Origin: a virus
Lineage: Duplodnaviria > Caudoviricetes
Direction: 5' to 3' (one strand)
DNA length: 60,351 nt
Virus record (IMG/VR): IMGVR_UViG_3300048833_000402
Coordinates: 1-60,351 of that record
Of this stretch, positions 1 through 60,351 are shown piece by piece. Made by a program: the position numbers and the translations under genes. The notes under the pieces are model-generated. The model did no database searches. It had not been told where the DNA came from and saw nothing but the letters and a program-made list of their open reading frames with translations. Every line of letters starts with the position of its first letter. The stretch's first letter is position 1.

Positions 1-447
1 GCGGTCGTCGCCTTCTTCGAGGCGCGGAACGGCCGTCTCCACGGCTTCCGCTTCAAGGACTGGGCCGACTTCAAGTCCTGCCTGCCGTCGCAGACGCCGG
101 GCCCTACCAACCAGCCCATCGGCACCGGCAATGGGGCGGCCACGCTGTTTCAGCTGGCCAAACGCTACACCTCTGGCGCGCAGTCCTGGGCACGGGCCAT
201 CACCAAGCCCGTCGCCGGAACAGTGAACATCGCCCTGAACGGCACGCCGCAGGTTTCAGGCTGGTCGGTTTCCACCGCGACCGGCCTCGTCACCTTCACC
301 ACCGCCCCGGCCGCAGGCGTGGCCATCACCGCAGGCTTCGAATTCGACGTCCCCGTCCGCTTCGACACTGACGCCCTCGACGTAACCCTCGACCTCGAAC
401 GCCTCGGCTCGATCACCTCGATCCCCCTCGTGGAAATCCGCACATGA
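1..447 (+). CDS. Distal tail protein, DUF2460 family (RcGTA g12-like), 5'-truncated by the window edge
   Basis: Ends ...AGFEFDVPVRFDTDALDVTLDLERLGSITSIPLVEIRT; near-identical to the complete copy at 50468-51094. Confidence 0.9.
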   Translation, partial: AVVAFFEARNGRLHGFRFKDWADFKSCLPSQTPGPTNQPIGTGNGAATLFQLAKRYTSGAQSWARAITKPVAGTVNIALNGTPQVSGWSVSTATGLVTFTTAPAAGVAITAGFEFDVPVRFDTDALDVTLDLERLGSITSIPLVEIRT

Positions 448-1328
448 AGACCCTGAACCCGGCGCTGCAGGCGCATCTCGACGACGGTACCACCACCCTG
501 TCCTGGTGCTGGCGGATCACCCGGGCGGACGGCGTGACCTTCGGCTTCACGGACCATGACCGAACGCTGGCGTTCGACGGGACCGAGTTCGAGCCGGAAA
601 GCGGTCTGACGGCCTCCGAGGTGCGGTCTGGGTCCGATTTGTCCGTCGATGCGCAGGATGCCCAAGGCGTGCTGTCCTCCGACCGGATCACCGAGACCGA
701 TATCCTCGACGGCCGCTGGGACAATGCGGCGGTCGAGGTCTGGCGGGTGAACTGGGCCAGCCCCGCGCAGCGCGTGCTCTTGCGCCGCGGTGCCATCGGC
801 CAGATCCGGCGCGGGCGGCTCGCCTTCGTGGCGGAGGTGCGGTCGCTGGCGCACATCCTTGGCCAGACAGTGGGGCGGACGTTTCAGGCGAGTTGCGACG
901 CCGCGCTGGGCGATGCGCGCTGCGGCGTGAACCTCGAGGCCCCGGCCTTCACGGGCAGCGGTGCGATCATCGATGTGCTGCGCGACCGGGCCTTCACGGC
1001 TTCCGGCCTCGGCGCCTTCGCGGCGGGCTGGTTCGGCTTCGGTCTGGTGGAATGGTCGACCGGCGCGAACGCCGGGCGGCGGGTCGAGGTGCTGTCGCAT
1101 GACCTCGTCGACGGGGTCGCGATCCTGACCCTGCTGGAAGCACCGGTGCGCCTGATCATGGCGACAGACACCTTCATCGTCCGGGCGGGCTGCGACAAGC
1201 GGATCGCGACCTGCGGGACCAAGTTCGCCAATGTCGCCAACTTCCGAGGGTTCCCGCACATCCCGGGCCAGGACGCAGTCCTGCGCTATGCGACGAAGGA
1301 TGGTGGCCATGAGGGGGCGGTGCTTTGA
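444..1328 (+). CDS. Baseplate hub protein, DUF2163 family (RcGTA g13-like)
   Basis: WCWRITRADG-FGFTDHD N-terminus, CDAALGDARCGV and GCDK..TC..KF.N..NFRGFPHIPG motifs; ATGA overlap with the upstream gene. Confidence 0.9.
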   Translation: MKTLNPALQAHLDDGTTTLSWCWRITRADGVTFGFTDHDRTLAFDGTEFEPESGLTASEVRSGSDLSVDAQDAQGVLSSDRITETDILDGRWDNAAVEVWRVNWASPAQRVLLRRGAIGQIRRGRLAFVAEVRSLAHILGQTVGRTFQASCDAALGDARCGVNLEAPAFTGSGAIIDVLRDRAFTASGLGAFAAGWFGFGLVEWSTGANAGRRVEVLSHDLVDGVAILTLLEAPVRLIMATDTFIVRAGCDKRIATCGTKFANVANFRGFPHIPGQDAVLRYATKDGGHEGAVL

Positions 1329-1759
1329 AGACCGCCGATCTTGCCATCGTCATCGCTGTCGCGCGGTCTTGGCTCGGCACGCCCTATCACGACCAGGCCA
1401 GTTTGCGCGGGGTCGGCTGCGACTGCCTCGGCCTCGCGCGCGGCATCTGGCGCGAGGTGGTGGGGCCGGAACCGTTTCCCATTCCGCCCTACAGCCGAGA
1501 CTGGGGTGAGACGGGGCCGCGCGAGGTGCTGGCCGACGGCGCGAGACGGATGATGCCGGAACTGGATCCATCCGAGGCTGGGCCCGGTGCGCTGATCCTG
1601 TTCCGTATGATGCCCCGCGCCATCGCCAAGCATGTGGGCATTCTCACCGGCCCCGACACCTTCCTTCACGCCTACGAACGCCTCGGCGTGATCGAGGAAC
1701 CGCTGACAACCGCATGGCGGCGGCGCATCGCCTTTGCCTTCCTGTTCCCTGCACGCTGA
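1325..1759 (+). CDS. Phage cell-wall peptidase, NlpC/P60 family (RcGTA g14-like)
   Basis: ARSWLGTPYHDQAS..GVGCDCLGL with catalytic Cys; KHVGIL and FLHAY motifs. Confidence 0.9.
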   Translation: MKTADLAIVIAVARSWLGTPYHDQASLRGVGCDCLGLARGIWREVVGPEPFPIPPYSRDWGETGPREVLADGARRMMPELDPSEAGPGALILFRMMPRAIAKHVGILTGPDTFLHAYERLGVIEEPLTTAWRRRIAFAFLFPAR

Positions 1760-1767
1760 GTTTTCCC

Positions 1768-4700
1768 ATGGCCACGCTAGTCCTCGGCGCTGTCGGTTCC
1801 GCCATCGGCGGGGCGTTCGGCGGCGCGATCCTCGGCTTCTCTGGCGCAGCCATCGGCGGCTTCATCGGATCGACCATCGGGTCGGTGGTTGACAGCTGGA
1901 TCGTGTCTTCGCTGGCCCCGGCGCAGAAGATCGAGGGCCAGCGGCTGGATTCCCTGCGGATCACCTCGGCCACAGAAGGCGCGATCATCCCGCGCCTCTA
2001 CGGCCGCATGCGCATTGGCGGCAACATCATCTGGGCGACCGATTTCCGCGAGGAGACGAAGACTACGACGCAGGGTGGCGGCAAGGGCGGCGGGGGCGGC
2101 AGGGTCCAGACGACCGAGTATCTGTACTATGCGTCCTTCGCTGTCGCCTTGTGTGAAGGCCCAATCACCGGCATCGGCCGTATCTGGGCCGACGGCAAGC
2201 CGGTCGACATGACCGGCATCACCTGGCGCTGGTATCGAGGCGACGAGGCGCAGACAGCCGACCCGTTCATTTCGGCGAAGATGGGGTGGGCCAACACGCC
2301 CGCCTATCGCGGCACGGCCTACGTCGTCTTCGAGGAACTGCCGCTTTCCACCTATGGCAACCGCCTGCCGCAGCTCAGCTTCGAGGTGTTCCGGCCCTTG
2401 GCCGATCCCGACACGGCCGAGGGGCTGGTCAAGGCCGTGACCATGATCCCGGCCTCGGGAGAGTTCACCTATGCGACCGAGGCTGTCCGGAAGACCGTGG
2501 GCGCCACGACCACGGTCTTCGGCCAGACCACCGGCGGCACGACCTCGGCCGAGAACCTCAACGCGCTGCCAGATGAAGCCGACATCGTCGTGGCGCTGGA
2601 CCGCCTGCAGGCCATGGCCCCGGCCGTCGAAAGCGTCAGCCTGGTCGTCGCCTGGTTCGGGAATGAACTGCGCGCGGGCAACTGCACCATCAAGCCCGGC
2701 GTCGAGGTGGCGACAAAGGCCACCAGCCCCAAGGTCTGGACGGTCAACGGGGTTTCCCGCGCTGCAGCCCATTTGGTTAGCCGTGACGCCGAGGATCGTC
2801 CGGTCTACGGCGGCACGCCTGCGGATTTCGCGGTGGCTCAGGCGATCCGCGAAATGAAGGCGCGCGGGTTGCGGGTGACGTTCTATCCCTTCCTGCTCAT
2901 GGACGTCCCGCCCGGCAACACGCTGCCGAACCCCTATTCCAACAACGCAGCCGCTCCGGGCCAGCCGAGTTTCCCGTGGCGGGGCCGGATCACCTGTTCC
3001 CCGGCGGCAGGCTATGCCGGGACGGCCGACAAGACCGCCGCCGCTGCCACGCAGGTCTCGGCCTTCTTCGGCGCAGCCACCCCGGCGCAGTTCGTGATCT
3101 CTGGTGACACTGTCACCTGGACCGGCCCTACGGGCGACTGGGGCCTGCGCCGGATGATCCTGCACTACGCACACCTCTGCGCCGCTGCCGGGGGCGTCGA
3201 TGCCTTCCTGATCGGGACCGAGATGCGCGGGCTGACCACCATCCGCTCCAGCGCCAGTACCTATCCAGCTGTCACCGCCTTCAAGGCTCTGGCGGCGGAT
3301 GTGAAGGCGATCCTCGGGCCGGGGACCAAGGTCGGCTACGCCTCGGACTGGTCGGAGTATTTCGGGCACCAGCCGGGGGACGGCACGGGGGATGTCTATT
3401 TCCACCTCGACTTGCTCTGGTCTGATGCCAACATCGATTTCATCGGCATCGACAACTACATGCCGCTGTCGGACTGGCGCGACGGGTTTGACCACGCCGA
3501 TGCCCTGCAAGGCTGGTCCGCGATCCATGACCGGCGCTATTTGCAGGCAAACATCGCGGGCGGCGAGGGCTTCGACTGGTTCTACGCCAGCGTCGCCGAC
3601 CGGTCGGCACAGATCCGCACGCCGATCACCGACGGCAGCGCGGGCAAGCCTTGGGTCTTCCGCTACAAGGATCTGCGCGCCTGGTGGTCGAACCCGCATT
3701 TCAACCGGCCGGGCGGGATGGAGAGCGGCACGCCGACCGCGTGGGTGCCGCAATCGAAACCCATCTGGTTCACCGAACTCGGCTGTCCCGCCATCGACCG
3801 GGGCACCAACCAGCCCAACGTCTTCTTCGACCCGAAGTCCTCGGAGAGCTTCACCCCGTACTTCTCGCGCGGCTGGCGCGACGACGCGATCCAGCGCGCC
3901 TATCTCGAGGCAAGCTATCTCTGGTGGGGCCAGGGCACGAACAACCCGACGTCCGCGATCTACGGCGGCCGGATGGTCCATGTCCCCGAATGCGCCGCCT
4001 GGACCTGGGATGCACGCCCCTATCCATTCTTCCCCGAACTGACCGGGATCTGGACGGACGGGCCGAACTGGCGGCTGGGGCACTGGCTGACTGGACGGCT
4101 GGGCGCGGTGTCGCTGGCGGCCCTTGTCCGCCATCTCTGCCTGCGTGCTGGGCTCGATGAGGCGTTGATCGATGTGAGCGGCCTCTGGGGCGCGGTCGAA
4201 GGCTATGTCATCGGCGCGCTGGAAAGCCCGCGCGCGTCGATTTCCACGCTGGCCCGCCACTTCGGCTTCGACGCCATCGAGACCGAGGGCGTGCTTCGTT
4301 TCGTCATGCGCGGGCGGGCTTCGGTCGCCACGCTGGCCATCGACGATCTGGTCGGCAGCCGCGAGGGCGAGGCGTTCGAACTGACCCGTGGTCAGGAGAC
4401 CGAACTGCCCCAGGCCCTGAAGTGGCAGGTCGCGCGGGCGGACGAGGATTATGATGCCGCTCTCGTCGAAGCCCGACGCATCACCGTCGACACGACGCGC
4501 ATCGCCTCCGAAGCCTTCCCCATGGCGATCCCGCCCGAGGAGGCCGAACGCCGCTGCCGCCGCGCGCTGATGGAAGCCTGGATCGGCAGGGAAAGCGCAA
4601 CCTTCCGCTTGCCGCCCTCGCGGCTCGCCCTCGACCCGGCAGACGTGATCCGGCTCGCGCATGACGGCCGCGAGGTCGAGTTCCGGCTCGTCTCCGTCGC

Positions 4701-5766
4701 CGATGCCGAGGCGCGCGGGATCGAGGCGGTGCGCCAGGACCGCGCGGCCTACGACCTGCCGCCCGGCGATCCCCGCCCGGCCTCGCTCGCCAGTCCCGTC
4801 GTCTTTGGAACGCCCGAGGTGGTGATGCTGGACCTGCCGCAGATTTCCGAGGACCAGCCCGCCCATCGCCCCCTGATCGCCGCCCATGCCAGCCCCTGGC
4901 CGGGCGAGATCGCAGTGTTCCGCAGCGCCTCCACGGATGGGTTCAACCTCCTGACCACATTCGGCAGTCGGGCGCGGATCGGCACGCTGGCCTTCGACTT
5001 CTTTCCGGGGCCGACCTCGCGCTTCGATCTCGGCAACGCGCTGGTGGTCGATCTGCTGTCGGGGACGCTGGAAAGCGTGACGGATGTCGCGCTGTTCGGC
5101 GGGGCGAATGCGCTGGCCGTGGAGACGGAGGCCGGGGTCTGGGAGATCGTCCAGGCTGGCCAAGCCGAACTGATTGCCGCTGGCCGCTACCGGCTCACCC
5201 GCCTCCTGCGCGGCCTGCGCGGGACGGAACATGCCATGGGCAACCCGGCTCCGGCTGGCGCGCGGGTCGTGGTGCTTGACACGACGCTGGCCTCGCTACC
5301 CATCGCCGAGGCCGATCTCGGACTGCCGTGGAACTGGCGTGTCGGCCCGGCCGCCCGGGCGGTCAGTGACGCGAGCTATGCCGCGCTGGGCTTAACCCCC
5401 ACTGGCCGGGGGCTTGTTCCCTTCGCCACGGTCCATGTCGAGCAGCCATGGCGAACGGCTCGTAGCTCGGGCGATCTGACGATCCGCTGGACGCGGCGAT
5501 CCCGGGCGCTGGTCGCTGATGCCTGGGAACAGGTCGAAGTGCCGCTGGCCGAAGACCTGGAAAGCTATGACGTCCAGATCCTCGACGGGGCATCGATCAA
5601 GCGCACACTGACCAGCAGCACGACATCCGTACTCTACACCGCCGCCCAGCAGACAGCCGATTGGGGCGCACCGCTCGGGCCCGGCCAGACGCTGGCGATC
5701 CGCATCTACCAGCTCTCGAACCGCCTCGGCCGCGGCACGCCCGCGGCCGCCACGCTGCAATTCTGA
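1768..5766 (+). CDS. Baseplate multidomain 'megatron' / host-specificity protein with GTA TIM-barrel domain (RcGTA g15-like)
   Basis: 1332 aa from ATG 1768; IPRLYGRMRIGGNIIWAT, PAYRGTAYVVFE, IGIDNYMPLSDWRDG, KPIWFTELGCPAIDRG motifs. Confidence 0.92.
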   Translation: MATLVLGAVGSAIGGAFGGAILGFSGAAIGGFIGSTIGSVVDSWIVSSLAPAQKIEGQRLDSLRITSATEGAIIPRLYGRMRIGGNIIWATDFREETKTTTQGGGKGGGGGRVQTTEYLYYASFAVALCEGPITGIGRIWADGKPVDMTGITWRWYRGDEAQTADPFISAKMGWANTPAYRGTAYVVFEELPLSTYGNRLPQLSFEVFRPLADPDTAEGLVKAVTMIPASGEFTYATEAVRKTVGATTTVFGQTTGGTTSAENLNALPDEADIVVALDRLQAMAPAVESVSLVVAWFGNELRAGNCTIKPGVEVATKATSPKVWTVNGVSRAAAHLVSRDAEDRPVYGGTPADFAVAQAIREMKARGLRVTFYPFLLMDVPPGNTLPNPYSNNAAAPGQPSFPWRGRITCSPAAGYAGTADKTAAAATQVSAFFGAATPAQFVISGDTVTWTGPTGDWGLRRMILHYAHLCAAAGGVDAFLIGTEMRGLTTIRSSASTYPAVTAFKALAADVKAILGPGTKVGYASDWSEYFGHQPGDGTGDVYFHLDLLWSDANIDFIGIDNYMPLSDWRDGFDHADALQGWSAIHDRRYLQANIAGGEGFDWFYASVADRSAQIRTPITDGSAGKPWVFRYKDLRAWWSNPHFNRPGGMESGTPTAWVPQSKPIWFTELGCPAIDRGTNQPNVFFDPKSSESFTPYFSRGWRDDAIQRAYLEASYLWWGQGTNNPTSAIYGGRMVHVPECAAWTWDARPYPFFPELTGIWTDGPNWRLGHWLTGRLGAVSLAALVRHLCLRAGLDEALIDVSGLWGAVEGYVIGALESPRASISTLARHFGFDAIETEGVLRFVMRGRASVATLAIDDLVGSREGEAFELTRGQETELPQALKWQVARADEDYDAALVEARRITVDTTRIASEAFPMAIPPEEAERRCRRALMEAWIGRESATFRLPPSRLALDPADVIRLAHDGREVEFRLVSVADAEARGIEAVRQDRAAYDLPPGDPRPASLASPVVFGTPEVVMLDLPQISEDQPAHRPLIAAHASPWPGEIAVFRSASTDGFNLLTTFGSRARIGTLAFDFFPGPTSRFDLGNALVVDLLSGTLESVTDVALFGGANALAVETEAGVWEIVQAGQAELIAAGRYRLTRLLRGLRGTEHAMGNPAPAGARVVVLDTTLASLPIAEADLGLPWNWRVGPAARAVSDASYAALGLTPTGRGLVPFATVHVEQPWRTARSSGDLTIRWTRRSRALVADAWEQVEVPLAEDLESYDVQILDGASIKRTLTSSTTSVLYTAAQQTADWGAPLGPGQTLAIRIYQLSNRLGRGTPAAATLQF

Positions 5767-5787
5767 TCCCAACTCGCGGGAACCCCC

Positions 5788-7710
5788 ATGTCCGACACCA
5801 CGACGCACCTTGGGCTGCCGTATCTGCTGGCCGCTCAAGCGCAGAAGCATGTCACCCACAACGAGGCGCTGCGCCTGCTCGATGCTATGGTGCAGCTCTC
5901 GGTCCTCGACCGCACGCGCACCGCGCCCCCGGCCAGCCCCGCGGACGGCAACCGCCATCTGGTCGCCTCGGGCGCCACCGGCCTTTGGGCCGGGTGGGAT
6001 CTGAACATCGCCTTCTGGGTCGACGGCGCGTGGATCCGGCTGGTGCCGCGCATCGGCTGGCTGGCATGGGTCGCAGCCGAGGGCCTGTTCCTCGTCTGGA
6101 CCGGCAGCGCCTGGGAGGTGGTGGGCGAGCCGCGCGACGTGTCGGATGCGGTGTTCAGCCTGGTGAACGACGCCGATCCGACGAAGAAGGCGACCTTTTC
6201 GCTGGCGGGCATCAGCGCAGGCACCACGCGCAGCTTCACGCTGCCGAACACCTCCTCGGAACTGGCGATCCTGGCGGGCACACAGACCTTCACCGGCAAC
6301 AAGACATTTTCCGGGACGCTGACAGCATCCGGAACCGTGACGGTGTCGGCCGCCAGCGCCTCGATCGGCACGGCAACGACGACCGCGACCTACGGGATGG
6401 GCACCGGCGCGACGACCACCGGCGTCACCAAGACCGTGAACATCGGCACAGGCGGCGCTTCCGGGTCGACCACCGTCGTGAACATCGGCTCGGCCACCGC
6501 TGGCGCGGGCGGCACGACGGTGGTGAACACGCCCACGGTCACCTTCGCCAATGCCGTCACGCAGGTCGGCATGCCGCAGGCGAACCTTACCGGGCAGCTG
6601 CTCGGCCTCGGCGGGGCCACGGCCGACAGTTACAACCGAGTGTCGGTGAACACGCCCGCAGTCCTATTGAACAATGCAGGTGCGGGCATCGAAGCGACGG
6701 TGAACAAGGCGGCCCCGGCAAACGACGCCGCATTCGCCTTCAAGACCGGGTTTTCAGCGCGGGCGCTGATCGGCCTCTTAGGCAACGACGATTTCAGCTT
6801 CAAGGTCAGCCCGGACGGGTCAGCCTTCTACGACGCGATCCGGATCGACCGAACCAGCGGTCAGGTGGAACTGCCGCAGCCCACGGTCCTGCCCGGGCTG
6901 TCGGCCGCGCCGTCGCCACCGCCCGTAGGGAAGGCCACTGTTTATGCCCGCAACCGCGCCGGGGCGCCATGGATCGACGTGATGCGCCCCTCTGGCCGGG
7001 ACTTTCCGCTCCAGCCGCATTTCGGTGTGAACAGGATCGCCAACTGGTCGCCTTCGGTCACGACGACGATCACCACCGAAGGGATGCCGATCACTTCGGT
7101 CGGCACCGTCTCGCACCCGACGCTGGCCGCCACGAACCTTGCCGCCTCGATGCGCCGCTGGCGCCTGACCTCCGCAGCCGTCGTGGACTCGGCGGCCGAT
7201 CAGCGTTCGGCTGGCTGGGCCTGCTGGCGCGGCAATGCGGCGGGCTTGGGCGGCTGGACCTTCGTGACGCGGATTTCGCTGACGACGCTGCAGTCGACCG
7301 GGATGGGGTTCTTTGGCCTCTACGGTTCTACCGCCGCGCTGGCCACCACCCTGACGCTGGCGGCCGCCATCAACTGTATCGGCATCGGCTTCCAGCGCGG
7401 GACGCACACCCGCTGGCAAGTGGTCGCGAACGACGGCACCGGGGCGCCGACCCTGACCGACATGGGCGCGTCCTTCGCCATTGCCACGGGCGGGGTGCTG
7501 ACCCTGTTCATCGCGGCACCGCCGAACGGATCGTCCGTCTGGGTGCGCGTCGTCGACGAGGTCTCGGGTGCGATCTTCGAGCAGGAGATCACCGCAGACC
7601 TGCCCGCCGCGACGCAGTTCCTGTCGCCGCGGCTGTTCCTGAACACCGGCGCGACCGCCGCCGCCGTCGCCTACGACTGCGCCGGGGTCTACCTGGAAAC
7701 CGACTTCTGA
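5788..7710 (+). CDS. Tail fibre / receptor-binding protein, DUF2793 family
   Basis: LGLPYLLAAQAQKHVTHNEALRLLD N-terminus; FKTGFSARALIGLLGNDDFSFKVSPDGS; T/G-rich shaft. Confidence 0.88.
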   Translation: MSDTTTHLGLPYLLAAQAQKHVTHNEALRLLDAMVQLSVLDRTRTAPPASPADGNRHLVASGATGLWAGWDLNIAFWVDGAWIRLVPRIGWLAWVAAEGLFLVWTGSAWEVVGEPRDVSDAVFSLVNDADPTKKATFSLAGISAGTTRSFTLPNTSSELAILAGTQTFTGNKTFSGTLTASGTVTVSAASASIGTATTTATYGMGTGATTTGVTKTVNIGTGGASGSTTVVNIGSATAGAGGTTVVNTPTVTFANAVTQVGMPQANLTGQLLGLGGATADSYNRVSVNTPAVLLNNAGAGIEATVNKAAPANDAAFAFKTGFSARALIGLLGNDDFSFKVSPDGSAFYDAIRIDRTSGQVELPQPTVLPGLSAAPSPPPVGKATVYARNRAGAPWIDVMRPSGRDFPLQPHFGVNRIANWSPSVTTTITTEGMPITSVGTVSHPTLAATNLAASMRRWRLTSAAVVDSAADQRSAGWACWRGNAAGLGGWTFVTRISLTTLQSTGMGFFGLYGSTAALATTLTLAAAINCIGIGFQRGTHTRWQVVANDGTGAPTLTDMGASFAIATGGVLTLFIAAPPNGSSVWVRVVDEVSGAIFEQEITADLPAATQFLSPRLFLNTGATAAAVAYDCAGVYLETDF

Positions 7711-7743
7711 CCGACCGCAGCTCGCGGCAATGAAAGGACCATC

Positions 7744-8052
7744 ATGAACGACCAGACCACCCTCGCCGACGCGGTCGCGCGGGCCTTTCGGGACCACGGG
7801 ATCACCGCCGCGCTGACCGCCCTGATCGGCGGCACCATGGCCCTGATCGCGGCGATCACCCGCAAGGCCTTCACCAATGAGGCCCTGCTGGATCGCCTTG
7901 ATCGCGAACTCATCACCGAACGCGACCGGACTGACAAGCAGCGCAGCGAAGATCGCAAGGTGGATGGCGACCGCCTCGACCGGATCGAAACCGACATCCG
8001 CTCGATGCGGGACATGCTCTTCGACGCCTTCCAGCGCGGCCGATCCGACTGA
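7744..8052 (+). CDS. Small single-TM phage protein, holin-like
   Basis: One hydrophobic segment (GITAALTALIGGTMALIAAI) plus a charged coiled coil; AAGGA RBS; immediately upstream of the endolysin. Confidence 0.6.
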   Translation: MNDQTTLADAVARAFRDHGITAALTALIGGTMALIAAITRKAFTNEALLDRLDRELITERDRTDKQRSEDRKVDGDRLDRIETDIRSMRDMLFDAFQRGRSD

Positions 8053-8082
8053 CTTTCCTGACCCTTGGCAACCGACATCCCT

Positions 8083-8104
8083 CCCGCCCCAGAGGCGGGT
8101 TTTT
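8083..8104 (+). terminator. Intrinsic terminator-like hairpin upstream of the endolysin
   Basis: CCCGCC-ccaga-GGCGGG-TTTTT; identical copy at 58753-58774. Confidence 0.7.
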
Positions 8105-8119
8105 CATTTGGAGGATACC

Positions 8120-8794
8120 ATGCCGACGCTGACCCACCCCCACTGGCGCGATGTTCCCGCGAGCGCCTGGCGCTGGCCGAATTTCTCGGCCGCCGAGATC
8201 GCCTGTCGCGGCACCGGAGCGATCAAGATCAACACCGAAGCGATGGACAAGCTGCAGGCCCTGCGCGACCGGCTGGGCAAGCCGCTGATCATCCGCTCGG
8301 CCTATCGCAGCCCGGAACACAACCGAGCCGTCGGCGGGGCCCCGGCGTCGAAACACATGCAGGGCACCGCCTTCGACATCGCCATGTCGAACCACGATCC
8401 GGTCGCATTCGCCGAAGCCGCCCGTGCCGTCGGCTTCCTCGGCTTCGGCACCTATCCCCGCTCCGGCTTCATGCACATCGATCTTGGTCCCGCCCGATCC
8501 TGGGGCGATCCCTTCCCGGCGTGGCCCGTACCCTTCGCGCCGGAACTGCCGCCCGCGCGCGAGGTCCTTTCGGAAAGCCGCACCCTGCGCGGTGGCGGCG
8601 CGGCTGGCGCGGCCACCGTCGGCGCGGCTGGGGTCGAAGTGCTGCAGGATGTCCTTGCCGAGACCCAGTCCACGATCCAGCCGCTGGTGCCCTACCTCGA
8701 CACCCTGCGGTGGGTGCTGATCGCCATCGCGCTGATCGGCATCGCCGTCACGATCCACGCTCGGCTCGACGACTGGAAACGGGGCCAGCGGTGA
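8120..8794 (+). CDS. Endolysin, peptidase M15/YcbK family, with C-terminal membrane segments
   Basis: SAYRSPEHN..VGGAPASKH..GTAFDI...FMHID zinc peptidase motifs; GGAGG RBS before ATG 8120; hydrophobic C-terminus. Confidence 0.85.
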   Translation: MPTLTHPHWRDVPASAWRWPNFSAAEIACRGTGAIKINTEAMDKLQALRDRLGKPLIIRSAYRSPEHNRAVGGAPASKHMQGTAFDIAMSNHDPVAFAEAARAVGFLGFGTYPRSGFMHIDLGPARSWGDPFPAWPVPFAPELPPAREVLSESRTLRGGGAAGAATVGAAGVEVLQDVLAETQSTIQPLVPYLDTLRWVLIAIALIGIAVTIHARLDDWKRGQR

Positions 8795-9036
8795 CCCTTT
8801 CGCTCTTCACCCATGGCCCGGCGCGCAAGGCGCTGGGCCTGATCCTGCCCGCCGCAGCGATCCTGCTGTTCCTGCTGAACCTCCGCCGCGCAGGCGAACG
8901 CGCCGGGCGCGCCGCCGAACGCCTTGATGCCAAAGAAAGAAACGATGCGATCCACCGCCAGATGCTCGACGCTGCCGCCCATCGCCCCCCTGATCGCGAT
9001 GCTCTGGCTGACCGGCTGCGCGATGGCAGGTTCTGA
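8791..9036 (+). CDS. Putative inner-membrane spanin (Rz-like)
   Basis: GTG start overlapping the endolysin stop; N-terminal TM helix then coiled coil; homologous to 59463-59708. Confidence 0.6.
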   Translation: MTLSLFTHGPARKALGLILPAAAILLFLLNLRRAGERAGRAAERLDAKERNDAIHRQMLDAAAHRPPDRDALADRLRDGRF

Positions 9037-9190
9037 GACCCGCGCGCCATGTCCGCCCGTGGTCGAGTACACCAGCGCTGAGCAGGCGCGCGCGGCAGAC
9101 GAGGTTGAGGCGATGCCGGAAGACGCAGTGATTGTCCGGATGCTGAGCGACTACACTGTTCTACGCGATCGTGCGCGGGCCTGCCGTTGA
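8945..9190 (+). CDS. Putative outer-membrane lipoprotein spanin (Rz1-like)
   Basis: Lipobox LIAMLWLTG-C; overlaps the preceding gene in another frame; CPPVV..Y and terminal RACR. Confidence 0.65.
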   Translation: MRSTARCSTLPPIAPLIAMLWLTGCAMAGSETRAPCPPVVEYTSAEQARAADEVEAMPEDAVIVRMLSDYTVLRDRARACR

Positions 9191-9382
9191 AATCCGGACC
9201 TGGCGATGCCCCACCCTGACCGAGACCGACTGCCTGATAGCAGCTGAGCCTAACGTCACCTCGTCAGCATGGACGTCATCGACTGCATCCAATTCACCCT
9301 TTGGTTGATCGCCGGTGACTCCTCGGCGGAAAGCCGGTATCGTTCGATGTGAACTAGCTCAGAGATCATTGAGGAGCGACTT

Positions 9383-11257
9383 TTGCGAGTATGTCGGATA
9401 AGTATCAATCATTTCCGTGGCATCAAAGGCGCCGTTCTGCACTTGCCCAAGCATGCGGTGCTAATCGGCGACAACAATACTGGCAAAACGACCATTCTTG
9501 AGGCGCTGGACCTCGCTCTTGGTCCTGATCGACTGAATCGTACCCCGCCGATTGATGAGCACGATTTTCATCAGGGGCGGTATTTGGCCAAGTCGGATCC
9601 AGAAGCGGCTGCAATCGAAGATGGCGATGCAGCGGGGAATGCCTTAGGCCCCGATGAACCTGCGGCAGCCGAAGAGTCGGACGCCGAGGCACCGCGTATC
9701 GAGATTGAGGTCACCATTGCCGATCTGAGCGAAGAGCAGCTGGCCCGCTTTGGTGACAACGTCGAGTTTTGGGACTCGAACGCGGACTCTTTCTATGAGG
9801 CGCCGAATCCAGAAGGTATCGACCCAGCCCATGTCGTCGAAGCGCTCCGCGTGACCTTCCACGGCTGGTACGACGTCGAGGAAGATGACTTTGAGGGGCG
9901 AACTTACTTCACGCGAAGCCTCCTGGACGGAGGCACACCAGTCCCTTTCACGAAGAAGGACAAGCAGGCCTGTGGCTTCCTTTACCTTCGATCCCTTCGC
10001 ACTGGCACACGCGCGCTCAGCCTTGAGCGCGGCAGTCTCCTCGACATTATCCTCCGGCTTAAGGAAGTCCGGCCACAAATGTGGGAAGACACGCTCGCGA
10101 CTCTGTCGGGTTTCTCCGTGGCCGCAGATCCGGCCCTTGGCATTACTGGCGTACTCGAAAGCATAAACGCCGCCCTGAAGAAGTACGTGCCGAAGGAATG
10201 GGGCATCGAGCCACACTTAAAGGTTTCAAACCTGACCCGCGATCACCTTCGCAAAGTCATCACGGCCTTCATTGCAACAGGCGAAGGCCAACATGCGGCC
10301 CCTTACTACCGGCAGGGAACGGGCACGATCAACATGCTCGTCCTCGCAATGCTGTCGCAGATTGCAGCCGACAAGCAGAACGTGATTTTCGCGATGGAAG
10401 AACCGGAAACGGCAATCCCGCCTTACGCGCAGAAGCGCATCGTACATGAAATCCGTCAGCTCGCCTCGCAGGCGCTTTTCACTTCGCATTCCCCTTACGT
10501 ACTTGAAGAGTTCGCCATCGAGGAAACTGTCGTACTGGGGCGCGGCTCCGACGGCGTGCTTGCTCGCAAGCCAATCAGCCTGCCTGACAACGTGAAGCTC
10601 AAGCGGTACCGGCAGGAGTTCCGGACAAGGTTCTGCGAAGGGCTTCTTGCCCGCCGCATATTGATCGCGGAAGGCGCAACAGAGGCGTCGGCCTTTCCTG
10701 CTGTTTGCCGACTGCTTAGCGAACTTAAGCCAGACACCTACCGCTCCCTCGAAGCTATGGGCGTTTGCGTGGTTGATGCCGGTAGCGAGACAAACATACC
10801 CGGCATGGCGAAACTCTATCGTGAGCTCGGCAAGCGCACGTTCGCCTTGTGCGACAAGCAGGAAGCTGCGCACCAAGCCCTCATTGAGCAAGAAGTCGAG
10901 TGCCTGCTGATGCACGGCGAAAAGGGATTTGAGGCGATGGTCCTCAAAGGCACGACAGAAAATGCGCTCAAGCGCTTTGCCGCGACCATCGACTGGCCGC
11001 AGGACCTTACGCAAACCTTCCCCGATCCAGTCGCTCAGGCGACCGATGCGCTAGCGGCATACTTCAAAAAGAACAAAGGGAACTGGGGCATTTCCGATTT
11101 CCTTGCACAGTGCTCCGAAGACGAAATACCGGAATGGCTTAGGCAGGCCTGCACGCGACTTAAGGACATCTGCGATCCCCCGCCCCCGCCGCCTGCAGAG
11201 GCGGCCGCACAACCCGAAGCTGGCGAACCGGGGGCGCCTGCGGATGGAGCTGACTGA
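9383..11257 (+). CDS. OLD-family ABC-ATPase/TOPRIM nuclease (GajA-like)
   Basis: I.HFRGI, Walker A GDNNTGKTT, signature QGTG, Walker B AMEEPE, H-switch TSHSP, TOPRIM LIAEGATE. Confidence 0.88.
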   Translation: MRVCRISINHFRGIKGAVLHLPKHAVLIGDNNTGKTTILEALDLALGPDRLNRTPPIDEHDFHQGRYLAKSDPEAAAIEDGDAAGNALGPDEPAAAEESDAEAPRIEIEVTIADLSEEQLARFGDNVEFWDSNADSFYEAPNPEGIDPAHVVEALRVTFHGWYDVEEDDFEGRTYFTRSLLDGGTPVPFTKKDKQACGFLYLRSLRTGTRALSLERGSLLDIILRLKEVRPQMWEDTLATLSGFSVAADPALGITGVLESINAALKKYVPKEWGIEPHLKVSNLTRDHLRKVITAFIATGEGQHAAPYYRQGTGTINMLVLAMLSQIAADKQNVIFAMEEPETAIPPYAQKRIVHEIRQLASQALFTSHSPYVLEEFAIEETVVLGRGSDGVLARKPISLPDNVKLKRYRQEFRTRFCEGLLARRILIAEGATEASAFPAVCRLLSELKPDTYRSLEAMGVCVVDAGSETNIPGMAKLYRELGKRTFALCDKQEAAHQALIEQEVECLLMHGEKGFEAMVLKGTTENALKRFAATIDWPQDLTQTFPDPVAQATDALAAYFKKNKGNWGISDFLAQCSEDEIPEWLRQACTRLKDICDPPPPPPAEAAAQPEAGEPGAPADGAD

Positions 11258-13064
11258 AAAACAACAAGACGTTCTTGCTGCAGGCGGCCATCTCCTCGTC
11301 ACAGGGGGGCCGGGGTCAGGGAAGACAACGATCTCTATTCACAAAGCGGCCGGAATTGCCGCGAGGGATCTGCGACCAGGTCAGCAGGTCCTGTTTCTCA
11401 GTTTTGCTCGCGCCAGCGTTTCGCGTGTTGTCGAAGCCATCGAATACGAACAGCAGATCCCGCGCCAGTTGAAGAGCCGTATCGAGGTCGAAACCTATCA
11501 TTCGCTGTTCTGGCGCCTCCTTAAGACCCACGGTTACCTTGTCGGTCTGCCCCGGCGGTTGACGATCCTCACGCCACCAAACGAAGCAATTGCTCTGTCG
11601 GCTATTCGCCTTGGCTTCGGGGCTGACAGCGCCCTGTCCGATGCCGAAAGGGCAGCTAAACACGCGGCAGAAAGTACGGAACGGCGGCGCCTAGCCGAAC
11701 AGGAAGGCCGCGTCTGCTTCGATCTGTTCGCGACGTATGTTGGCGACCTTTTCACCGGAAGCGAGCGCCTCCGCCGACTCTTTGCGACCATGTACCCAGT
11801 CGTCATTCTGGACGAGTTCCAGGACACAAATGCTGCCCAATGGCGCATCGTTGAGGCGATCGGCCAATTTTCACGGCTCATCGCGCTTGCCGATCCGGAA
11901 CAGCGTATCTTCGATTTCATCGGCGCTGACCCAGAAAGACTTAACCACTTTCGGCAGAAGTTCGCACCGGTCGAGGTGGATTTCGGAACGACGAACCATC
12001 GAAGTGCTGGAACCGATATTGGCCTATTCGGTAACGATGTCCTGAAAGGCGTCTTCCAGAAAAGCAGCTATGTTGGAATTGATTGCCAAGTATTCGAGCC
12101 ATATGCGGACGCGGCAATGTCCAAGCTGATCACAACGACATATGCAGCGCGGGGGCGCTTGGTCGCAACCGGTAAAGCAGACTGGTCTCTCGCCATTCTC
12201 GTACCGACACGAAAGATGACCCGATTGGTGTCGGATCACTTTCGATCTCCGCCAGCAGGTATGGCCCCTATCGCGCATACCGCAGTTGTCGAAATCGAAG
12301 CCGCCATCTTGGGCGCAGAGATCGTTGCGCACCTCCTTCAGCCAGCTGATGACGTAAAGCATTTTGACCGGTTGATCGAGCTCTTGTGTAGCTATTATCG
12401 AGGAAAGGGCGGCGACAAACCGACGAGCGGCGCGCTGAAACAAGCAGATGCGCTCGCTAAAGCTTATGAGAAGTGGACTTCTGCCCTTGCATCCGGCAAG
12501 GCACCAAATGCCACGAGCGTTATCCAGAAAGTGTCGACTGTCTATCAGTCCGCGCTTGCCGCTGCCCTGACCGGGGACCCCGACCAAGATTGGCGAACCA
12601 TTCGGGCAATTCTTGAAGGCGGTCCTTGCCCTCGCCTGAGCGAGGTCGGATCGGAAGTACGGAACATCCGCATCCTCGAACGTGGCTCTCAGCTTAGACA
12701 GACCCTCGCCCTAGATTGGCGTGACCATGGCGCATACCTGAACGCACTCGAGATCGTTCGCCAAGCCTTTGTACAGGATCACTTTGCCACAGGGATCAAG
12801 CCGGAAACCGGGGTCGTCATCATGAACATGCACAAGGCGAAGGGAAAGCAGTTCGACGAAGTCATCATCTTTGAAGGTTGGCCATTGATCCGGAAGGGAC
12901 AGATCATGGCGAACCCGCATCGCATCGTTCGGGACAACGATAGGAAGCAAATAGCTGACGATGTTCGCCAGAACTTCCGGGTGAGCGTAACGCGGGGTCG
13001 TCAAAGGACGACCATACTGACGCCAGGCGTTGATCCGTGTGTACTTCTGTTGGGGAATTCTTGA
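11244..13064 (+). CDS. UvrD/Rep-family SF1 helicase (GajB-like)
   Basis: GGPGSGKTT, LSFA, ILDEFQD, ADPEQRIFDF, NHRS, MHKAKGKQFD, VSVTRGR; ATG 11244 overlaps the end of the OLD gene. Confidence 0.88.
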   Translation: MELTEKQQDVLAAGGHLLVTGGPGSGKTTISIHKAAGIAARDLRPGQQVLFLSFARASVSRVVEAIEYEQQIPRQLKSRIEVETYHSLFWRLLKTHGYLVGLPRRLTILTPPNEAIALSAIRLGFGADSALSDAERAAKHAAESTERRRLAEQEGRVCFDLFATYVGDLFTGSERLRRLFATMYPVVILDEFQDTNAAQWRIVEAIGQFSRLIALADPEQRIFDFIGADPERLNHFRQKFAPVEVDFGTTNHRSAGTDIGLFGNDVLKGVFQKSSYVGIDCQVFEPYADAAMSKLITTTYAARGRLVATGKADWSLAILVPTRKMTRLVSDHFRSPPAGMAPIAHTAVVEIEAAILGAEIVAHLLQPADDVKHFDRLIELLCSYYRGKGGDKPTSGALKQADALAKAYEKWTSALASGKAPNATSVIQKVSTVYQSALAAALTGDPDQDWRTIRAILEGGPCPRLSEVGSEVRNIRILERGSQLRQTLALDWRDHGAYLNALEIVRQAFVQDHFATGIKPETGVVIMNMHKAKGKQFDEVIIFEGWPLIRKGQIMANPHRIVRDNDRKQIADDVRQNFRVSVTRGRQRTTILTPGVDPCVLLLGNS

Positions 13065-13128
13065 TCCACCGCCTTCGCTGCCTGCGACTGCGGGCTTATG
13101 CATGGTGTTGCGGTTTTTCTGGTGTGGT

Positions 13129-13147
13129 GTTGATGTGGCGTTGATGT
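13129..13147. repeat. Tandem GTTGATGT repeat, putative integrase arm-type site left of the att core
   Basis: GTTGATGT at 13129 and 13140 (11-bp period). Confidence 0.45.
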
Positions 13148-13161
13148 AAACGGGCGAATGC

Positions 13162-13183
13162 AAAAAGCGCCCCGCGGGGCGCT
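13162..13183 (-). terminator. Intrinsic terminator downstream of the tRNA 3' end
   Basis: Minus strand AGCGCCCC-gc-GGGGCGCT followed by a T run. Confidence 0.65.
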
Positions 13184-13212
13184 GCTCAAGTAACTGATAA
13201 CACCAGATTTTT

Positions 13213-13259
13213 TGGTTGCGGGGGCAGGATTTGAACCTGCGGCCTTCAGGTTATGAGCC
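13213..13259 (-). pseudogene. 3' half of initiator tRNA-Met (anticodon CAT through CCA) = att core duplication
   Basis: Reverse complement GGCTCATAACCTGAAGGCCGCAGGTTCAAATCCTGCCCCCGCAACCA matches the 3' part of alphaproteobacterial tRNA-fMet; the D-arm and 5' acceptor strand are absent. Confidence 0.9.
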
Positions 13260-13399
13260 GAACCCTTTGGGTTTTATGACTCTTTTTTACTTCAACAACT
13301 TAACGGGCAAGCCTTTGAGATGGCGGACCATTTTGCGACCTCTCGGCGCTTCTCGCAGGATTTGGACGGATCGACGTGCGCTCAGGAACGCATTCGCGG

Positions 13400-13418
13400 G
13401 TTGACCAGACGTTGACAA
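13400..13418. repeat. Tandem GTTGAC repeat, putative integrase arm-type site right of the att core
   Basis: GTTGACCA at 13400 and GTTGACAA at 13411 (11-bp period). Confidence 0.45.
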
Positions 13419-13607
13419 GCGATGCTCATTAACCGCGATAGACCATCCCTATATCCCGTGGACCGGCCACGACGCTGGGGGCGGAAAGCGGGCGGTCGCC
13501 ATGTGCGCGAACCGAGTGGTCACGTTACGCCAGAGCAGACATTCAGGCTCCGCGTCGCACTGTCGAAGATGCCCACTGTATCGAGACTGGCTGCTCGCTC
13601 GCGACGG

Positions 13608-14702
13608 TCAAGCGACCTTGACGAAAGCCTTCCCGTCCAAATAGGCGTCGACGTGGTTCCTTAGGGTCCGGCCGACGTACTCGCCCAGCGGCACCGGTAC
13701 AGCGTTGCCAATAAGCCGCCCGATCCGAGCAAAGCTCGGTCGGTCCTCTGCTGCGAGGAATGAGTAGTCGGCCGGGAAGCCCTGGAGCATCGCCGCCTCG
13801 CGCAGCGTTATGGCCCTGTCCTGCTCAGGGTGTCCGAAGCGACCGTTCCCGTACCCAAAGCACTGGGTCGTGATCGTCGGGCCGGGCTGGTCCCACTCCA
13901 TCCTACCGTAGACGGCGGGGTAGGTGGCGCCGGTCGAGCGCCGGTGGCACTTGGCCCGGAGTTCGTCCGGCCAGTCCCGCCAGGTGCCGCCCGGCTTAGA
14001 GGCGCGGATGCGCTGGAGGTTGGTCGCACTCAGCCTGCTCGCCACGTGCAGGGGGTCCGAGGGGTCCGCCTCTCCCGCCGCGACGGGGCGGAGGGAGCCG
14101 ATGGCCTGGCGCACCGTCGTGGTCCTCCCGGCGTCGGGCGCCGGGAGCTCGATCGGACCCAGCCTCGACGCGACCAGCACCAAGCGCTTGCGGGTCTGCG
14201 GCAGGCCGACGTCGCGGACGTCCACGATCCGGTGGTCGATGCTGTACCCGTCGAGACAGCGCAGGAACTCGGCGAACACCGGCTGGTCTAGCAGCGGGGG
14301 CACGTTCTCCATCGTGACCAAGTCCGGCTGCAGGGCCTTGACCAGCTCGCCGAACCTTCGCACCAGCCTCCAGTCGTCACGGCTCCCCCGTCCCTTGCGC
14401 TTCCCTTCGCCCTGCCGGGCGGCGGAGCGCGAGTAGGTAGAGAATGGCTGGCAGGGTGCGCAGCCTGCGAGGAGCGTGACGCGCCCGCCCTGCAGGGTGT
14501 CTGCGATCGCCGATGCGTCGAGGCAGTCGACGTCGGCGAGGAGGAACGCTGCGTTGTTGTTGGCAGAGAAGGGGTGCTCGCAGCTCGGGTCGACGTCGAC
14601 CCCCAGGCGGACGTCGATGCCAGCAAGCTCAAGCCCGTGTGTCAGGCCGCCCGCCCCGCAGAAGAGGTCGACTGCTACGATGGTCTTGTCGGTGCTAATC
14701 AT
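13608..14702 (-). CDS. DNA (cytosine-5)-methyltransferase
   Basis: VDLFCGAGG (I), GCAPCQPFS (IV), MENV (VI), PQTRKR (VIII), IGNAVP (X); ATG 14702 overlaps the HEPN gene stop. Confidence 0.93.
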   Translation of the reverse strand: MISTDKTIVAVDLFCGAGGLTHGLELAGIDVRLGVDVDPSCEHPFSANNNAAFLLADVDCLDASAIADTLQGGRVTLLAGCAPCQPFSTYSRSAARQGEGKRKGRGSRDDWRLVRRFGELVKALQPDLVTMENVPPLLDQPVFAEFLRCLDGYSIDHRIVDVRDVGLPQTRKRLVLVASRLGPIELPAPDAGRTTTVRQAIGSLRPVAAGEADPSDPLHVASRLSATNLQRIRASKPGGTWRDWPDELRAKCHRRSTGATYPAVYGRMEWDQPGPTITTQCFGYGNGRFGHPEQDRAITLREAAMLQGFPADYSFLAAEDRPSFARIGRLIGNAVPVPLGEYVGRTLRNHVDAYLDGKAFVKVA

Positions 14703-15412
14703 GGGGCCTTCGGGTGGAGGAAGCCCTTCGCCACAATGTATTGATCGAAGGACGTAACTACCTCCAGCATATAGGCTACCACGGGATCGCGCAACTCCGC
14801 AAGTCGGGTCGCCGGAAGGTGTTGAGCCCCCGACAGGAAGGACTCGTTGCCATGCGCGAGGCGGTTGCGCTTGTGCCTGAGGTACTTCATCGGCGGCATC
14901 CCGTCCTCGAAGACGCTCTCGCAGGCCGCGACCCGGACCGGCTCGGCCACCGTCAGCGGGCAGGACAGGGAGGCTGCGAGCTGAACCACCTCCTCGTGCG
15001 ACCAGTTGCCCGACCGGCGCCTGATGCTCAGCTTGGTCATGGCCATGCGGTCGATCGCCTCCTGGACGAGGCCGACGAAGCGCGTCTCCGCGTCGTGGAC
15101 GGACAGATCTCGCGAGAGATTGACCCTTCCGAGGGCCCACTCGCGGATGAGGCCGTCGCACCACTCCTTGGGCGTGTGGACCTTGGCCGCGATCGCAACC
15201 TCCTCCAGCACCTTCTCCATAACCGCCTCGACCACGTTGTAGAGGTGAACGAGGAACCCACTCTTCAGGATGTTGACCGGCTCGGAGTCGACCGGCGCGG
15301 TGCGGACTCCCGTCCCCCGACCCACCGCAGACGCCTCCAGTCCCGAGATGAACCCGAGGTGGGTCTCTATCTCGACGATGCGTTCGCGGAGTATATCGCC
15401 GAATTCGCTCAA
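14699..15412 (-). CDS. HEPN-domain nuclease, MAE_28990/MAE_18760-like
   Basis: ILKSGFLVHLYNVVE helix and Rx4H motif KRNRLAHGNESF. Confidence 0.8.
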   Translation of the reverse strand: MSEFGDILRERIVEIETHLGFISGLEASAVGRGTGVRTAPVDSEPVNILKSGFLVHLYNVVEAVMEKVLEEVAIAAKVHTPKEWCDGLIREWALGRVNLSRDLSVHDAETRFVGLVQEAIDRMAMTKLSIRRRSGNWSHEEVVQLAASLSCPLTVAEPVRVAACESVFEDGMPPMKYLRHKRNRLAHGNESFLSGAQHLPATRLAELRDPVVAYMLEVVTSFDQYIVAKGFLHPKAP

Positions 15413-16515
15413 GGCGCGAGCCGCTCATACACGAAGCGAACCCTCGCCAGCAGCTTGGACTTGACGTTGGCCGCGTCGGAGGTCGTGACCTCGGCGAAGT
15501 CGGCGTCGTCGGCCCAGGCCGCAACATCGTCCCGCGTCGCCGACAACGGGCCAAAGTCCCGCAAGGCTAGCGCTGTGCCGACCGCGATCGCCTCAAAGCG
15601 CACGCGTGGAATCTGCTTACCCGTCGCGGTCTTCCTAAAGCCGTTGGGGAACAGCCGCTCGACCTCCGCCAGCATGGCGTCGAACTCGGCCCTCAAACGC
15701 GGCAGGTAGTGGGGGTCGTTCGTGGCGCGCTCATTCGCTTCACGGACAAAGTCCCAAATGTAGTCGCGCGGGCGATCCCGCCATCCCGGAAGGTCCATCG
15801 CGCCGTCCGCCAGCGTGAACTTCTCGAGATATGTGAAGAACCGGACGACGAGCTCCTCCCGCTCCCTCTCGCTGACCTGCTTCGCGCCGATCGGGGTCGC
15901 CGTCACGAAACGCTCGTCCTTTGAACATTCGACAACGAGGTCCATGAACGGACCGGGAAGTGAACCACGGCGAATCTCGGCCTCGTTCAGGTGGGTGCCG
16001 CCGGTATTGATGCGGTTGAACATCTCGGTCCGCGTTGCCTCGTCTACCAGGTTGTCGAGGACGATCCCGCGGATCGACCGTGCCGAGATCTTCCGCTGCC
16101 TGCTACGTTCGAGGTCGTCCACGTAGAAGCCGTTCAGCTCCGGGAGCTGCTGCAGCTTTTGCAGCTTGAGGTCGCCGTCGAGGAACCGGACCATCGTCCG
16201 AAGCCGCTGCGATCCGTCCACTATCTCAAGTCGGCCGTCGTCCGCCTGCCAGAGGAAGAGGAAGGGGATCGGGAGGCCCATCAGCAGGGACTCAATGAAC
16301 CGCGACTGCTTGTCGTCGGGCCAGACCAACTCCCGTTGATATGGGGGGACGTAGTATTCATCCTGTCGAACCTTGTCGGCCAGGAACTCGACCGTGTACT
16401 CAGTTACAAGGTACTTTATCGCCATCTCCAGCTTGGCGATCGCTGCCTCTCCTGCCGTTCTCTGAGCCTCAGTTGCTCTCGTGCGTTTGGTCGTCCGCGC
16501 CATTTGCTTCGCCAA
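15409..16515 (-). CDS. DUF262 (ParB/GmrS-like) domain protein
   Basis: PPYQRELVW, FIESLLMGLPIP, IVDGSQRLRT, MFNRINTGG..L...EIR; alternative start ATG 16503. Confidence 0.9.
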   Translation of the reverse strand: MAKQMARTTKRTRATEAQRTAGEAAIAKLEMAIKYLVTEYTVEFLADKVRQDEYYVPPYQRELVWPDDKQSRFIESLLMGLPIPFLFLWQADDGRLEIVDGSQRLRTMVRFLDGDLKLQKLQQLPELNGFYVDDLERSRQRKISARSIRGIVLDNLVDEATRTEMFNRINTGGTHLNEAEIRRGSLPGPFMDLVVECSKDERFVTATPIGAKQVSEREREELVVRFFTYLEKFTLADGAMDLPGWRDRPRDYIWDFVREANERATNDPHYLPRLRAEFDAMLAEVERLFPNGFRKTATGKQIPRVRFEAIAVGTALALRDFGPLSATRDDVAAWADDADFAEVTTSDAANVKSKLLARVRFVYERLAP

Positions 16516-16744
16516 TTTGGATTCAACTCAATCAATCATCGATTACTGCCCCATTATCAAACTGTTTTACATGGCACGAATGGCTGTCCGTGATTCTTGG
16601 CGCTCCGTCTGGGTTACCCCGTGGGTGGACCTGATCAAACCATCGGCGCAGATGGACGCGTTCATCCGTCTGTTTGCCACCTTCTGCGCCGGGCCGGTTC
16701 CTCCGATCCTCCTGTCTTCCAGCCCGGAATTGCCCCCCGGCCTT

Positions 16745-16776
16745 CAATTCCACCTTCCGCCTGTATTCCGGTCCCT
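16745..16776 (+). promoter_or_regulatory. ~31-bp motif upstream of the integrase, repeated at 19256-19286
   Basis: CAATTCCACCTTCCGCCTGTATTCCGGTCCCT versus CAATTCCACCTTCCGCCTGTCTTCCGGCCCT. Confidence 0.6.
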
Positions 16777-16843
16777 ACCCCGTGGTCCGACTTGATAGTG
16801 GCGCGGGGCTACGCCTGTGTCGTCGGGCAAGGAGGCGGGATGG

Positions 16844-18115
16844 ATGGTCAAACGACTGAAACTGAATGAGAAAACCCTGCGCGAGGCGGAACCGAAGCCC
16901 GGCGTCAGCTATCAGATCTTCGACACGGAGGTGATCGGCTTCGCCGCCCGTGTGCAAGCGTCGGGCGCGCGGACCTTCACCATCGACTACCGGCACGCCG
17001 GGCGGCAGCGGCGGATGACCATCGGGCGCTGGCCGGAGTGGAGCGTCACGGCCGCGCGCGAACGCGCCAAGGAACTGCGCCGCGCCATCGACGAGGGACA
17101 GGATCCTCTGGCTGCCAGGGATGAATGGCGCGGGGCTCCGCGCGTCACGGACATGATCGACCGCTACATCGCCGAGCATCTGCCGAAGTTGTCCAAGACC
17201 AATGCGGGCGACCAGGTCTCGATGCTGAAGAAAATGGTCGAACCGGCGTGGGGCAACCGCCTCGTGACGGAGATCACCAAGTCCGACGTCGCGAAGTTCC
17301 TCGATTTCGTGGCCGAGGGGCGTCCCCGCCCCTGCAAGGCGAAGCCCAACAACCGGGCGCGCAAGCTGCAGGGTCACAAGCCCACCCCGATCCGCGCCAA
17401 CCGCATGGGCGAGGTGCTGCGCAAGATGTTCACGCTGGCGATGGAATGGGAATGGCGGACGGACAACCCTGCGCAGGGGTTCCATCGGCGCATCGAACAT
17501 GCCCGCGAGCGCTTTCTGTCGCCCGAAGAGCTGACCCGGCTGGTGGCCGTGCTGGATGCCGCCGAAGACCAGCGTGCCGCGGCGATCATCCGCATGTGCA
17601 TGCTGACCGGCGCTCGGGTGGGCGAGGTCCGCACCGCACGGTTCGAACAGTTCAACCTCGACTATGCCATCTGGTCGAAACCCGCCTCGACCACCAAGCA
17701 GCGCAAGATCCACCGCGTGCCGATCTCGCAGGACGTGGCGGCCATCGTGCGGCTGCGCCAACAGGCGGTGCCGAGCGGCAATCCGTGGCTCTTCCCCGGC
17801 GACACCGTCGGCCAGCCCGTGCGGGAAATCCGCCGATTCTGGGCCAAGGTGCAGAAGGACGCCGGGCTGGCCGACGTCCGCATCCACGACCTGCGCCACA
17901 CCTTCGCCTCGCTCTTGGTCAGCGGCGGCGCATCTCTGGAAATGATCGGCAAGCTCTTGGGCCACAGCCAGATGCAGACCACCCAGCGCTATGCGCACCT
18001 TATGGATTTTCCCCTGCGCGCGGGCGTCGACACGGTGGCAAGCCTCCTGCGCCCTCGGCCACGCCTTGTGCATGACGCGGCGCAGGAGGGGGCCGACCTG
18101 CCGAAATCGGCCTGA
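16844..18115 (+). CDS. int: Tyrosine integrase with N-terminal arm-binding domain
   Basis: AAGGAGG RBS; RRMTIGRWP.WSVTAARERA arm domain; catalytic TGARVGE, HDLRH, LLGH, TQRY. Confidence 0.93.
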   Translation: MVKRLKLNEKTLREAEPKPGVSYQIFDTEVIGFAARVQASGARTFTIDYRHAGRQRRMTIGRWPEWSVTAARERAKELRRAIDEGQDPLAARDEWRGAPRVTDMIDRYIAEHLPKLSKTNAGDQVSMLKKMVEPAWGNRLVTEITKSDVAKFLDFVAEGRPRPCKAKPNNRARKLQGHKPTPIRANRMGEVLRKMFTLAMEWEWRTDNPAQGFHRRIEHARERFLSPEELTRLVAVLDAAEDQRAAAIIRMCMLTGARVGEVRTARFEQFNLDYAIWSKPASTTKQRKIHRVPISQDVAAIVRLRQQAVPSGNPWLFPGDTVGQPVREIRRFWAKVQKDAGLADVRIHDLRHTFASLLVSGGASLEMIGKLLGHSQMQTTQRYAHLMDFPLRAGVDTVASLLRPRPRLVHDAAQEGADLPKSA

Positions 18116-18118
18116 CCG

Positions 18119-18721
18119 TCACGCCGGGTCCTCGCCGCGCAGCCTGCGCCAGAGCGAAGAAAGCCGTTTGCGGATGGTGCTCTCATCCGGCACCTCCCCC
18201 GACTTCGAGTTCTGCACGAACCAGTCCTGCACCAGCGTGACCAGCGCGGTCTGGGTATCGGGCACGCCCTTCTCGAAAAGGAACCACGTCAGCCACGCAT
18301 ACATCGCGTCCCAATCGTAGCGCGGGCTGGCCCCGATGGTGGAAGCCGGGCGCCGCAGCAGATCGCGTTCCTCCTCGAAGGCTTGCAGCGTTCCGGAATC
18401 CAACAGCAAGTCGGACGACCGGACCAGCACCCCCTCGGCCGGATCGGTGATCGTGAGCCAGGTCTTGCTGCCGAGCGGCATGACCCGCCTGAGCCGCGCC
18501 TGCTCGTCGCTCGGCCCCATCCGCCGGAACATCCCCATCAGTTCCGCCATCGGCACCTGGACCATCCCGGCCACCGTCTCGTCACCGCAGAGGACGGGAG
18601 GAATGCCCGCGACGACATGCAGATGCCCTGCCGCCGCCCAGCCCGCCACATCGGCCGGGTGACAGCCCCAGCGCACGGCGATTTCGTAGATCGAGAAGAA
18701 GGCGACGGGGGGCAGTGGCAT
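18119..18721 (-). CDS. Conserved hypothetical protein with a probable C-terminal HTH (candidate regulator of the element)
   Basis: AAGGAG RBS before ATG 18721; RYDWDAM...VQDWF...VPDESTIRKRL; divergent from the early operon. Confidence 0.6.
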   Translation of the reverse strand: MPLPPVAFFSIYEIAVRWGCHPADVAGWAAAGHLHVVAGIPPVLCGDETVAGMVQVPMAELMGMFRRMGPSDEQARLRRVMPLGSKTWLTITDPAEGVLVRSSDLLLDSGTLQAFEEERDLLRRPASTIGASPRYDWDAMYAWLTWFLFEKGVPDTQTALVTLVQDWFVQNSKSGEVPDESTIRKRLSSLWRRLRGEDPA

Positions 18722-19255
18722 CGGGAAACTCCTTTCAGACATGCAGCATCCTTCGGCCAGGGCCGTCGGCATGCAGGTTACAAATGACCCGCCGTGCCGA
18801 GCACGTGGGCTGACTTAGGGTTCAGAGCACGTCGTCGAGGAAAACCGCCTGTAAGCCAGAGGCACACCGTGACCGGCGTGCGCATCCGACTGCGTTCGTC
18901 TTTTCGATTCTTATGGACTGCTCAACGGCGAATCTACTCAGCCGATAGGCGCGTCTGCAACAGGTATCCCGTGCGCTTCGACCATCGTCGGCAGAGTTTC
19001 GGTGGATATCGTCGAGCGCCTCCGGAACGCGACCGGAACGACCCATTCCGGCAATTCCGGCCCCGACAGAAGCGGCGAATCCGTCCGAACACCGGTCAAT
19101 CGGCCCGCCCCGGAGAGAGTGGTAACGCTGGCGCATGGATCGCCGTCCGGAACCGGCTCGGATGACGGTTCCCGAGAAGCCTTCCAGCGGTGACCCTAGC
19201 GAGCCTAAAGGCGTAAACCTCAATGAAACAAGGGGTGGAACCGGGTGGTTGCGTG

Positions 19256-19286
19256 CAATTCCACCTTCCGCCTGTCTTCCGGCCCT
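19256..19286 (+). promoter_or_regulatory. Second copy of the 31-bp motif, upstream of the excisionase-like gene
   Basis: Direct repeat of 16745-16776. Confidence 0.6.
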
Positions 19287-19346
19287 CGCGCTCTGCTTCG
19301 CTGACCCGGCCCCCGCCAGAGGGGCGAAAGGCCAACGGAGCAGCCC

Positions 19347-19595
19347 ATGAAGGACATCCAGACCGATCTCGACGAAGACATCCCCGACCTGCTGGCCGAC
19401 TGGATCAGCCGCGAGCAGCTGGCCCGGGCGCTGGGCCTGACAGCCGACACGCTGTCCCGGTGGGAAGCCCGCCGCCAGGGGCCGCCCTGCACACGCATAG
19501 GTCGAAAGACCTTCTATCGCCGCGCCGCCATCCAGGAATGGATCCGCGCGCAGGAACAGGCCCATCCGGTGCGCAAGACGCGGGGGCGGTCATGA
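19347..19595 (+). CDS. AlpA/excisionase-like winged HTH protein
   Basis: ISREQLARALGLTADTLSRWE...GPPCTRIGRKTFYRRAAIQEW. Confidence 0.8.
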   Translation: MKDIQTDLDEDIPDLLADWISREQLARALGLTADTLSRWEARRQGPPCTRIGRKTFYRRAAIQEWIRAQEQAHPVRKTRGRS

Positions 19596-19831
19596 CCATC
19601 CTGCCCCACAGTTCCGCTTGGCCCGCCGACCGCGTGGCTGAGGCGCGTGCAGTCATCGCCGATGTCGCGCATCACAGCGATCTCCTCATCCGGCTCGCCT
19701 GCAACGTGCTGGTTCAGCATGGCGAGACCCCGGGCGAGCGTGCCGATGCCCAGCGCCTGCTGGTGGTCGTTGACGCGCGGCGGCCGGTGCGGCGCGCCCA
19801 ACGCGAGGATCAGGGGAGGGCCGCGCGATGA
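19592..19831 (+). CDS. Hypothetical phage early protein
   Basis: ATGA overlaps at both ends within the early operon. Confidence 0.6.
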   Translation: MTILPHSSAWPADRVAEARAVIADVAHHSDLLIRLACNVLVQHGETPGERADAQRLLVVVDARRPVRRAQREDQGRAAR

Positions 19832-20223
19832 TGCGCCGCGGCACCCCCGAGGCCGATCTGCAGCGCGCCGTCGTGCAGGCGCTGCGCATCGCCCTGCCCC
19901 GCAGCGCTATCATCCACCATTGCGCCAACGAGGTGACCGAGGCCGGACCTCGCGGAGCGAAGCGCCAGGCGATCCTTGTCGGCATGGGCGTCCATGCCGG
20001 GTTCGCTGATCTGATGGTGATTTGCGATGCCCGCGTACTGTTCCTCGAACTGAAGGCGCCGAAGGGGCGATTGCGACCGGAACAGGAGGCGTTTCGCGAC
20101 GCGGTGAAGGCACAGGGTTTCGGCTGGGCACTGGTGCGCAGCCTCGACGATGCGCTGGGCGCGCTGGCAGATCACGGCTTCACGACACGGATCGCCCCTG
20201 CCCCACGGAGGCCTGCGCCATGA
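19828..20223 (+). CDS. VRR-NUC domain nuclease (resolvase-like)
   Basis: EADLQRAV, GVHAGFADL, FLELKAPKGRLRPEQ, VRSLDDA (PD-(D/E)XK pattern). Confidence 0.85.
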   Translation: MMRRGTPEADLQRAVVQALRIALPRSAIIHHCANEVTEAGPRGAKRQAILVGMGVHAGFADLMVICDARVLFLELKAPKGRLRPEQEAFRDAVKAQGFGWALVRSLDDALGALADHGFTTRIAPAPRRPAP

Positions 20224-21170
20224 GCCACCGTGCGACCGTCTGGGCCATCCAGCAACGCGGGTTGAAACCCGCAACCAAGATCGTGCTGTGGTTCCTGTGC
20301 GACCGGCACAACCCGGACTTCGGCTGCTTCCCGACTCAGGCGCGGCTGGCTGAGGACGCCGAGATGTCGATCTCGGCGCTGAACGAGCATCTCGCCGTGC
20401 TAGAACGGGCTGGCCTCATACGCCGCCTGCGCAGCCATGATCCGCGCACCCACCGCCGTCAGGCCACGCGCTACATCTTGAGGTTCGAAGAAGGCTTTGC
20501 ACAAGAGCCAACTCCGGAAACCGGAGACGGCTTCGAAGGCACGGAAGGTGAACAGGAAGATGACCCAACTCCGGAATCCGGACGCGGAGCCATCTCCGGA
20601 TTTTCGGCCGAGCCATCTCCGGATTTTGCCGAAAGCCATCTCCGGAATCCGGAGACTAACCTTGTAAGAGAACCCCTAAGAGAACCTGTAAAGGAGGAGG
20701 CGGGCGCGCAGGCACGCGCGGCGATTTCCGATGAGGTTTTCGGGGAGCTGCTCACCGCGCTGGGCCTCGACCCCGCCGCCCTGCCCGGTTGGTGGCAGGG
20801 CTGGCCGCCCCGGCTGCACGTCCAGCGCTGGCGCGACGAACTTGGGCTAACCGAGGCGGAAATCATCGCTACGGCCGAGGCCAGCCGCCAGGAGCACCCC
20901 GAACCGCCCGATGGGCCGAAGGCGCTGGACCGGGCGATGCAGCGTGCAGCAGGGCGCAAGGTCGACGATGCGGGCCGAAAGCGCCGGAAACTCAAGGCGC
21001 CCCCTGCCCCGGCTGCGAAGCCGATCACCGACCTCCCCGCCTTCTATGCCGATCTGGTCAACTCCGACCGCTACCTGCCGGTCAGCGCAATCAGCAACAC
21101 GATGCGCGACGCCATGCTGGCGCGGGGATTGGTCACGGCCGAACGCCTGCGCGAGCGAGGTGTTCGATGA
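20220..21170 (+). CDS. Phage replication initiator (N-terminal HTH, lambda O-like organisation)
   Basis: KIVLWFLCDRHN...CFPTQARLAEDAEMS...LERAGLI wHTH; internal iterons. Confidence 0.8.
   Translation: MSHRATVWAIQQRGLKPATKIVLWFLCDRHNPDFGCFPTQARLAEDAEMSISALNEHLAVLERAGLIRRLRSHDPRTHRRQATRYILRFEEGFAQEPTPETGDGFEGTEGEQEDDPTPESGRGAISGFSAEPSPDFAESHLRNPETNLVREPLREPVKEEAGAQARAAISDEVFGELLTALGLDPAALPGWWQGWPPRLHVQRWRDELGLTEAEIIATAEASRQEHPEPPDGPKALDRAMQRAAGRKVDDAGRKRRKLKAPPAPAAKPITDLPAFYADLVNSDRYLPVSAISNTMRDAMLARGLVTAERLRERGVR
20505..20655 (+). repeat. Iteron array / replication origin inside the initiator gene
   Basis: Five copies of RA(G/C)CCAWCTCCGGA at 20505, 20562, 20587, 20610 and 20633; the last three are 23 bp apart. 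Confidence 0.75.
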
Positions 21171-21835
21171 CCTTGCAACGACTGATCGGCCGCGCAGGCA
21201 GTCGATCTGCTCGACGCGCGCTGGGTGTGCAGGCGGCCCTCGAATGGGCGTTCCGGATCGAACAGGCGCAGCTGGAACTGCCGCTGCCACCGGACATCAC
21301 CGAGGAAGGGTTCGGCTTCGGCCTGGAATACGTCCTGCTCCAGCGTGCTGTGCTGGGCTGCAAGATCGACGGCGGCCGACACAAGATCGGGGGCTATACC
21401 CACGAGGACGCCGAGGTCATCGCCGCCACCGTCGCCGGGATCCCCGACAGCCTCGGCAGCAAGCGCATGGCAATCCGCGTCGCCGAACTGGCCCGCGCCG
21501 GGCTGACCCCGGACTGGATGCCAGGTGCCGTCCCGCGCTGCGTGCCGACCATCATCAAGCAGAACCAGCATGGCGCGCATGCGGGGGCAATCGTCGTGGG
21601 CACAGAACGCATCCGGGTGCGTGGCGCGGGCGCGCGTGACACGTGGAAAACCGTCGACATCCTCGCCTGCCCGGTCACATTCTCACCCCACCCGCAGCAG
21701 ATCGAAGCCGCTCGGCGCTCCTACGACGACTGGTGGCAGGCGCTGGACTGGGTCCGGGAGGGGCTGATCGCCGGTGCGATGCTGCGAGAGCTCGAGGTGA
21801 CGACTGCGATGCCGAAAATCAGGCCGTGGGCTTGA
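21167..21835 (+). CDS. Conserved prophage protein at the late-regulator (Q-like) position
   Basis: ATGA overlap with the initiator; ALEWAF..E.A.LE motif; last gene of the early operon; function inferred from position only. Confidence 0.6.
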   Translation: MTLQRLIGRAGSRSARRALGVQAALEWAFRIEQAQLELPLPPDITEEGFGFGLEYVLLQRAVLGCKIDGGRHKIGGYTHEDAEVIAATVAGIPDSLGSKRMAIRVAELARAGLTPDWMPGAVPRCVPTIIKQNQHGAHAGAIVVGTERIRVRGAGARDTWKTVDILACPVTFSPHPQQIEAARRSYDDWWQALDWVREGLIAGAMLRELEVTTAMPKIRPWA

Positions 21836-22082
21836 CGGCTTTGCCAAACGATCTGGTGTCTGACCCGGACCCGGGCATGTCTCGGCGGGTCGGGCAACTC
21901 CGAACCGAAGACGAGGTCGTTTTCGAACCGTTCTGTTAATGTACCAATGATAGAACATCATGATCGCGGACCTTGCGGCGACGCTCAACCCATCGACAGC
22001 GAAGGCTGCCTAGCATAGCATCAGCTGATGGCTTGATCCCAAGGCCCAGGATATTGTGGCGACAAGCGAGCAGGAAACATTC

Positions 22083-23156
22083 ATGGAACACTCCGAAGCA
22101 CCCTTCAAGTTCATCGATTTGTTCGCTGGAATCGGGGGCCTCCGGCGTGGCTTCGACGCAATTGGTGGACAATGCGTCTTCACCTGCGAGATGAACAAGT
22201 ATTCTCAAGAGACCTATCGCGCCAACTTTGGAAGCGACCATGAAATCGCCGGTGACATCACGCAGGTTGCCGCATCGGACATTCCTGAACATGATCTGCT
22301 TCTAGCCGGATTTCCTTGCCAGCCGTTCTCTTTGGCTGGCGTCAGCAAGAAGAACTCGCTCGGTCGAGCTCATGGGTTCGCGGACGAGACACAGGGGACC
22401 CTGTTCTTCGACGTCGTCCGGATCTTGCGCCATCACCAGCCCCGGGCCTTCTTGCTCGAGAACGTCAAGAACCTGTTGAGCCACGACAAAGGCAACACCA
22501 TGCGGGTCATCCTGCATGCATTGGACGAACTCGGGTACGAGGTCGACTACCGGGTGATCGATGCGCGTTCTTGGGTACCGCAGCATCGTGAACGAATTTT
22601 CATTTCCGGGTTCCGCAGGGACTACAAGACGACCTTCTCCTTCGATGACGTGTTAGTCCCGCCAGGGCCCAACCCCACGCTATCATCGATCCTCCACCCC
22701 GAGGACGGGTCGGAGGCTGCAGACGGGCGTTACACGACCGGCAGCTTCGGCAAGGTCAACGAACGTTACACGCTGACTGATGGCCTCTGGTCGTACCTGC
22801 AGCGGTATGCCGAGAAGCATCGCAGTGCAGGCAACGGGTTCGGATTCGGGCTGGTCGGCCCAGAGAACGTGGCTCGCACTCTCAGCGCACGGTATCACAA
22901 GGATGGGTCTGAAATCTTGGTCAAGCAGTCTGGAAAGAACCCACGCCGTCTGACGCCGCGGGAATGCGCGCGTCTCATGGGCTTCGACCGTCCCGGCTCC
23001 AACGACCCTTGGAAGATCCCGGTAAGTGACACCCAAGCATATCGGCAGTTCGGCAACGCCGTTGCGGCACCCGTTTCGGTTGCGATCGCCGAAGCAATGG
23101 CTCCATGGTTGACCAACACGGTTGCCCTCCGGTCGCGAAGGGAACGCGTTGGCTGA
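22083..23156 (+). CDS. dcm: Dcm/M.EcoRII-like cytosine-5 methyltransferase (predicted CCWGG)
   Basis: FIDLFAGIGG, LAGFPCQPFSLAGVSKKNSLGRAHGF..TQGTLFFDV, ENVKNL.SHDKG.T, ARTLSARY.KDG.EIL, VSDTQAYRQFGN: motifs essentially as in E. coli Dcm. Confidence 0.93.
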   Translation: MEHSEAPFKFIDLFAGIGGLRRGFDAIGGQCVFTCEMNKYSQETYRANFGSDHEIAGDITQVAASDIPEHDLLLAGFPCQPFSLAGVSKKNSLGRAHGFADETQGTLFFDVVRILRHHQPRAFLLENVKNLLSHDKGNTMRVILHALDELGYEVDYRVIDARSWVPQHRERIFISGFRRDYKTTFSFDDVLVPPGPNPTLSSILHPEDGSEAADGRYTTGSFGKVNERYTLTDGLWSYLQRYAEKHRSAGNGFGFGLVGPENVARTLSARYHKDGSEILVKQSGKNPRRLTPRECARLMGFDRPGSNDPWKIPVSDTQAYRQFGNAVAAPVSVAIAEAMAPWLTNTVALRSRRERVG

Positions 23157-23658
23157 CAACAAGGCGCCCCTGACAAGATCACAGATGATGGCGCGTGTCC
23201 GTTCGGCGGATACCAAGCCGGAACTGGTCCTGCGCAAGGCCCTTCACGCCATCGGCTTCCGGTTCAGGTTGCACGTCCGTTCCCTCCCGGGTTGTCCGGA
23301 CATCGTCATGCGGAAGCACAGGTGCGCTATCTTCGTCAACGGCTGCTTTTGGCACGGTCACGCTGACTGCAAGCATTTTCGTATTCCCAAGACCCGGCCA
23401 GAATTCTGGGCCGCAAAGATCGGAGCCAACCGGGAGCGGGACGCACGCGCAATCGAGGCTCTGCTGAGCGGCGGCTGGCGCGTTCTCGTTGTTTGGGAAT
23501 GTGCGACGCGGTCGTTCCAGGTGGACAATTTGATCGGCATCATCGCCGTATGGTTGCAGGGCACTGAAACAAGTGCAGAATTGTCATCGGATGGCCTGTC
23601 GAGCGACAGCCGAGTCAGGCCCGGAATTTCATCCGGCGAGCAGGAAACAGGTAGATGA
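23149..23658 (+). CDS. vsr: Very-short-patch repair endonuclease
   Basis: RSQMMARVRSADTKPE, LPGCPDIV, FVNGCFWHGH, PKTRPEFW..KI..N..RD, VWEC; TTG start overlapping the dcm stop. Confidence 0.93.
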   Translation: MADNKAPLTRSQMMARVRSADTKPELVLRKALHAIGFRFRLHVRSLPGCPDIVMRKHRCAIFVNGCFWHGHADCKHFRIPKTRPEFWAAKIGANRERDARAIEALLSGGWRVLVVWECATRSFQVDNLIGIIAVWLQGTETSAELSSDGLSSDSRVRPGISSGEQETGR

Positions 23659-25283
23659 ACGACCTTATCAACGACCCGAACGCCTCGCGGCTGATTTATG
23701 GCCTGCGCGACACCGGCTACAACGTAAAGACCGCGGCTGCGGACATCATCGACAACTCGATCGCGGCGGGCGCAGAGAACATCAACATCGAGATCCAGCT
23801 CCTGCATGACGGACGGAAGGTCGTCTATTTCGGCGACGACGGTCACGGGATGAACCATGAGGAAGTTCGGAACGCCATGCGGTACGGCGCGGACAGGCGC
23901 CCCGACGCAAAGAGCCTTGGAAAATTCGGCCTGGGCCTCAAGACCGCCTCCAGCTCGGTTTGCAAGCGCTACAGCGTGATCTCTCGGCGGTCTGAGGACC
24001 AACCCTTGGCGAAGCTTACATGGGACCTGGAGCACGTCGAACAGCGCAACGTCTGGGAAATGCTGGCCGAGCCGGTGACGGCGGATCAGAACGAGATGTT
24101 CGACGAGTATTGCGGTCCGACCGGCACGCTTGTCATTTGGGAAAATTGCGACCGGTTGCTGTCAAAGGAATACACGCCGGGCACCAAGGAACAGGCAGCT
24201 GTCAAGCGGATGTCCGAGGCCCTGAGCAAGCACCTCTCCCTCGTCTTCCACCGATTCCTTGATGTAAATGACAGCCGGGAACGGAACGTGGTGATCCGGA
24301 TCAACGGAACTCCGGTGAAGCCATGGAACCCGTTCTATCCCGAACGTTCCGAACAAGTGCTTGCTCCGAACAAACAGAAAGTGGTCGTCGAACTCTTCGA
24401 TGGGAGCGAAGAAGTCGCTGAAATGAAGGCGTGGATCCTTCCGCACCGCCGCGACATGACCAAGGAGGAGGAGGCCGAGTTCGCGCGGATTTCGAACAGG
24501 GCGCAAGGCTTCTATGTCTATCGCGAGGGCCGCCTGATCCAGGATGGTGGCTGGATGGATGTGTTCGGTGCACCTGAACCGCACACCTCGCTTCTCAGAA
24601 TCGAGTTCGACTTCGGCCACCAGTTGGACGAGGCTTTCCGGATAGATGTGAAGAAGTCACGGATCCTGTTCCATCCGGATCTTGAGGACGGCCTGCGCAA
24701 ACTGCTTCAACCGGTCTATCGCGAAGCTGGTGCTCGCTATCGCCGCGAAAGCCGAGACGATGCCAACCAAAAGAAGACCGTCGACCACAGCAGCGCGAAC
24801 AAGAATATTGCGGGCACGCCAAATACCACGAAACCCCAAGTAACTGCTGCGGACGTACGCACCCAAACAGCCGAAATCAGCAACAACCGCGGCCCGAAGA
24901 TCAGGATCAAGGCGCCAGTCCAGAATTTCGTCAGCCCTGACAGCATTCACGTCGAAGCGGTGACCACAATCACAAATGGCCATCTGTGGGAACCCGCCTA
25001 CCGCAGCGCGGGCAGCGCCGACCATGTGCCCGGCGTTCAGCTCAACAAGCACCATGACTTCTATCAGAAGATATACCAGCGCGCCGCCGCCAACGGCTAC
25101 GCGGTCGAGGGGATGGACCTTCTGCTCTACGCTTTCGCCATGGCCGAGCAGAACAACACCGATCCCGAACTCGAACCCGTCTTCGAGGATATCCGCGAAG
25201 AAATTTCGGCCAACCTTCGCAAGTTGCTGCGGCACATGCCGGATCCCGAACCCGCAGAACTGACCGAGGACGACGAGGAGTGA
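23655..25283 (+). CDS. GHKL/MORC-type (MutL-like) ATPase
   Basis: LRDTGY...AAADIIDNS (N box), DDGHGM (G1), LGKFGLGLKTAS (G2), TGTLVIW (G3), QGFYVYREGRLI, RIDVKKS. Confidence 0.88.
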   Translation: MNDLINDPNASRLIYGLRDTGYNVKTAAADIIDNSIAAGAENINIEIQLLHDGRKVVYFGDDGHGMNHEEVRNAMRYGADRRPDAKSLGKFGLGLKTASSSVCKRYSVISRRSEDQPLAKLTWDLEHVEQRNVWEMLAEPVTADQNEMFDEYCGPTGTLVIWENCDRLLSKEYTPGTKEQAAVKRMSEALSKHLSLVFHRFLDVNDSRERNVVIRINGTPVKPWNPFYPERSEQVLAPNKQKVVVELFDGSEEVAEMKAWILPHRRDMTKEEEAEFARISNRAQGFYVYREGRLIQDGGWMDVFGAPEPHTSLLRIEFDFGHQLDEAFRIDVKKSRILFHPDLEDGLRKLLQPVYREAGARYRRESRDDANQKKTVDHSSANKNIAGTPNTTKPQVTAADVRTQTAEISNNRGPKIRIKAPVQNFVSPDSIHVEAVTTITNGHLWEPAYRSAGSADHVPGVQLNKHHDFYQKIYQRAAANGYAVEGMDLLLYAFAMAEQNNTDPELEPVFEDIREEISANLRKLLRHMPDPEPAELTEDDEE

Positions 25284-25284
25284 G

Positions 25285-26118
25285 ATGATCTCCGATCGGA
25301 AAGACATCATCCGAATGGAGCTGGAGGCGGGAACCGGGGCCGCGATCGGCATGGCGGTCGACCAAAGCGGGACCAGGACTGGTCTGCGCCTCTGGTTCGC
25401 CGATCTGGACGAGCGCCACGGCCCCGTGGCGGAGCTGCGTCCCTACGGGATCCGGGGATATCGCGTGGCGCTTGGCTTCGGGAAGTTTGCGGGTGAAGTT
25501 GTCCGCCAGATACAGGCCGCAGGCGCAGAAGACGTCGGGTTGGCACGCGCCTTGGTGGCGTCGATCAGCCCAGCGGTGGATCTCCAAGTATCTGGCCACG
25601 GCAGGGATGATTGGTATGTGGATTCCGGAGCTTTCAAGATCACAGCAACAGCCCGAGGATTGCCAGACGATCAGGACGAAGCCGTTGCCAAAATCTGCCG
25701 AGATGTAGTCGTGCCGTTGCTGGCCGCCATGGCGGAACTTATCGGTTATGATGTCATCGAGGAGGAGGACGATGACCGTGCGCACGCCTATGAGGGCGCA
25801 ATCCTAATCTCGACAATCCGGCGACGCGAACGAAACCCGCGAAACCGCCTGCTCTGCATCCGGCTGCATGGCGAGAAATGCGCGTGCTGCGGCATAGAGC
25901 CGAGGTCAGTCTATGGTGAAGCAGGAAGCATCATCGAAGTTCATCATCTCGAGGCCCTGTCCCTTCTGGCCGTGCCCCGCGCATACGATCCGGCGATCGA
26001 TCTGGCACCGCTCTGTCCTAACTGCCACCGCGCCGTGCATACGAGACGCCCGATACCCTTCTCCCTTTCGGAATTGCAGGCGCTCATGTCACCGCACGTA
26101 GACCAGGCGGCCATCTGA
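25285..26118 (+). CDS. HNH endonuclease (McrA-like C-terminal domain) with an uncharacterised N-terminal domain
   Basis: EG...RRERNP..R..CI..HG..CACCG...IEVHHL...DLAPLCPNCHRAVH. Confidence 0.85.
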   Translation: MISDRKDIIRMELEAGTGAAIGMAVDQSGTRTGLRLWFADLDERHGPVAELRPYGIRGYRVALGFGKFAGEVVRQIQAAGAEDVGLARALVASISPAVDLQVSGHGRDDWYVDSGAFKITATARGLPDDQDEAVAKICRDVVVPLLAAMAELIGYDVIEEEDDDRAHAYEGAILISTIRRRERNPRNRLLCIRLHGEKCACCGIEPRSVYGEAGSIIEVHHLEALSLLAVPRAYDPAIDLAPLCPNCHRAVHTRRPIPFSLSELQALMSPHVDQAAI

Positions 26119-27938
26119 TGAACAACCTTGCCGCCCTGCCTCCAGATTTTGACACTCTGCTCGCAAAGGTTCCTGAAGGATTTTCAGTCTCAGAGCGGGT
26201 TATCGAACCGGTAGCGATCCTCTCCCGAGTATCCGGGAAGATGTCCGTGGCGCTGGGCGGCAAGCGAACGGTTCGGGGAGAAGTTCGGCTGATCGAGGCG
26301 CCATCCATTTCCCATGCTTGGATAGCGGACGGCGCAATCTTGCGTCCCTTGCCCAAGGACGCTCCAGGCTTGGTCGCAAAATGCCTTGGTGACGAAGCCC
26401 CGAACGACATTTCATATGCTACGGCTATCAGACTGCTGCGATCGCCGCCCGAGGGCCTCGAAATCGAGGCTGCACCCGATATCTTGCACTCGGGCAAGAT
26501 AGCCGCTGAGGAATTGCCGCCCGAGATCGACATCCCTGGCCTACAGGCCGACCTCTTCCCCTACCAGGCACGAGGCGTCCGATGGATGTGGGAAACGGTC
26601 AATAAGACTGCCGGTTTGATCCTTGCGGACGAGATGGGCCTCGGCAAAACGCTTCAGATCATCGCACTCCTGCTGATGGATCCACCCGAGAACGCCGCAC
26701 CGGCCCTTATCGTTTGTCCGACCAGCCTCATCGCGAATTGGGTGCGCGAGTTCGGCAAGTTCGCCCCCAGCCTCTCGCTGATGGTTCACAGGGGAGCCCA
26801 TCGTGCCGGAATCTATCGTGACCTGCAGGTCGCATCTGTGGTGATCACCACCTACGAGACGATGGTGAACGACATCTCGATCTTCTCGTCCTTTGAATGG
26901 GCATGGGTGATCTGTGACGAGGCTCAGGCCATCAAGAACCCCCACTCCAACCGTCGGCAGGCAATTGTGACGATCCCTCGCCGCAAGTCGATACCGATGA
27001 CCGGCACCCCGGTCGAGAATACCCTGATGGATCTGTGGTCGTTAGCCGATTTCGCAATCCCGGGCATGCTTGGGGACAGAACCGTCTTCGAAGTCGAGTT
27101 CCCTGACACGCTGGAGGCCGGACAGGCGCTGGGCCGCTTGACCGATCCAATCATCCTGAAAAGGCGAGTGCGTGATGTCGCCGCCGACCTTCCGGATCGC
27201 ATCGACATCGATCTGCCGTTGGAACTCGATGATGGTCTGGCCCGGCATTACGACGACGTCCGCGAAGCTACGCTGGAAAAGTACCCGGTCGCGGGCGCGC
27301 TCGTCGCTACCCTGCAGCTTCAGCTGGTCTGTGCGCATCCTTGGCTCAGGATTCCCGACGCTGCGACGGTCGACTGGGACGAAGCCAAGATCGTTACCCG
27401 TGAGGACATTCCGCTGCTTACGCCGAAGCTCGACCGAACTGTCGAACTTCTACGGGAGGCATTTGCGACCGGCCGGAAAGTCATCGTCTTTGCCCTGTTC
27501 AACCGGATCGGCGACCTGATCCGGACTGCCTGCAGGGATTTCGCCAAAACCTATTGGGGGGCGATCAACGGCTCGACCCCGCAGGAGGACCGCCAGACCA
27601 TCATCGACGAATTCTCCGCCCACGATGGGGCCGCGTGCCTAATCTTGAATCCGAAGGCGGCGGGGGCGGGGCTGAACATCACCGCGGCGACCGTCGTTAT
27701 CCATTTCACACCGGTCTGGAACCCCGCCCTCGAAGCTCAGGCGAGCGCCAGGGCGCATCGGCGTGGCCAAACCGATCCGGTCACTGTCTATCGCCTTTTC
27801 TACAAGGACACGGTGGAGGAGGTGATGATCGAACGCTCCGCCTGGAAGAGCGACCTTGCCAACGAAACCGTCCCGGTTTCCAGCCGGGACGCGGACGACC
27901 TGAGGCGCGCCCTCACCATCAGCCCGGTAAAGCCATGA
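26118..27938 (+). CDS. SNF2/SWI2-family helicase/translocase
   Basis: LFPYQ, LADEMGLGKT, VCPTSLIANW, DEAQAIKN, TGTPVEN, GAGLNIT, WNPALEAQASARAHRRGQ. Confidence 0.92.
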   Translation: MNNLAALPPDFDTLLAKVPEGFSVSERVIEPVAILSRVSGKMSVALGGKRTVRGEVRLIEAPSISHAWIADGAILRPLPKDAPGLVAKCLGDEAPNDISYATAIRLLRSPPEGLEIEAAPDILHSGKIAAEELPPEIDIPGLQADLFPYQARGVRWMWETVNKTAGLILADEMGLGKTLQIIALLLMDPPENAAPALIVCPTSLIANWVREFGKFAPSLSLMVHRGAHRAGIYRDLQVASVVITTYETMVNDISIFSSFEWAWVICDEAQAIKNPHSNRRQAIVTIPRRKSIPMTGTPVENTLMDLWSLADFAIPGMLGDRTVFEVEFPDTLEAGQALGRLTDPIILKRRVRDVAADLPDRIDIDLPLELDDGLARHYDDVREATLEKYPVAGALVATLQLQLVCAHPWLRIPDAATVDWDEAKIVTREDIPLLTPKLDRTVELLREAFATGRKVIVFALFNRIGDLIRTACRDFAKTYWGAINGSTPQEDRQTIIDEFSAHDGAACLILNPKAAGAGLNITAATVVIHFTPVWNPALEAQASARAHRRGQTDPVTVYRLFYKDTVEEVMIERSAWKSDLANETVPVSSRDADDLRRALTISPVKP

Positions 27939-28375
27939 CGACCAAAACCTTCATCAAGACTCTCAGCGCCAATGACGTCGGAACGACAGGCGGCCACATG
28001 GGGGGCATTCTCGTTCCGAAGGGCGATGGCGAACTTCTCGCCTTCTTGCCCAAGCTTGATCCGGCAACCTTGAACCCTTCGGCGTGGATCGACTGCGAAA
28101 CGCCAAGCGGTCAAGTTCTGCGCCTTCGCTTCGTGTACTACAACAACCGAATGCATGTGCCAAATGGCACACGAAACGAATATCGGATCACCTATCTGAC
28201 AAAGTTCCTCAGGGAGGAAATGGCCAACGCGGGCGATACATTCGAGATTTCGAAGGCGGACGGGGCGGCGCGTTACAAAATCAGGGTGATCCCGATTGGC
28301 GGCAGTTCCGACGCCTCAGACGATGACGCCCCTGTCAGGATCAGACTGACGACCGGTTGGCGGCGGGTCCACTGA
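27935..28375 (+). CDS. Stand-alone EcoRII N-terminal (B3-like) DNA-binding domain protein
   Basis: FIKTLSANDVGTTGGH...LNPS...VYYNN...TRNEYRIT matches the EcoRII-N pattern (KRLSANDTGATGGH...NPS...YYNS...TRNEKRIT); 146 aa; no catalytic domain. Confidence 0.82.
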   Translation: MTTKTFIKTLSANDVGTTGGHMGGILVPKGDGELLAFLPKLDPATLNPSAWIDCETPSGQVLRLRFVYYNNRMHVPNGTRNEYRITYLTKFLREEMANAGDTFEISKADGAARYKIRVIPIGGSSDASDDDAPVRIRLTTGWRRVH

Positions 28376-28508
28376 ATGAAGCGTCCATCGCGGTCATCGT
28401 CGAGAGAAGGTTCCAAGGGCGACCGGGGACGATTGTCAACGCGTCGTCCTTTGTGCACACCGAAGGGCGACGGCGTGTATCACACTACGGTGTCGCTGCA
28501 GCCCCATT

Positions 28509-30623
28509 TCAATGGGACCGCACTTTGCCGGAGATCCTGATTCTGGGCGTCTCCTCATCGTCGACGTAGCCCTCTTCGCGCGCACGGCCGAGGATTTCGA
28601 CTGCGAGTATGCATTGCCGCTCGGACGGCAAGCGGCGCTCCTGCTGGCTGCAGGCCTTCAGAATACCGTCATCCTTCATCGAGAATGAGCGGCTGGAAGC
28701 GGTCCATTCGCGCAGCCTTCCCCAGAAGGCGCTGCCGAGCAAAATCACCTTTGACTGTGCCTCGATCCCGGAAATCATCGCCTCTTCGCGGCGACCATCA
28801 CGTTCGGCCGCTTTGGCTTCCTGAGGCTCTATAAGGAAGTCCTCAAGTCCGCCATCGTAGTCAACCTCGGTTCGTGCGACAGAAGACCAGCATCCCTGTT
28901 TCTTCGCCCACTCTGAAATGTTGCGGATGCCGCTGTCCGTTGCGGTGATCACGTCGGCCGCGGCCTCGCAGGCGATGAGGAAGCATTGCATCAACGCTTC
29001 CGGAACGGACTGCTCATTCCAGACCCGATCAAGATCCAGAACCTTCCCGCCCTCTTCGACGTCATGGACCAGCTTGGCAATACCGTAGGTTACGATGTTG
29101 GCCCGATAACCGCCCGGGTACCACTCTTGTCGAGGGACAGCCTTCTCGAGGGCACGGAAAATGATCACCTTCGCGATGAGGCGTTTGAACCAGGTCTCGT
29201 CATACTTTCTGTCACTGGCCGCCCACGCTTCTCCAATCTCCGATGCGAAGGCTGCGAAATTCTTCTGCGCCCCTTTGCTCACAGTGTCCGGTTTCATCCG
29301 GAACGAAAGCTCGACCTTGGCAAGATCCGTCTTGGCGAATAGCTGCGCCTTCGGATGTTCGGAGTCGAAACGCTTCCGATCGGCCCCTCCCAGCTTCGCC
29401 TGCTCCACTTGGTACTGTCCCCGCGCCCTTTCATAGAACCATTTGGTCTGCCGGTTCATGCCCGGCGCTGGAGGCGCGGAAACACGGCGCGAGTATCCTT
29501 CCATCCGCATGTGGAATGGGTGGTTCGAGAAGAAATCGGCGGCACTGACCTTGTTTTGGCTGTTCGCATACTTCGAGATGTTCGGCACGACTTGCTCGGA
29601 ACTTTCGGAAGGCACCACCGTCAGTTTGATCTGGACATGGACTCGGTCCAGGTTCTCGGGGCTGTGCTTCAATGCGGCATGCAGCGAAGCGGTCGTCTGG
29701 CCACCGTTGACGATCTGTAGGTTTTTCGCCGAAAGGATGCGGACACCTGCCCCGTCCATCTCGATGTCGACAGCGTCTGCGGTCGCGGACAGCCCATTGT
29801 TGTAGCTGAAGAACATCTCGGGTTCGCCCTTGATGGTGTCCCGGATCCCTTCGTTGACCGATTTGCGGCGCGCCTGAATGAAACTGCGGATGTTCGACTC
29901 CAGCAGTCTCGCGCCCCACTTGTCATAAATGTCAGCCAGCTGTTTGCCACGGATGACAGCCAGATAGGATGGCAGTTGCGACTCCGGACCGGAAGCTCGA
30001 AGGGCTGGAAGGCCTCCGCCGAAGTCTTCGGCAAACTTGACGACGATCTTTTCCTTGGAGCCGGTGGTTTCAACCCTGTGCAGACGGGTCAAATCCCAGA
30101 TGTTGTAGGTCACGGGGATATCGGAAATGCTGCCAGCAACGACGGCATCTGTCCGGGCGCTGTAGATCGCGTTCGTGACAAGGATCAGTTTGATCTTGGT
30201 CACGGATGGCCATGACTCTGCGATCATCGTGGCAACGCCGAATTCAGGTGACTCGATGTGCAATTGGTCCCGAAACTCCCGCCGCCGTGCGGCTGCGACG
30301 AAATTGATCAAGTGGCCAAAGTGCTTTTTGGCGTCGGCTGCGTTCAAAGTCGGCGGCTGTTCGTCGTCGAAGACTTCGCAGACTATGACGCTGAGGATGC
30401 CATCTGTTTCTCTAGGGTCACCCCCATGGCCATCGATCCGAAGGGACTTTCCGGAAGCAGACCCTCGAAAAGCACATCTGTCGGACGTCTCGATCTCGCC
30501 TTCGGCTTCCAGAGTTTCGCATAGCCGTTCGAATGCGACGTCCTCGAGCGGCAGATCAGTTTCCGCACACTCTTCCCTCAGTTCGGCAACTAGGTCTTGG
30601 TTGAATTCGACAAGCTGGTTCAA
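28509..30623 (-). CDS. AIPR-family (abortive infection phage resistance) protein
   Basis: LLESNIRSF, VNEGIRDTI..EPEMFFSYNNGL, QIVNGGQTT, ISKYANSQNKV..ADFFSNHPFH, WFYERARGQY; TTG 30623 with GGAG RBS. Confidence 0.9.
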   Translation of the reverse strand: MNQLVEFNQDLVAELREECAETDLPLEDVAFERLCETLEAEGEIETSDRCAFRGSASGKSLRIDGHGGDPRETDGILSVIVCEVFDDEQPPTLNAADAKKHFGHLINFVAAARRREFRDQLHIESPEFGVATMIAESWPSVTKIKLILVTNAIYSARTDAVVAGSISDIPVTYNIWDLTRLHRVETTGSKEKIVVKFAEDFGGGLPALRASGPESQLPSYLAVIRGKQLADIYDKWGARLLESNIRSFIQARRKSVNEGIRDTIKGEPEMFFSYNNGLSATADAVDIEMDGAGVRILSAKNLQIVNGGQTTASLHAALKHSPENLDRVHVQIKLTVVPSESSEQVVPNISKYANSQNKVSAADFFSNHPFHMRMEGYSRRVSAPPAPGMNRQTKWFYERARGQYQVEQAKLGGADRKRFDSEHPKAQLFAKTDLAKVELSFRMKPDTVSKGAQKNFAAFASEIGEAWAASDRKYDETWFKRLIAKVIIFRALEKAVPRQEWYPGGYRANIVTYGIAKLVHDVEEGGKVLDLDRVWNEQSVPEALMQCFLIACEAAADVITATDSGIRNISEWAKKQGCWSSVARTEVDYDGGLEDFLIEPQEAKAAERDGRREEAMISGIEAQSKVILLGSAFWGRLREWTASSRSFSMKDDGILKACSQQERRLPSERQCILAVEILGRAREEGYVDDEETPRIRISGKVRSH

Positions 30624-30792
30624 ACTGGGCTCCGAAGCGCAAGGCACAGTAAAGGCGGAGGTTCTTCCGCCACACACCACAGTAGCCTACGCGCGGAGGT
30701 CAAGCCGACGCAATGCTGTTTCCCCTTGGAGCCGTGTCCTTCAGATCGTGCTGATCTTGGGTCTTTTCAGGAACGACAGCGCCCCCTCCTCT

Positions 30793-31003
30793 GGTTCCTC
30801 CCTGGCCCTCAAAGTATGCGGGGGGGCGCAGCGCGGCGGTTCGCTAGCGTGAGGCATTTTCACCGGGGAAGCCAGGCGGAAGCCACCTTGCGCCTTGATG
30901 CCGGAATTCGTTTTTCAGATCAGCGGCTTACGGAATCACGATCTGGCCAGGGTGGATTCCCCGCGGGAAGCCACCTCCGGGGAAGCCAGGCGGCCAGAAG
31001 CCA
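30793..31003 (+). other. Lambda-like cos packaging site (cosQ/cosN-like) followed by GAAGCCA repeats (cosB-like)
   Basis: GGTTCCT...TATGCG-GGGGGGCGCAG-CGCGGCGGTTCGCTA...ATTTTCACCGG parallels lambda GGGTCCT...TTACG-GGGCGGCGACCT-CGCGGGTTTTCGCTA...ATTTTCCGG; GAAGCCA at 30868, 30879, 30967, 30982 and 30997. Confidence 0.7.
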
Positions 31004-31081
31004 CCCCATTGAAGCGGTCGGATGGGGCGAGTCGAGCGTGCCCCGGCCGCCCCTTTCGGAAAGCGGCAGGGGCGTGAGGCG

Positions 31082-31702
31082 TCAGGCTCGCCCGGTTTCC
31101 TTGTCCAGCAGGCCCTGCAACATCGCGAGGCGATCCGCGCTGAAGTCGCCCGCCTGCGGCGTCAGCCACCGCATGGCGCGTACGAAGAACTGACGGAAGT
31201 CCTCGCGCTCCTCGCACCAGGCCAGCAGCTTCACCCCCTGCGGCGGATGCACTAGCGCAAGCGGCAGGACCGTCCGCGCGGTTTCGTTCCCCGACAGGTC
31301 GGTGTAGCCGAAGGCCACCGGTTGGCTGGTTCGGATCGCCGCGTGCAGCATGGCGAGGTCGGCGGCGGCCGCCTCCGGCATGTCCTCGGGCCAGTATTGC
31401 GCCGGGCGCACGTCGAGAAGCTGGTAGAGCCTGGCGAGGATCGCACCCTCGGGGTCGGTCTGCGACAGCCGCTCGATGGCGGCATCCGCGGCGGCGGCGG
31501 TGACGGGGTCGCCGCGATGGCCCGCGAGCGCCAGGCCACGCAGGGCCGCGTCACGCAGATCGGGGTCGAGGACCGGCGCCGGGTTCGCCATCGTGCTGGC
31601 CGCAGCGCCATTCCCGAAGCCGATCGCAGCGGCGGCACCGGCAATCCGGGTGCCCAGCGCACGGCGTGTCAGGGTCAGGGGCTTGGTGCGACCGGGTCGC
31701 AT
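31082..31702 (-). CDS. WYL-domain protein lacking an HTH, with a twin-arginine-like leader
   Basis: LHAAIR.SQPVAFGYTD.SG.ET.RTVLPLAL...LLAWCEEREDFRQF; GAGGAGG RBS before ATG 31702. Confidence 0.8.
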   Translation of the reverse strand: MRPGRTKPLTLTRRALGTRIAGAAAAIGFGNGAAASTMANPAPVLDPDLRDAALRGLALAGHRGDPVTAAAADAAIERLSQTDPEGAILARLYQLLDVRPAQYWPEDMPEAAAADLAMLHAAIRTSQPVAFGYTDLSGNETARTVLPLALVHPPQGVKLLAWCEEREDFRQFFVRAMRWLTPQAGDFSADRLAMLQGLLDKETGRA

Positions 31703-31892
31703 GGCGATTCCTCCTCAAGATGGAAAAGGCGATCTTGGTCGCACGGCGCAGCCATTCCGGTCCAGCAATTTGACGCCCCGCGCGCCATTGCCCATCGGCG
31801 TGTTTCACCTTTGCCATTGCTGTCTACCGCGTCTTCCCTGACCCGTTCATTCATTTGGAGGGGAAGATATTGAATCCGCTTCACTTTTCCGG

Positions 31893-31976
31893 TTGACAGA
31901 CCTGCCCCCATTGACCTACCCCTTGATCATCGAAGAATTGCGCCCGGAGGAACCCCCTCGCGGGCGCTCTTCATTT
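31893..31976 (+). promoter_or_regulatory. Putative late promoter followed by a terminator-like hairpin (pR'/tR'-like)
   Basis: TTGACA at 31893; hairpin GCGCCCGGAGG..CCTCGCGGGCGC (31940-31967) then TCTTCATTTT, ahead of the late operon; the -10 element is weak. Confidence 0.4.
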
Positions 31977-32004
31977 TCCTCCCCCATATCCCGAGCCCCG
32001 CCCC

Positions 32005-33267
32005 ATGGACCTCGTCTTCGCGCCGAGCCAGATCGAAACCTGGCCGATTGCCCGGCTGCGCCCCTATGCCCGCAATGCCAAGGTGCATGGCGACGACCAG
32101 GTGGCGAAGATCGCCGCCAGCATGGCCAAGTTCGGCTGGACCGTTCCCTGCATGGTGGCCGACGATGGCGAGTTGATCGCGGGACATGGCCGGGTGCTGG
32201 CTGCGACGATGCTCGGGCTGACCGAAGTGCCGGTGATCCGGCTCAGCCATCTCGACGAGGCGGAGCGCCGCGCCTACCGGATCGCGGACAACAAGCTGAC
32301 GGAACTGGGCGAATGGGACGAAGCCCTGCTGCGCGACGAGATCGCGGGGCTGCTGGCGGAGGATATTGACCTGACCCTGCTCGGCATCAGTGACGATGAC
32401 CTCGACGCGCTGCTGCGGGATCCGGAGGCGCTGGGCGGAGATGGCCCGGTCGAGGGCGAAGACGATGTGCCCGAGTTGCCGGTCACACCGGTGTCGGTGC
32501 CGGGCGATCTGTGGCAGCTGGGTTCCCACCGGCTGATCTGCGGCGACAGCACATCCGCCGATGTCGTCGGGCACCTGCTCGGCGATGTGCGCCCGCTCCT
32601 GATGGTGACCGACCCGCCTTACGGGGTCGAATACGATCCCTCCTGGCGGAACCAGGCTGGGGCAGCGAAGACCAAGCGCACCGGCAAGGTGCTGAACGAC
32701 GACCGTGCCGATTGGCGCGAGGCTTGGGCCCTGTTCCCCGGCGATGTCGCCTATGTCTGGCACGGTGCCCTGCACGCGGGGACGGTGGCCGACGGCCTGC
32801 TCGCCGCGGGTTTCGCCATCCGGTCGCAGATCATCTGGGCCAAGGATCGGCTGGTCCTCAGCCGCGGCGACTATCACTGGCAGCACGAACCCTGCTGGTA
32901 CGCGGTGCGCGCCAAGGGCAAGGGCCACTGGGCGGGCGACCGCAAGCAGACGACGCTGTGGCAGATCGCCAACCGGGATCAGGACGCCGACACAGTCCAC
33001 GGCACCCAGAAGCCGGTCGAATGCATGCGGCGGCCGATCCTGAACAACTCAAGCCCCGGTCAGGCGGTCTACGAGCCCTTCATGGGATCCGGCACGACGT
33101 TGATCGCGGCGGAGACGACGGGGCGGGTCTGCTTCGGGGTCGAGTTGAACCCGACCTATGTCGACGTCGCCATCGAACGTTGGCAGTCGTTCACCGGCGA
33201 AGAGGCCCTGCTGGCGGAAACTGGTGAGACCTTCGCCGCCCTGAAAGCCAAGCGGCTGGCAGCATGA
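32005..33267 (+). CDS. ParB-like domain + beta-class amino-methyltransferase (DPPY, probably m6A)
   Basis: LRPYARNA..H...IAGHGRV..YRIADNKL; VTDPPY; HGTQKPV; YEPFMGSGTT. Confidence 0.88.
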   Translation: MDLVFAPSQIETWPIARLRPYARNAKVHGDDQVAKIAASMAKFGWTVPCMVADDGELIAGHGRVLAATMLGLTEVPVIRLSHLDEAERRAYRIADNKLTELGEWDEALLRDEIAGLLAEDIDLTLLGISDDDLDALLRDPEALGGDGPVEGEDDVPELPVTPVSVPGDLWQLGSHRLICGDSTSADVVGHLLGDVRPLLMVTDPPYGVEYDPSWRNQAGAAKTKRTGKVLNDDRADWREAWALFPGDVAYVWHGALHAGTVADGLLAAGFAIRSQIIWAKDRLVLSRGDYHWQHEPCWYAVRAKGKGHWAGDRKQTTLWQIANRDQDADTVHGTQKPVECMRRPILNNSSPGQAVYEPFMGSGTTLIAAETTGRVCFGVELNPTYVDVAIERWQSFTGEEALLAETGETFAALKAKRLAA

Positions 33268-34592
33268 ACGCGCCCCTCCTGCCCGGCCGGATTGAACACT
33301 GGCCCCTCGCCCGCCTCCGCCCCTACGCCCGCAACGCCAAGACCCATGACGCCGACCAGGTAGCGAAGATCGCCGCCAGCATGGCCGAGTTCGGCTGGAC
33401 CGTTCCCTGCCTCGTCGCGGGTGACGGCGAACTGATCGCGGGTCACGGCCGCGTCCTGGCCGCAGCCCAGCTCGGGCTGGCGGAGGCGCCCGTGATCGTG
33501 CTGGGCCATCTGACCGAGGCGCAGCGCCGGGCCTACCGCATCGCCGACAACAAGCTGACCGAACTCGGCGGGTGGAACGAGGCGCTGCTGCTCGAGGAAC
33601 TGCGGGACCTGATGGCCGAGGATTTCGACCTCGGGCTGATCGGGATCCCCGACGACGAGCTGGACGCCCTGCTGCACGATGCCGACAACCGTGCGCCCAT
33701 CGACGATGACGCCGCCGACACCATCCCCGAGGCCCCGGCCGAGCCGATCACCCGTCCCGGCGACATCTGGCGGCTCGGGCATCACCGGCTGATCTGCGGC
33801 GATGCGACCGATCCGGCCGTGGTGGCGCGGCTGATGGGTGGGGCGCAGGCTTCACTGATGTTCACCTCGCCGCCCTACGCCCAGCAGCGCGACTATGGTG
33901 CGGCGAAGGAAAAGGTCGGCGATTGGGATGCGCTGATGCAGGGCGTCTTCGCCGCGGCGCCCCTCACCACCGATGCGCAGCTGCTGGTCAACCTCGGCCT
34001 CGTCCATCGCGACGGCGAGTGGATCCCGTATTGGGAAGGCTGGGTTGACTGGATGCGCGCGCAGGGCTGGCGACGCTTCGGCTGGTATGTCTGGGACCAG
34101 GGGCCCGGCCTGCCCGGCGACTGGAACGGCCGCCTGGCCCCGTCGCACGAGTTCATCTTCCACTTCAACCGCCAGCCCCGCAAACCGAACAAGACGGTCG
34201 AGAGCAAGCACGCAGGCGAGACCCTCGGCGGCGGCGGGTTGCGCGGGGCCGACGGCACGGTCCATCGCAAGACCGGTTACGGCAACGCGATCCAGAGCCA
34301 CCGCATCCCGGATAGCGTCTTCCGCATCATGCGCCACAAGGGCGGGCTGGGCGCCGCCGGATCGCACCCGGCTGTCTTCCCGGTGGCACTGGTCGAGGCT
34401 GTGCTGGAGGCCTTCACCGATCCTGGCGACCTGGTGTTCGAACCCTTCTGCGGCTCCGGTACGCAGCTGATCGCCGCGGAACGCACCGGGCGGCGCTGCT
34501 GCGCTGTGGAACTGGACCCGGTCTACTGCGATGTCGCCGTGCGGCGCTGGCAGATGACTACCGGAAGGAGAGCCTACCCCATCGGGGCTTGA
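33264..34592 (+). CDS. ParB-like domain + beta-class amino-methyltransferase (SPPY, probably m4C)
   Basis: Paralogous ParB N-terminus; FTSPPY; HPAVFP; FEPFCGSGT. Confidence 0.88.
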   Translation: MNAPLLPGRIEHWPLARLRPYARNAKTHDADQVAKIAASMAEFGWTVPCLVAGDGELIAGHGRVLAAAQLGLAEAPVIVLGHLTEAQRRAYRIADNKLTELGGWNEALLLEELRDLMAEDFDLGLIGIPDDELDALLHDADNRAPIDDDAADTIPEAPAEPITRPGDIWRLGHHRLICGDATDPAVVARLMGGAQASLMFTSPPYAQQRDYGAAKEKVGDWDALMQGVFAAAPLTTDAQLLVNLGLVHRDGEWIPYWEGWVDWMRAQGWRRFGWYVWDQGPGLPGDWNGRLAPSHEFIFHFNRQPRKPNKTVESKHAGETLGGGGLRGADGTVHRKTGYGNAIQSHRIPDSVFRIMRHKGGLGAAGSHPAVFPVALVEAVLEAFTDPGDLVFEPFCGSGTQLIAAERTGRRCCAVELDPVYCDVAVRRWQMTTGRRAYPIGA

Positions 34593-34660
34593 CAGGAATG
34601 GCCGTATTCTGGTCACTTGCTCATCAATCGCTCGTGAACTTTCTCGTTGATGGAGCAAGT

Positions 34661-35530
34661 ATGTCAAGAAAAATCTTTGGAATGGTTGTAGCGGGTGCGA
34701 TGGCGATTGCAGCTGCGGTCATAGGCATATTACTTCTCTCGAATAAGACTCCAGCCGAGACTGAAATACGATTGGCACTCTCTGATGCTCTGCCAGCTTC
34801 CGCAGAAATCGACGACCTCGCCTACGAGATTTTTCCTTCTGACAGATCAAGTGGCCGCGTAAGTGTAAAGGGCGTTTACTCAATGCCAGCCGATCTGTTC
34901 TCTGATCCGGCACCACCTGCTCGCCTCTTGAATTACCTTTCGAGTAATCACAAGATTTTTGATCGCGAAGTTGAAGAATGGTGGTCACAGAATAAAGATC
35001 TATTTCCTGGGTACAACGGAAGGCTGGCCGAATTTGAACGCCTATATGAGAAGGGCACGCGGCTGCCGTTCAATGGAGAACTTCCATATATTGCTGTCAT
35101 CGATGGAATCAAGATAGATTCCTCACGGCTTGAGTTTGATCGCTTGGATGGATCGCCTCGCCCTCCATTTGGCTACCTCGTTGAAGATGGAAGAATTGAG
35201 GAAATTGCTTCCATGATCGTTGACTGGAGAGGTCGGAAGCTCGAACAGCAAGCGGTCACTGCGACACCAGTTCAGGATTATGTCTGGATTGATGGTGAAG
35301 AGTACAGCCTTGAGGCAGGTAAGACATACCGAGGCAAGATTTCTAGCAATGGTATTGTTTTTCAGCAGCCGGTAGGCCACTGCACGCATGCTCAGAGTGA
35401 GGACGGGAAACTAGAAGCGGAGTACGTTCCAGCAGGTCCTGAGTCGAACCCTTGGCAGAAAACGCGCGTTAGACTTCCAAATGGAGTCGATCAGAACACT
35501 CGCTTCAATATTTGGGTCCAGGTATGCTAA
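34661..35530 (+). CDS. Low-GC moron encoding a membrane-anchored protein of unknown function
   Basis: GGAG RBS; N-terminal MSRKIFGMVVAGAMAIAAAVIGILLL; visibly AT-richer than the flanks. Confidence 0.7.
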   Translation: MSRKIFGMVVAGAMAIAAAVIGILLLSNKTPAETEIRLALSDALPASAEIDDLAYEIFPSDRSSGRVSVKGVYSMPADLFSDPAPPARLLNYLSSNHKIFDREVEEWWSQNKDLFPGYNGRLAEFERLYEKGTRLPFNGELPYIAVIDGIKIDSSRLEFDRLDGSPRPPFGYLVEDGRIEEIASMIVDWRGRKLEQQAVTATPVQDYVWIDGEEYSLEAGKTYRGKISSNGIVFQQPVGHCTHAQSEDGKLEAEYVPAGPESNPWQKTRVRLPNGVDQNTRFNIWVQVC

Positions 35531-35599
35531 AGCTGTACTGAAACAATGGCGCCTGCTTCAGTTGCATGCAGCTGCGTCGGATGAGCAAGATTGAGTTCT

Positions 35600-36205
35600 T
35601 CAGATTTTTTGCGATGTTCGAGGAGTTGACTGGATGCGCTCTTCTTGAATCATTCGGTACACCGTTCCGCTCCCCGCGGCTTTCTCGGCGATGACAGGCA
35701 AGCCCAGTTTCTTCTTCAGGGCGCCAGAGATCGAGCCCCGAACCGTGTGCGCCAGCCATCCGGTGGCCTCGACCATTTCGGCGACCGTCGCGCCCTCGGG
35801 GCGCTGCAGCATGGCGATGATCTGCGCCTGCTTGGTGCCAGCGCGGATGGCGACGGGTTTCGTGGCGGCGGTGTCGTCGGGCGTCTGGTCTGCTGCCTGC
35901 TTCGGCCTCGCCTTCCGCGCGCTGGCAACGGCGCTGGCCGCCAGAGGTTCGATCCCGATGGCCTCCAGACCAGCTTCGGTGGCGATCAGCGTGGTGCCAT
36001 GGCCGTCGCCGGTCTCGCGCCACAGCGGCTCGCCACGGCGCAGGTTGGCCTCGACCTCCTCGAGCCAGCCTCGGGCGATCATCTTGCCGACCACCATCTT
36101 GGCGGCGGCGCCGACCAGCCCCTCGGGCAGCGGCAGGGCGAGGTTCCCCGGCCGGGTCGCGGCGCGAGACAGGATCAGGGACTGGGTATCGGACGGGGTG
36201 GTCAT
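35600..36205 (-). CDS. DUF3489 domain protein
   Basis: RAGTKQAQIIAMLQRPEGATVAEM.EATGWLAHTVRGSISGALKKKLGL. Confidence 0.85.
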   Translation of the reverse strand: MTTPSDTQSLILSRAATRPGNLALPLPEGLVGAAAKMVVGKMIARGWLEEVEANLRRGEPLWRETGDGHGTTLIATEAGLEAIGIEPLAASAVASARKARPKQAADQTPDDTAATKPVAIRAGTKQAQIIAMLQRPEGATVAEMVEATGWLAHTVRGSISGALKKKLGLPVIAEKAAGSGTVYRMIQEERIQSTPRTSQKI

Positions 36206-36291
36206 CGGGGCCTCCGGGCGCTTGGGCGCGCGCCTTCTACGGAGGCAAGCCCCGTCATCGGACGGGGCAGCCGTCGCGCCGTTTGAGCGCG

Positions 36292-36519
36292 TCAGGCGGC
36301 GTGTTCGCCTGCCTTGAAGGCGCTGTCGGTGATCTGGCGCAGCAGGCCCGCGTAGTGCCTCAGCGTCCCGACATGCCCCCAATGGATCTCGTCGGGGTGG
36401 GTTTCGAAGTGGTCATCGCTGAGGGCCTTCAGGCGCTCCAGCATGGTGTCGATCTCGGCCTTGGCGGCGATGAAAGCGTCGAGGGCTTTGTCGTTCGGCG
36501 CGGCTCGGCGGGTGGTCAT
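36292..36519 (-). CDS. Small conserved prophage protein
   Basis: ALDAFIA.KAEID.ML.RL.ALSDDHF...PDEIHWGHVG.L; AAGGA RBS. Confidence 0.7.
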   Translation of the reverse strand: MTTRRAAPNDKALDAFIAAKAEIDTMLERLKALSDDHFETHPDEIHWGHVGTLRHYAGLLRQITDSAFKAGEHAA

Positions 36520-36631
36520 GGCGGTGGCATCCTTCAGTGAGTTGCATCGTTCTGGTGCCAACACCATCGCTCTGTCGGGCGGATGATCGTAGGCAAATCG
36601 GAGCAATATCAGTGCTTTCTGATCATTCCGG

Positions 36632-36847
36632 TCAGATCAGCTGCATCTCGGCCAGCGTGCGGCTGGCGGCGCCCAGCTGGGCGGTGGGCAGTTCGATCTT
36701 CAGGTGCGAAAGGACGTCGGACGCCTCGGCCGGGATCCCGCTCTCTCGCAGCGCCTGCTCGATGACCTCGGCGATGGCGTCCGGGCGGCTCAGGTCGAAA
36801 CCCTCGGGAAGGGCGGAATAGTCGATGCGGATGGTGGTCGTGGTCAT
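36632..36847 (-). CDS. Small hypothetical prophage protein
   Basis: AGGAGG RBS before ATG 36847; 71 aa. Confidence 0.6.
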   Translation of the reverse strand: MTTTTIRIDYSALPEGFDLSRPDAIAEVIEQALRESGIPAEASDVLSHLKIELPTAQLGAASRTLAEMQLI

Positions 36848-36980
36848 GGTGGAGCCCTCCTGGGGTCGGCGCGATGCGGCCTGTTGATGGGACCAGATTC
36901 GCTCTGCAGAGGAAGACAATCAACCGGAACGATTATCTTTTCCTGTTTATTTTCCATATCTTGACGGGCCACACAGCGCC

Positions 36981-37517
36981 ATGAAAGGCATGAGCGAACG
37001 CGAGTACGCGGCCCATTCAGGCCTGTCTCGCGGCGGGGTGCAGAAGGCGCGCAAGAACGGGCGGCTGGTGGTGCATGACGACGGGTCGATCAACGCCGCG
37101 GCCTCGGATGTGCGGCGGGCGGAGATGACGGACCCCGACCAGCAGCGGCGCAGCTTGGGTAGCGAAACCCTCGCCAGCGGTGCGGGCGAGACCTCGTCCT
37201 ACATCAAGGCCCGGACGCTGCTGACGGTCTATGCCGCGCAGGACAAGCAGATTGCGGTCCAGAAGAAGAAGGGCGCGCTGGTCGACCGTGCGCGGGCGGA
37301 AACGCTGGTGTTCCGCCTGGCGCGGCAGGAACGGGATGTCTGGGTCACCTGGCCCGGACGGGTGGCCGCGCTGATGGCGGCGCAGATCATGGCGGAGGTG
37401 GAACGGCAATCCGGGGCATCGGTGACGATCGAGACCGCGATCATGCAGAGGGTGCTGGAAGCCCATGTCCGCGAACAGCTCGACGCCCTCGCCGACCTCC
37501 GGGTCTCGCTTGCATGA
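36981..37517 (+). CDS. Terminase small subunit (Nu1-like)
   Basis: N-terminal HTH GMSEREYAAHSGLSRGGVQKA; KKGALVDR..AE...F.LARQERD.W; directly precedes the large subunit. Confidence 0.75.
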   Translation: MKGMSEREYAAHSGLSRGGVQKARKNGRLVVHDDGSINAAASDVRRAEMTDPDQQRRSLGSETLASGAGETSSYIKARTLLTVYAAQDKQIAVQKKKGALVDRARAETLVFRLARQERDVWVTWPGRVAALMAAQIMAEVERQSGASVTIETAIMQRVLEAHVREQLDALADLRVSLA

Positions 37518-39516
37518 TGAGGACGATGACAACGATCTGACGGCCGACCTCGACCTCGGTTTCGACGGCGCCGAGGATCTGCTGCGGGTCTGGCGGCAGG
37601 GCCTGCGGCCCGATCCGAACCTGACGGTATCGGAATGGGCGGATCAGCATCGCTGGCTGTCGTCGCGGGGCGCGGCCGAGCCGGGGCGGTATCGCACCGC
37701 CCGCGCGCCCTATCTGCGCGAGATCATGGATGTGCTGTCGCCCGGCCATCCGGCGCAGCGCATCACCTTCATGAAGGCGGCGCAGGTCGGGGCAACGGAA
37801 GCGGGCAACAACTGGATCGGCTTCGTCATCCATCACGCGCCAGGCCCGATGCTGGCGGTGCTGCCATCCTTGGAACTGGCGAAGCGGACGTCTCGCGGTC
37901 GTCTTGACCCCCTGATCGCGGATAGCCCCGCCCTGCGCGAACGGGTGAACCCGGCCCGATCCCGCGATGCGGGCAATTCGATGCTGTCGAAGGAATTCCC
38001 CGGCGGCATCCTGGTGCTGACCGGCGCGAACAGCGCCACCGGCCTGCGGTCGATGCCCGCGCGCTATGTCTTCCTCGACGAGGTGGACGCCTACCCGGCC
38101 TCGGCCGACGAGGAGGGCGATCCGGTCACGCTGGCCGAGGCGCGGACGACGACCTTCTCGCACCGGCGCAAGGTGTTCATGGTCTCGACGCCCACGATCC
38201 GGGGGCTGTCACGCATTGAGCGCGAGTTCGAGGCTAGCGACCAGCGGCGTTACTTCGTGCCCTGCCCGCATTGCGGCGCGATGCAGTGGCTGCAATTCGA
38301 CCGCCTGCGCTGGGCGAAGGGAAAGCCGGAAACGGCCGCCTACCATTGCGAAGCATGCGAACGCCCCATCGCCGAGCACCACAAGACCGAGATGCTGGCC
38401 CGCGGCGAATGGCGGGCGACGGCGGTTTCCAAGGATCCGAAGGCCATCGGTTTCCACCTCTCCGCGCTCTATTCGCCCTTGGGCTGGAAAAGCTGGTCCG
38501 ACGTCGCGCGGGAATGGCTGGCGGCGCAAGGGTCGGACGCAACACTCCGTGCGGCGCGCAACACGCTGCTCGGCGAGACATGGGTCGAGAGCGGCGACGC
38601 GCCAGAATGGCAGCGGCTGGCGGATCGGCGCGAGGCGTGGAAGCCGGGCACCGTGCCGATGGCCGGGCTGTTCCTGACCGCGGGCGCTGACGTCCAGAGG
38701 GACCGGATCGAGGTCGATGTCTGGGCCTGGGGCCGGGGCTTGGAAAGCTGGCTCGTCGATCACATCGTCATTCCGGGCGGGCCCGACGATCCCGCTGCAT
38801 GGGACAAGCTGACGGCGCTGTTGGGGAAGAGCTGGCAGCATGCGAACGGTGCCTTCATGACCGTGGCGAGACTTGGCATCGACACCGGTTATGAGGCGGC
38901 GGCCGTCTACGCCTGGTCGCGCAAGGTCGGCTTCGAACAGGTGGCGCCGCTGAAGGGGCTTAAGGGCTTCAACCGGTCGGCGCCAGTTTCTGGCCCGACC
39001 TATGTCGATGCGACCATCGGCGGGAAGCGTCTGCGCCGCGGGGCGCGGCTTTGGTCGGTGGCGACGGCGACGTTCAAAGCGGAGACCTATCGGTTCCTGC
39101 GGATCGAGCGGCCAAGTGATGAGGACCGGGCGCTGGGCGTGCTGGACGCCCCCGGCACGATCCATCTTCCCGGCTGGGCGGACACCGAATGGCTGAAGCA
39201 GCTGGTGGCCGAACAGCTGGTCACGATCCGCAACAAGCGCGGCTATGCCCATCAGGAATGGCAGAAGATGCGCGAGCGGAACGAGGCGCTGGACTGCCGG
39301 GTCTATGCCCGTGCCGCCGCATGGATCCTCGGTGCCGACCGCTGGGACGATGCCAGATGGCGGCGGCTCGAGGCACAGGCGGGCGTGGAAACCCGCCTGC
39401 CAGCAGCTATCCCGACTGACGCCGCACCACCAGATCCGGCCCAGCCCAAGGCCGGAACGCTCACCACGCCGCGCCGGAAACGGCGGGCGTACACCCCGAA
39501 CTTCATGAGGGACTGA
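37510..39516 (+). CDS. Terminase large subunit, lambda GpA family
   Basis: TVSEWAD.HR, PYLREIMD, MKAAQVGATE, FLDEVDAYP, STPT, VPCPHCG, RNEALDC. Confidence 0.93.
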   Translation: MHDEDDDNDLTADLDLGFDGAEDLLRVWRQGLRPDPNLTVSEWADQHRWLSSRGAAEPGRYRTARAPYLREIMDVLSPGHPAQRITFMKAAQVGATEAGNNWIGFVIHHAPGPMLAVLPSLELAKRTSRGRLDPLIADSPALRERVNPARSRDAGNSMLSKEFPGGILVLTGANSATGLRSMPARYVFLDEVDAYPASADEEGDPVTLAEARTTTFSHRRKVFMVSTPTIRGLSRIEREFEASDQRRYFVPCPHCGAMQWLQFDRLRWAKGKPETAAYHCEACERPIAEHHKTEMLARGEWRATAVSKDPKAIGFHLSALYSPLGWKSWSDVAREWLAAQGSDATLRAARNTLLGETWVESGDAPEWQRLADRREAWKPGTVPMAGLFLTAGADVQRDRIEVDVWAWGRGLESWLVDHIVIPGGPDDPAAWDKLTALLGKSWQHANGAFMTVARLGIDTGYEAAAVYAWSRKVGFEQVAPLKGLKGFNRSAPVSGPTYVDATIGGKRLRRGARLWSVATATFKAETYRFLRIERPSDEDRALGVLDAPGTIHLPGWADTEWLKQLVAEQLVTIRNKRGYAHQEWQKMRERNEALDCRVYARAAAWILGADRWDDARWRRLEAQAGVETRLPAAIPTDAAPPDPAQPKAGTLTTPRRKRRAYTPNFMRD

Positions 39517-39731
39517 TGGACCTGGAACGCATGCAGGCCCTGCTCACGGCGCTGCAGGAAGCCCGCTTCGCCGGGCTGCGCAGCGTCAGCTATGACGGCA
39601 AGACCGTGACCTATGGCTCGGACGCCGAACTGGCCGCGGCGATCAGGGATCTGGAAGGGCGCATTGCCTCGGCCAGCGGCACCACTACACGCCGCCGTCG
39701 CTGGGGCACCGTCGCGACGAAGGGCCTTTGA
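39516..39731 (+). CDS. Head-tail joining protein (gpW-like)
   Basis: SVSYDGKTVTY.SDAEL..AI..LE; lies between terminase and portal. Confidence 0.8.
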   Translation: MDLERMQALLTALQEARFAGLRSVSYDGKTVTYGSDAELAAAIRDLEGRIASASGTTTRRRRWGTVATKGL

Positions 39732-41245
39732 CCATGGTGTTCGACGCCTTCCGCGCACGGCTCGGCTCGATCATCGGCGGGTTTGACGCGGCGCAGTCCC
39801 ATCGCCGCATGCGCGGATTCCGGGCCACCCGCGCCCATGTGAACACGCTGATCGCAGCCTCGGGCGAGACCATCACCGCGCGGGCGCGCTGGCTCGTGCG
39901 CAACAACGGCTATGCCGCGAACGCCGTCGATGCCTTTGCGAACCATGTGGTCGGTGACGGCATCAAGCCGTCCTCGAAGATCGCCGATGCCGCAAAGAAG
40001 GAGGAGCTGCAGAAGCTGTGGCTCGCCTGGACCGATGAGGCCGATGCAGAGGGACTGACCGACTTCTTCGGGCTCCAGCGCCGGGCGGCGCGGGAGGTGT
40101 TCCTGGCAGGCGAAGTCTTCCTGCGCATCCGCGCCCGGCGACCGGAGGATGGCCTGACCGTGCCGATGCAGCTGCAGATGCTGCCCTCGGAAATGCTGCC
40201 CCAGGACATGACCCGGATCCTGCCCGGCGCGGGATCGATCCGACAGGGCATCGAGTTCGACGGCATCGGCCGCCGCGTTGCCTATCACTTCCTGCGCCGC
40301 CATCCCGGCGACAGTACCGATCCGGGGCTGGCCGGGGAAACGGTGCGCGTGCCCGCATCCGAGGTCATCCACATCCTCGACCCGGTCGAGGCGGGCCAGC
40401 TGCGCGGCGTCTCGCGCTTTGCGGCGGCCATCGTGAAGCTCTTCACCCTCGACCTCTACGACGATGCCGAACTGGAGCGGAAGAAGACCGCGGCAATGTT
40501 CGCGATGTTCATAACCTCCCCCGCCCCGGAAACAGCTCTCGATCCGGCCGAGGACGATCTTGAGGTCGAACCGGGCCAGGTGGTGCGGCTGGACCCCGGC
40601 GAGGACGTGACCACGCCATCCACCCCGGACTCGGGCAGCACCTATGAGCCGTTCCAGTACCGCACCCTCCTGCAGATCGGCGCGGCGCTGGGCGTGCCCT
40701 ATGGCTATCTGACGGGCGATACCGCGAAGGGGAACTTCTCCAACACGCGCATCGCGCTCGTGGATTTCCGCCGCCGTATCTCGGCCTTCCAGCATTCGGT
40801 GATGGTCTATCAGTTGTGCCGGGCGGTCTGGATGCGCTGGATGGACATGGCGGTGCTGGCAGGCGCCATCGACCTGCCGGGGTTTGCCACCGACCGGCGC
40901 GCTTACCTCGCCTGCGACTGGCTTCCGACAAAGTGGGACTGGATCGACCCGGCCAAGGATGCCTCGGCGGAGATCCTCCAGATCGAGGCGGGCCTGAAAT
41001 CCCGCACGCAGGCCATCGCCGAGCGCGGCTACGACGCTGAACAGGTCGACCGGGAAATCGCGGCGGAACGGAAACGCGAGGCCGAGCTGGGTCTGGACTT
41101 CCGGCGGCCGGGGTCCCCGGCGCAGGCTGCCGATGGCGGTGCCGGGCCGGGTGATGCTCGGGGCCAACGGCAGGATCAGCAGGAGGACGGCAATCAGGAA
41201 GAGGATGACGAGGACCGGGACCCTCGGCCCGCGGAGGACGCATGA
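39728..41245 (+). CDS. Portal protein, lambda family
   Basis: ARARWLVRNNGYA, QGIEFD..GRRVAYH, GQLRGVS, LTGD...NFSNTR, WDWIDPAKD. Confidence 0.93.
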   Translation: MTMVFDAFRARLGSIIGGFDAAQSHRRMRGFRATRAHVNTLIAASGETITARARWLVRNNGYAANAVDAFANHVVGDGIKPSSKIADAAKKEELQKLWLAWTDEADAEGLTDFFGLQRRAAREVFLAGEVFLRIRARRPEDGLTVPMQLQMLPSEMLPQDMTRILPGAGSIRQGIEFDGIGRRVAYHFLRRHPGDSTDPGLAGETVRVPASEVIHILDPVEAGQLRGVSRFAAAIVKLFTLDLYDDAELERKKTAAMFAMFITSPAPETALDPAEDDLEVEPGQVVRLDPGEDVTTPSTPDSGSTYEPFQYRTLLQIGAALGVPYGYLTGDTAKGNFSNTRIALVDFRRRISAFQHSVMVYQLCRAVWMRWMDMAVLAGAIDLPGFATDRRAYLACDWLPTKWDWIDPAKDASAEILQIEAGLKSRTQAIAERGYDAEQVDREIAAERKREAELGLDFRRPGSPAQAADGGAGPGDARGQRQDQQEDGNQEEDDEDRDPRPAEDA

Positions 41246-42555
41246 TGCACCACACCCAGATCGCCCAGCGCGTCTTCAACACGCCCCTGATGGTCGATCC
41301 CGCCAAGGCGCTGGCCTTCCTGACGGGGCTTGGCCCCCGGATCGCGGGGCGGGAAATCAGCGTCGAGGGGGCGGAAATCGCGGCGGAAGCGCTGGATACC
41401 GCCAGCCTGCCCGCCCGGGCGTCGTTGTTCGGTGATGACCTGACCAACCGCCAGGCGCGCAACGGTAGCCAGCCCTTCGCCGTCGTGGACGGGATCGCCG
41501 TCATCGAGATCGCGGGCACGCTGGTGCACCGCGGGGCGTGGATTGGGCAATCCTCCGGGCTCACCTCCTATGAGGGGATTGCCGCACAACTGCAGGCGGC
41601 GCTGGCCGATCCCGCCATCCGCGGTATCGCCCTCGACATCGACAGCTTCGGTGGCGAGGTCGCGGGGGCCTTTGATCTCGCCGACCGCATCCGGGCCGTC
41701 CGGACGCAAAAGCCGGTCCATGCCTTCGTCGCTGACCACGCCCTGTCCGCCGCCTATGCGCTGGCTTCCCAAGCCGACCGGATCATCCTGCCCCGCACCG
41801 GCTCCGTCGGCAGCATCGGTGTGGTAGCCATGCACAGCGACATGAGCGGGGCGCTGGACCAGAAGGGCATCGCAGTGACGCTGATCCACGCAGGCGCCCG
41901 CAAGGTCGATGCGAACCCCTATCAGCCCCTGCCCGAGGCCATCCGCACCCGGATCGCGGGCGAGTTGGAAGATCTGCGCCAACTCTTCGCCGAAACCGTC
42001 GCCGAAGGTCGCGGGCGCCGCCTCGACACAAGCCAGGCGCTGGGCACCGAGGCGGCCGTCTTCCGCGGCGAGGCGGCGGTCTTTGCCGGTCTCGCCGATG
42101 AGGTGGCCGATCCCGTCACCGCCTTCCGCGCTTTCGCCGCCGCACCCCGCGGCACAACCACCCCCAGAGGAAAGGGCTCGATGATGACCACTGCCCCCGA
42201 AGACCATGCGCAGCTTCCGGCCGCGCCTGCCGCCAGCACCCCGTCGGAGCCGCCCCCGCCCGCGGCAATCGCACCGCCGCAGACGGCGGCGGCCGAGATG
42301 TCGCCCGAAGCAATCCGGGCCGAGGCGGCCGAGGTCGCGCAGGTCTGCGCGCAGGCCGCGCGTCTGGGCATCCAGATCGACGCCGCCGATGCCGTCGCCA
42401 AGGGCGTGAAGCCCGAGGCGTTGCGCGCCAAGGTCCTGGCCGATCTCGCAGCGCGTAGCGACGCGGCGGGCATCATTGCAACCGCCCCGGCGGCAGGGGC
42501 GAAGGAAAGCCCCATCGTGGCTGCCGCCAAGAAATCGGCTGCCGCCTCGCGCTGA
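41242..42555 (+). CDS. Head maturation protease, S49 family (gpC-like), with a C-terminal scaffold region
   Basis: LDIDSFGGEV, ALSAAYALASQAD, GSIGV, GLADEV; Pro/Ala-rich C-terminus. Confidence 0.9.
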   Translation: MMHHTQIAQRVFNTPLMVDPAKALAFLTGLGPRIAGREISVEGAEIAAEALDTASLPARASLFGDDLTNRQARNGSQPFAVVDGIAVIEIAGTLVHRGAWIGQSSGLTSYEGIAAQLQAALADPAIRGIALDIDSFGGEVAGAFDLADRIRAVRTQKPVHAFVADHALSAAYALASQADRIILPRTGSVGSIGVVAMHSDMSGALDQKGIAVTLIHAGARKVDANPYQPLPEAIRTRIAGELEDLRQLFAETVAEGRGRRLDTSQALGTEAAVFRGEAAVFAGLADEVADPVTAFRAFAAAPRGTTTPRGKGSMMTTAPEDHAQLPAAPAASTPSEPPPPAAIAPPQTAAAEMSPEAIRAEAAEVAQVCAQAARLGIQIDAADAVAKGVKPEALRAKVLADLAARSDAAGIIATAPAAGAKESPIVAAAKKSAAASR

Positions 42556-42628
42556 TACCGGCACGGACCACTCCGCGCTGCGTTGTTGCGCGGCGCACCC
42601 CTTCCCCCAACATCGTGGAGACTGAACC

Positions 42629-43009
42629 ATGCCCGTCCTGACGGAACCGCCCAGCAAGGGCGATGTCCTCAAATATGAGGTCAACCCGAACTACACCCGC
42701 GAGGTGGTGACGCTGCTCGCGGGCATGCCCTATCCCGTGGGCGCCGTCCTCGGCCGCATCACCGCCAGCGGCAAATACAAGCTCGCGACCAGCGGCGGCA
42801 CCGATGGCGCGCAGACTGGCACGGCCGTCCTCCTCTATGCCGTCGATGCGACATTGGCCGATGCCGTGGGCATCGTCGTCGCCCGCGGCCCGGCCATCGT
42901 CTCGCGCGCAGCGCTGGCCTACGACGCCACCGTCGATGATGCCGCAAAGATCACCACCAAGATCGGCCAGCTGGCAGCGGTCGGCATCGTCGCCCGCGAC
43001 GGCGTCTGA
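42629..43009 (+). CDS. Head decoration protein (gpD-like)
   Basis: YTREVVTL..G..YPVGAVLGRITASGKY; between protease and capsid genes. Confidence 0.85.
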   Translation: MPVLTEPPSKGDVLKYEVNPNYTREVVTLLAGMPYPVGAVLGRITASGKYKLATSGGTDGAQTGTAVLLYAVDATLADAVGIVVARGPAIVSRAALAYDATVDDAAKITTKIGQLAAVGIVARDGV

Positions 43010-43057
43010 CGCCGCTCACCCGGCCGCGCCAAACCCTTCATCCCCCGGAGCCCCACC

Positions 43058-44083
43058 ATGACCCTCGTCCGCAATCCCTTCGACGCTGGCGGCTATTCGC
43101 TGGCCGAGATGACGCAGGCCATCAACATCCTGCCCAACCTCTACACCCGCCTCGCCCAGATCGGCCTCTTCCGCTTCGAAGGTGTCAGCCAGCGCTCGGT
43201 GATCATCGAGCAGTACGAGGGCGTCTTGAGCCTTCTGCCCTCCGTCCCTCTCGGCGGCCCGGCCACGGTCGGCACCCGCGAGGGACGCTCCATGCGGTCC
43301 TTCGCCCTGCCGTGGATCCCGCATGACGATGTGGTCCTGCCTGCCGACATCCAGGGGCAGCCAGCGCTGGGCGGCGCTTTCGATGCGGCCGATCCTCTCG
43401 TCGAGGTGATGAACCGCAAGCTGCTCCTCATGCGGCGCAAGCATGCCCAGACCCGCGAATACATGGAGATGAACGCACTGCGCGGCATCGTGAAGGACGG
43501 GGCCGGGACCACCCTCTACAACTACTTCACCGAATTCGGCCTGGCGCAGATCTCGGTGGACTTCGTGCTGGGCACGGCTGGCACCAACGTGCAGGGCAAG
43601 GTCCGCGAGGTGCTGCGCGCCATCGAGGACAACCTCTTGGGCGAGGCGATGACTTCGGTCCATGCCCTCGTCAGCCGCGAGTTCTTCGACAAGCTGATCG
43701 CGCACCCGAAGACGGAAGAGGCCTACAAGTTCTACGCCTCGACCGGCGCCCAGCCGCTGCGCGAGGATGTCCGTCGCAACTTCCCCTTCGGCGGGATCCT
43801 GTTCGAGGAGTATTCCGGCACCGTCACCCTCTCGACCAAGGCCACCGAACGGCTGGTCCCGGCGAACGAGGGGATCGCCTTCCCGCTCGGCACCATGGAC
43901 ACTTTCACCACCTATGGCGGCCCGGCCAACCTGCTGGAAACCGCCAACACCATCGGCCTGCCGCTCTATGCCCGGCAGCATCTCGACGAGAAGGGCCGCT
44001 GGATCGACGTGATGACCGAGGCCTCGATCCTGCCGGTGAACAAGCGGCCCCGGCTGGCGATCCGGCTGCACACGTCGAACTGA
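43058..44083 (+). CDS. Major capsid protein, lambda gpE family
   Basis: MTQAINILPN, TREYMEMNALRG, FDKLIAHP, FGGILFEEY. Confidence 0.9.
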   Translation: MTLVRNPFDAGGYSLAEMTQAINILPNLYTRLAQIGLFRFEGVSQRSVIIEQYEGVLSLLPSVPLGGPATVGTREGRSMRSFALPWIPHDDVVLPADIQGQPALGGAFDAADPLVEVMNRKLLLMRRKHAQTREYMEMNALRGIVKDGAGTTLYNYFTEFGLAQISVDFVLGTAGTNVQGKVREVLRAIEDNLLGEAMTSVHALVSREFFDKLIAHPKTEEAYKFYASTGAQPLREDVRRNFPFGGILFEEYSGTVTLSTKATERLVPANEGIAFPLGTMDTFTTYGGPANLLETANTIGLPLYARQHLDEKGRWIDVMTEASILPVNKRPRLAIRLHTSN

Positions 44084-44094
44084 CGGACCCACCG

Positions 44095-44409
44095 ATGTCC
44101 GTCTTCGTCGCCGCCATGGACCGTATCTTCACCCATGCCTCCATGGCGGCCCCGGCCCTCTGGATCTCGGCCACCACATCCGAGGAACGCCCGATCCGCA
44201 TCATCCGCCGCGCGCCCGACCGCGTCACCGACTTCGGCGCGGGGCGGTTCGTCAGCGACACGACGGTGGTGGATGTGCGCGTCGCCGACCTGCCCGACCC
44301 GCGCCCGGGCGATGTGATCGTCATCGGTGCCGAGAGCCATGTGATCCAGGGGGAACCGCTGCGCGACCGCGAACGGCTGATCTGGACTCTCGACCTGCGC
44401 CCGGCGTGA
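44095..44409 (+). CDS. Head-tail joining/closure protein (gpFII-like)
   Basis: P.PGD.I.IG...VIQGEP.RDRERL.WTLD; position after the capsid gene. Confidence 0.7.
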   Translation: MSVFVAAMDRIFTHASMAAPALWISATTSEERPIRIIRRAPDRVTDFGAGRFVSDTTVVDVRVADLPDPRPGDVIVIGAESHVIQGEPLRDRERLIWTLDLRPA

Positions 44410-44413
44410 CACG

Positions 44414-45037
44414 ATGAAACTGAAGCTCACCATCGATCCTGACATCTTCGCGATGATGCAGGCGGAAATCGCTGCGGGCGAGAAGGCCGTCACCACCGCC
44501 ATGCGCGAGGCGGGCGCGGGCCTGAAATCCGCCTGGCGCGGCCAGATCACCGGCGCGGGCCTTGGCACCCGGCTTGGCAACTCGATCCGGCTGGCCACCT
44601 ATCCGAAGGGTGGCAAAAGCCTGAACGCCGCAGCGCTGGTCTGGTCGAATGCCCCGGTGATCGTCGGCGCGCATGACGCTGGGCCGCTCATCCGGTCCAA
44701 GGGTGGGTTCTGGCTGGCCATCCCCACCCCGGCGGCGGGAAAATCCACCCGTGGCGGCCGTATCACCCCCGGCGAATGGGAGCTCCGCACCGGCCTGCGC
44801 CTGCGCTTCATCTACCGGCGCCGGGGGCCGAGCCTGCTGGTGGCCGAGGGGCGCCTGAACAGCAAGGGCCGTGCTGTGGCGTCCCGCGCGAAAACCGGCC
44901 GCGGTCTGACCACTGTGCCGATCTTCCTCCTGGTGCCGCAGGTCAAGCTACGCAAACGACTGGATCTGGCGCGCGATGCCGAGCGGGCTATCGACGCCGT
45001 GCCGGGGCGGATCGTGACAGGGTGGCATCAGGTGTAG
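44414..45037 (+). CDS. Tail completion protein (DUF6441 / gpZ-like)
   Basis: Basic protein, WRGQITGAGLG.RL...VPIFLLVPQVKL.KRLDL; position in the tail operon. Confidence 0.7.
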   Translation: MKLKLTIDPDIFAMMQAEIAAGEKAVTTAMREAGAGLKSAWRGQITGAGLGTRLGNSIRLATYPKGGKSLNAAALVWSNAPVIVGAHDAGPLIRSKGGFWLAIPTPAAGKSTRGGRITPGEWELRTGLRLRFIYRRRGPSLLVAEGRLNSKGRAVASRAKTGRGLTTVPIFLLVPQVKLRKRLDLARDAERAIDAVPGRIVTGWHQV

Positions 45038-45834
45038 GTGCCGTCGCGATCTTCCTGATAGTCTCCAACCACCCAAATGAAACTCTGGATATCGATACGG
45101 TCTCGCGGCTGCAGATCAGATAGTTCGCGACTGGTTCGCTCCACAAGGTCCAGCAGGCTGGCATAGACATCAATGTTCAGGCGCGCCTCGTAGTTGGACG
45201 CGAAGGGATGGCCCACTCGTGCAGCAAAGTCCTTTGTGACCTCGGGCTTGAGAAACATATGTCTATCGGGGCGCCAGAGGTACGGCAGATAGGTCACAAC
45301 CGTCCACTTGGCGCAATCATGGGGCTTGAGGGCCGCTTCGAGTCGGCCAAGGCTATTCTTGTCCGCATTCTCGGTAAATTCAGCGGCCGCCCGAATGACG
45401 GCATCGGAACTTGGGCCTCGAAATACGTCCTGCAACCGCGTCTTTTCAAAAGGTGAAAGCATATTTGTCGCACGAAAAACCGACAAGATCGCTTCGCCGT
45501 ATCCTGATCCGGTTATCGCCATTTCCAGGGGCGCAGTCGCATCCAGCTTGTTCTTTGCGGCCAGCTTGTAGTCCCGCTCCTGCGCGGCATAGCCCTCTGA
45601 ATGAAAACCGTTCGGAAAAAACTTCAGGAAGCGGCTTCGAGCGCCCGAGTAGCCGAAATACTTCGGATCAGATTTGCCAGCTTCGTCGTGCAGTTGCTGC
45701 CAGACGCGATCCGCATCGGTGCCTTCCACGCAGACTTTGCCATCGGCAAGCCCATAGAATTTGCCGTCTTTCTCCGCCAGCCTCAGCGCCCGCTTGCCGA
45801 GATTGCCTTGGCGAATTGTCCTGGCTGCGCCCAT
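45028..45834 (-). CDS. Antisense moron inside the tail operon, hypothetical 268-aa protein
   Basis: Lower GC, opposite strand, inserted between two tail genes; ends PRDRIDIQSFIWVVG. Confidence 0.7.
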   Translation of the reverse strand: MGAARTIRQGNLGKRALRLAEKDGKFYGLADGKVCVEGTDADRVWQQLHDEAGKSDPKYFGYSGARSRFLKFFPNGFHSEGYAAQERDYKLAAKNKLDATAPLEMAITGSGYGEAILSVFRATNMLSPFEKTRLQDVFRGPSSDAVIRAAAEFTENADKNSLGRLEAALKPHDCAKWTVVTYLPYLWRPDRHMFLKPEVTKDFAARVGHPFASNYEARLNIDVYASLLDLVERTSRELSDLQPRDRIDIQSFIWVVGDYQEDRDGTYT

Positions 45835-45948
45835 GCCTGTGCTCCGCTGATCAACCTAAGGGCAAAGCATAGCCGCTGATGCCTTCATAAAGAAAGACCT
45901 GCACAGGTCTGGCCTCCAAACACGTCACTGTCTGCCAGCTAAAGAAAA

Positions 45949-46371
45949 ATGCCCACCGCCCGCGAAACCGTCCTCGCCGCACTGCTCGCGCGGCTGCAGC
46001 CACTTGCCGCCCTCACCCTGCGTGACGAGGTGCTGCCCGAGCGGATCCCCGCGGTCGGGCTGATCATCCTGCGCGATGGCCAGCCGGGCGAGCCGGAAGT
46101 GACCCTGTCGCCCCTGCGCTACCACTACCAGCACCGGGCCGAGCTGGAGGTCTTTCTCCAGGCGGGCACCGGCCGGGCCATCGCCTTCGACGACTTGGTC
46201 GCCGCCATCGGCGCGGCGATTGAAGCCGACCCCACCCTTGGCGGCCTCTGTGACTGGGTGGAACCCGAGGCCCCTGCCTCGGTCGATCTGCCTGTCGAGG
46301 GCGCGGCGGCGCTGAAGGCGGCGGTGATCACCGTCGTCCTGCACTACACCACCACCGGCCCTCTGGCCTGA
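45949..46371 (+). CDS. Tail terminator protein (gpU-like)
   Basis: RETVLAAL, ADPTLGGLCDW; immediately upstream of the tail tube gene. Confidence 0.7.
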   Translation: MPTARETVLAALLARLQPLAALTLRDEVLPERIPAVGLIILRDGQPGEPEVTLSPLRYHYQHRAELEVFLQAGTGRAIAFDDLVAAIGAAIEADPTLGGLCDWVEPEAPASVDLPVEGAAALKAAVITVVLHYTTTGPLA

Positions 46372-46394
46372 CATCCCCCACATAGGAGACCCCC

Positions 46395-47333
46395 ATGGCA
46401 CGCGCACACGGCGCGCGGGCGCAGATGGCGCTTGCGTTCGAAACCGTCTACGGCACCCCGCCCGCCAGCGGCTATCGGCTGATGCCCTTCGCCCGGACCA
46501 CGCTTGGCGCGGAACAGCCCCTGCTGAATTCTGAACTGCTCGGCTACGGCCGCGATCCACTGGCCCCGATCAAGGACGCGGTCACCGCCGATGGCGAGGT
46601 GGTGGTGCCGATCGATGTGGAGGCCTTTGGTTTTTGGCTGAAGGCGGCCTTCGGCGCTCCGACCACGACGGGGACCACGCCCAAGACCCACACCTTTCAA
46701 TCGGGGAACTGGACCTTGCCAAGCATGGCCATCGAAGTGGCCATGCCCGAGGTGCCGCGCTTCGCGATGTATGCGGGCTGCGTGATGGACCAGCTGTCCT
46801 GGCAGATGAACCGGTCGGGCCTGCTGACAGCCACCGCCCGCCTGATCGCACAGGGCGAGGCGATTGCGGCCACCACCGCCGCGGGGACGCCCACCGCGCT
46901 GGGCCTGCAGCGCTTCGGCCATTTCAACGGGGTGGTGAAGCGCAACGGCACGGCCTTGGGCAATGTCGTCTCGGCCGAGATCACCTATGCCAACGGTCTC
47001 GACCGGATCGAGACCATCCGCAACGACGGCAAGATCGAGGGCGCCGATCCCGGCATGGCGGCGCTGACGGGGCGGATCGAGGTGAGGTTCGCGGACTCTG
47101 CGCTGGTAACGCAAGCCATCGATGGCACGCCCTGCGAGTTGGAATTTGCCTACAACCTCGGCGCGAACGCCAGCTTCACCTTCACCGCCCACGCCGTCTA
47201 CCTCCCCGTCCCGCGGATCGAGATTCCCGGGCCGCAGGGCATCCAGGCCAGCTTCGATTGGCAGGCGGCCAAGGCCACCAGCCCCGCCCGCATGTGCACC
47301 GCTGTCCTTGTCAACACCGTCACGGGATACTGA
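46395..47333 (+). CDS. Major tail tube protein
   Basis: AFETVYGTPP, LGAEQPLL.SELLG.GRDP, PRIEI.GPQGIQASFDWQAA. Confidence 0.85.
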   Translation: MARAHGARAQMALAFETVYGTPPASGYRLMPFARTTLGAEQPLLNSELLGYGRDPLAPIKDAVTADGEVVVPIDVEAFGFWLKAAFGAPTTTGTTPKTHTFQSGNWTLPSMAIEVAMPEVPRFAMYAGCVMDQLSWQMNRSGLLTATARLIAQGEAIAATTAAGTPTALGLQRFGHFNGVVKRNGTALGNVVSAEITYANGLDRIETIRNDGKIEGADPGMAALTGRIEVRFADSALVTQAIDGTPCELEFAYNLGANASFTFTAHAVYLPVPRIEIPGPQGIQASFDWQAAKATSPARMCTAVLVNTVTGY

Positions 47334-47335
47334 CC

Positions 47336-47773
47336 ATGATCCGCCTGAACCTCTCGAACCGGCCCGAATGGCTGGACCTGCTCCCCGGCCTTCGCGTGCT
47401 GGTGGCCCCTCTGACCACCGCGCTGATGGTCTCCGCCCGGGCCGATCCCATGATCGACGGCCTGACGGAAACCTCCAGCCAGGAGGACATGGCGCTGGCC
47501 ATGGCCAAGGCGGTCGCCCGCCGGGCGGTGCTGGAATGGGAAGGTGTCGGCGACGAGGCGGGCAACCTCGTCCCCGTCAGCCCGGCCGGGATCGACGCCC
47601 TCCTCGAAATCTGGCCGGTCTTCGAGGCCTTCCAGGCGCAGTACGTCGCCCGCGGCCTGATGCTGGATCAGGAAAAAAACGCCTCCGCGCCCTCGCCGAC
47701 TGGTCCTTCGGCGGGGGCGACGGCTATTGCGCGGCCTGCGCAGGGCCCTGCCCGGACTGCCCCGCAAGACTGA
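47336..47773 (+). CDS. Tail assembly chaperone (gpG-like)
   Basis: AVLEWEGVGD..G; contains a slippery site; lies between tube and tape measure genes. Confidence 0.8.
   Translation: MIRLNLSNRPEWLDLLPGLRVLVAPLTTALMVSARADPMIDGLTETSSQEDMALAMAKAVARRAVLEWEGVGDEAGNLVPVSPAGIDALLEIWPVFEAFQAQYVARGLMLDQEKNASAPSPTGPSAGATAIARPAQGPARTAPQD
47674..47680 (+). other. Programmed -1 ribosomal frameshift heptamer A-AAA-AAC (gpG/gpGT)
   Basis: CAG GAA AAA AAC in the gpG frame; the -1 frame is open to 48003 and has no obvious start of its own. Confidence 0.8.
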
Positions 47774-48003
47774 ACCGCCCGCAGACGGTCGAGGGCTGGC
47801 AGGTCTGGGACCTGACCCAGCGCCTCGGCGGCCAGCTGCGCATCGCGCCCGGCGCCGTCATCGGATGGGACATGGGCGCCGCCCTCGCGCTGGCGCAAGC
47901 GCTGGGCGTCAACGCCCTGATCGCCGCCGAACTGCTGCCCGAGATCGAGGCGGCGATGGTGCGCAAACTGAACGAGCAGATGGAAGGACGCCGGAATGGC
48001 TGA
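47680..48003 (+). CDS. gpT-like frameshift extension of the tail chaperone (Cys-rich)
   Basis: RLRALADWSFGGGDGYCAACAGPCPDCP...EGWQVWDL...GWDMGAALALA. Confidence 0.75.
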   Translation, partial: RLRALADWSFGGGDGYCAACAGPCPDCPARLNRPQTVEGWQVWDLTQRLGGQLRIAPGAVIGWDMGAALALAQALGVNALIAAELLPEIEAAMVRKLNEQMEGRRNG

Positions 48004-50458
48004 GAAGAAGGTCTCCGTCCGCCTCGTGGCGGAGGGCGGACGGCGCGTGCGCGCGGAGCTGGAGGGGATCGGAGATGCCGGGGCGAAGGGGTTCGGCCGT
48101 CTGTCGCGCGAGATGGAAATGGCCAACACCCGTCTTGCGACCTTCGCGCGCCGGGCCGGGCTTGCCCTTGGGACAGCGGCAGCAGCGGCGACGGCATCCC
48201 TCGGGCTGATCGTCCGTTCCACGGCCGAGAGTGCCGCCCAGATCCGGCAGTTCGCGCAGGTCGCCAACGCGACGCCGGAGGCGCTGCAGCGCTGGTCCGC
48301 CGGGGCGAGGACGGTCGGGATCGAGCAGGAGAAGCTCGCCGATATCCTGAAGGACGTGAACGACCGTGTCGGGGATTTCCTGCAGACCGGCGGCGGGCCG
48401 ATGGCGGATTTCTTCGAGAACGTCGCCCCGCGCGTGGGTGTCACGGCCGACCAGTTTGCGCGCCTTTCCGGCCCCGAGGCATTGCAGCTTTACGTCGACA
48501 CGCTGGAACGCGCCGGGCTCAGCCAGCAGGAGATGACCTTCTATCTCGAGGCCATGGCCTCGGATGCCACCCGCCTCCTGCCGCTTCTGAGGAACGGCGG
48601 GGCGGAGATGGCAAGGCTTGGCGACCAGGCTGCGGGACTTGGTGCGGTGCTGGACAGCGATGCCCTCGAAGCCCTGCGCCGCACGCAACTGGCGCTGGGC
48701 ACGGTCTCGCTGGTCTTCGACGGGTTGCGCAACCGGATCGCGGTCGCCGTGGCGCCGACCATCGAGGCGCTGGCCAATGCCTTCGTGGCCCTTGCGTCCG
48801 ATGGCGGGATCCTGCGCTCCGCTATCGACACGCTGATCGGCAACCTCGGGCGTCTGGCCTCCTATGCTGCGACCTTCGCGGCCGTCATGGCCGGGCGCTG
48901 GGTCGCGGGATTGGCGGCCGCAGCCTTGTCCGTGCGCGGGCTTGCCACCGCGCTGGTGTTGCTGCGCGGCGCCCTGATCCGCACCGGGATCGGCGCGCTG
49001 ATCGTCGGGGCGGGCGAGCTGGTCTATCAGTTCTCGCAGCTGGTGGCCCGGGTCGGCGGTGTGGGCCAGGCGTTTCGCCTCCTCGGCGATCTGGCCCGCG
49101 AAGTCTGGTCGCGCATCGGCATGTCGCTTGACGCGGCGCTTGCGCGGATGGCGGCCGGATGGGAGGGGCTGAAGGCGGCGGGACTATCGGCCCTTGAGGG
49201 CACCATCGCGGGCGTCGTCAGCTTCGGCGACCGGACGGCCGCGATCTTCCAGGGGGCCTACGACGCTGCAGTGGCGATCTGGGGCAGTCTGCCGGGGGCC
49301 ATCGGAGACTTCGCCTTCCAGGCGGCGAACGGGCTGATCTCCGGCGTGGAAGCAATGCTGAACGGCGTCGTCACCCGCATCAACAGCTTCATCGAGACGC
49401 TGAACGCAGCCCTCGCGCTGCTGCCGGAATGGGCCACGGGCGAGGGTGGCGTACGGATCGGGATTCTTAACCCCGTGGAACTGGGGCGCATCGGCAACCC
49501 TTTCGAGGGCGCCGCAACGGCCGCAGGGGCTGCGGCGGCGGATGCCTTCTCGGCCGCGCTGGCTCGCACCTACCTGGAACCGCCTGATCTTGGCCTCGGT
49601 GGCATGGCTAACGATGCTCGCGTCCGGGCCGACGGCTATCGCGAGGCGGCCGGGATGCTCGCCGATGCCGCGGGTCGGCCGCTGGCCAGCTGGCAGGCGC
49701 TGAAGGATGCGGTGACCGGCACGGGGACCGAGGCCGAAACCGCGCTGGCTGATGCGGTCGATTCGGCCGATGCCCTGACCACCGGGCTGAACGACACCGC
49801 CACCGCAGCAGAGGGTGCAGGCCGCGCAGCGCGCGACGCTGGGGCGGCAGCGGCCGAGGGCGCGGACACGGCCCTGACCGGCTGGCAGGCTGTCACCGCG
49901 GCCCTCGTCGACTATGCCGCCAAGGCGCGCGACATCGGTGGGGATATCGGCAGCGCGCTGGTGGGCGCGTTCCAGAGCGCCGAGAACGCAATCGGTGACT
50001 TCGTGAAGACCGGCAAGATCGACTTCCGCGACCTGGTCACCTCGATGATTGCCGATCTCGCAAAGCTGGCGGCGCGGCGCTTCATCTTTGGGCCGATAGC
50101 GAACGCTCTTTCCGGCGCGCTGGGCGGTGCGGGCGGGCTATTCGCGAACATCCTGCATACCGGCGGCGTGGTCGGCGCCCCTGGCCCTGGCCGGATGGTT
50201 CCCGCCTTGGCCTTCGCGGGTGCGCCGCGCATGCACAACGGCGGCTGGGCAGGGCTGCGCCCCGACGAGGTGCCCGCGATCCTGCAGCGGGGCGAGCGGG
50301 TCCTTTCCCGGCGCGAGGCGGCAGGGTTCGGCCAGTCGGGCGCGTCCACCGTCAATGTCACGATCAACGCCCGCGACGCCGAGAGTTTCCGCCAGTCGCG
50401 CACGCAGGTCGCCAGCGACATCGCCCGTGCCGTGTCGCTCGGGCGGCGGGGCATGTGA
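47996..50458 (+). CDS. Tail tape measure protein
   Basis: 820-aa Ala/Gly-rich helical protein; C-terminal FVKTGK.DFRDLV.SM..DL and DEVPAILQRGERVL. Confidence 0.9.
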   Translation: MAEKKVSVRLVAEGGRRVRAELEGIGDAGAKGFGRLSREMEMANTRLATFARRAGLALGTAAAAATASLGLIVRSTAESAAQIRQFAQVANATPEALQRWSAGARTVGIEQEKLADILKDVNDRVGDFLQTGGGPMADFFENVAPRVGVTADQFARLSGPEALQLYVDTLERAGLSQQEMTFYLEAMASDATRLLPLLRNGGAEMARLGDQAAGLGAVLDSDALEALRRTQLALGTVSLVFDGLRNRIAVAVAPTIEALANAFVALASDGGILRSAIDTLIGNLGRLASYAATFAAVMAGRWVAGLAAAALSVRGLATALVLLRGALIRTGIGALIVGAGELVYQFSQLVARVGGVGQAFRLLGDLAREVWSRIGMSLDAALARMAAGWEGLKAAGLSALEGTIAGVVSFGDRTAAIFQGAYDAAVAIWGSLPGAIGDFAFQAANGLISGVEAMLNGVVTRINSFIETLNAALALLPEWATGEGGVRIGILNPVELGRIGNPFEGAATAAGAAAADAFSAALARTYLEPPDLGLGGMANDARVRADGYREAAGMLADAAGRPLASWQALKDAVTGTGTEAETALADAVDSADALTTGLNDTATAAEGAGRAARDAGAAAAEGADTALTGWQAVTAALVDYAAKARDIGGDIGSALVGAFQSAENAIGDFVKTGKIDFRDLVTSMIADLAKLAARRFIFGPIANALSGALGGAGGLFANILHTGGVVGAPGPGRMVPALAFAGAPRMHNGGWAGLRPDEVPAILQRGERVLSRREAAGFGQSGASTVNVTINARDAESFRQSRTQVASDIARAVSLGRRGM

Positions 50459-50467
50459 GGATCAGCC

Positions 50468-51094
50468 ATGGCATTTCACGAGGTCCGCTTTCCGGACAAC
50501 ATAAGCCGCGGGGCACGCGGCGGCCCCGAACGCCGCACCCAGATCGTCGAACTGGCAAGCGGGGCGGAGGAGCGCAACGCCAGCTGGGCCAACAGCCGTC
50601 GCCGCTACGACGTCGCCTACGGCATCCGCCGCGCCGACGATCTGGCGGCGGTCGTCGCCTTCTTCGAGGCCCGTAATGGCCGACTGCATGGCTTCCGCTT
50701 CAAGGACTGGGCTGATTTCAAGTCTTGCCTGCCGTCGCAGACGCCCGCCGCGACCAACCAGTCGATCGGCACCGGGAATGGGGCGGCCACCCTGTTCCAG
50801 CTGACCAAACGCTACACCTCCGGCGCGCAGTCCTGGACTCGGACCATCACCAAGCCCGTCGCCGGAACCGTGACCATCGCCCTGAACGGGACGCCCCAAG
50901 CTTCCGGATGGTCGGTTTCCACGACCACCGGCTTCATCACCTTCACGACGGCCCCCGCCGCTGGCATCGCCATCACCGCAGGTTTCGAATTCGACGTTCC
51001 CGTCCGCTTCGACACCGATGCCCTCGACGTCACCCTCGATCTCGAACGCCTCGGGTCGATCACCTCGATCCCCCTCGTGGAAATCCGCACATGA
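50468..51094 (+). CDS. Distal tail protein, DUF2460 family
   Basis: MAFHEVRFP.NISRGARGGPERRT.IV.LASG.EERN. Confidence 0.92.
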   Translation: MAFHEVRFPDNISRGARGGPERRTQIVELASGAEERNASWANSRRRYDVAYGIRRADDLAAVVAFFEARNGRLHGFRFKDWADFKSCLPSQTPAATNQSIGTGNGAATLFQLTKRYTSGAQSWTRTITKPVAGTVTIALNGTPQASGWSVSTTTGFITFTTAPAAGIAITAGFEFDVPVRFDTDALDVTLDLERLGSITSIPLVEIRT

Positions 51095-51975
51095 AGTCCC
51101 TGAACCCCGCGCTGCAGGCCCATCTTGATGATGGCACCACCAACCTGTCCTGGTGCTGGCGCATCACCCGCGCCGATGGCGTCACCTTCGGTTTCACCGA
51201 CCATGACCGCACCCTTACCTTCGACGGGACCGAGTTCGAGCCGGAAAGCGGTCTGACGGCGTCCGAGGTGCGGTCGGGGTCGGACCTGTCGGTGGACGCG
51301 CAGGATGCCCAAGGGGTGCTATCGTCGGACAGGATCACCGAGACCGACATCCTCGATGGCCGATGGGACAATGCGGCAGTCGAGGTCTGGCGGGTGAACT
51401 GGTCGGCCCCGGCGCAGCGCGTTCTCCTTCGGCGCGGGGCCATCGGCCAGATCCGGCGCGGACGTCTGGCCTTCGTGGCGGAGGTTCGGAGCCTCGCCCA
51501 TGTCCTCGGCCAGACGGTCGGACGGACGTTTCAGGCCAGTTGCGATGCCGCGCCGGGCGATAAGCGCTGCGGCGTGAACCTGGAAGCGTCTGCCTTCAGG
51601 GGGCCCGGCGCGGTCATCGATGTGCTGCGCGACCGGGCCTTCACCGCCTCCGGCCTCGGCAGTTTCGCGGCGGGCTGGTTTGCCTTCGGGCTGGTCGAAT
51701 GGTCGACCGGCGCCAATGCCGGGCGGCTGGTCGAGGTGCTGTCGCATGACTTGTTCGACGGCGTGGCGATCCTGACGCTGCTGGAGGCGCCGGTGCGCCC
51801 GATCATGGCGACGGACGCCTTCATCATCCGAGCTGGCTGCGACAAGCGCCTCGCCACCTGCGGGACGAAGTTCGCCAATGTCGCGAACTTCCGAGGCTTT
51901 CCCCATATCCCCGGCCAGGATGCCGTTCTGCGCTACGCGACGAAGGACGGCGGCCACGAGGGGGCGGTGCTTTGA
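51091..51975 (+). CDS. Baseplate hub protein, DUF2163 family
   Basis: Close homologue of 444-1328. Confidence 0.9.
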   Translation: MKSLNPALQAHLDDGTTNLSWCWRITRADGVTFGFTDHDRTLTFDGTEFEPESGLTASEVRSGSDLSVDAQDAQGVLSSDRITETDILDGRWDNAAVEVWRVNWSAPAQRVLLRRGAIGQIRRGRLAFVAEVRSLAHVLGQTVGRTFQASCDAAPGDKRCGVNLEASAFRGPGAVIDVLRDRAFTASGLGSFAAGWFAFGLVEWSTGANAGRLVEVLSHDLFDGVAILTLLEAPVRPIMATDAFIIRAGCDKRLATCGTKFANVANFRGFPHIPGQDAVLRYATKDGGHEGAVL

Positions 51976-52406
51976 AGGCCGCCGATCCTGCCCGCGTCAT
52001 CGCCGTCGCGCGATCCTGGCTCGGCACGCCCTATCACGACCAGGCCAGTTTGCGCGGGGTCGGCTGCGACTGCCTCGGCCTTGCGCGCGGCGTCTGGCGC
52101 GCGGTTGTCGGGCCGGAACCGTTTCCGATCCCACCCTACAGCCGGGATTGGGGCGAGACCGGGCCGCGCGAGGCGCTGGCGGAGGGCTCACGCCGCATGA
52201 TGCCGGAGATCGTACCCGCCGATGCGCCACCCGGCGCGCTGATCCTGTTCCGGATGATGCCGCGCGCCATCGCCAAGCATGTCGGGATCCTCACCAGCCC
52301 CGACACCTTCCTCCACGCCTATGAACGTCTGGGCGTGATCGAGGAACCGCTGACGACGGCCTGGCGACGGCGCATCGCCTTCGCCTTCCTGTTCCCGGCA
52401 CGCTGA
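51972..52406 (+). CDS. NlpC/P60 phage cell-wall peptidase
   Basis: Close homologue of 1325-1759. Confidence 0.9.
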   Translation: MKAADPARVIAVARSWLGTPYHDQASLRGVGCDCLGLARGVWRAVVGPEPFPIPPYSRDWGETGPREALAEGSRRMMPEIVPADAPPGALILFRMMPRAIAKHVGILTSPDTFLHAYERLGVIEEPLTTAWRRRIAFAFLFPAR

Positions 52407-52437
52407 CTGACCAACCCTTCCAACCCTGAGTTTCCGC

Positions 52438-55400
52438 ATGGCCACGCTTGTCCTCGGCGCTGTCGGTTCCGCCATTGGCGGGGCTTTCGGCGGTGCGATC
52501 CTCGGCTTTTCCGGCGCTGCCATCGGCGGTTTCATCGGCTCCACCATTGGCTCGGTGGTCGACAGCTGGATCGTGTCGTCGCTGGCACCTGCGCAGAAGA
52601 TCGAGGGCCAGCGGCTGGATTCCCTGCGGATCACCTCCGCGACGGAAGGCGCGATCATCCCGCGCCTTTACGGGCGCATGCGCATCGGCGGCAACATCAT
52701 CTGGGCCACGGATTTTCGCGAGGAGACGAAGACCACCACTCAAGGCGGCGGCAAGGGCGGTGGCGGTGGCCGGGTCCAGACCACCGAGTATCTGTACTAC
52801 GCCAGCTTCGCGGTCGCCCTTTGCGAGGGCTCGATCACCGGCATCGGCCGCATCTGGGCCGACGGCAAACCGCTCGACATGACGGGGATCACCTGGCGCT
52901 GGTATCCGGGGAACGAGACCCAGACCGCCGACCCGTTCATCGCCGCCAAGATGGGCTCCGCCAATACGCCCGCCTATCGCGGCACCGCCTACGTCGTCTT
53001 CGAGGAACTGCCGCTTTCCACCTATGGCAACCGCCTGCCGCAGTTGTCGTTCGAAGTGTTCCGGCCGCTCGCAGACCCCGACACGGCCGAGGGGCTGGTG
53101 AAGGCGGTCACGATGATCCCGGCCTCGGGCGAGTTCACCTATGCCACCGAAGCCGTGCGCAAGACGGTCGGGGCGACGACGACGGTTTTCGGCCAGACGA
53201 CCGGCGGCACCACCTCGGCCGAAAACCTGAACGCTCTGCCGGATGAGGCCGACATCGTCGTGGCCCTCGACCGGATGCAGGCCATGGCCCCGGCCGTTGA
53301 GAGCGTCAGCCTTGTCGTCGCCTGGTTCGGCAATGACCTGCGGGCGGGCAACTGCACGATCAAGCCGGGTGTGGAGGTGGCGACGAAGGTCACCAGCCCG
53401 AAGGTCTGGTCCGTCAACGGGGTTTCGCGGGCGAACGCGCATCTTGTCAGCCGCGATGCCGAAGATCGCCCGGTCTATGGCGGCACACCTGCGGATTTCG
53501 CGGTGGTTCAGGCGATCCGCGAGATGAAGGCACGCGGGCTGCGGGTGACGTTCTATCCCTTCCTGCTGATGGATGTGCCGCCCGGCAACACCCTGCCGAA
53601 CCCTTACAGCGCGAATGCCGCCACGCCGGGTCAGCCCAGCTTCCCCTGGCGCGGGCGGATCACTTGCTCCCCGGCGGCAGGCTATACGGGGACGGCCGAC
53701 AAGACGGCTGCTGCAGCCACGCAGGTCTCGGCCTTCTTCGGCGCTGCTGCCCCGGCGCAGTTCTCGGTGTCGGGCGACAATGTCAGCTGGACCGGTCCCT
53801 CGGGCGATTGGGGCCTGCGCCGCATGATCCTGCACTATGCCCATCTCTGCGCGGTGGCGGGCGGGGTCGATGCCTTCCTGATCGGGACCGAGATGCGCGG
53901 CCTGACCACCATTCGGTCCAGCGCCAGTGTCTATCCGGCTGTGACGGCCTTCAAGGCGCTGGCCGCCGACGTGAAGGCAATCCTCGGGCCGGGCACCAAG
54001 GTCGGCTACGCCTCGGACTGGTCAGAGTATTTCGGCCACCAGCCGGGAGACGGCAGCGGCGATGTGTTCTTCCATCTCGATCCTCTCTGGTCGGATGCCA
54101 ACATCGACTTCATCGGCATCGACAACTACATGCCGCTCTCGGACTGGCGCGACGGGTTCGACCATGCCGATGCTCAGGAAGGATGGCCCGCAATCCATGA
54201 CCGGGGCTATCTGCAAGCCAACATCGCAGGCGGCGAAGGCTTCGGCTGGTTCTATGCCAGCGCCGCCGATCGCTCGGCGCAGATCCGCACGCCCATCACC
54301 GATGGCAGCGCGGGCAAGCCCTGGGTCTTCCGCTACAAGGATCTGCGGGCCTGGTGGTCGAACCCGCATTTCAACCGGCCGGGCGGGATCGAAAGCGGCA
54401 CGCCCACCGCATGGGTGCCGCAGTCCAAGCCTGTCTGGTTCACCGAACTGGGTTGCCCCGCCATAGATCGGGGCACGAACCAGCCAAACGTGTTCTTCGA
54501 TCCGAAGTCGTCGGAGAGCTTCACCCCGTATTTCTCGCGCGGCTGGCGCGACGACGCGATCCAGCGCGCCTATCTTGAAGCCAGCTATCTCTGGTGGGGT
54601 CATGCCGCAAACAACCCGACCTCGGCGATCTACGGCGGCCGGATGGTCCACGTCCCCGAATGCGCAGCCTGGACCTGGGACGCGCGGCCTTATCCGTTCT
54701 TCCCCGAACTGACCGGCGTCTGGACGGACGGCCCGAACTGGCGGCTCGGCCACTGGCTCACCGGACGGCTGGGTGCGGTATCGCTCGCCGCGCTGGTGCG
54801 GCACCTCTGCCTGCGCGCTGGGCTTGCGGAAAGCCTGATCGACGTCTCCGGTCTCTGGGGCGCCGTCGAGGGCTATGTGATCGGCGCGCTGGAAAGCCCC
54901 CGCGCGTCGATTTCCACTCTGGCGCGGCATTTCGGCTTCGACGCCATCGAGACCGAAGGCCTGATCCGCTTCGTGATGCGCGGTCGCGCCTCGGTCGCCA
55001 CGCTGGCCATCGACGATCTGGTCGCCGCCCGCGAGGGCGAGGCTTTTGAGCTGACGCGCGGCCAGGAGACGGAACTGCCCCAGGCCCTGAAGTGGCAGGT
55101 CGCCCGCGCGGACGAGGATTACGATGCTACCCTCGTGGAAGCGCGGCGCATCACCGTCGACACGACGCGCATCGCCTCCGAGTCCTTCCCCATGGCGATC
55201 CCGCCAGAGGAGGCCGAACGCCGCTGCCGCCGCTCGCTGATGGAAGCCTGGATCGGCCGGGAAAGTGCGACCTTCCGTCTGCCGCCCTCGCGCCTCGCCC
55301 TCGATCCGGCCGACGTGATCCGGCTCGCCCATGATGGCCGCGAGGTCGAGTTCCGCCTCGTCTCTGTCGCCGATGCCGAGGCACGGGGCATCGAGGCGGT

Positions 55401-56436
55401 GCGTCAGGACCGCGCCGCCTATGACCTGCCGCCCGGCGATCCGCGCCCGGCCTCGCTGGCCAGCCCCGTCGTCTTCGGCACGCCCGAGGTGGTGATGCTG
55501 GACCTCCCGCAAATCAGCGAGGACCAGCCCGCCCATCGCCCCTTGATCGCCGCCCACGCCAGCCCCTGGCCCGGCGAGATCGCGGTCTTTCGCAGCGCGT
55601 CCACCGACGGGTTCAATCTGCTGACCACGTTCGGCAGTCGGGCTCGGATCGGGACCCTGGCCTTCGACTTCTTTCCAGGGCCGACCTCGCGCTTCGATCT
55701 GGGCAACCAGCTGGTCGTCGATCTCCTGTCGGGGACGCTGGAGAGCGTCACGGACGTTACACTCTTCGGCGGGGCGAATGCACTGGCCGTGGAGACAGCC
55801 GCCGGGGTCTGGGAGAACGTCCAAGCTGGCCAAGCTGAACTGATCGCCGCTGGCCGCTACCGACTGACCCGCCTCCTGCGCGGCCAGCGCGGAACGGAAC
55901 ATGCCGTGGGCAACCCGGCCCCTGCTGGCGCGCGGGTGGCTGTGCTGGATGCAACGCTGGCGTCGCTGCCCATCGCCGAGGCCGATCTCGGCCTGCCATG
56001 GAACTGGCGGGTCGGCCCGGCCGCGCGTTCTGTCAGCGACGCAAGCTATGCCGCGCTGGGCTTCAACCCAACCGGGCGGGGCCTTGTCCCCTTCGCGCCG
56101 GTCCACGTCGAACAGCCGTGGCGAACTGCGCGCAGCCCGGGCGATCTCACCATTCGCTGGACGCGCCGGTCTCGCGCGCTGGTCGCCGATGCATGGGAAC
56201 AGGTCGAGGTGCCCTTGGCAGAGGACGTCGAAGGCTACGATGTCCAGATCCTCGACGGCGCGGCCGTCAAGCGCACGCTGGCGAGCACCACGTCCTCCGT
56301 CCTCTACCCCGCGGCGCAGCAGACCGCCGATTGGGGCGCGCCGCTCGGCCCCGGCCAGACGCTGGCGCTCCGCATCTATCAGCTTTCGAACCGCCTCGGC
56401 CGCGGCACGCCCGCGTCCGTGACCCTCCAGTTCTGA
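52438..56436 (+). CDS. Baseplate multidomain 'megatron' protein (RcGTA g15-like)
   Basis: Close homologue of 1768-5766, same length. Confidence 0.92.
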   Translation: MATLVLGAVGSAIGGAFGGAILGFSGAAIGGFIGSTIGSVVDSWIVSSLAPAQKIEGQRLDSLRITSATEGAIIPRLYGRMRIGGNIIWATDFREETKTTTQGGGKGGGGGRVQTTEYLYYASFAVALCEGSITGIGRIWADGKPLDMTGITWRWYPGNETQTADPFIAAKMGSANTPAYRGTAYVVFEELPLSTYGNRLPQLSFEVFRPLADPDTAEGLVKAVTMIPASGEFTYATEAVRKTVGATTTVFGQTTGGTTSAENLNALPDEADIVVALDRMQAMAPAVESVSLVVAWFGNDLRAGNCTIKPGVEVATKVTSPKVWSVNGVSRANAHLVSRDAEDRPVYGGTPADFAVVQAIREMKARGLRVTFYPFLLMDVPPGNTLPNPYSANAATPGQPSFPWRGRITCSPAAGYTGTADKTAAAATQVSAFFGAAAPAQFSVSGDNVSWTGPSGDWGLRRMILHYAHLCAVAGGVDAFLIGTEMRGLTTIRSSASVYPAVTAFKALAADVKAILGPGTKVGYASDWSEYFGHQPGDGSGDVFFHLDPLWSDANIDFIGIDNYMPLSDWRDGFDHADAQEGWPAIHDRGYLQANIAGGEGFGWFYASAADRSAQIRTPITDGSAGKPWVFRYKDLRAWWSNPHFNRPGGIESGTPTAWVPQSKPVWFTELGCPAIDRGTNQPNVFFDPKSSESFTPYFSRGWRDDAIQRAYLEASYLWWGHAANNPTSAIYGGRMVHVPECAAWTWDARPYPFFPELTGVWTDGPNWRLGHWLTGRLGAVSLAALVRHLCLRAGLAESLIDVSGLWGAVEGYVIGALESPRASISTLARHFGFDAIETEGLIRFVMRGRASVATLAIDDLVAAREGEAFELTRGQETELPQALKWQVARADEDYDATLVEARRITVDTTRIASESFPMAIPPEEAERRCRRSLMEAWIGRESATFRLPPSRLALDPADVIRLAHDGREVEFRLVSVADAEARGIEAVRQDRAAYDLPPGDPRPASLASPVVFGTPEVVMLDLPQISEDQPAHRPLIAAHASPWPGEIAVFRSASTDGFNLLTTFGSRARIGTLAFDFFPGPTSRFDLGNQLVVDLLSGTLESVTDVTLFGGANALAVETAAGVWENVQAGQAELIAAGRYRLTRLLRGQRGTEHAVGNPAPAGARVAVLDATLASLPIAEADLGLPWNWRVGPAARSVSDASYAALGFNPTGRGLVPFAPVHVEQPWRTARSPGDLTIRWTRRSRALVADAWEQVEVPLAEDVEGYDVQILDGAAVKRTLASTTSSVLYPAAQQTADWGAPLGPGQTLALRIYQLSNRLGRGTPASVTLQF

Positions 56437-56447
56437 CAGGATTTCCC

Positions 56448-58373
56448 ATGTCCGACACCACGACCCATCTGGGCCTGCCCTACCTCTTGGCGGCGCAGGC
56501 GCAGAAGCATGTCACCCACAACGAGGCCCTACGCCTGCTCGACGCCATGGTGCAACTGTCCGTCCTCGACCGGACGCGCACTGCACCGCCAGCGAGCCCG
56601 GCGGATGGGAACAGGCATCTGGTCGCTTCGGGCGCGACCGGCCTGTGGGCCGGGTGGGACCTGAACATCGCCTTCTGGGTTGATGGCGCATGGATCCGCC
56701 TCGTGCCGCGTACCGGCTGGCTGGTCTGGGTCGCGGCCGAGGGGCTGTTCCTCGTCTGGACCGGCAGCGCCTGGGAGGTGGTGGGCGAGCCCCGGGACGT
56801 CTCGGACACCGTCTTCAGCCTCGTCAACGATGCGGACCCCACGAGGAAGGCCACCTTCTCGCTAGCAGGGATCAGCACGGGCACCACGCGCAGTTACACG
56901 CTGCCGAACACTTCGTCAGAACTGGCGATCCTGGCGGGCACGCAGACCTTCTCCGGCAACAAGACCTTTTCCGGCACGCTGACGGCCTCGGGCACCGTCA
57001 CCGTCTCCGCAGCCTCGGCGAGCATCGGCACGGCCACGACGACCGCGAACTACGGAATGGGCACAGGGGCAACGACGACGGGCGTCACCAAGACCGTGAA
57101 CATCGGCACCGGCGGCGCGTCCGGATCGACGACAGTCGTGAACATCGGCTCGGCCACCGCTGGCGCGGGCGGCACGACGGTGGTGAACACGCCGACCGTC
57201 ACCTTCGCCAATACCGTGACGCAGGTCGGCATGCCGCAAGCGAACCTGACTGCCCAGCTCTTGGGTCTCGGCGGGGCGACGGCCGACAGCTACAATCGGC
57301 TTTCGGTGAACACACCGGCCGTGCTGCTGAACAATGCAGGTGCGGGGATCGAAGCCACCGTGAACAAGGCCGCGGCCGGGAACGACGCCGCCTTTGCCTT
57401 CAAGACCGGCTTCTCCGCCCGCGCCCTGATCGGCCTCTTGGGCAACGACGACTTCAGCTTCAAGGTCAGCCCGGATGGGTCGGCCTTCTTTGAGGCGATC
57501 CGGATCGACCGCACCAGCGGCCGCGTCGAGCTGGCAGAGCCGGTGGTCCTGCCCGCCCATGACGCCGTCCCTTCGCCGCCTCCCGCGGGCAAGCTCGCGC
57601 TCTATGCCCGTGACCGGGCGGGGATGGGATGGCTCGATGTCGAACGCCCCTCGGGCCGCCATTTCCCGCTCCAGCCGCATTTCGGGGTGAACCGGATCGC
57701 GACCTGGGCGCCCTCGACCAGCACGACGATCAACACCAACGGCATGCCGCGCACGGCCGTAGGCACAGCGGCGACGCCGACGCTCGCCACAACCAACCTC
57801 TCCACCTCCATGCGGCGCTGGCGGATGACCTCGGCGGCCACGACCGGAGCAGCGGCCGAGGAGCGATCCGCGGGCTGGGTCTGCTGGCGCGGCAATGCCG
57901 AGGGTCTGGGCGGCTTCACCTATGTGAACCGGCTGTCGCTGGTCACGCTGCAGGCGACCGGCATGGGGTTCTTCGGCCTGATCGGATCGGTCGCGGCGCT
58001 GTCGACCACTCTGACGCTCTCGGCCGTCGTCAACGCGCTGGGCATCGGGTTCGAGCGTGGCACCCATGACAACTGGCAGATCGTCCACAACGACGGCACG
58101 GGCGCGCCGACCGTGATCGACCTTGGCGCGGGCTTCCCGGTAGCCAGCACGACCAATGTCCTGACGCTCTACATCGCGGCGGCTCCGAACGACAGCGCGG
58201 TCGGGATCCGCGTAGTCGAGGAAGTCTCGGGCGCCGTCGCCGAGGCCACGATCACAACAGACATGCCCGCGGCGACCCAGCTTCTGAGCCCCCGCAACTA
58301 CCTCAACAACGGCACCACGGCTGCGGCCGTCGCCTACGACTGCTCGGGTGTCTACGTCGAGACCGATTACTGA
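56448..58373 (+). CDS. Tail fibre / receptor-binding protein, DUF2793 family
   Basis: Homologue of 5788-7710 with a more diverged C-terminal part. Confidence 0.88.
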   Translation: MSDTTTHLGLPYLLAAQAQKHVTHNEALRLLDAMVQLSVLDRTRTAPPASPADGNRHLVASGATGLWAGWDLNIAFWVDGAWIRLVPRTGWLVWVAAEGLFLVWTGSAWEVVGEPRDVSDTVFSLVNDADPTRKATFSLAGISTGTTRSYTLPNTSSELAILAGTQTFSGNKTFSGTLTASGTVTVSAASASIGTATTTANYGMGTGATTTGVTKTVNIGTGGASGSTTVVNIGSATAGAGGTTVVNTPTVTFANTVTQVGMPQANLTAQLLGLGGATADSYNRLSVNTPAVLLNNAGAGIEATVNKAAAGNDAAFAFKTGFSARALIGLLGNDDFSFKVSPDGSAFFEAIRIDRTSGRVELAEPVVLPAHDAVPSPPPAGKLALYARDRAGMGWLDVERPSGRHFPLQPHFGVNRIATWAPSTSTTINTNGMPRTAVGTAATPTLATTNLSTSMRRWRMTSAATTGAAAEERSAGWVCWRGNAEGLGGFTYVNRLSLVTLQATGMGFFGLIGSVAALSTTLTLSAVVNALGIGFERGTHDNWQIVHNDGTGAPTVIDLGAGFPVASTTNVLTLYIAAAPNDSAVGIRVVEEVSGAVAEATITTDMPAATQLLSPRNYLNNGTTAAAVAYDCSGVYVETDY

Positions 58374-58406
58374 CCGGCCGCAGCCCGCGGCAATGAAAGG
58401 ACCATC

Positions 58407-58715
58407 ATGAACGACCAGACCAATCTCGCCGGGGAGGTCGCACGGGCCTTTCGGGACCACGGGATCACCGCCGCGCTGACCGCCCTCATCGGCGGCACCA
58501 TGGCCCTGATCGCGGCGATCACCCGCAAGGCCTTCACCAACGAGGCCCTGCTGGATCGTCTCGACCGGGAGCTCATCGCCGACCGCGACCGGATCGACCG
58601 CCAGCGCAGCGAGGATCGCAAGGCCGATGGCGACCGCCTCGACCGGATCGAGACCGACATCCGCTCGATGCGCGACATGCTCTTCGATGCCTTCCAGCGC
58701 GGCCGATCCGACTGA
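58407..58715 (+). CDS. Small single-TM phage protein, holin-like
   Basis: Homologue of 7744-8052. Confidence 0.6.
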   Translation: MNDQTNLAGEVARAFRDHGITAALTALIGGTMALIAAITRKAFTNEALLDRLDRELIADRDRIDRQRSEDRKADGDRLDRIETDIRSMRDMLFDAFQRGRSD

Positions 58716-58752
58716 CTCATCCGAACCTCGCCAACCGACCCCCGACCCCCGA

Positions 58753-58774
58753 CCCGCCCCAGAGGCGGGTTTTT
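58753..58774 (+). terminator. Intrinsic terminator-like hairpin upstream of the endolysin
   Basis: CCCGCC-ccaga-GGCGGG-TTTTT. Confidence 0.7.
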
Positions 58775-58791
58775 CATTTGGAGGATCCACC

Positions 58792-59466
58792 ATGCCCACC
58801 CTGACCTACCCCCACTGGCGCGACGTGCCCGCGAATACTTGGCGCTGGCCAGACTTCTCGGCCGCCGAGATCGCCTGCCGCGGCACCGGCGCGATCAAGA
58901 TCAACCCGGAGGCTATGGACAAACTGCAGGCCCTGCGCGACCGGCTGGGCAAGCCGCTGATCGTGCGCTCGGCCTACCGCAGCCCGGAACACAACCGCGC
59001 TGTTGGTGGCGCCCCGGCGTCCAAGCACATGCAGGGCACCGCCTTCGACATTGCCATGGCAAACCATGATCCGGTTGCCTTCGAGGCGGCGGCACGGGCG
59101 GTCGGGTTCCTGGGGTTCGGGTACTATCCCCGCTCCGGTTTCATGCACATCGACCTCGGGCCTGCCCGCTCCTGGGGCGATCCCTTCCCGGTGCGCGCGG
59201 TGCCCTTTGCCCCGGAACTGCCGCCCGCGCGCGAAGTCCTGTCGGAAAGCCGGACCCTGCGCGGTGGCGGGGCGGCCGGTGCCGCCACCGTCGGCGCGGC
59301 CGGGGTGGAGGTGCTGCAAGACGTCCTCGCCGAGACCCGGTCCACCATCCAGCCGCTGGTGCCCTACCTCGACACCCTGCGCTGGGTGCTGGTCGCCATC
59401 GCGCTGATCGGCATCGCCGTCACGATCCACGCGCGGCTGGACGACTGGAAGCGGGGCCAGCGGTGA
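58792..59466 (+). CDS. Endolysin, peptidase M15/YcbK family, with C-terminal membrane segments
   Basis: Homologue of 8120-8794. Confidence 0.85.
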   Translation: MPTLTYPHWRDVPANTWRWPDFSAAEIACRGTGAIKINPEAMDKLQALRDRLGKPLIVRSAYRSPEHNRAVGGAPASKHMQGTAFDIAMANHDPVAFEAAARAVGFLGFGYYPRSGFMHIDLGPARSWGDPFPVRAVPFAPELPPAREVLSESRTLRGGGAAGAATVGAAGVEVLQDVLAETRSTIQPLVPYLDTLRWVLVAIALIGIAVTIHARLDDWKRGQR

Positions 59467-59708
59467 TCGGCTGGCTCCTCACACATGGCCCGGCGCGAAA
59501 GGCGCTGGGCCTGGCCCTCACAGCAGCAGCAATCCTGCTGTTCCTGCTGAACCTGCGCCGTGCCGGTGAACGCGCCGGGCGCGCGGCCGAACGGCTTGAT
59601 GCCCGAGAGAGAAACGATGCCATGCACCGCCAGATGCTCGACGCCGCCGCCCGCCGCCCTCCTGATCGCGATGCTCTGGCTAACCGGCTGCGCGATGGCA
59701 GGTTCTGA
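59463..59708 (+). CDS. Putative inner-membrane spanin (Rz-like)
   Basis: N-terminal TM segment plus coiled coil; GTGA overlap with the endolysin. Confidence 0.6.
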   Translation: MIGWLLTHGPARKALGLALTAAAILLFLLNLRRAGERAGRAAERLDARERNDAMHRQMLDAAARRPPDRDALANRLRDGRF

Positions 59709-59862
59709 CGCCCGCGCGCCCTGCCCGCCCGTCGTCGACTACACCGCTGCCGATCAGGCGCGGGCCGCCGATGAGGTCGAGGCGCTGCCCGAAGGGGCCG
59801 TCGTCGTCCGGATGCTCAGCGACTACGCCGTGTTGCGGGATCAAGCGCGCGCGTGCCGGTGA
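59617..59862 (+). CDS. Putative lipoprotein spanin (Rz1-like)
   Basis: Lipobox LWLTG-C; overlapping reading frame. Confidence 0.65.
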   Translation: MPCTARCSTPPPAALLIAMLWLTGCAMAGSDARAPCPPVVDYTAADQARAADEVEALPEGAVVVRMLSDYAVLRDQARACR

Positions 59863-59955
59863 AATCTGTTTCAGGCAGCTGAGTGAATGCTACTCCGTCT
59901 GCCTCAGAGGATTCGGGTTCCGGTGGAACGAGAAATTTAGTGGCTTCGCTATGAT

Positions 59956-59992
59956 AAACGGGCGCATTCACCTTCGGCGGCGAATGCGCCCG
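59956..59992 (-). terminator. Hairpin terminator for leftward transcription
   Basis: Minus strand CGGGCGCATTCGCC-gccgaa-GGTGAATGCGCCCG-TTT. Confidence 0.6.
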
Positions 59993-60176
59993 CTTGTTTC
60001 AATGGCCGGACACCGACCATTGGGCCGGTGAAAACTCAAACCAGCCTGGCGGGCTCCGAGCGGGTTCGCCGCCATTCCCGCCGCCGCACTTGATCCGGCC
60101 CTCTGTCCGGCGTCTCCTGCGGTCCCCGCGCTTTCGGGTCCGGGTCCCCATCGTCGAAAGAAGTACAGTTGCCGAA

Positions 60177-60351
60177 CTACTCGGTCTCGCTCCTCCTCGC
60201 TTCCGTCGTAGACGCAGGCTGCAAGAGGCCCGCCACGATCTGGCGAAACTCGCCGAGGATTTCACCGTGGTTCTTGTCGAGGTAGCGGGCGAGACGGTCA
60301 TTCTGCAAAAGCCGCTCGACATAGCGACCGGCCACCACCAGCCGGAGGTGA
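60177..60351 (-). CDS. 3' end of a ParB/RepB C-terminal-domain protein (partial; not in the ORF track)
   Basis: Manual translation HLRLVVAGRYVERLLQNDRLARYLDKNHGEILGEFRQIV...* fits the RepB_C pattern L.LVVA..Y...LL.N..V.RYL...H.EIL.EF. Confidence 0.65.
   Translation of the reverse strand, partial: HLRLVVAGRYVERLLQNDRLARYLDKNHGEILGEFRQIVAGLLQPASTTEARRSETE

Follow-up and report, generated by a model that had tools for sequence, protein, structure and literature searches.

The prokaryotic operons closest to the locus described here are those of the SWI2/SNF2-class MORC ATPases, which Iyer, Abhiman and Aravind (2008, Biol Direct 3:8; PMC2292703) predicted to be restriction systems. As set out in the text of that paper, these operons contain HNH or EcoRII-like nucleases, a VP1/RAV (B3) protein, cytosine methylases and Vsr, and AIPR is listed as common in restriction-modification operons; the same text stresses a parallel with MutL, Vsr/MutH and UvrD in repair. 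A 2026 preprint still terms the role of prokaryotic MORC proteins 'proposed', and our literature search found no experimental test of any member of the present cassette or of any prokaryotic MORC restriction operon. Other systems share parts of this repertoire. EcoRII, a Type IIE enzyme that is paired with M.EcoRII/Dcm, fuses the EcoRII-N reader to an EcoRII-C PD-(D/E)XK domain. The sections of PMC4267653 that deal with CglI and NgoAVII describe a B3 reader, a nuclease, an SF2 motor and an m5C methylase, with ATP needed for cutting, and in the account given of VcSduA in PMC12137116, a protein combining GHKL and nuclease domains, defence requires both the ATPase and the nuclease.

The window, i.e. 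the whole stretch of 60,351 nucleotides analysed here, is a complete phage record in which seven genes with intact ORFs span positions 22083-30680:

22083..23156, plus strand: C5 cytosine methyltransferase, Dcm-like, probable CCWGG specificity (Pfam DNA_methylase, 1e-82)
23149..23658, plus strand: Vsr very-short-patch repair endonuclease (Pfam Vsr, 1e-29)
23655..25283, plus strand: MORC-family GHKL+S5 ATPase (Pfam HATPase_c_3, 2e-27)
25285..26118, plus strand: HNH nuclease with a family-specific N-terminal domain (Pfam HNH, 4e-4)
26118..27938, plus strand: SWI2/SNF2 ATPase (Pfam SNF2-rel_dom, 9e-57; Helicase_C, 4e-16)
27935..28375, plus strand: free-standing EcoRII-N-like B3 DNA-binding protein, 146 aa (Pfam EcoRII-N, 4e-15)
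28509..30680, minus strand: AIPR-family protein, convergent (Pfam AIPR, 1e-98; AIPR_N, 8e-35)
22044..30650, no strand: mobile seven-gene cassette, approximate limits from DNA similarity to relatives' loci

This cassette is a new member of the SWI2/SNF2-class prokaryotic MORC restriction-modification operons, itself a predicted kind: a MORC GHKL+S5 protein, a SWI2/SNF2 ATPase, HNH, B3, a cytosine methylase and Vsr are all present. The initial annotation had put it forward as a candidate new system, but the combination is not new, because the text of Iyer et al. (2008) already describes the same kinds of gene. Relative to the written account of those operons, which were defined by comparative genomics only, the present analysis adds the two gene orders and the SNF2-B3 and MORC-HNH pairs described below. 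It also adds the residues for CCWGG contact, the location in a phage hotspot and the grouping of seven genes with AIPR in convergent orientation. In common with EcoRII/M.EcoRII-Dcm, the cassette has an EcoRII-N-type B3 reader, a Dcm-like methylase and Vsr, whereas its reader is a separate 146-aa protein, its nuclease is of the HNH type and two ATPases are added; the EcoRII-C domain (PF09019) is absent from all seven proteins in Pfam searches. It shares only the logic of CglI/NgoAVII (PMC4267653; PMC5861437), where a B3-type reader and a nuclease are likewise combined with an SF2 motor and an m5C methylase: there, as far as those texts describe, B3 is fused to a PLD nuclease, the motor is of the DEAD-Z1 type, the target is GCCGC and a GHKL ATPase is lacking, while the cassette has a free B3 protein, an HNH nuclease and an SNF2 motor. 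The Shedu systems of the VcSduA/paraMORC3 type resemble the cassette in that a GHKL ATPase is believed to govern a nuclease, and differ, on the description in PMC12137116, in being a single protein with a DUF4263 PD-(D/E)XK domain and no methylase, SNF2 or B3 component. DISARM was rejected, as DrmA and DrmB (DUF1998) were unmatched and the PADLOC matches were limited to DrmD and DrmMII, which are generic models for SNF2 and methylase proteins, with no Drm model in the full match lists of the other five proteins. Membership in Zorya or Dpd was rejected on the same kind of result, the PADLOC matches being confined to generic SNF2 and methylase models.

The layout given in the initial annotation, six coupled genes facing an AIPR gene within a block of lower GC, agrees with our analysis. 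The Vsr gene starts with TTG and overlaps the Dcm gene by 8 nt, an overlap retained in relatives; the MORC gene overlaps the Vsr gene via ATGA, the HNH gene follows after a 1-nt gap, the SNF2 gene overlaps the HNH gene by 1 nt and the EcoRII-N-like gene overlaps the SNF2 gene via ATGA, so that the six plus-strand genes are translationally coupled, and the stop codons of the last of them and of the convergent AIPR gene lie 133 nt apart. GC content is 0.57-0.62 over 22-31 kb and 0.66-0.69 in the flanks. Pfam also supports every domain assigned there; the HNH match is slightly below the cut-off (21.0 against 21.4 bits), but the residues C199, C202, H220, H221, C244, C247, H248 and H252 do not vary among 57 sequences.

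The cassette lies between an O-like replication gene (20022-21170) on one side and two ParB-methylase genes and the large terminase gene on the other. DNA similarity with four related loci (L001-L004) is limited to the interval from 21849/22044 to 30609/30649 of the window, and in three others (L005, L039 and L040) the seven-gene block is inverted while the phage flanks are the same. The seven genes thus transfer and invert as one block. No near-identical DNA was found in phage and plasmid collections. Promoter and terminator scans gave counts no higher than shuffled controls, with no terminator called in the convergent gap between the EcoRII-N-like and AIPR genes, and small ORFs 5' of the Dcm gene in L001, L002 and L004 were rejected as spurious as they have no mutual homology.

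The methylase and the free B3 protein point to the same target. The Dcm-like protein and E. coli Dcm share 51% identity, in the catalytic as well as the variable (target-recognition) region; its residues 3-352 align to PDB 3lx6/3me5 (E 1e-108), while the alignment to M.HhaI covers only residues 8-183. Among NCBIfam models it scores best against the Dcm subfamily PRK10458, with 429 bits, which is short of the cut-off of 710, and to judge from these similarities it is probably specific for CCWGG. Its neighbour is a clear Vsr (TIGR00632 at 151 bits, above the 97.85 cut-off; 43% identity to E. coli Vsr). The B3 protein matches EcoRII-N (PDB 3hqf) with a phmmer E of 2e-9, and its AlphaFold2 model (pLDDT 84.7) has 3hqf_A as its top fold match (8.6e-6 over 144 columns). 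Six of the seven EcoRII-N residues that contact CCWGG bases are retained, the equivalents of N28, H36, Y85, R94, E96 and R98 being invariant in 26/26 B3 sequences. These similarities support the earlier suggestion of a free CCWGG reader combined with a Dcm mark for 'self'. We found 514 clusters of stand-alone B3 proteins of similar size and no longer fused forms, the latter being weak evidence.

In EcoRII-N, Gln37 reads the central base and a water at the methylatable cytosine. The corresponding residue is Met in the window's protein and in 17 of 26 relatives, and all seven contacts are kept in the remaining 9/26; the specificity or methyl sensing of the window's reader may therefore differ from that of EcoRII-N. 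With isolated EcoRII-N, C5-methylation of either strand abolishes binding, according to the part of PMC2770665 that treats this domain. Methyl-directed (Type IV-like) reading was rejected for the cassette, since it encodes its own Dcm and since Tyr85, along with further EcoRII-N contacts with which 5mC clashes, is retained in its reader. The window as a whole has fewer CCWGG sites than expected (145 against ~256), but GGWCC is as rare (153), so this depletion is nothing specific and we dropped it as evidence.

The enzymatic motifs are likewise intact. The MORC protein carries the GHKL motifs DIIDNS (N33), DDGHG (61) and GKFGLG (89), and GFYVYREGRLI at residue 285 fits the MORC-specific S5 motif, GhXhhpXXRhl as defined in the text of PMC2292703; its sequence matches in the PDB are to human MORC2 only (E 1e-5). 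The HNH protein, with 56 representative relatives at E<1e-30, has its nuclease at residues ~170-270 and a family-specific N-terminal domain at ~1-160. Its AlphaFold2 model reaches a pLDDT of 87.9, and the fold of the N-terminal domain had no match in the PDB or BFVD at E<=0.001 and a top score of only 0.79 in the protein atlas. The SNF2 protein has GLGKT at 174 and QASARAHRRGQ at 541, with D267-E268-A269 invariant in 16 sequences; its N-terminal ~135 residues carry no assigned domain. A complex prediction for SNF2 and B3 scored 0.00 against a mark of 0.32, which speaks neither for nor against binding.

The initial annotation had treated these genes as one system, and they indeed recur together. 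Of the 87 loci retrieved with only the HNH protein as anchor, 17 contain MORC, SNF2 and HNH together, at 27-99% identity, which argues against a chance stack. Sixteen of these 17 also have B3, the one in which none was found being L030, while 16 have Dcm, 15 Vsr and 8 AIPR. Two gene orders exist, MORC-HNH-SNF2-B3 (9 loci and the window) and SNF2-B3-MORC-HNH (8 loci), and both keep SNF2-B3 and MORC-HNH adjacent with overlapping stops and starts. In L027, Dcm-Vsr and a complete EcoRII with N and C domains, including PF09019, are directly followed by SNF2, free B3, MORC and HNH. The cassette is mobile and sporadic in its distribution. In the phage group the cargo slot is variable, with a gap of 0.6-9.6 kb in the 13 loci that have both flank markers, and a sister phage carries a methylase-MzaB-MzaC-MzaD-MzaE set in the same slot; chromosomal copies of the cassette adjoin SIR2-like and AAA/S8 peptidase genes. 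The variable slot, the Mza set found in it and these neighbours of the chromosomal copies together indicate a defence context.

As the genes are intact, coupled and co-occurring, their motifs are intact and both Dcm and B3 match CCWGG, we consider it likely that the cassette is a prophage-carried, CCWGG-specific and ATP-dependent defence of the restriction-modification type that belongs with the SWI2/SNF2-class prokaryotic MORC systems. Judging from sequence, Dcm would place a methyl group on the inner C of CCWGG, in host as well as prophage DNA, and the T:G mismatches that arise from deamination of 5mC would be repaired by Vsr. The free B3 protein would bind unmethylated CCWGG on incoming DNA and, to go by gene adjacency, could form with the SNF2 ATPase a reader-motor pair that translocates on DNA, while a MORC dimer, paired with HNH on the same grounds, may be an ATP-gated clamp that licenses its neighbour to cut. 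AIPR would be an accessory layer gained by one clade.

An alternative that we regard as unlikely is that independent modules have stacked up in a cargo hotspot, an orphan Dcm-Vsr guarding the phage from CCWGG-cutting hosts, MORC-HNH-SNF2-B3 ignoring methylation and AIPR being a separate abortive-infection gene. The variable slot and the further methylases and defence genes that the phage has as separate cargo fit such an arrangement, as does the absence of AIPR from all 8 loci of the other gene order and from L042. Furthermore, Dcm and Vsr vary in position and orientation (in L042, L043 and L079 they are transcribed away from the module or towards it), and L003 lacks Vsr, so that the methylase is tied to the module less tightly than it would be in a classic operon. 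However, a Dcm-like gene accompanies the module in 16/17 loci, the exception being cut by a contig end, the B3 contact residues fit the probable target of the methylase, and six genes are translationally coupled and all seven invert and transfer as one block.

The AIPR and MORC proteins raise the question of Mza, whose composition is taken here from the text of PMC9523054 and from the names of the PADLOC and NCBIfam models: like the cassette, it has a MORC/MutL-like ATPase and AIPR, and an m5C methylase and Vsr are often found next to them. A variant of Mza, with the ATPase and AIPR as functional core, AIPR as effector and SNF2, B3 and HNH in place of MzaC (the Z1 motor) and MzaD, would explain why the best PADLOC and NCBIfam names of the two proteins are MzaB (PADLOC MzaB-like, 7e-47) and MzaE (MzaE-like, 1e-73), why AIPR accompanies the cassette in 8/9 loci of the window's gene order and why the sister phage has its Mza set in the same slot. 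We find this quite improbable, as the NCBIfam scores fall far short of the curated cut-offs (196 against 850 bits for MzaB, 317 against 1050 for MzaE) and, in line with the absence of Z1 remarked on in the initial annotation, none of the seven proteins matches the PADLOC models for MzaA, MzaC (Z1) and MzaD at E<=0.01, models that do match in a Mza-like locus (L144). Moreover, the four-gene module of MORC, HNH, SNF2 and B3 lacks AIPR in 9 loci, AIPR accompanies 0/8 loci of the other order, and the gene is convergent in the window and co-directional in the Mza-like locus. With no Z1 protein and such scores the cassette is not Mza; its MORC and AIPR are homologous to MzaB and MzaE but outside the curated families. 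AIPR, which stays with the six genes when they move or invert and has no relatives in the PDB, is a probable clade-specific accessory.

Finally, a repair or epigenetic-maintenance machine, whose MutL-like MORC, Vsr, motor and nuclease would act on T:G mismatches or on hemimethylated CCWGG instead of foreign DNA, recalls the parallel drawn by Iyer et al. (2008) and the coupling of the Vsr gene to the MORC gene in the window, but is hardly credible for a sporadic, mobile cassette in a phage cargo hotspot beside other defence genes, where Vsr is dispensable or displaced in several loci and a full EcoRII adjoins the module in L027.

Under the preferred reading of a CCWGG-specific defence, the conserved SNF2-B3 and MORC-HNH pairs provide a concrete subunit hypothesis. 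We tentatively propose, as a possibility that falls somewhat short of an even chance, an uncharacterised class of restriction enzyme made of two sub-complexes, in which B3 and SNF2 find unmethylated CCWGG, translocate and load or license the MORC dimer and HNH to cut, AIPR adds a further layer in one clade and the change of Gln37 to Met may retune the sensing of the central base or methyl group. On a practical matter, the cassette is compact (8.6 kb) and intact, its probable site can be probed with standard dcm+/dcm- laboratory strains, and close, complete copies are found in the cultured Rhodobacter capsulatus DSM 1710 and Roseinatronobacter bogoriensis DSM 18756, which makes it a practical entry point for bacterial MORC function and a tractable model, of moderate interest, for what prokaryotic MORC proteins do. 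Eukaryotic MORCs are thought to descend from prokaryotic MORC operons, and if the cassette does work through two such sub-complexes, it would represent a working bacterial prototype of the eukaryotic chromatin-silencing toolkit (MORC, SNF2, B3 and 5mC).

The arrangement of seven genes described in the initial annotation was borne out by the intactness of the open reading frames, their junctions, their domains and their recurrence in other loci. The window, a complete virus record of 60,351 bases that also carries an O-like replication gene, two ParB-methylase fusion genes, a large terminase gene and a GTA-type tail gene, contains the cassette at 22083-30680. All seven reading frames are intact, and every domain call was confirmed with Pfam, PADLOC and NCBIfam:

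22083-23156, + strand, Dcm-like methylase
23149-23658, + strand, Vsr
23655-25283, + strand, GHKL ATPase (MORC)
25285-26118, + strand, HNH protein
26118-27938, + strand, SNF2 ATPase
27935-28375, + strand, EcoRII-N protein of 146 aa (the free B3 reader)
28509-30680, - strand (opposite to the other six), AIPR

The coupling of the first six genes holds at all five junctions, which consist of overlaps of 8, 4, 1 and 4 nt and one 1-nt gap, and the block is indeed of lower GC (0.57-0.62 versus 0.66-0.69 in the flanks). The MORC ATPase has the GHKL motifs and an S5 motif, GFYVYREGRLI, which matches the GhXhhpXXRhl signature that defines MORCs in Iyer et al. 2008 (PMC2292703); human MORC2 is its only sequence relative in the PDB. 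The SNF2 ATPase has the motifs GLGKT, DEA and QxxxRxxRxGQ. In the HNH protein the Cys4/His residues are invariant across 57 relatives, and the N-terminal ~160 residues are confidently modelled as an α/β domain for which no significant match was found in the PDB or BFVD. For AIPR, a PDB search returned no solved relative.

The proposal that these genes form a candidate new defence system is not supported, as the gene set is already described by Iyer, Abhiman and Aravind (2008, PMC2292703). In that paper, a second group of MORC operons has a SWI2/SNF2 helicase, often together with HNH or EcoRII-like nucleases, in some cases with a VP1/RAV protein that binds DNA and frequently with cytosine methylases as well as Vsr; AIPR appears in the legend of its Figure 2 as a protein that restriction-modification operons commonly encode. 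The window gene set is that of this SWI2/SNF2 class. We found no experimental study of the set in the literature covered, which largely excludes subscription journals, and a 2026 preprint, citing only the 2008 paper, describes the role of prokaryotic MORCs in restriction-modification-like defence with the words ‘have been proposed’. The cassette may work in a manner similar to CglI/NgoAVII, in which a B3 reader and a nuclease are joined by an SF2 motor and an m5C methylase and cleavage requires ATP (PMC4267653), but the defining architecture is not common to both. The same is true of its resemblance to VcSduA, one of the GHKL-nuclease defence proteins (PMC12137116). An assignment to Mza was rejected, as none of the seven proteins matches the PADLOC models of MzaA, MzaC or MzaD and the NCBIfam scores for MzaB and MzaE are far below the curated cut-offs.

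Recurrence was assessed in 87 loci anchored on the HNH protein only, from five species genomes, 11 alphaproteobacterial regions (drawn from 18 partial matches in 401 sampled genomes) and 71 viral contigs. MORC, SNF2 and HNH occur together in 17 of them, with an additional partial case at a contig end (L047); the remaining 69 have an HNH-domain match only. Some loci are not independent: L005 is nearly identical to L039, L044 resembles L045, and two contigs carry two handles each (L141 = L039; L154 = L041). Among the 17, B3 is present in 16 (L030 being the one without), a Dcm-like gene in 16 (the exception, L041, is cut by a contig end), Vsr in 15 and AIPR in eight. The same L041 contig opens with an inverted partial HNH/MORC duplication (1-1470), which reflects either a rearrangement or an artefact of the assembly. 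In another locus, L035 (G157:C3, ~9471-11875), an HNH-domain gene directly adjoins Vsr, with a distant C5 methylase; MORC, SNF2 and B3 are absent, and the layout is apparently a simpler one of Dcm, Vsr and HNH.

Two gene orders were observed, MORC-HNH-SNF2-B3 in the window and nine loci (48-99% protein identity) and SNF2-B3-MORC-HNH in eight loci (27-46% identity). In both, B3 immediately follows SNF2 and HNH immediately follows MORC, and at these junctions stop and start codons usually overlap. Since the two pairs are permuted as units, we propose that SNF2-B3 and MORC-HNH form two sub-complexes, the contacts being predicted from gene order. The N-terminal ~135 residues of SNF2, without an assigned domain, are not conserved between the two orders. 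By tblastn and Pfam on 10 flanking ORFs, AIPR was found in none of the eight SNF2-B3-MORC-HNH loci, nor in comparison locus L042.

The initial annotation also suggested that a reader split off from EcoRII may direct the HNH nuclease, the GHKL clamp and the SNF2 translocase to unmethylated CCWGG, an idea that is plausible and now better grounded, its target and signal being probable. The window methylase and E. coli Dcm share 51% identity in a single alignment spanning the variable, target-recognition region, and residues 3-352 of the window protein align to PDB 3lx6/3me5 (E 1e-108); the alignment to M.HhaI is restricted to the catalytic half (residues 8-183). For the free reader, an alignment to EcoRII-N was obtained, and the best fold match of its model (pLDDT 84.7) is the EcoRII-N-DNA complex 3hqf. 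According to Golovenko et al. 2009 (PMC2770665), EcoRII-N reads bases through Asn28, His36, Gln37, Tyr85, Arg94, Glu96 and Arg98. Six of these seven are invariant when 26 free readers are aligned; the position of Gln37, which in EcoRII-N contacts the central base and water, is Met in 17, including the window protein (residue 22), and Gln in nine, a split that does not track AIPR presence. In the same paper, EcoRII-N is reported to lose binding once the inner cytosine of either strand is C5-methylated, and Tyr85 is held responsible for one of the methyl clashes; the equivalent of Tyr85 is kept in the window reader. In locus L027, finally, a complete EcoRII with N and C domains comes after a Dcm gene (66% identical) and Vsr, and next come SNF2, a free B3, MORC and HNH. 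Taken together, the likeness to Dcm and EcoRII-N, the contact residues and this layout suggest that the cassette probably targets CCWGG and probably responds to unmethylated sites.

DNA similarity to the chromosomal copies L001-L004 ends at 21849/22044 and 30609/30649, and in the related phage contigs L005, L039 and L040 the block is inverted between the same backbone flanks. These limits and the inversion indicate that AIPR and the other six genes behave as a single unit in the clade with the MORC-HNH-SNF2-B3 order. SIR2-like and AAA/S8 peptidase genes adjoin chromosomal copies, and R. capsulatus DSM 1710 has an intact copy. Among 80 related phage loci fetched via the ParB-methylase, 13 have both flank markers; the gap between them measures 0.6-9.6 kb and holds the cassette in one (L141), so that this phage cargo slot is variable. 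In a sister phage (L144:1-9468) the slot contains Vsr and an m5C methylase, then co-directional homologues of MzaB, MzaC, MzaD and MzaE, indicating that Z1-type and SNF2-type MORC systems take each other's place at a single phage hotspot.

The window carries other cargo as well. A separate low-GC block (9383-13064, +) encodes a Gabija pair, GajA (PDLC00086, E 3e-267) and GajB (PDLC00104, E 1e-225). At 13608-16515 (-), another C5 cytosine methylase, 648 aa long and with no assigned domain in its N-terminal ~290 residues, is followed by a DUF262/GmrSD_N protein matching PADLOC NsnA (E 3e-53); together they may form a further modification-linked system. On the strand of AIPR and ~400 nt upstream of it lies a WYL-domain protein of 206 aa (31082-31702, -), which the cassette copies of L001-L004 and L041 lack and of which an 80%-identical copy stands directly upstream of the ParB-methylase in locus L150; the WYL protein may regulate neighbouring cargo. 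The two ParB-like/DNA methylase fusion genes (phrog_498; 32005-34592, +) are in tandem with a 4-nt overlap, and the first, for which there were 596 candidate matches, recurs at 79-96% identity in 80 or more viral contigs.

We believe that the cassette, as a further member of a kind of restriction-modification system predicted from gene content, is of moderate interest and could serve as a tractable model for the predicted SWI2/SNF2-class MORC systems.
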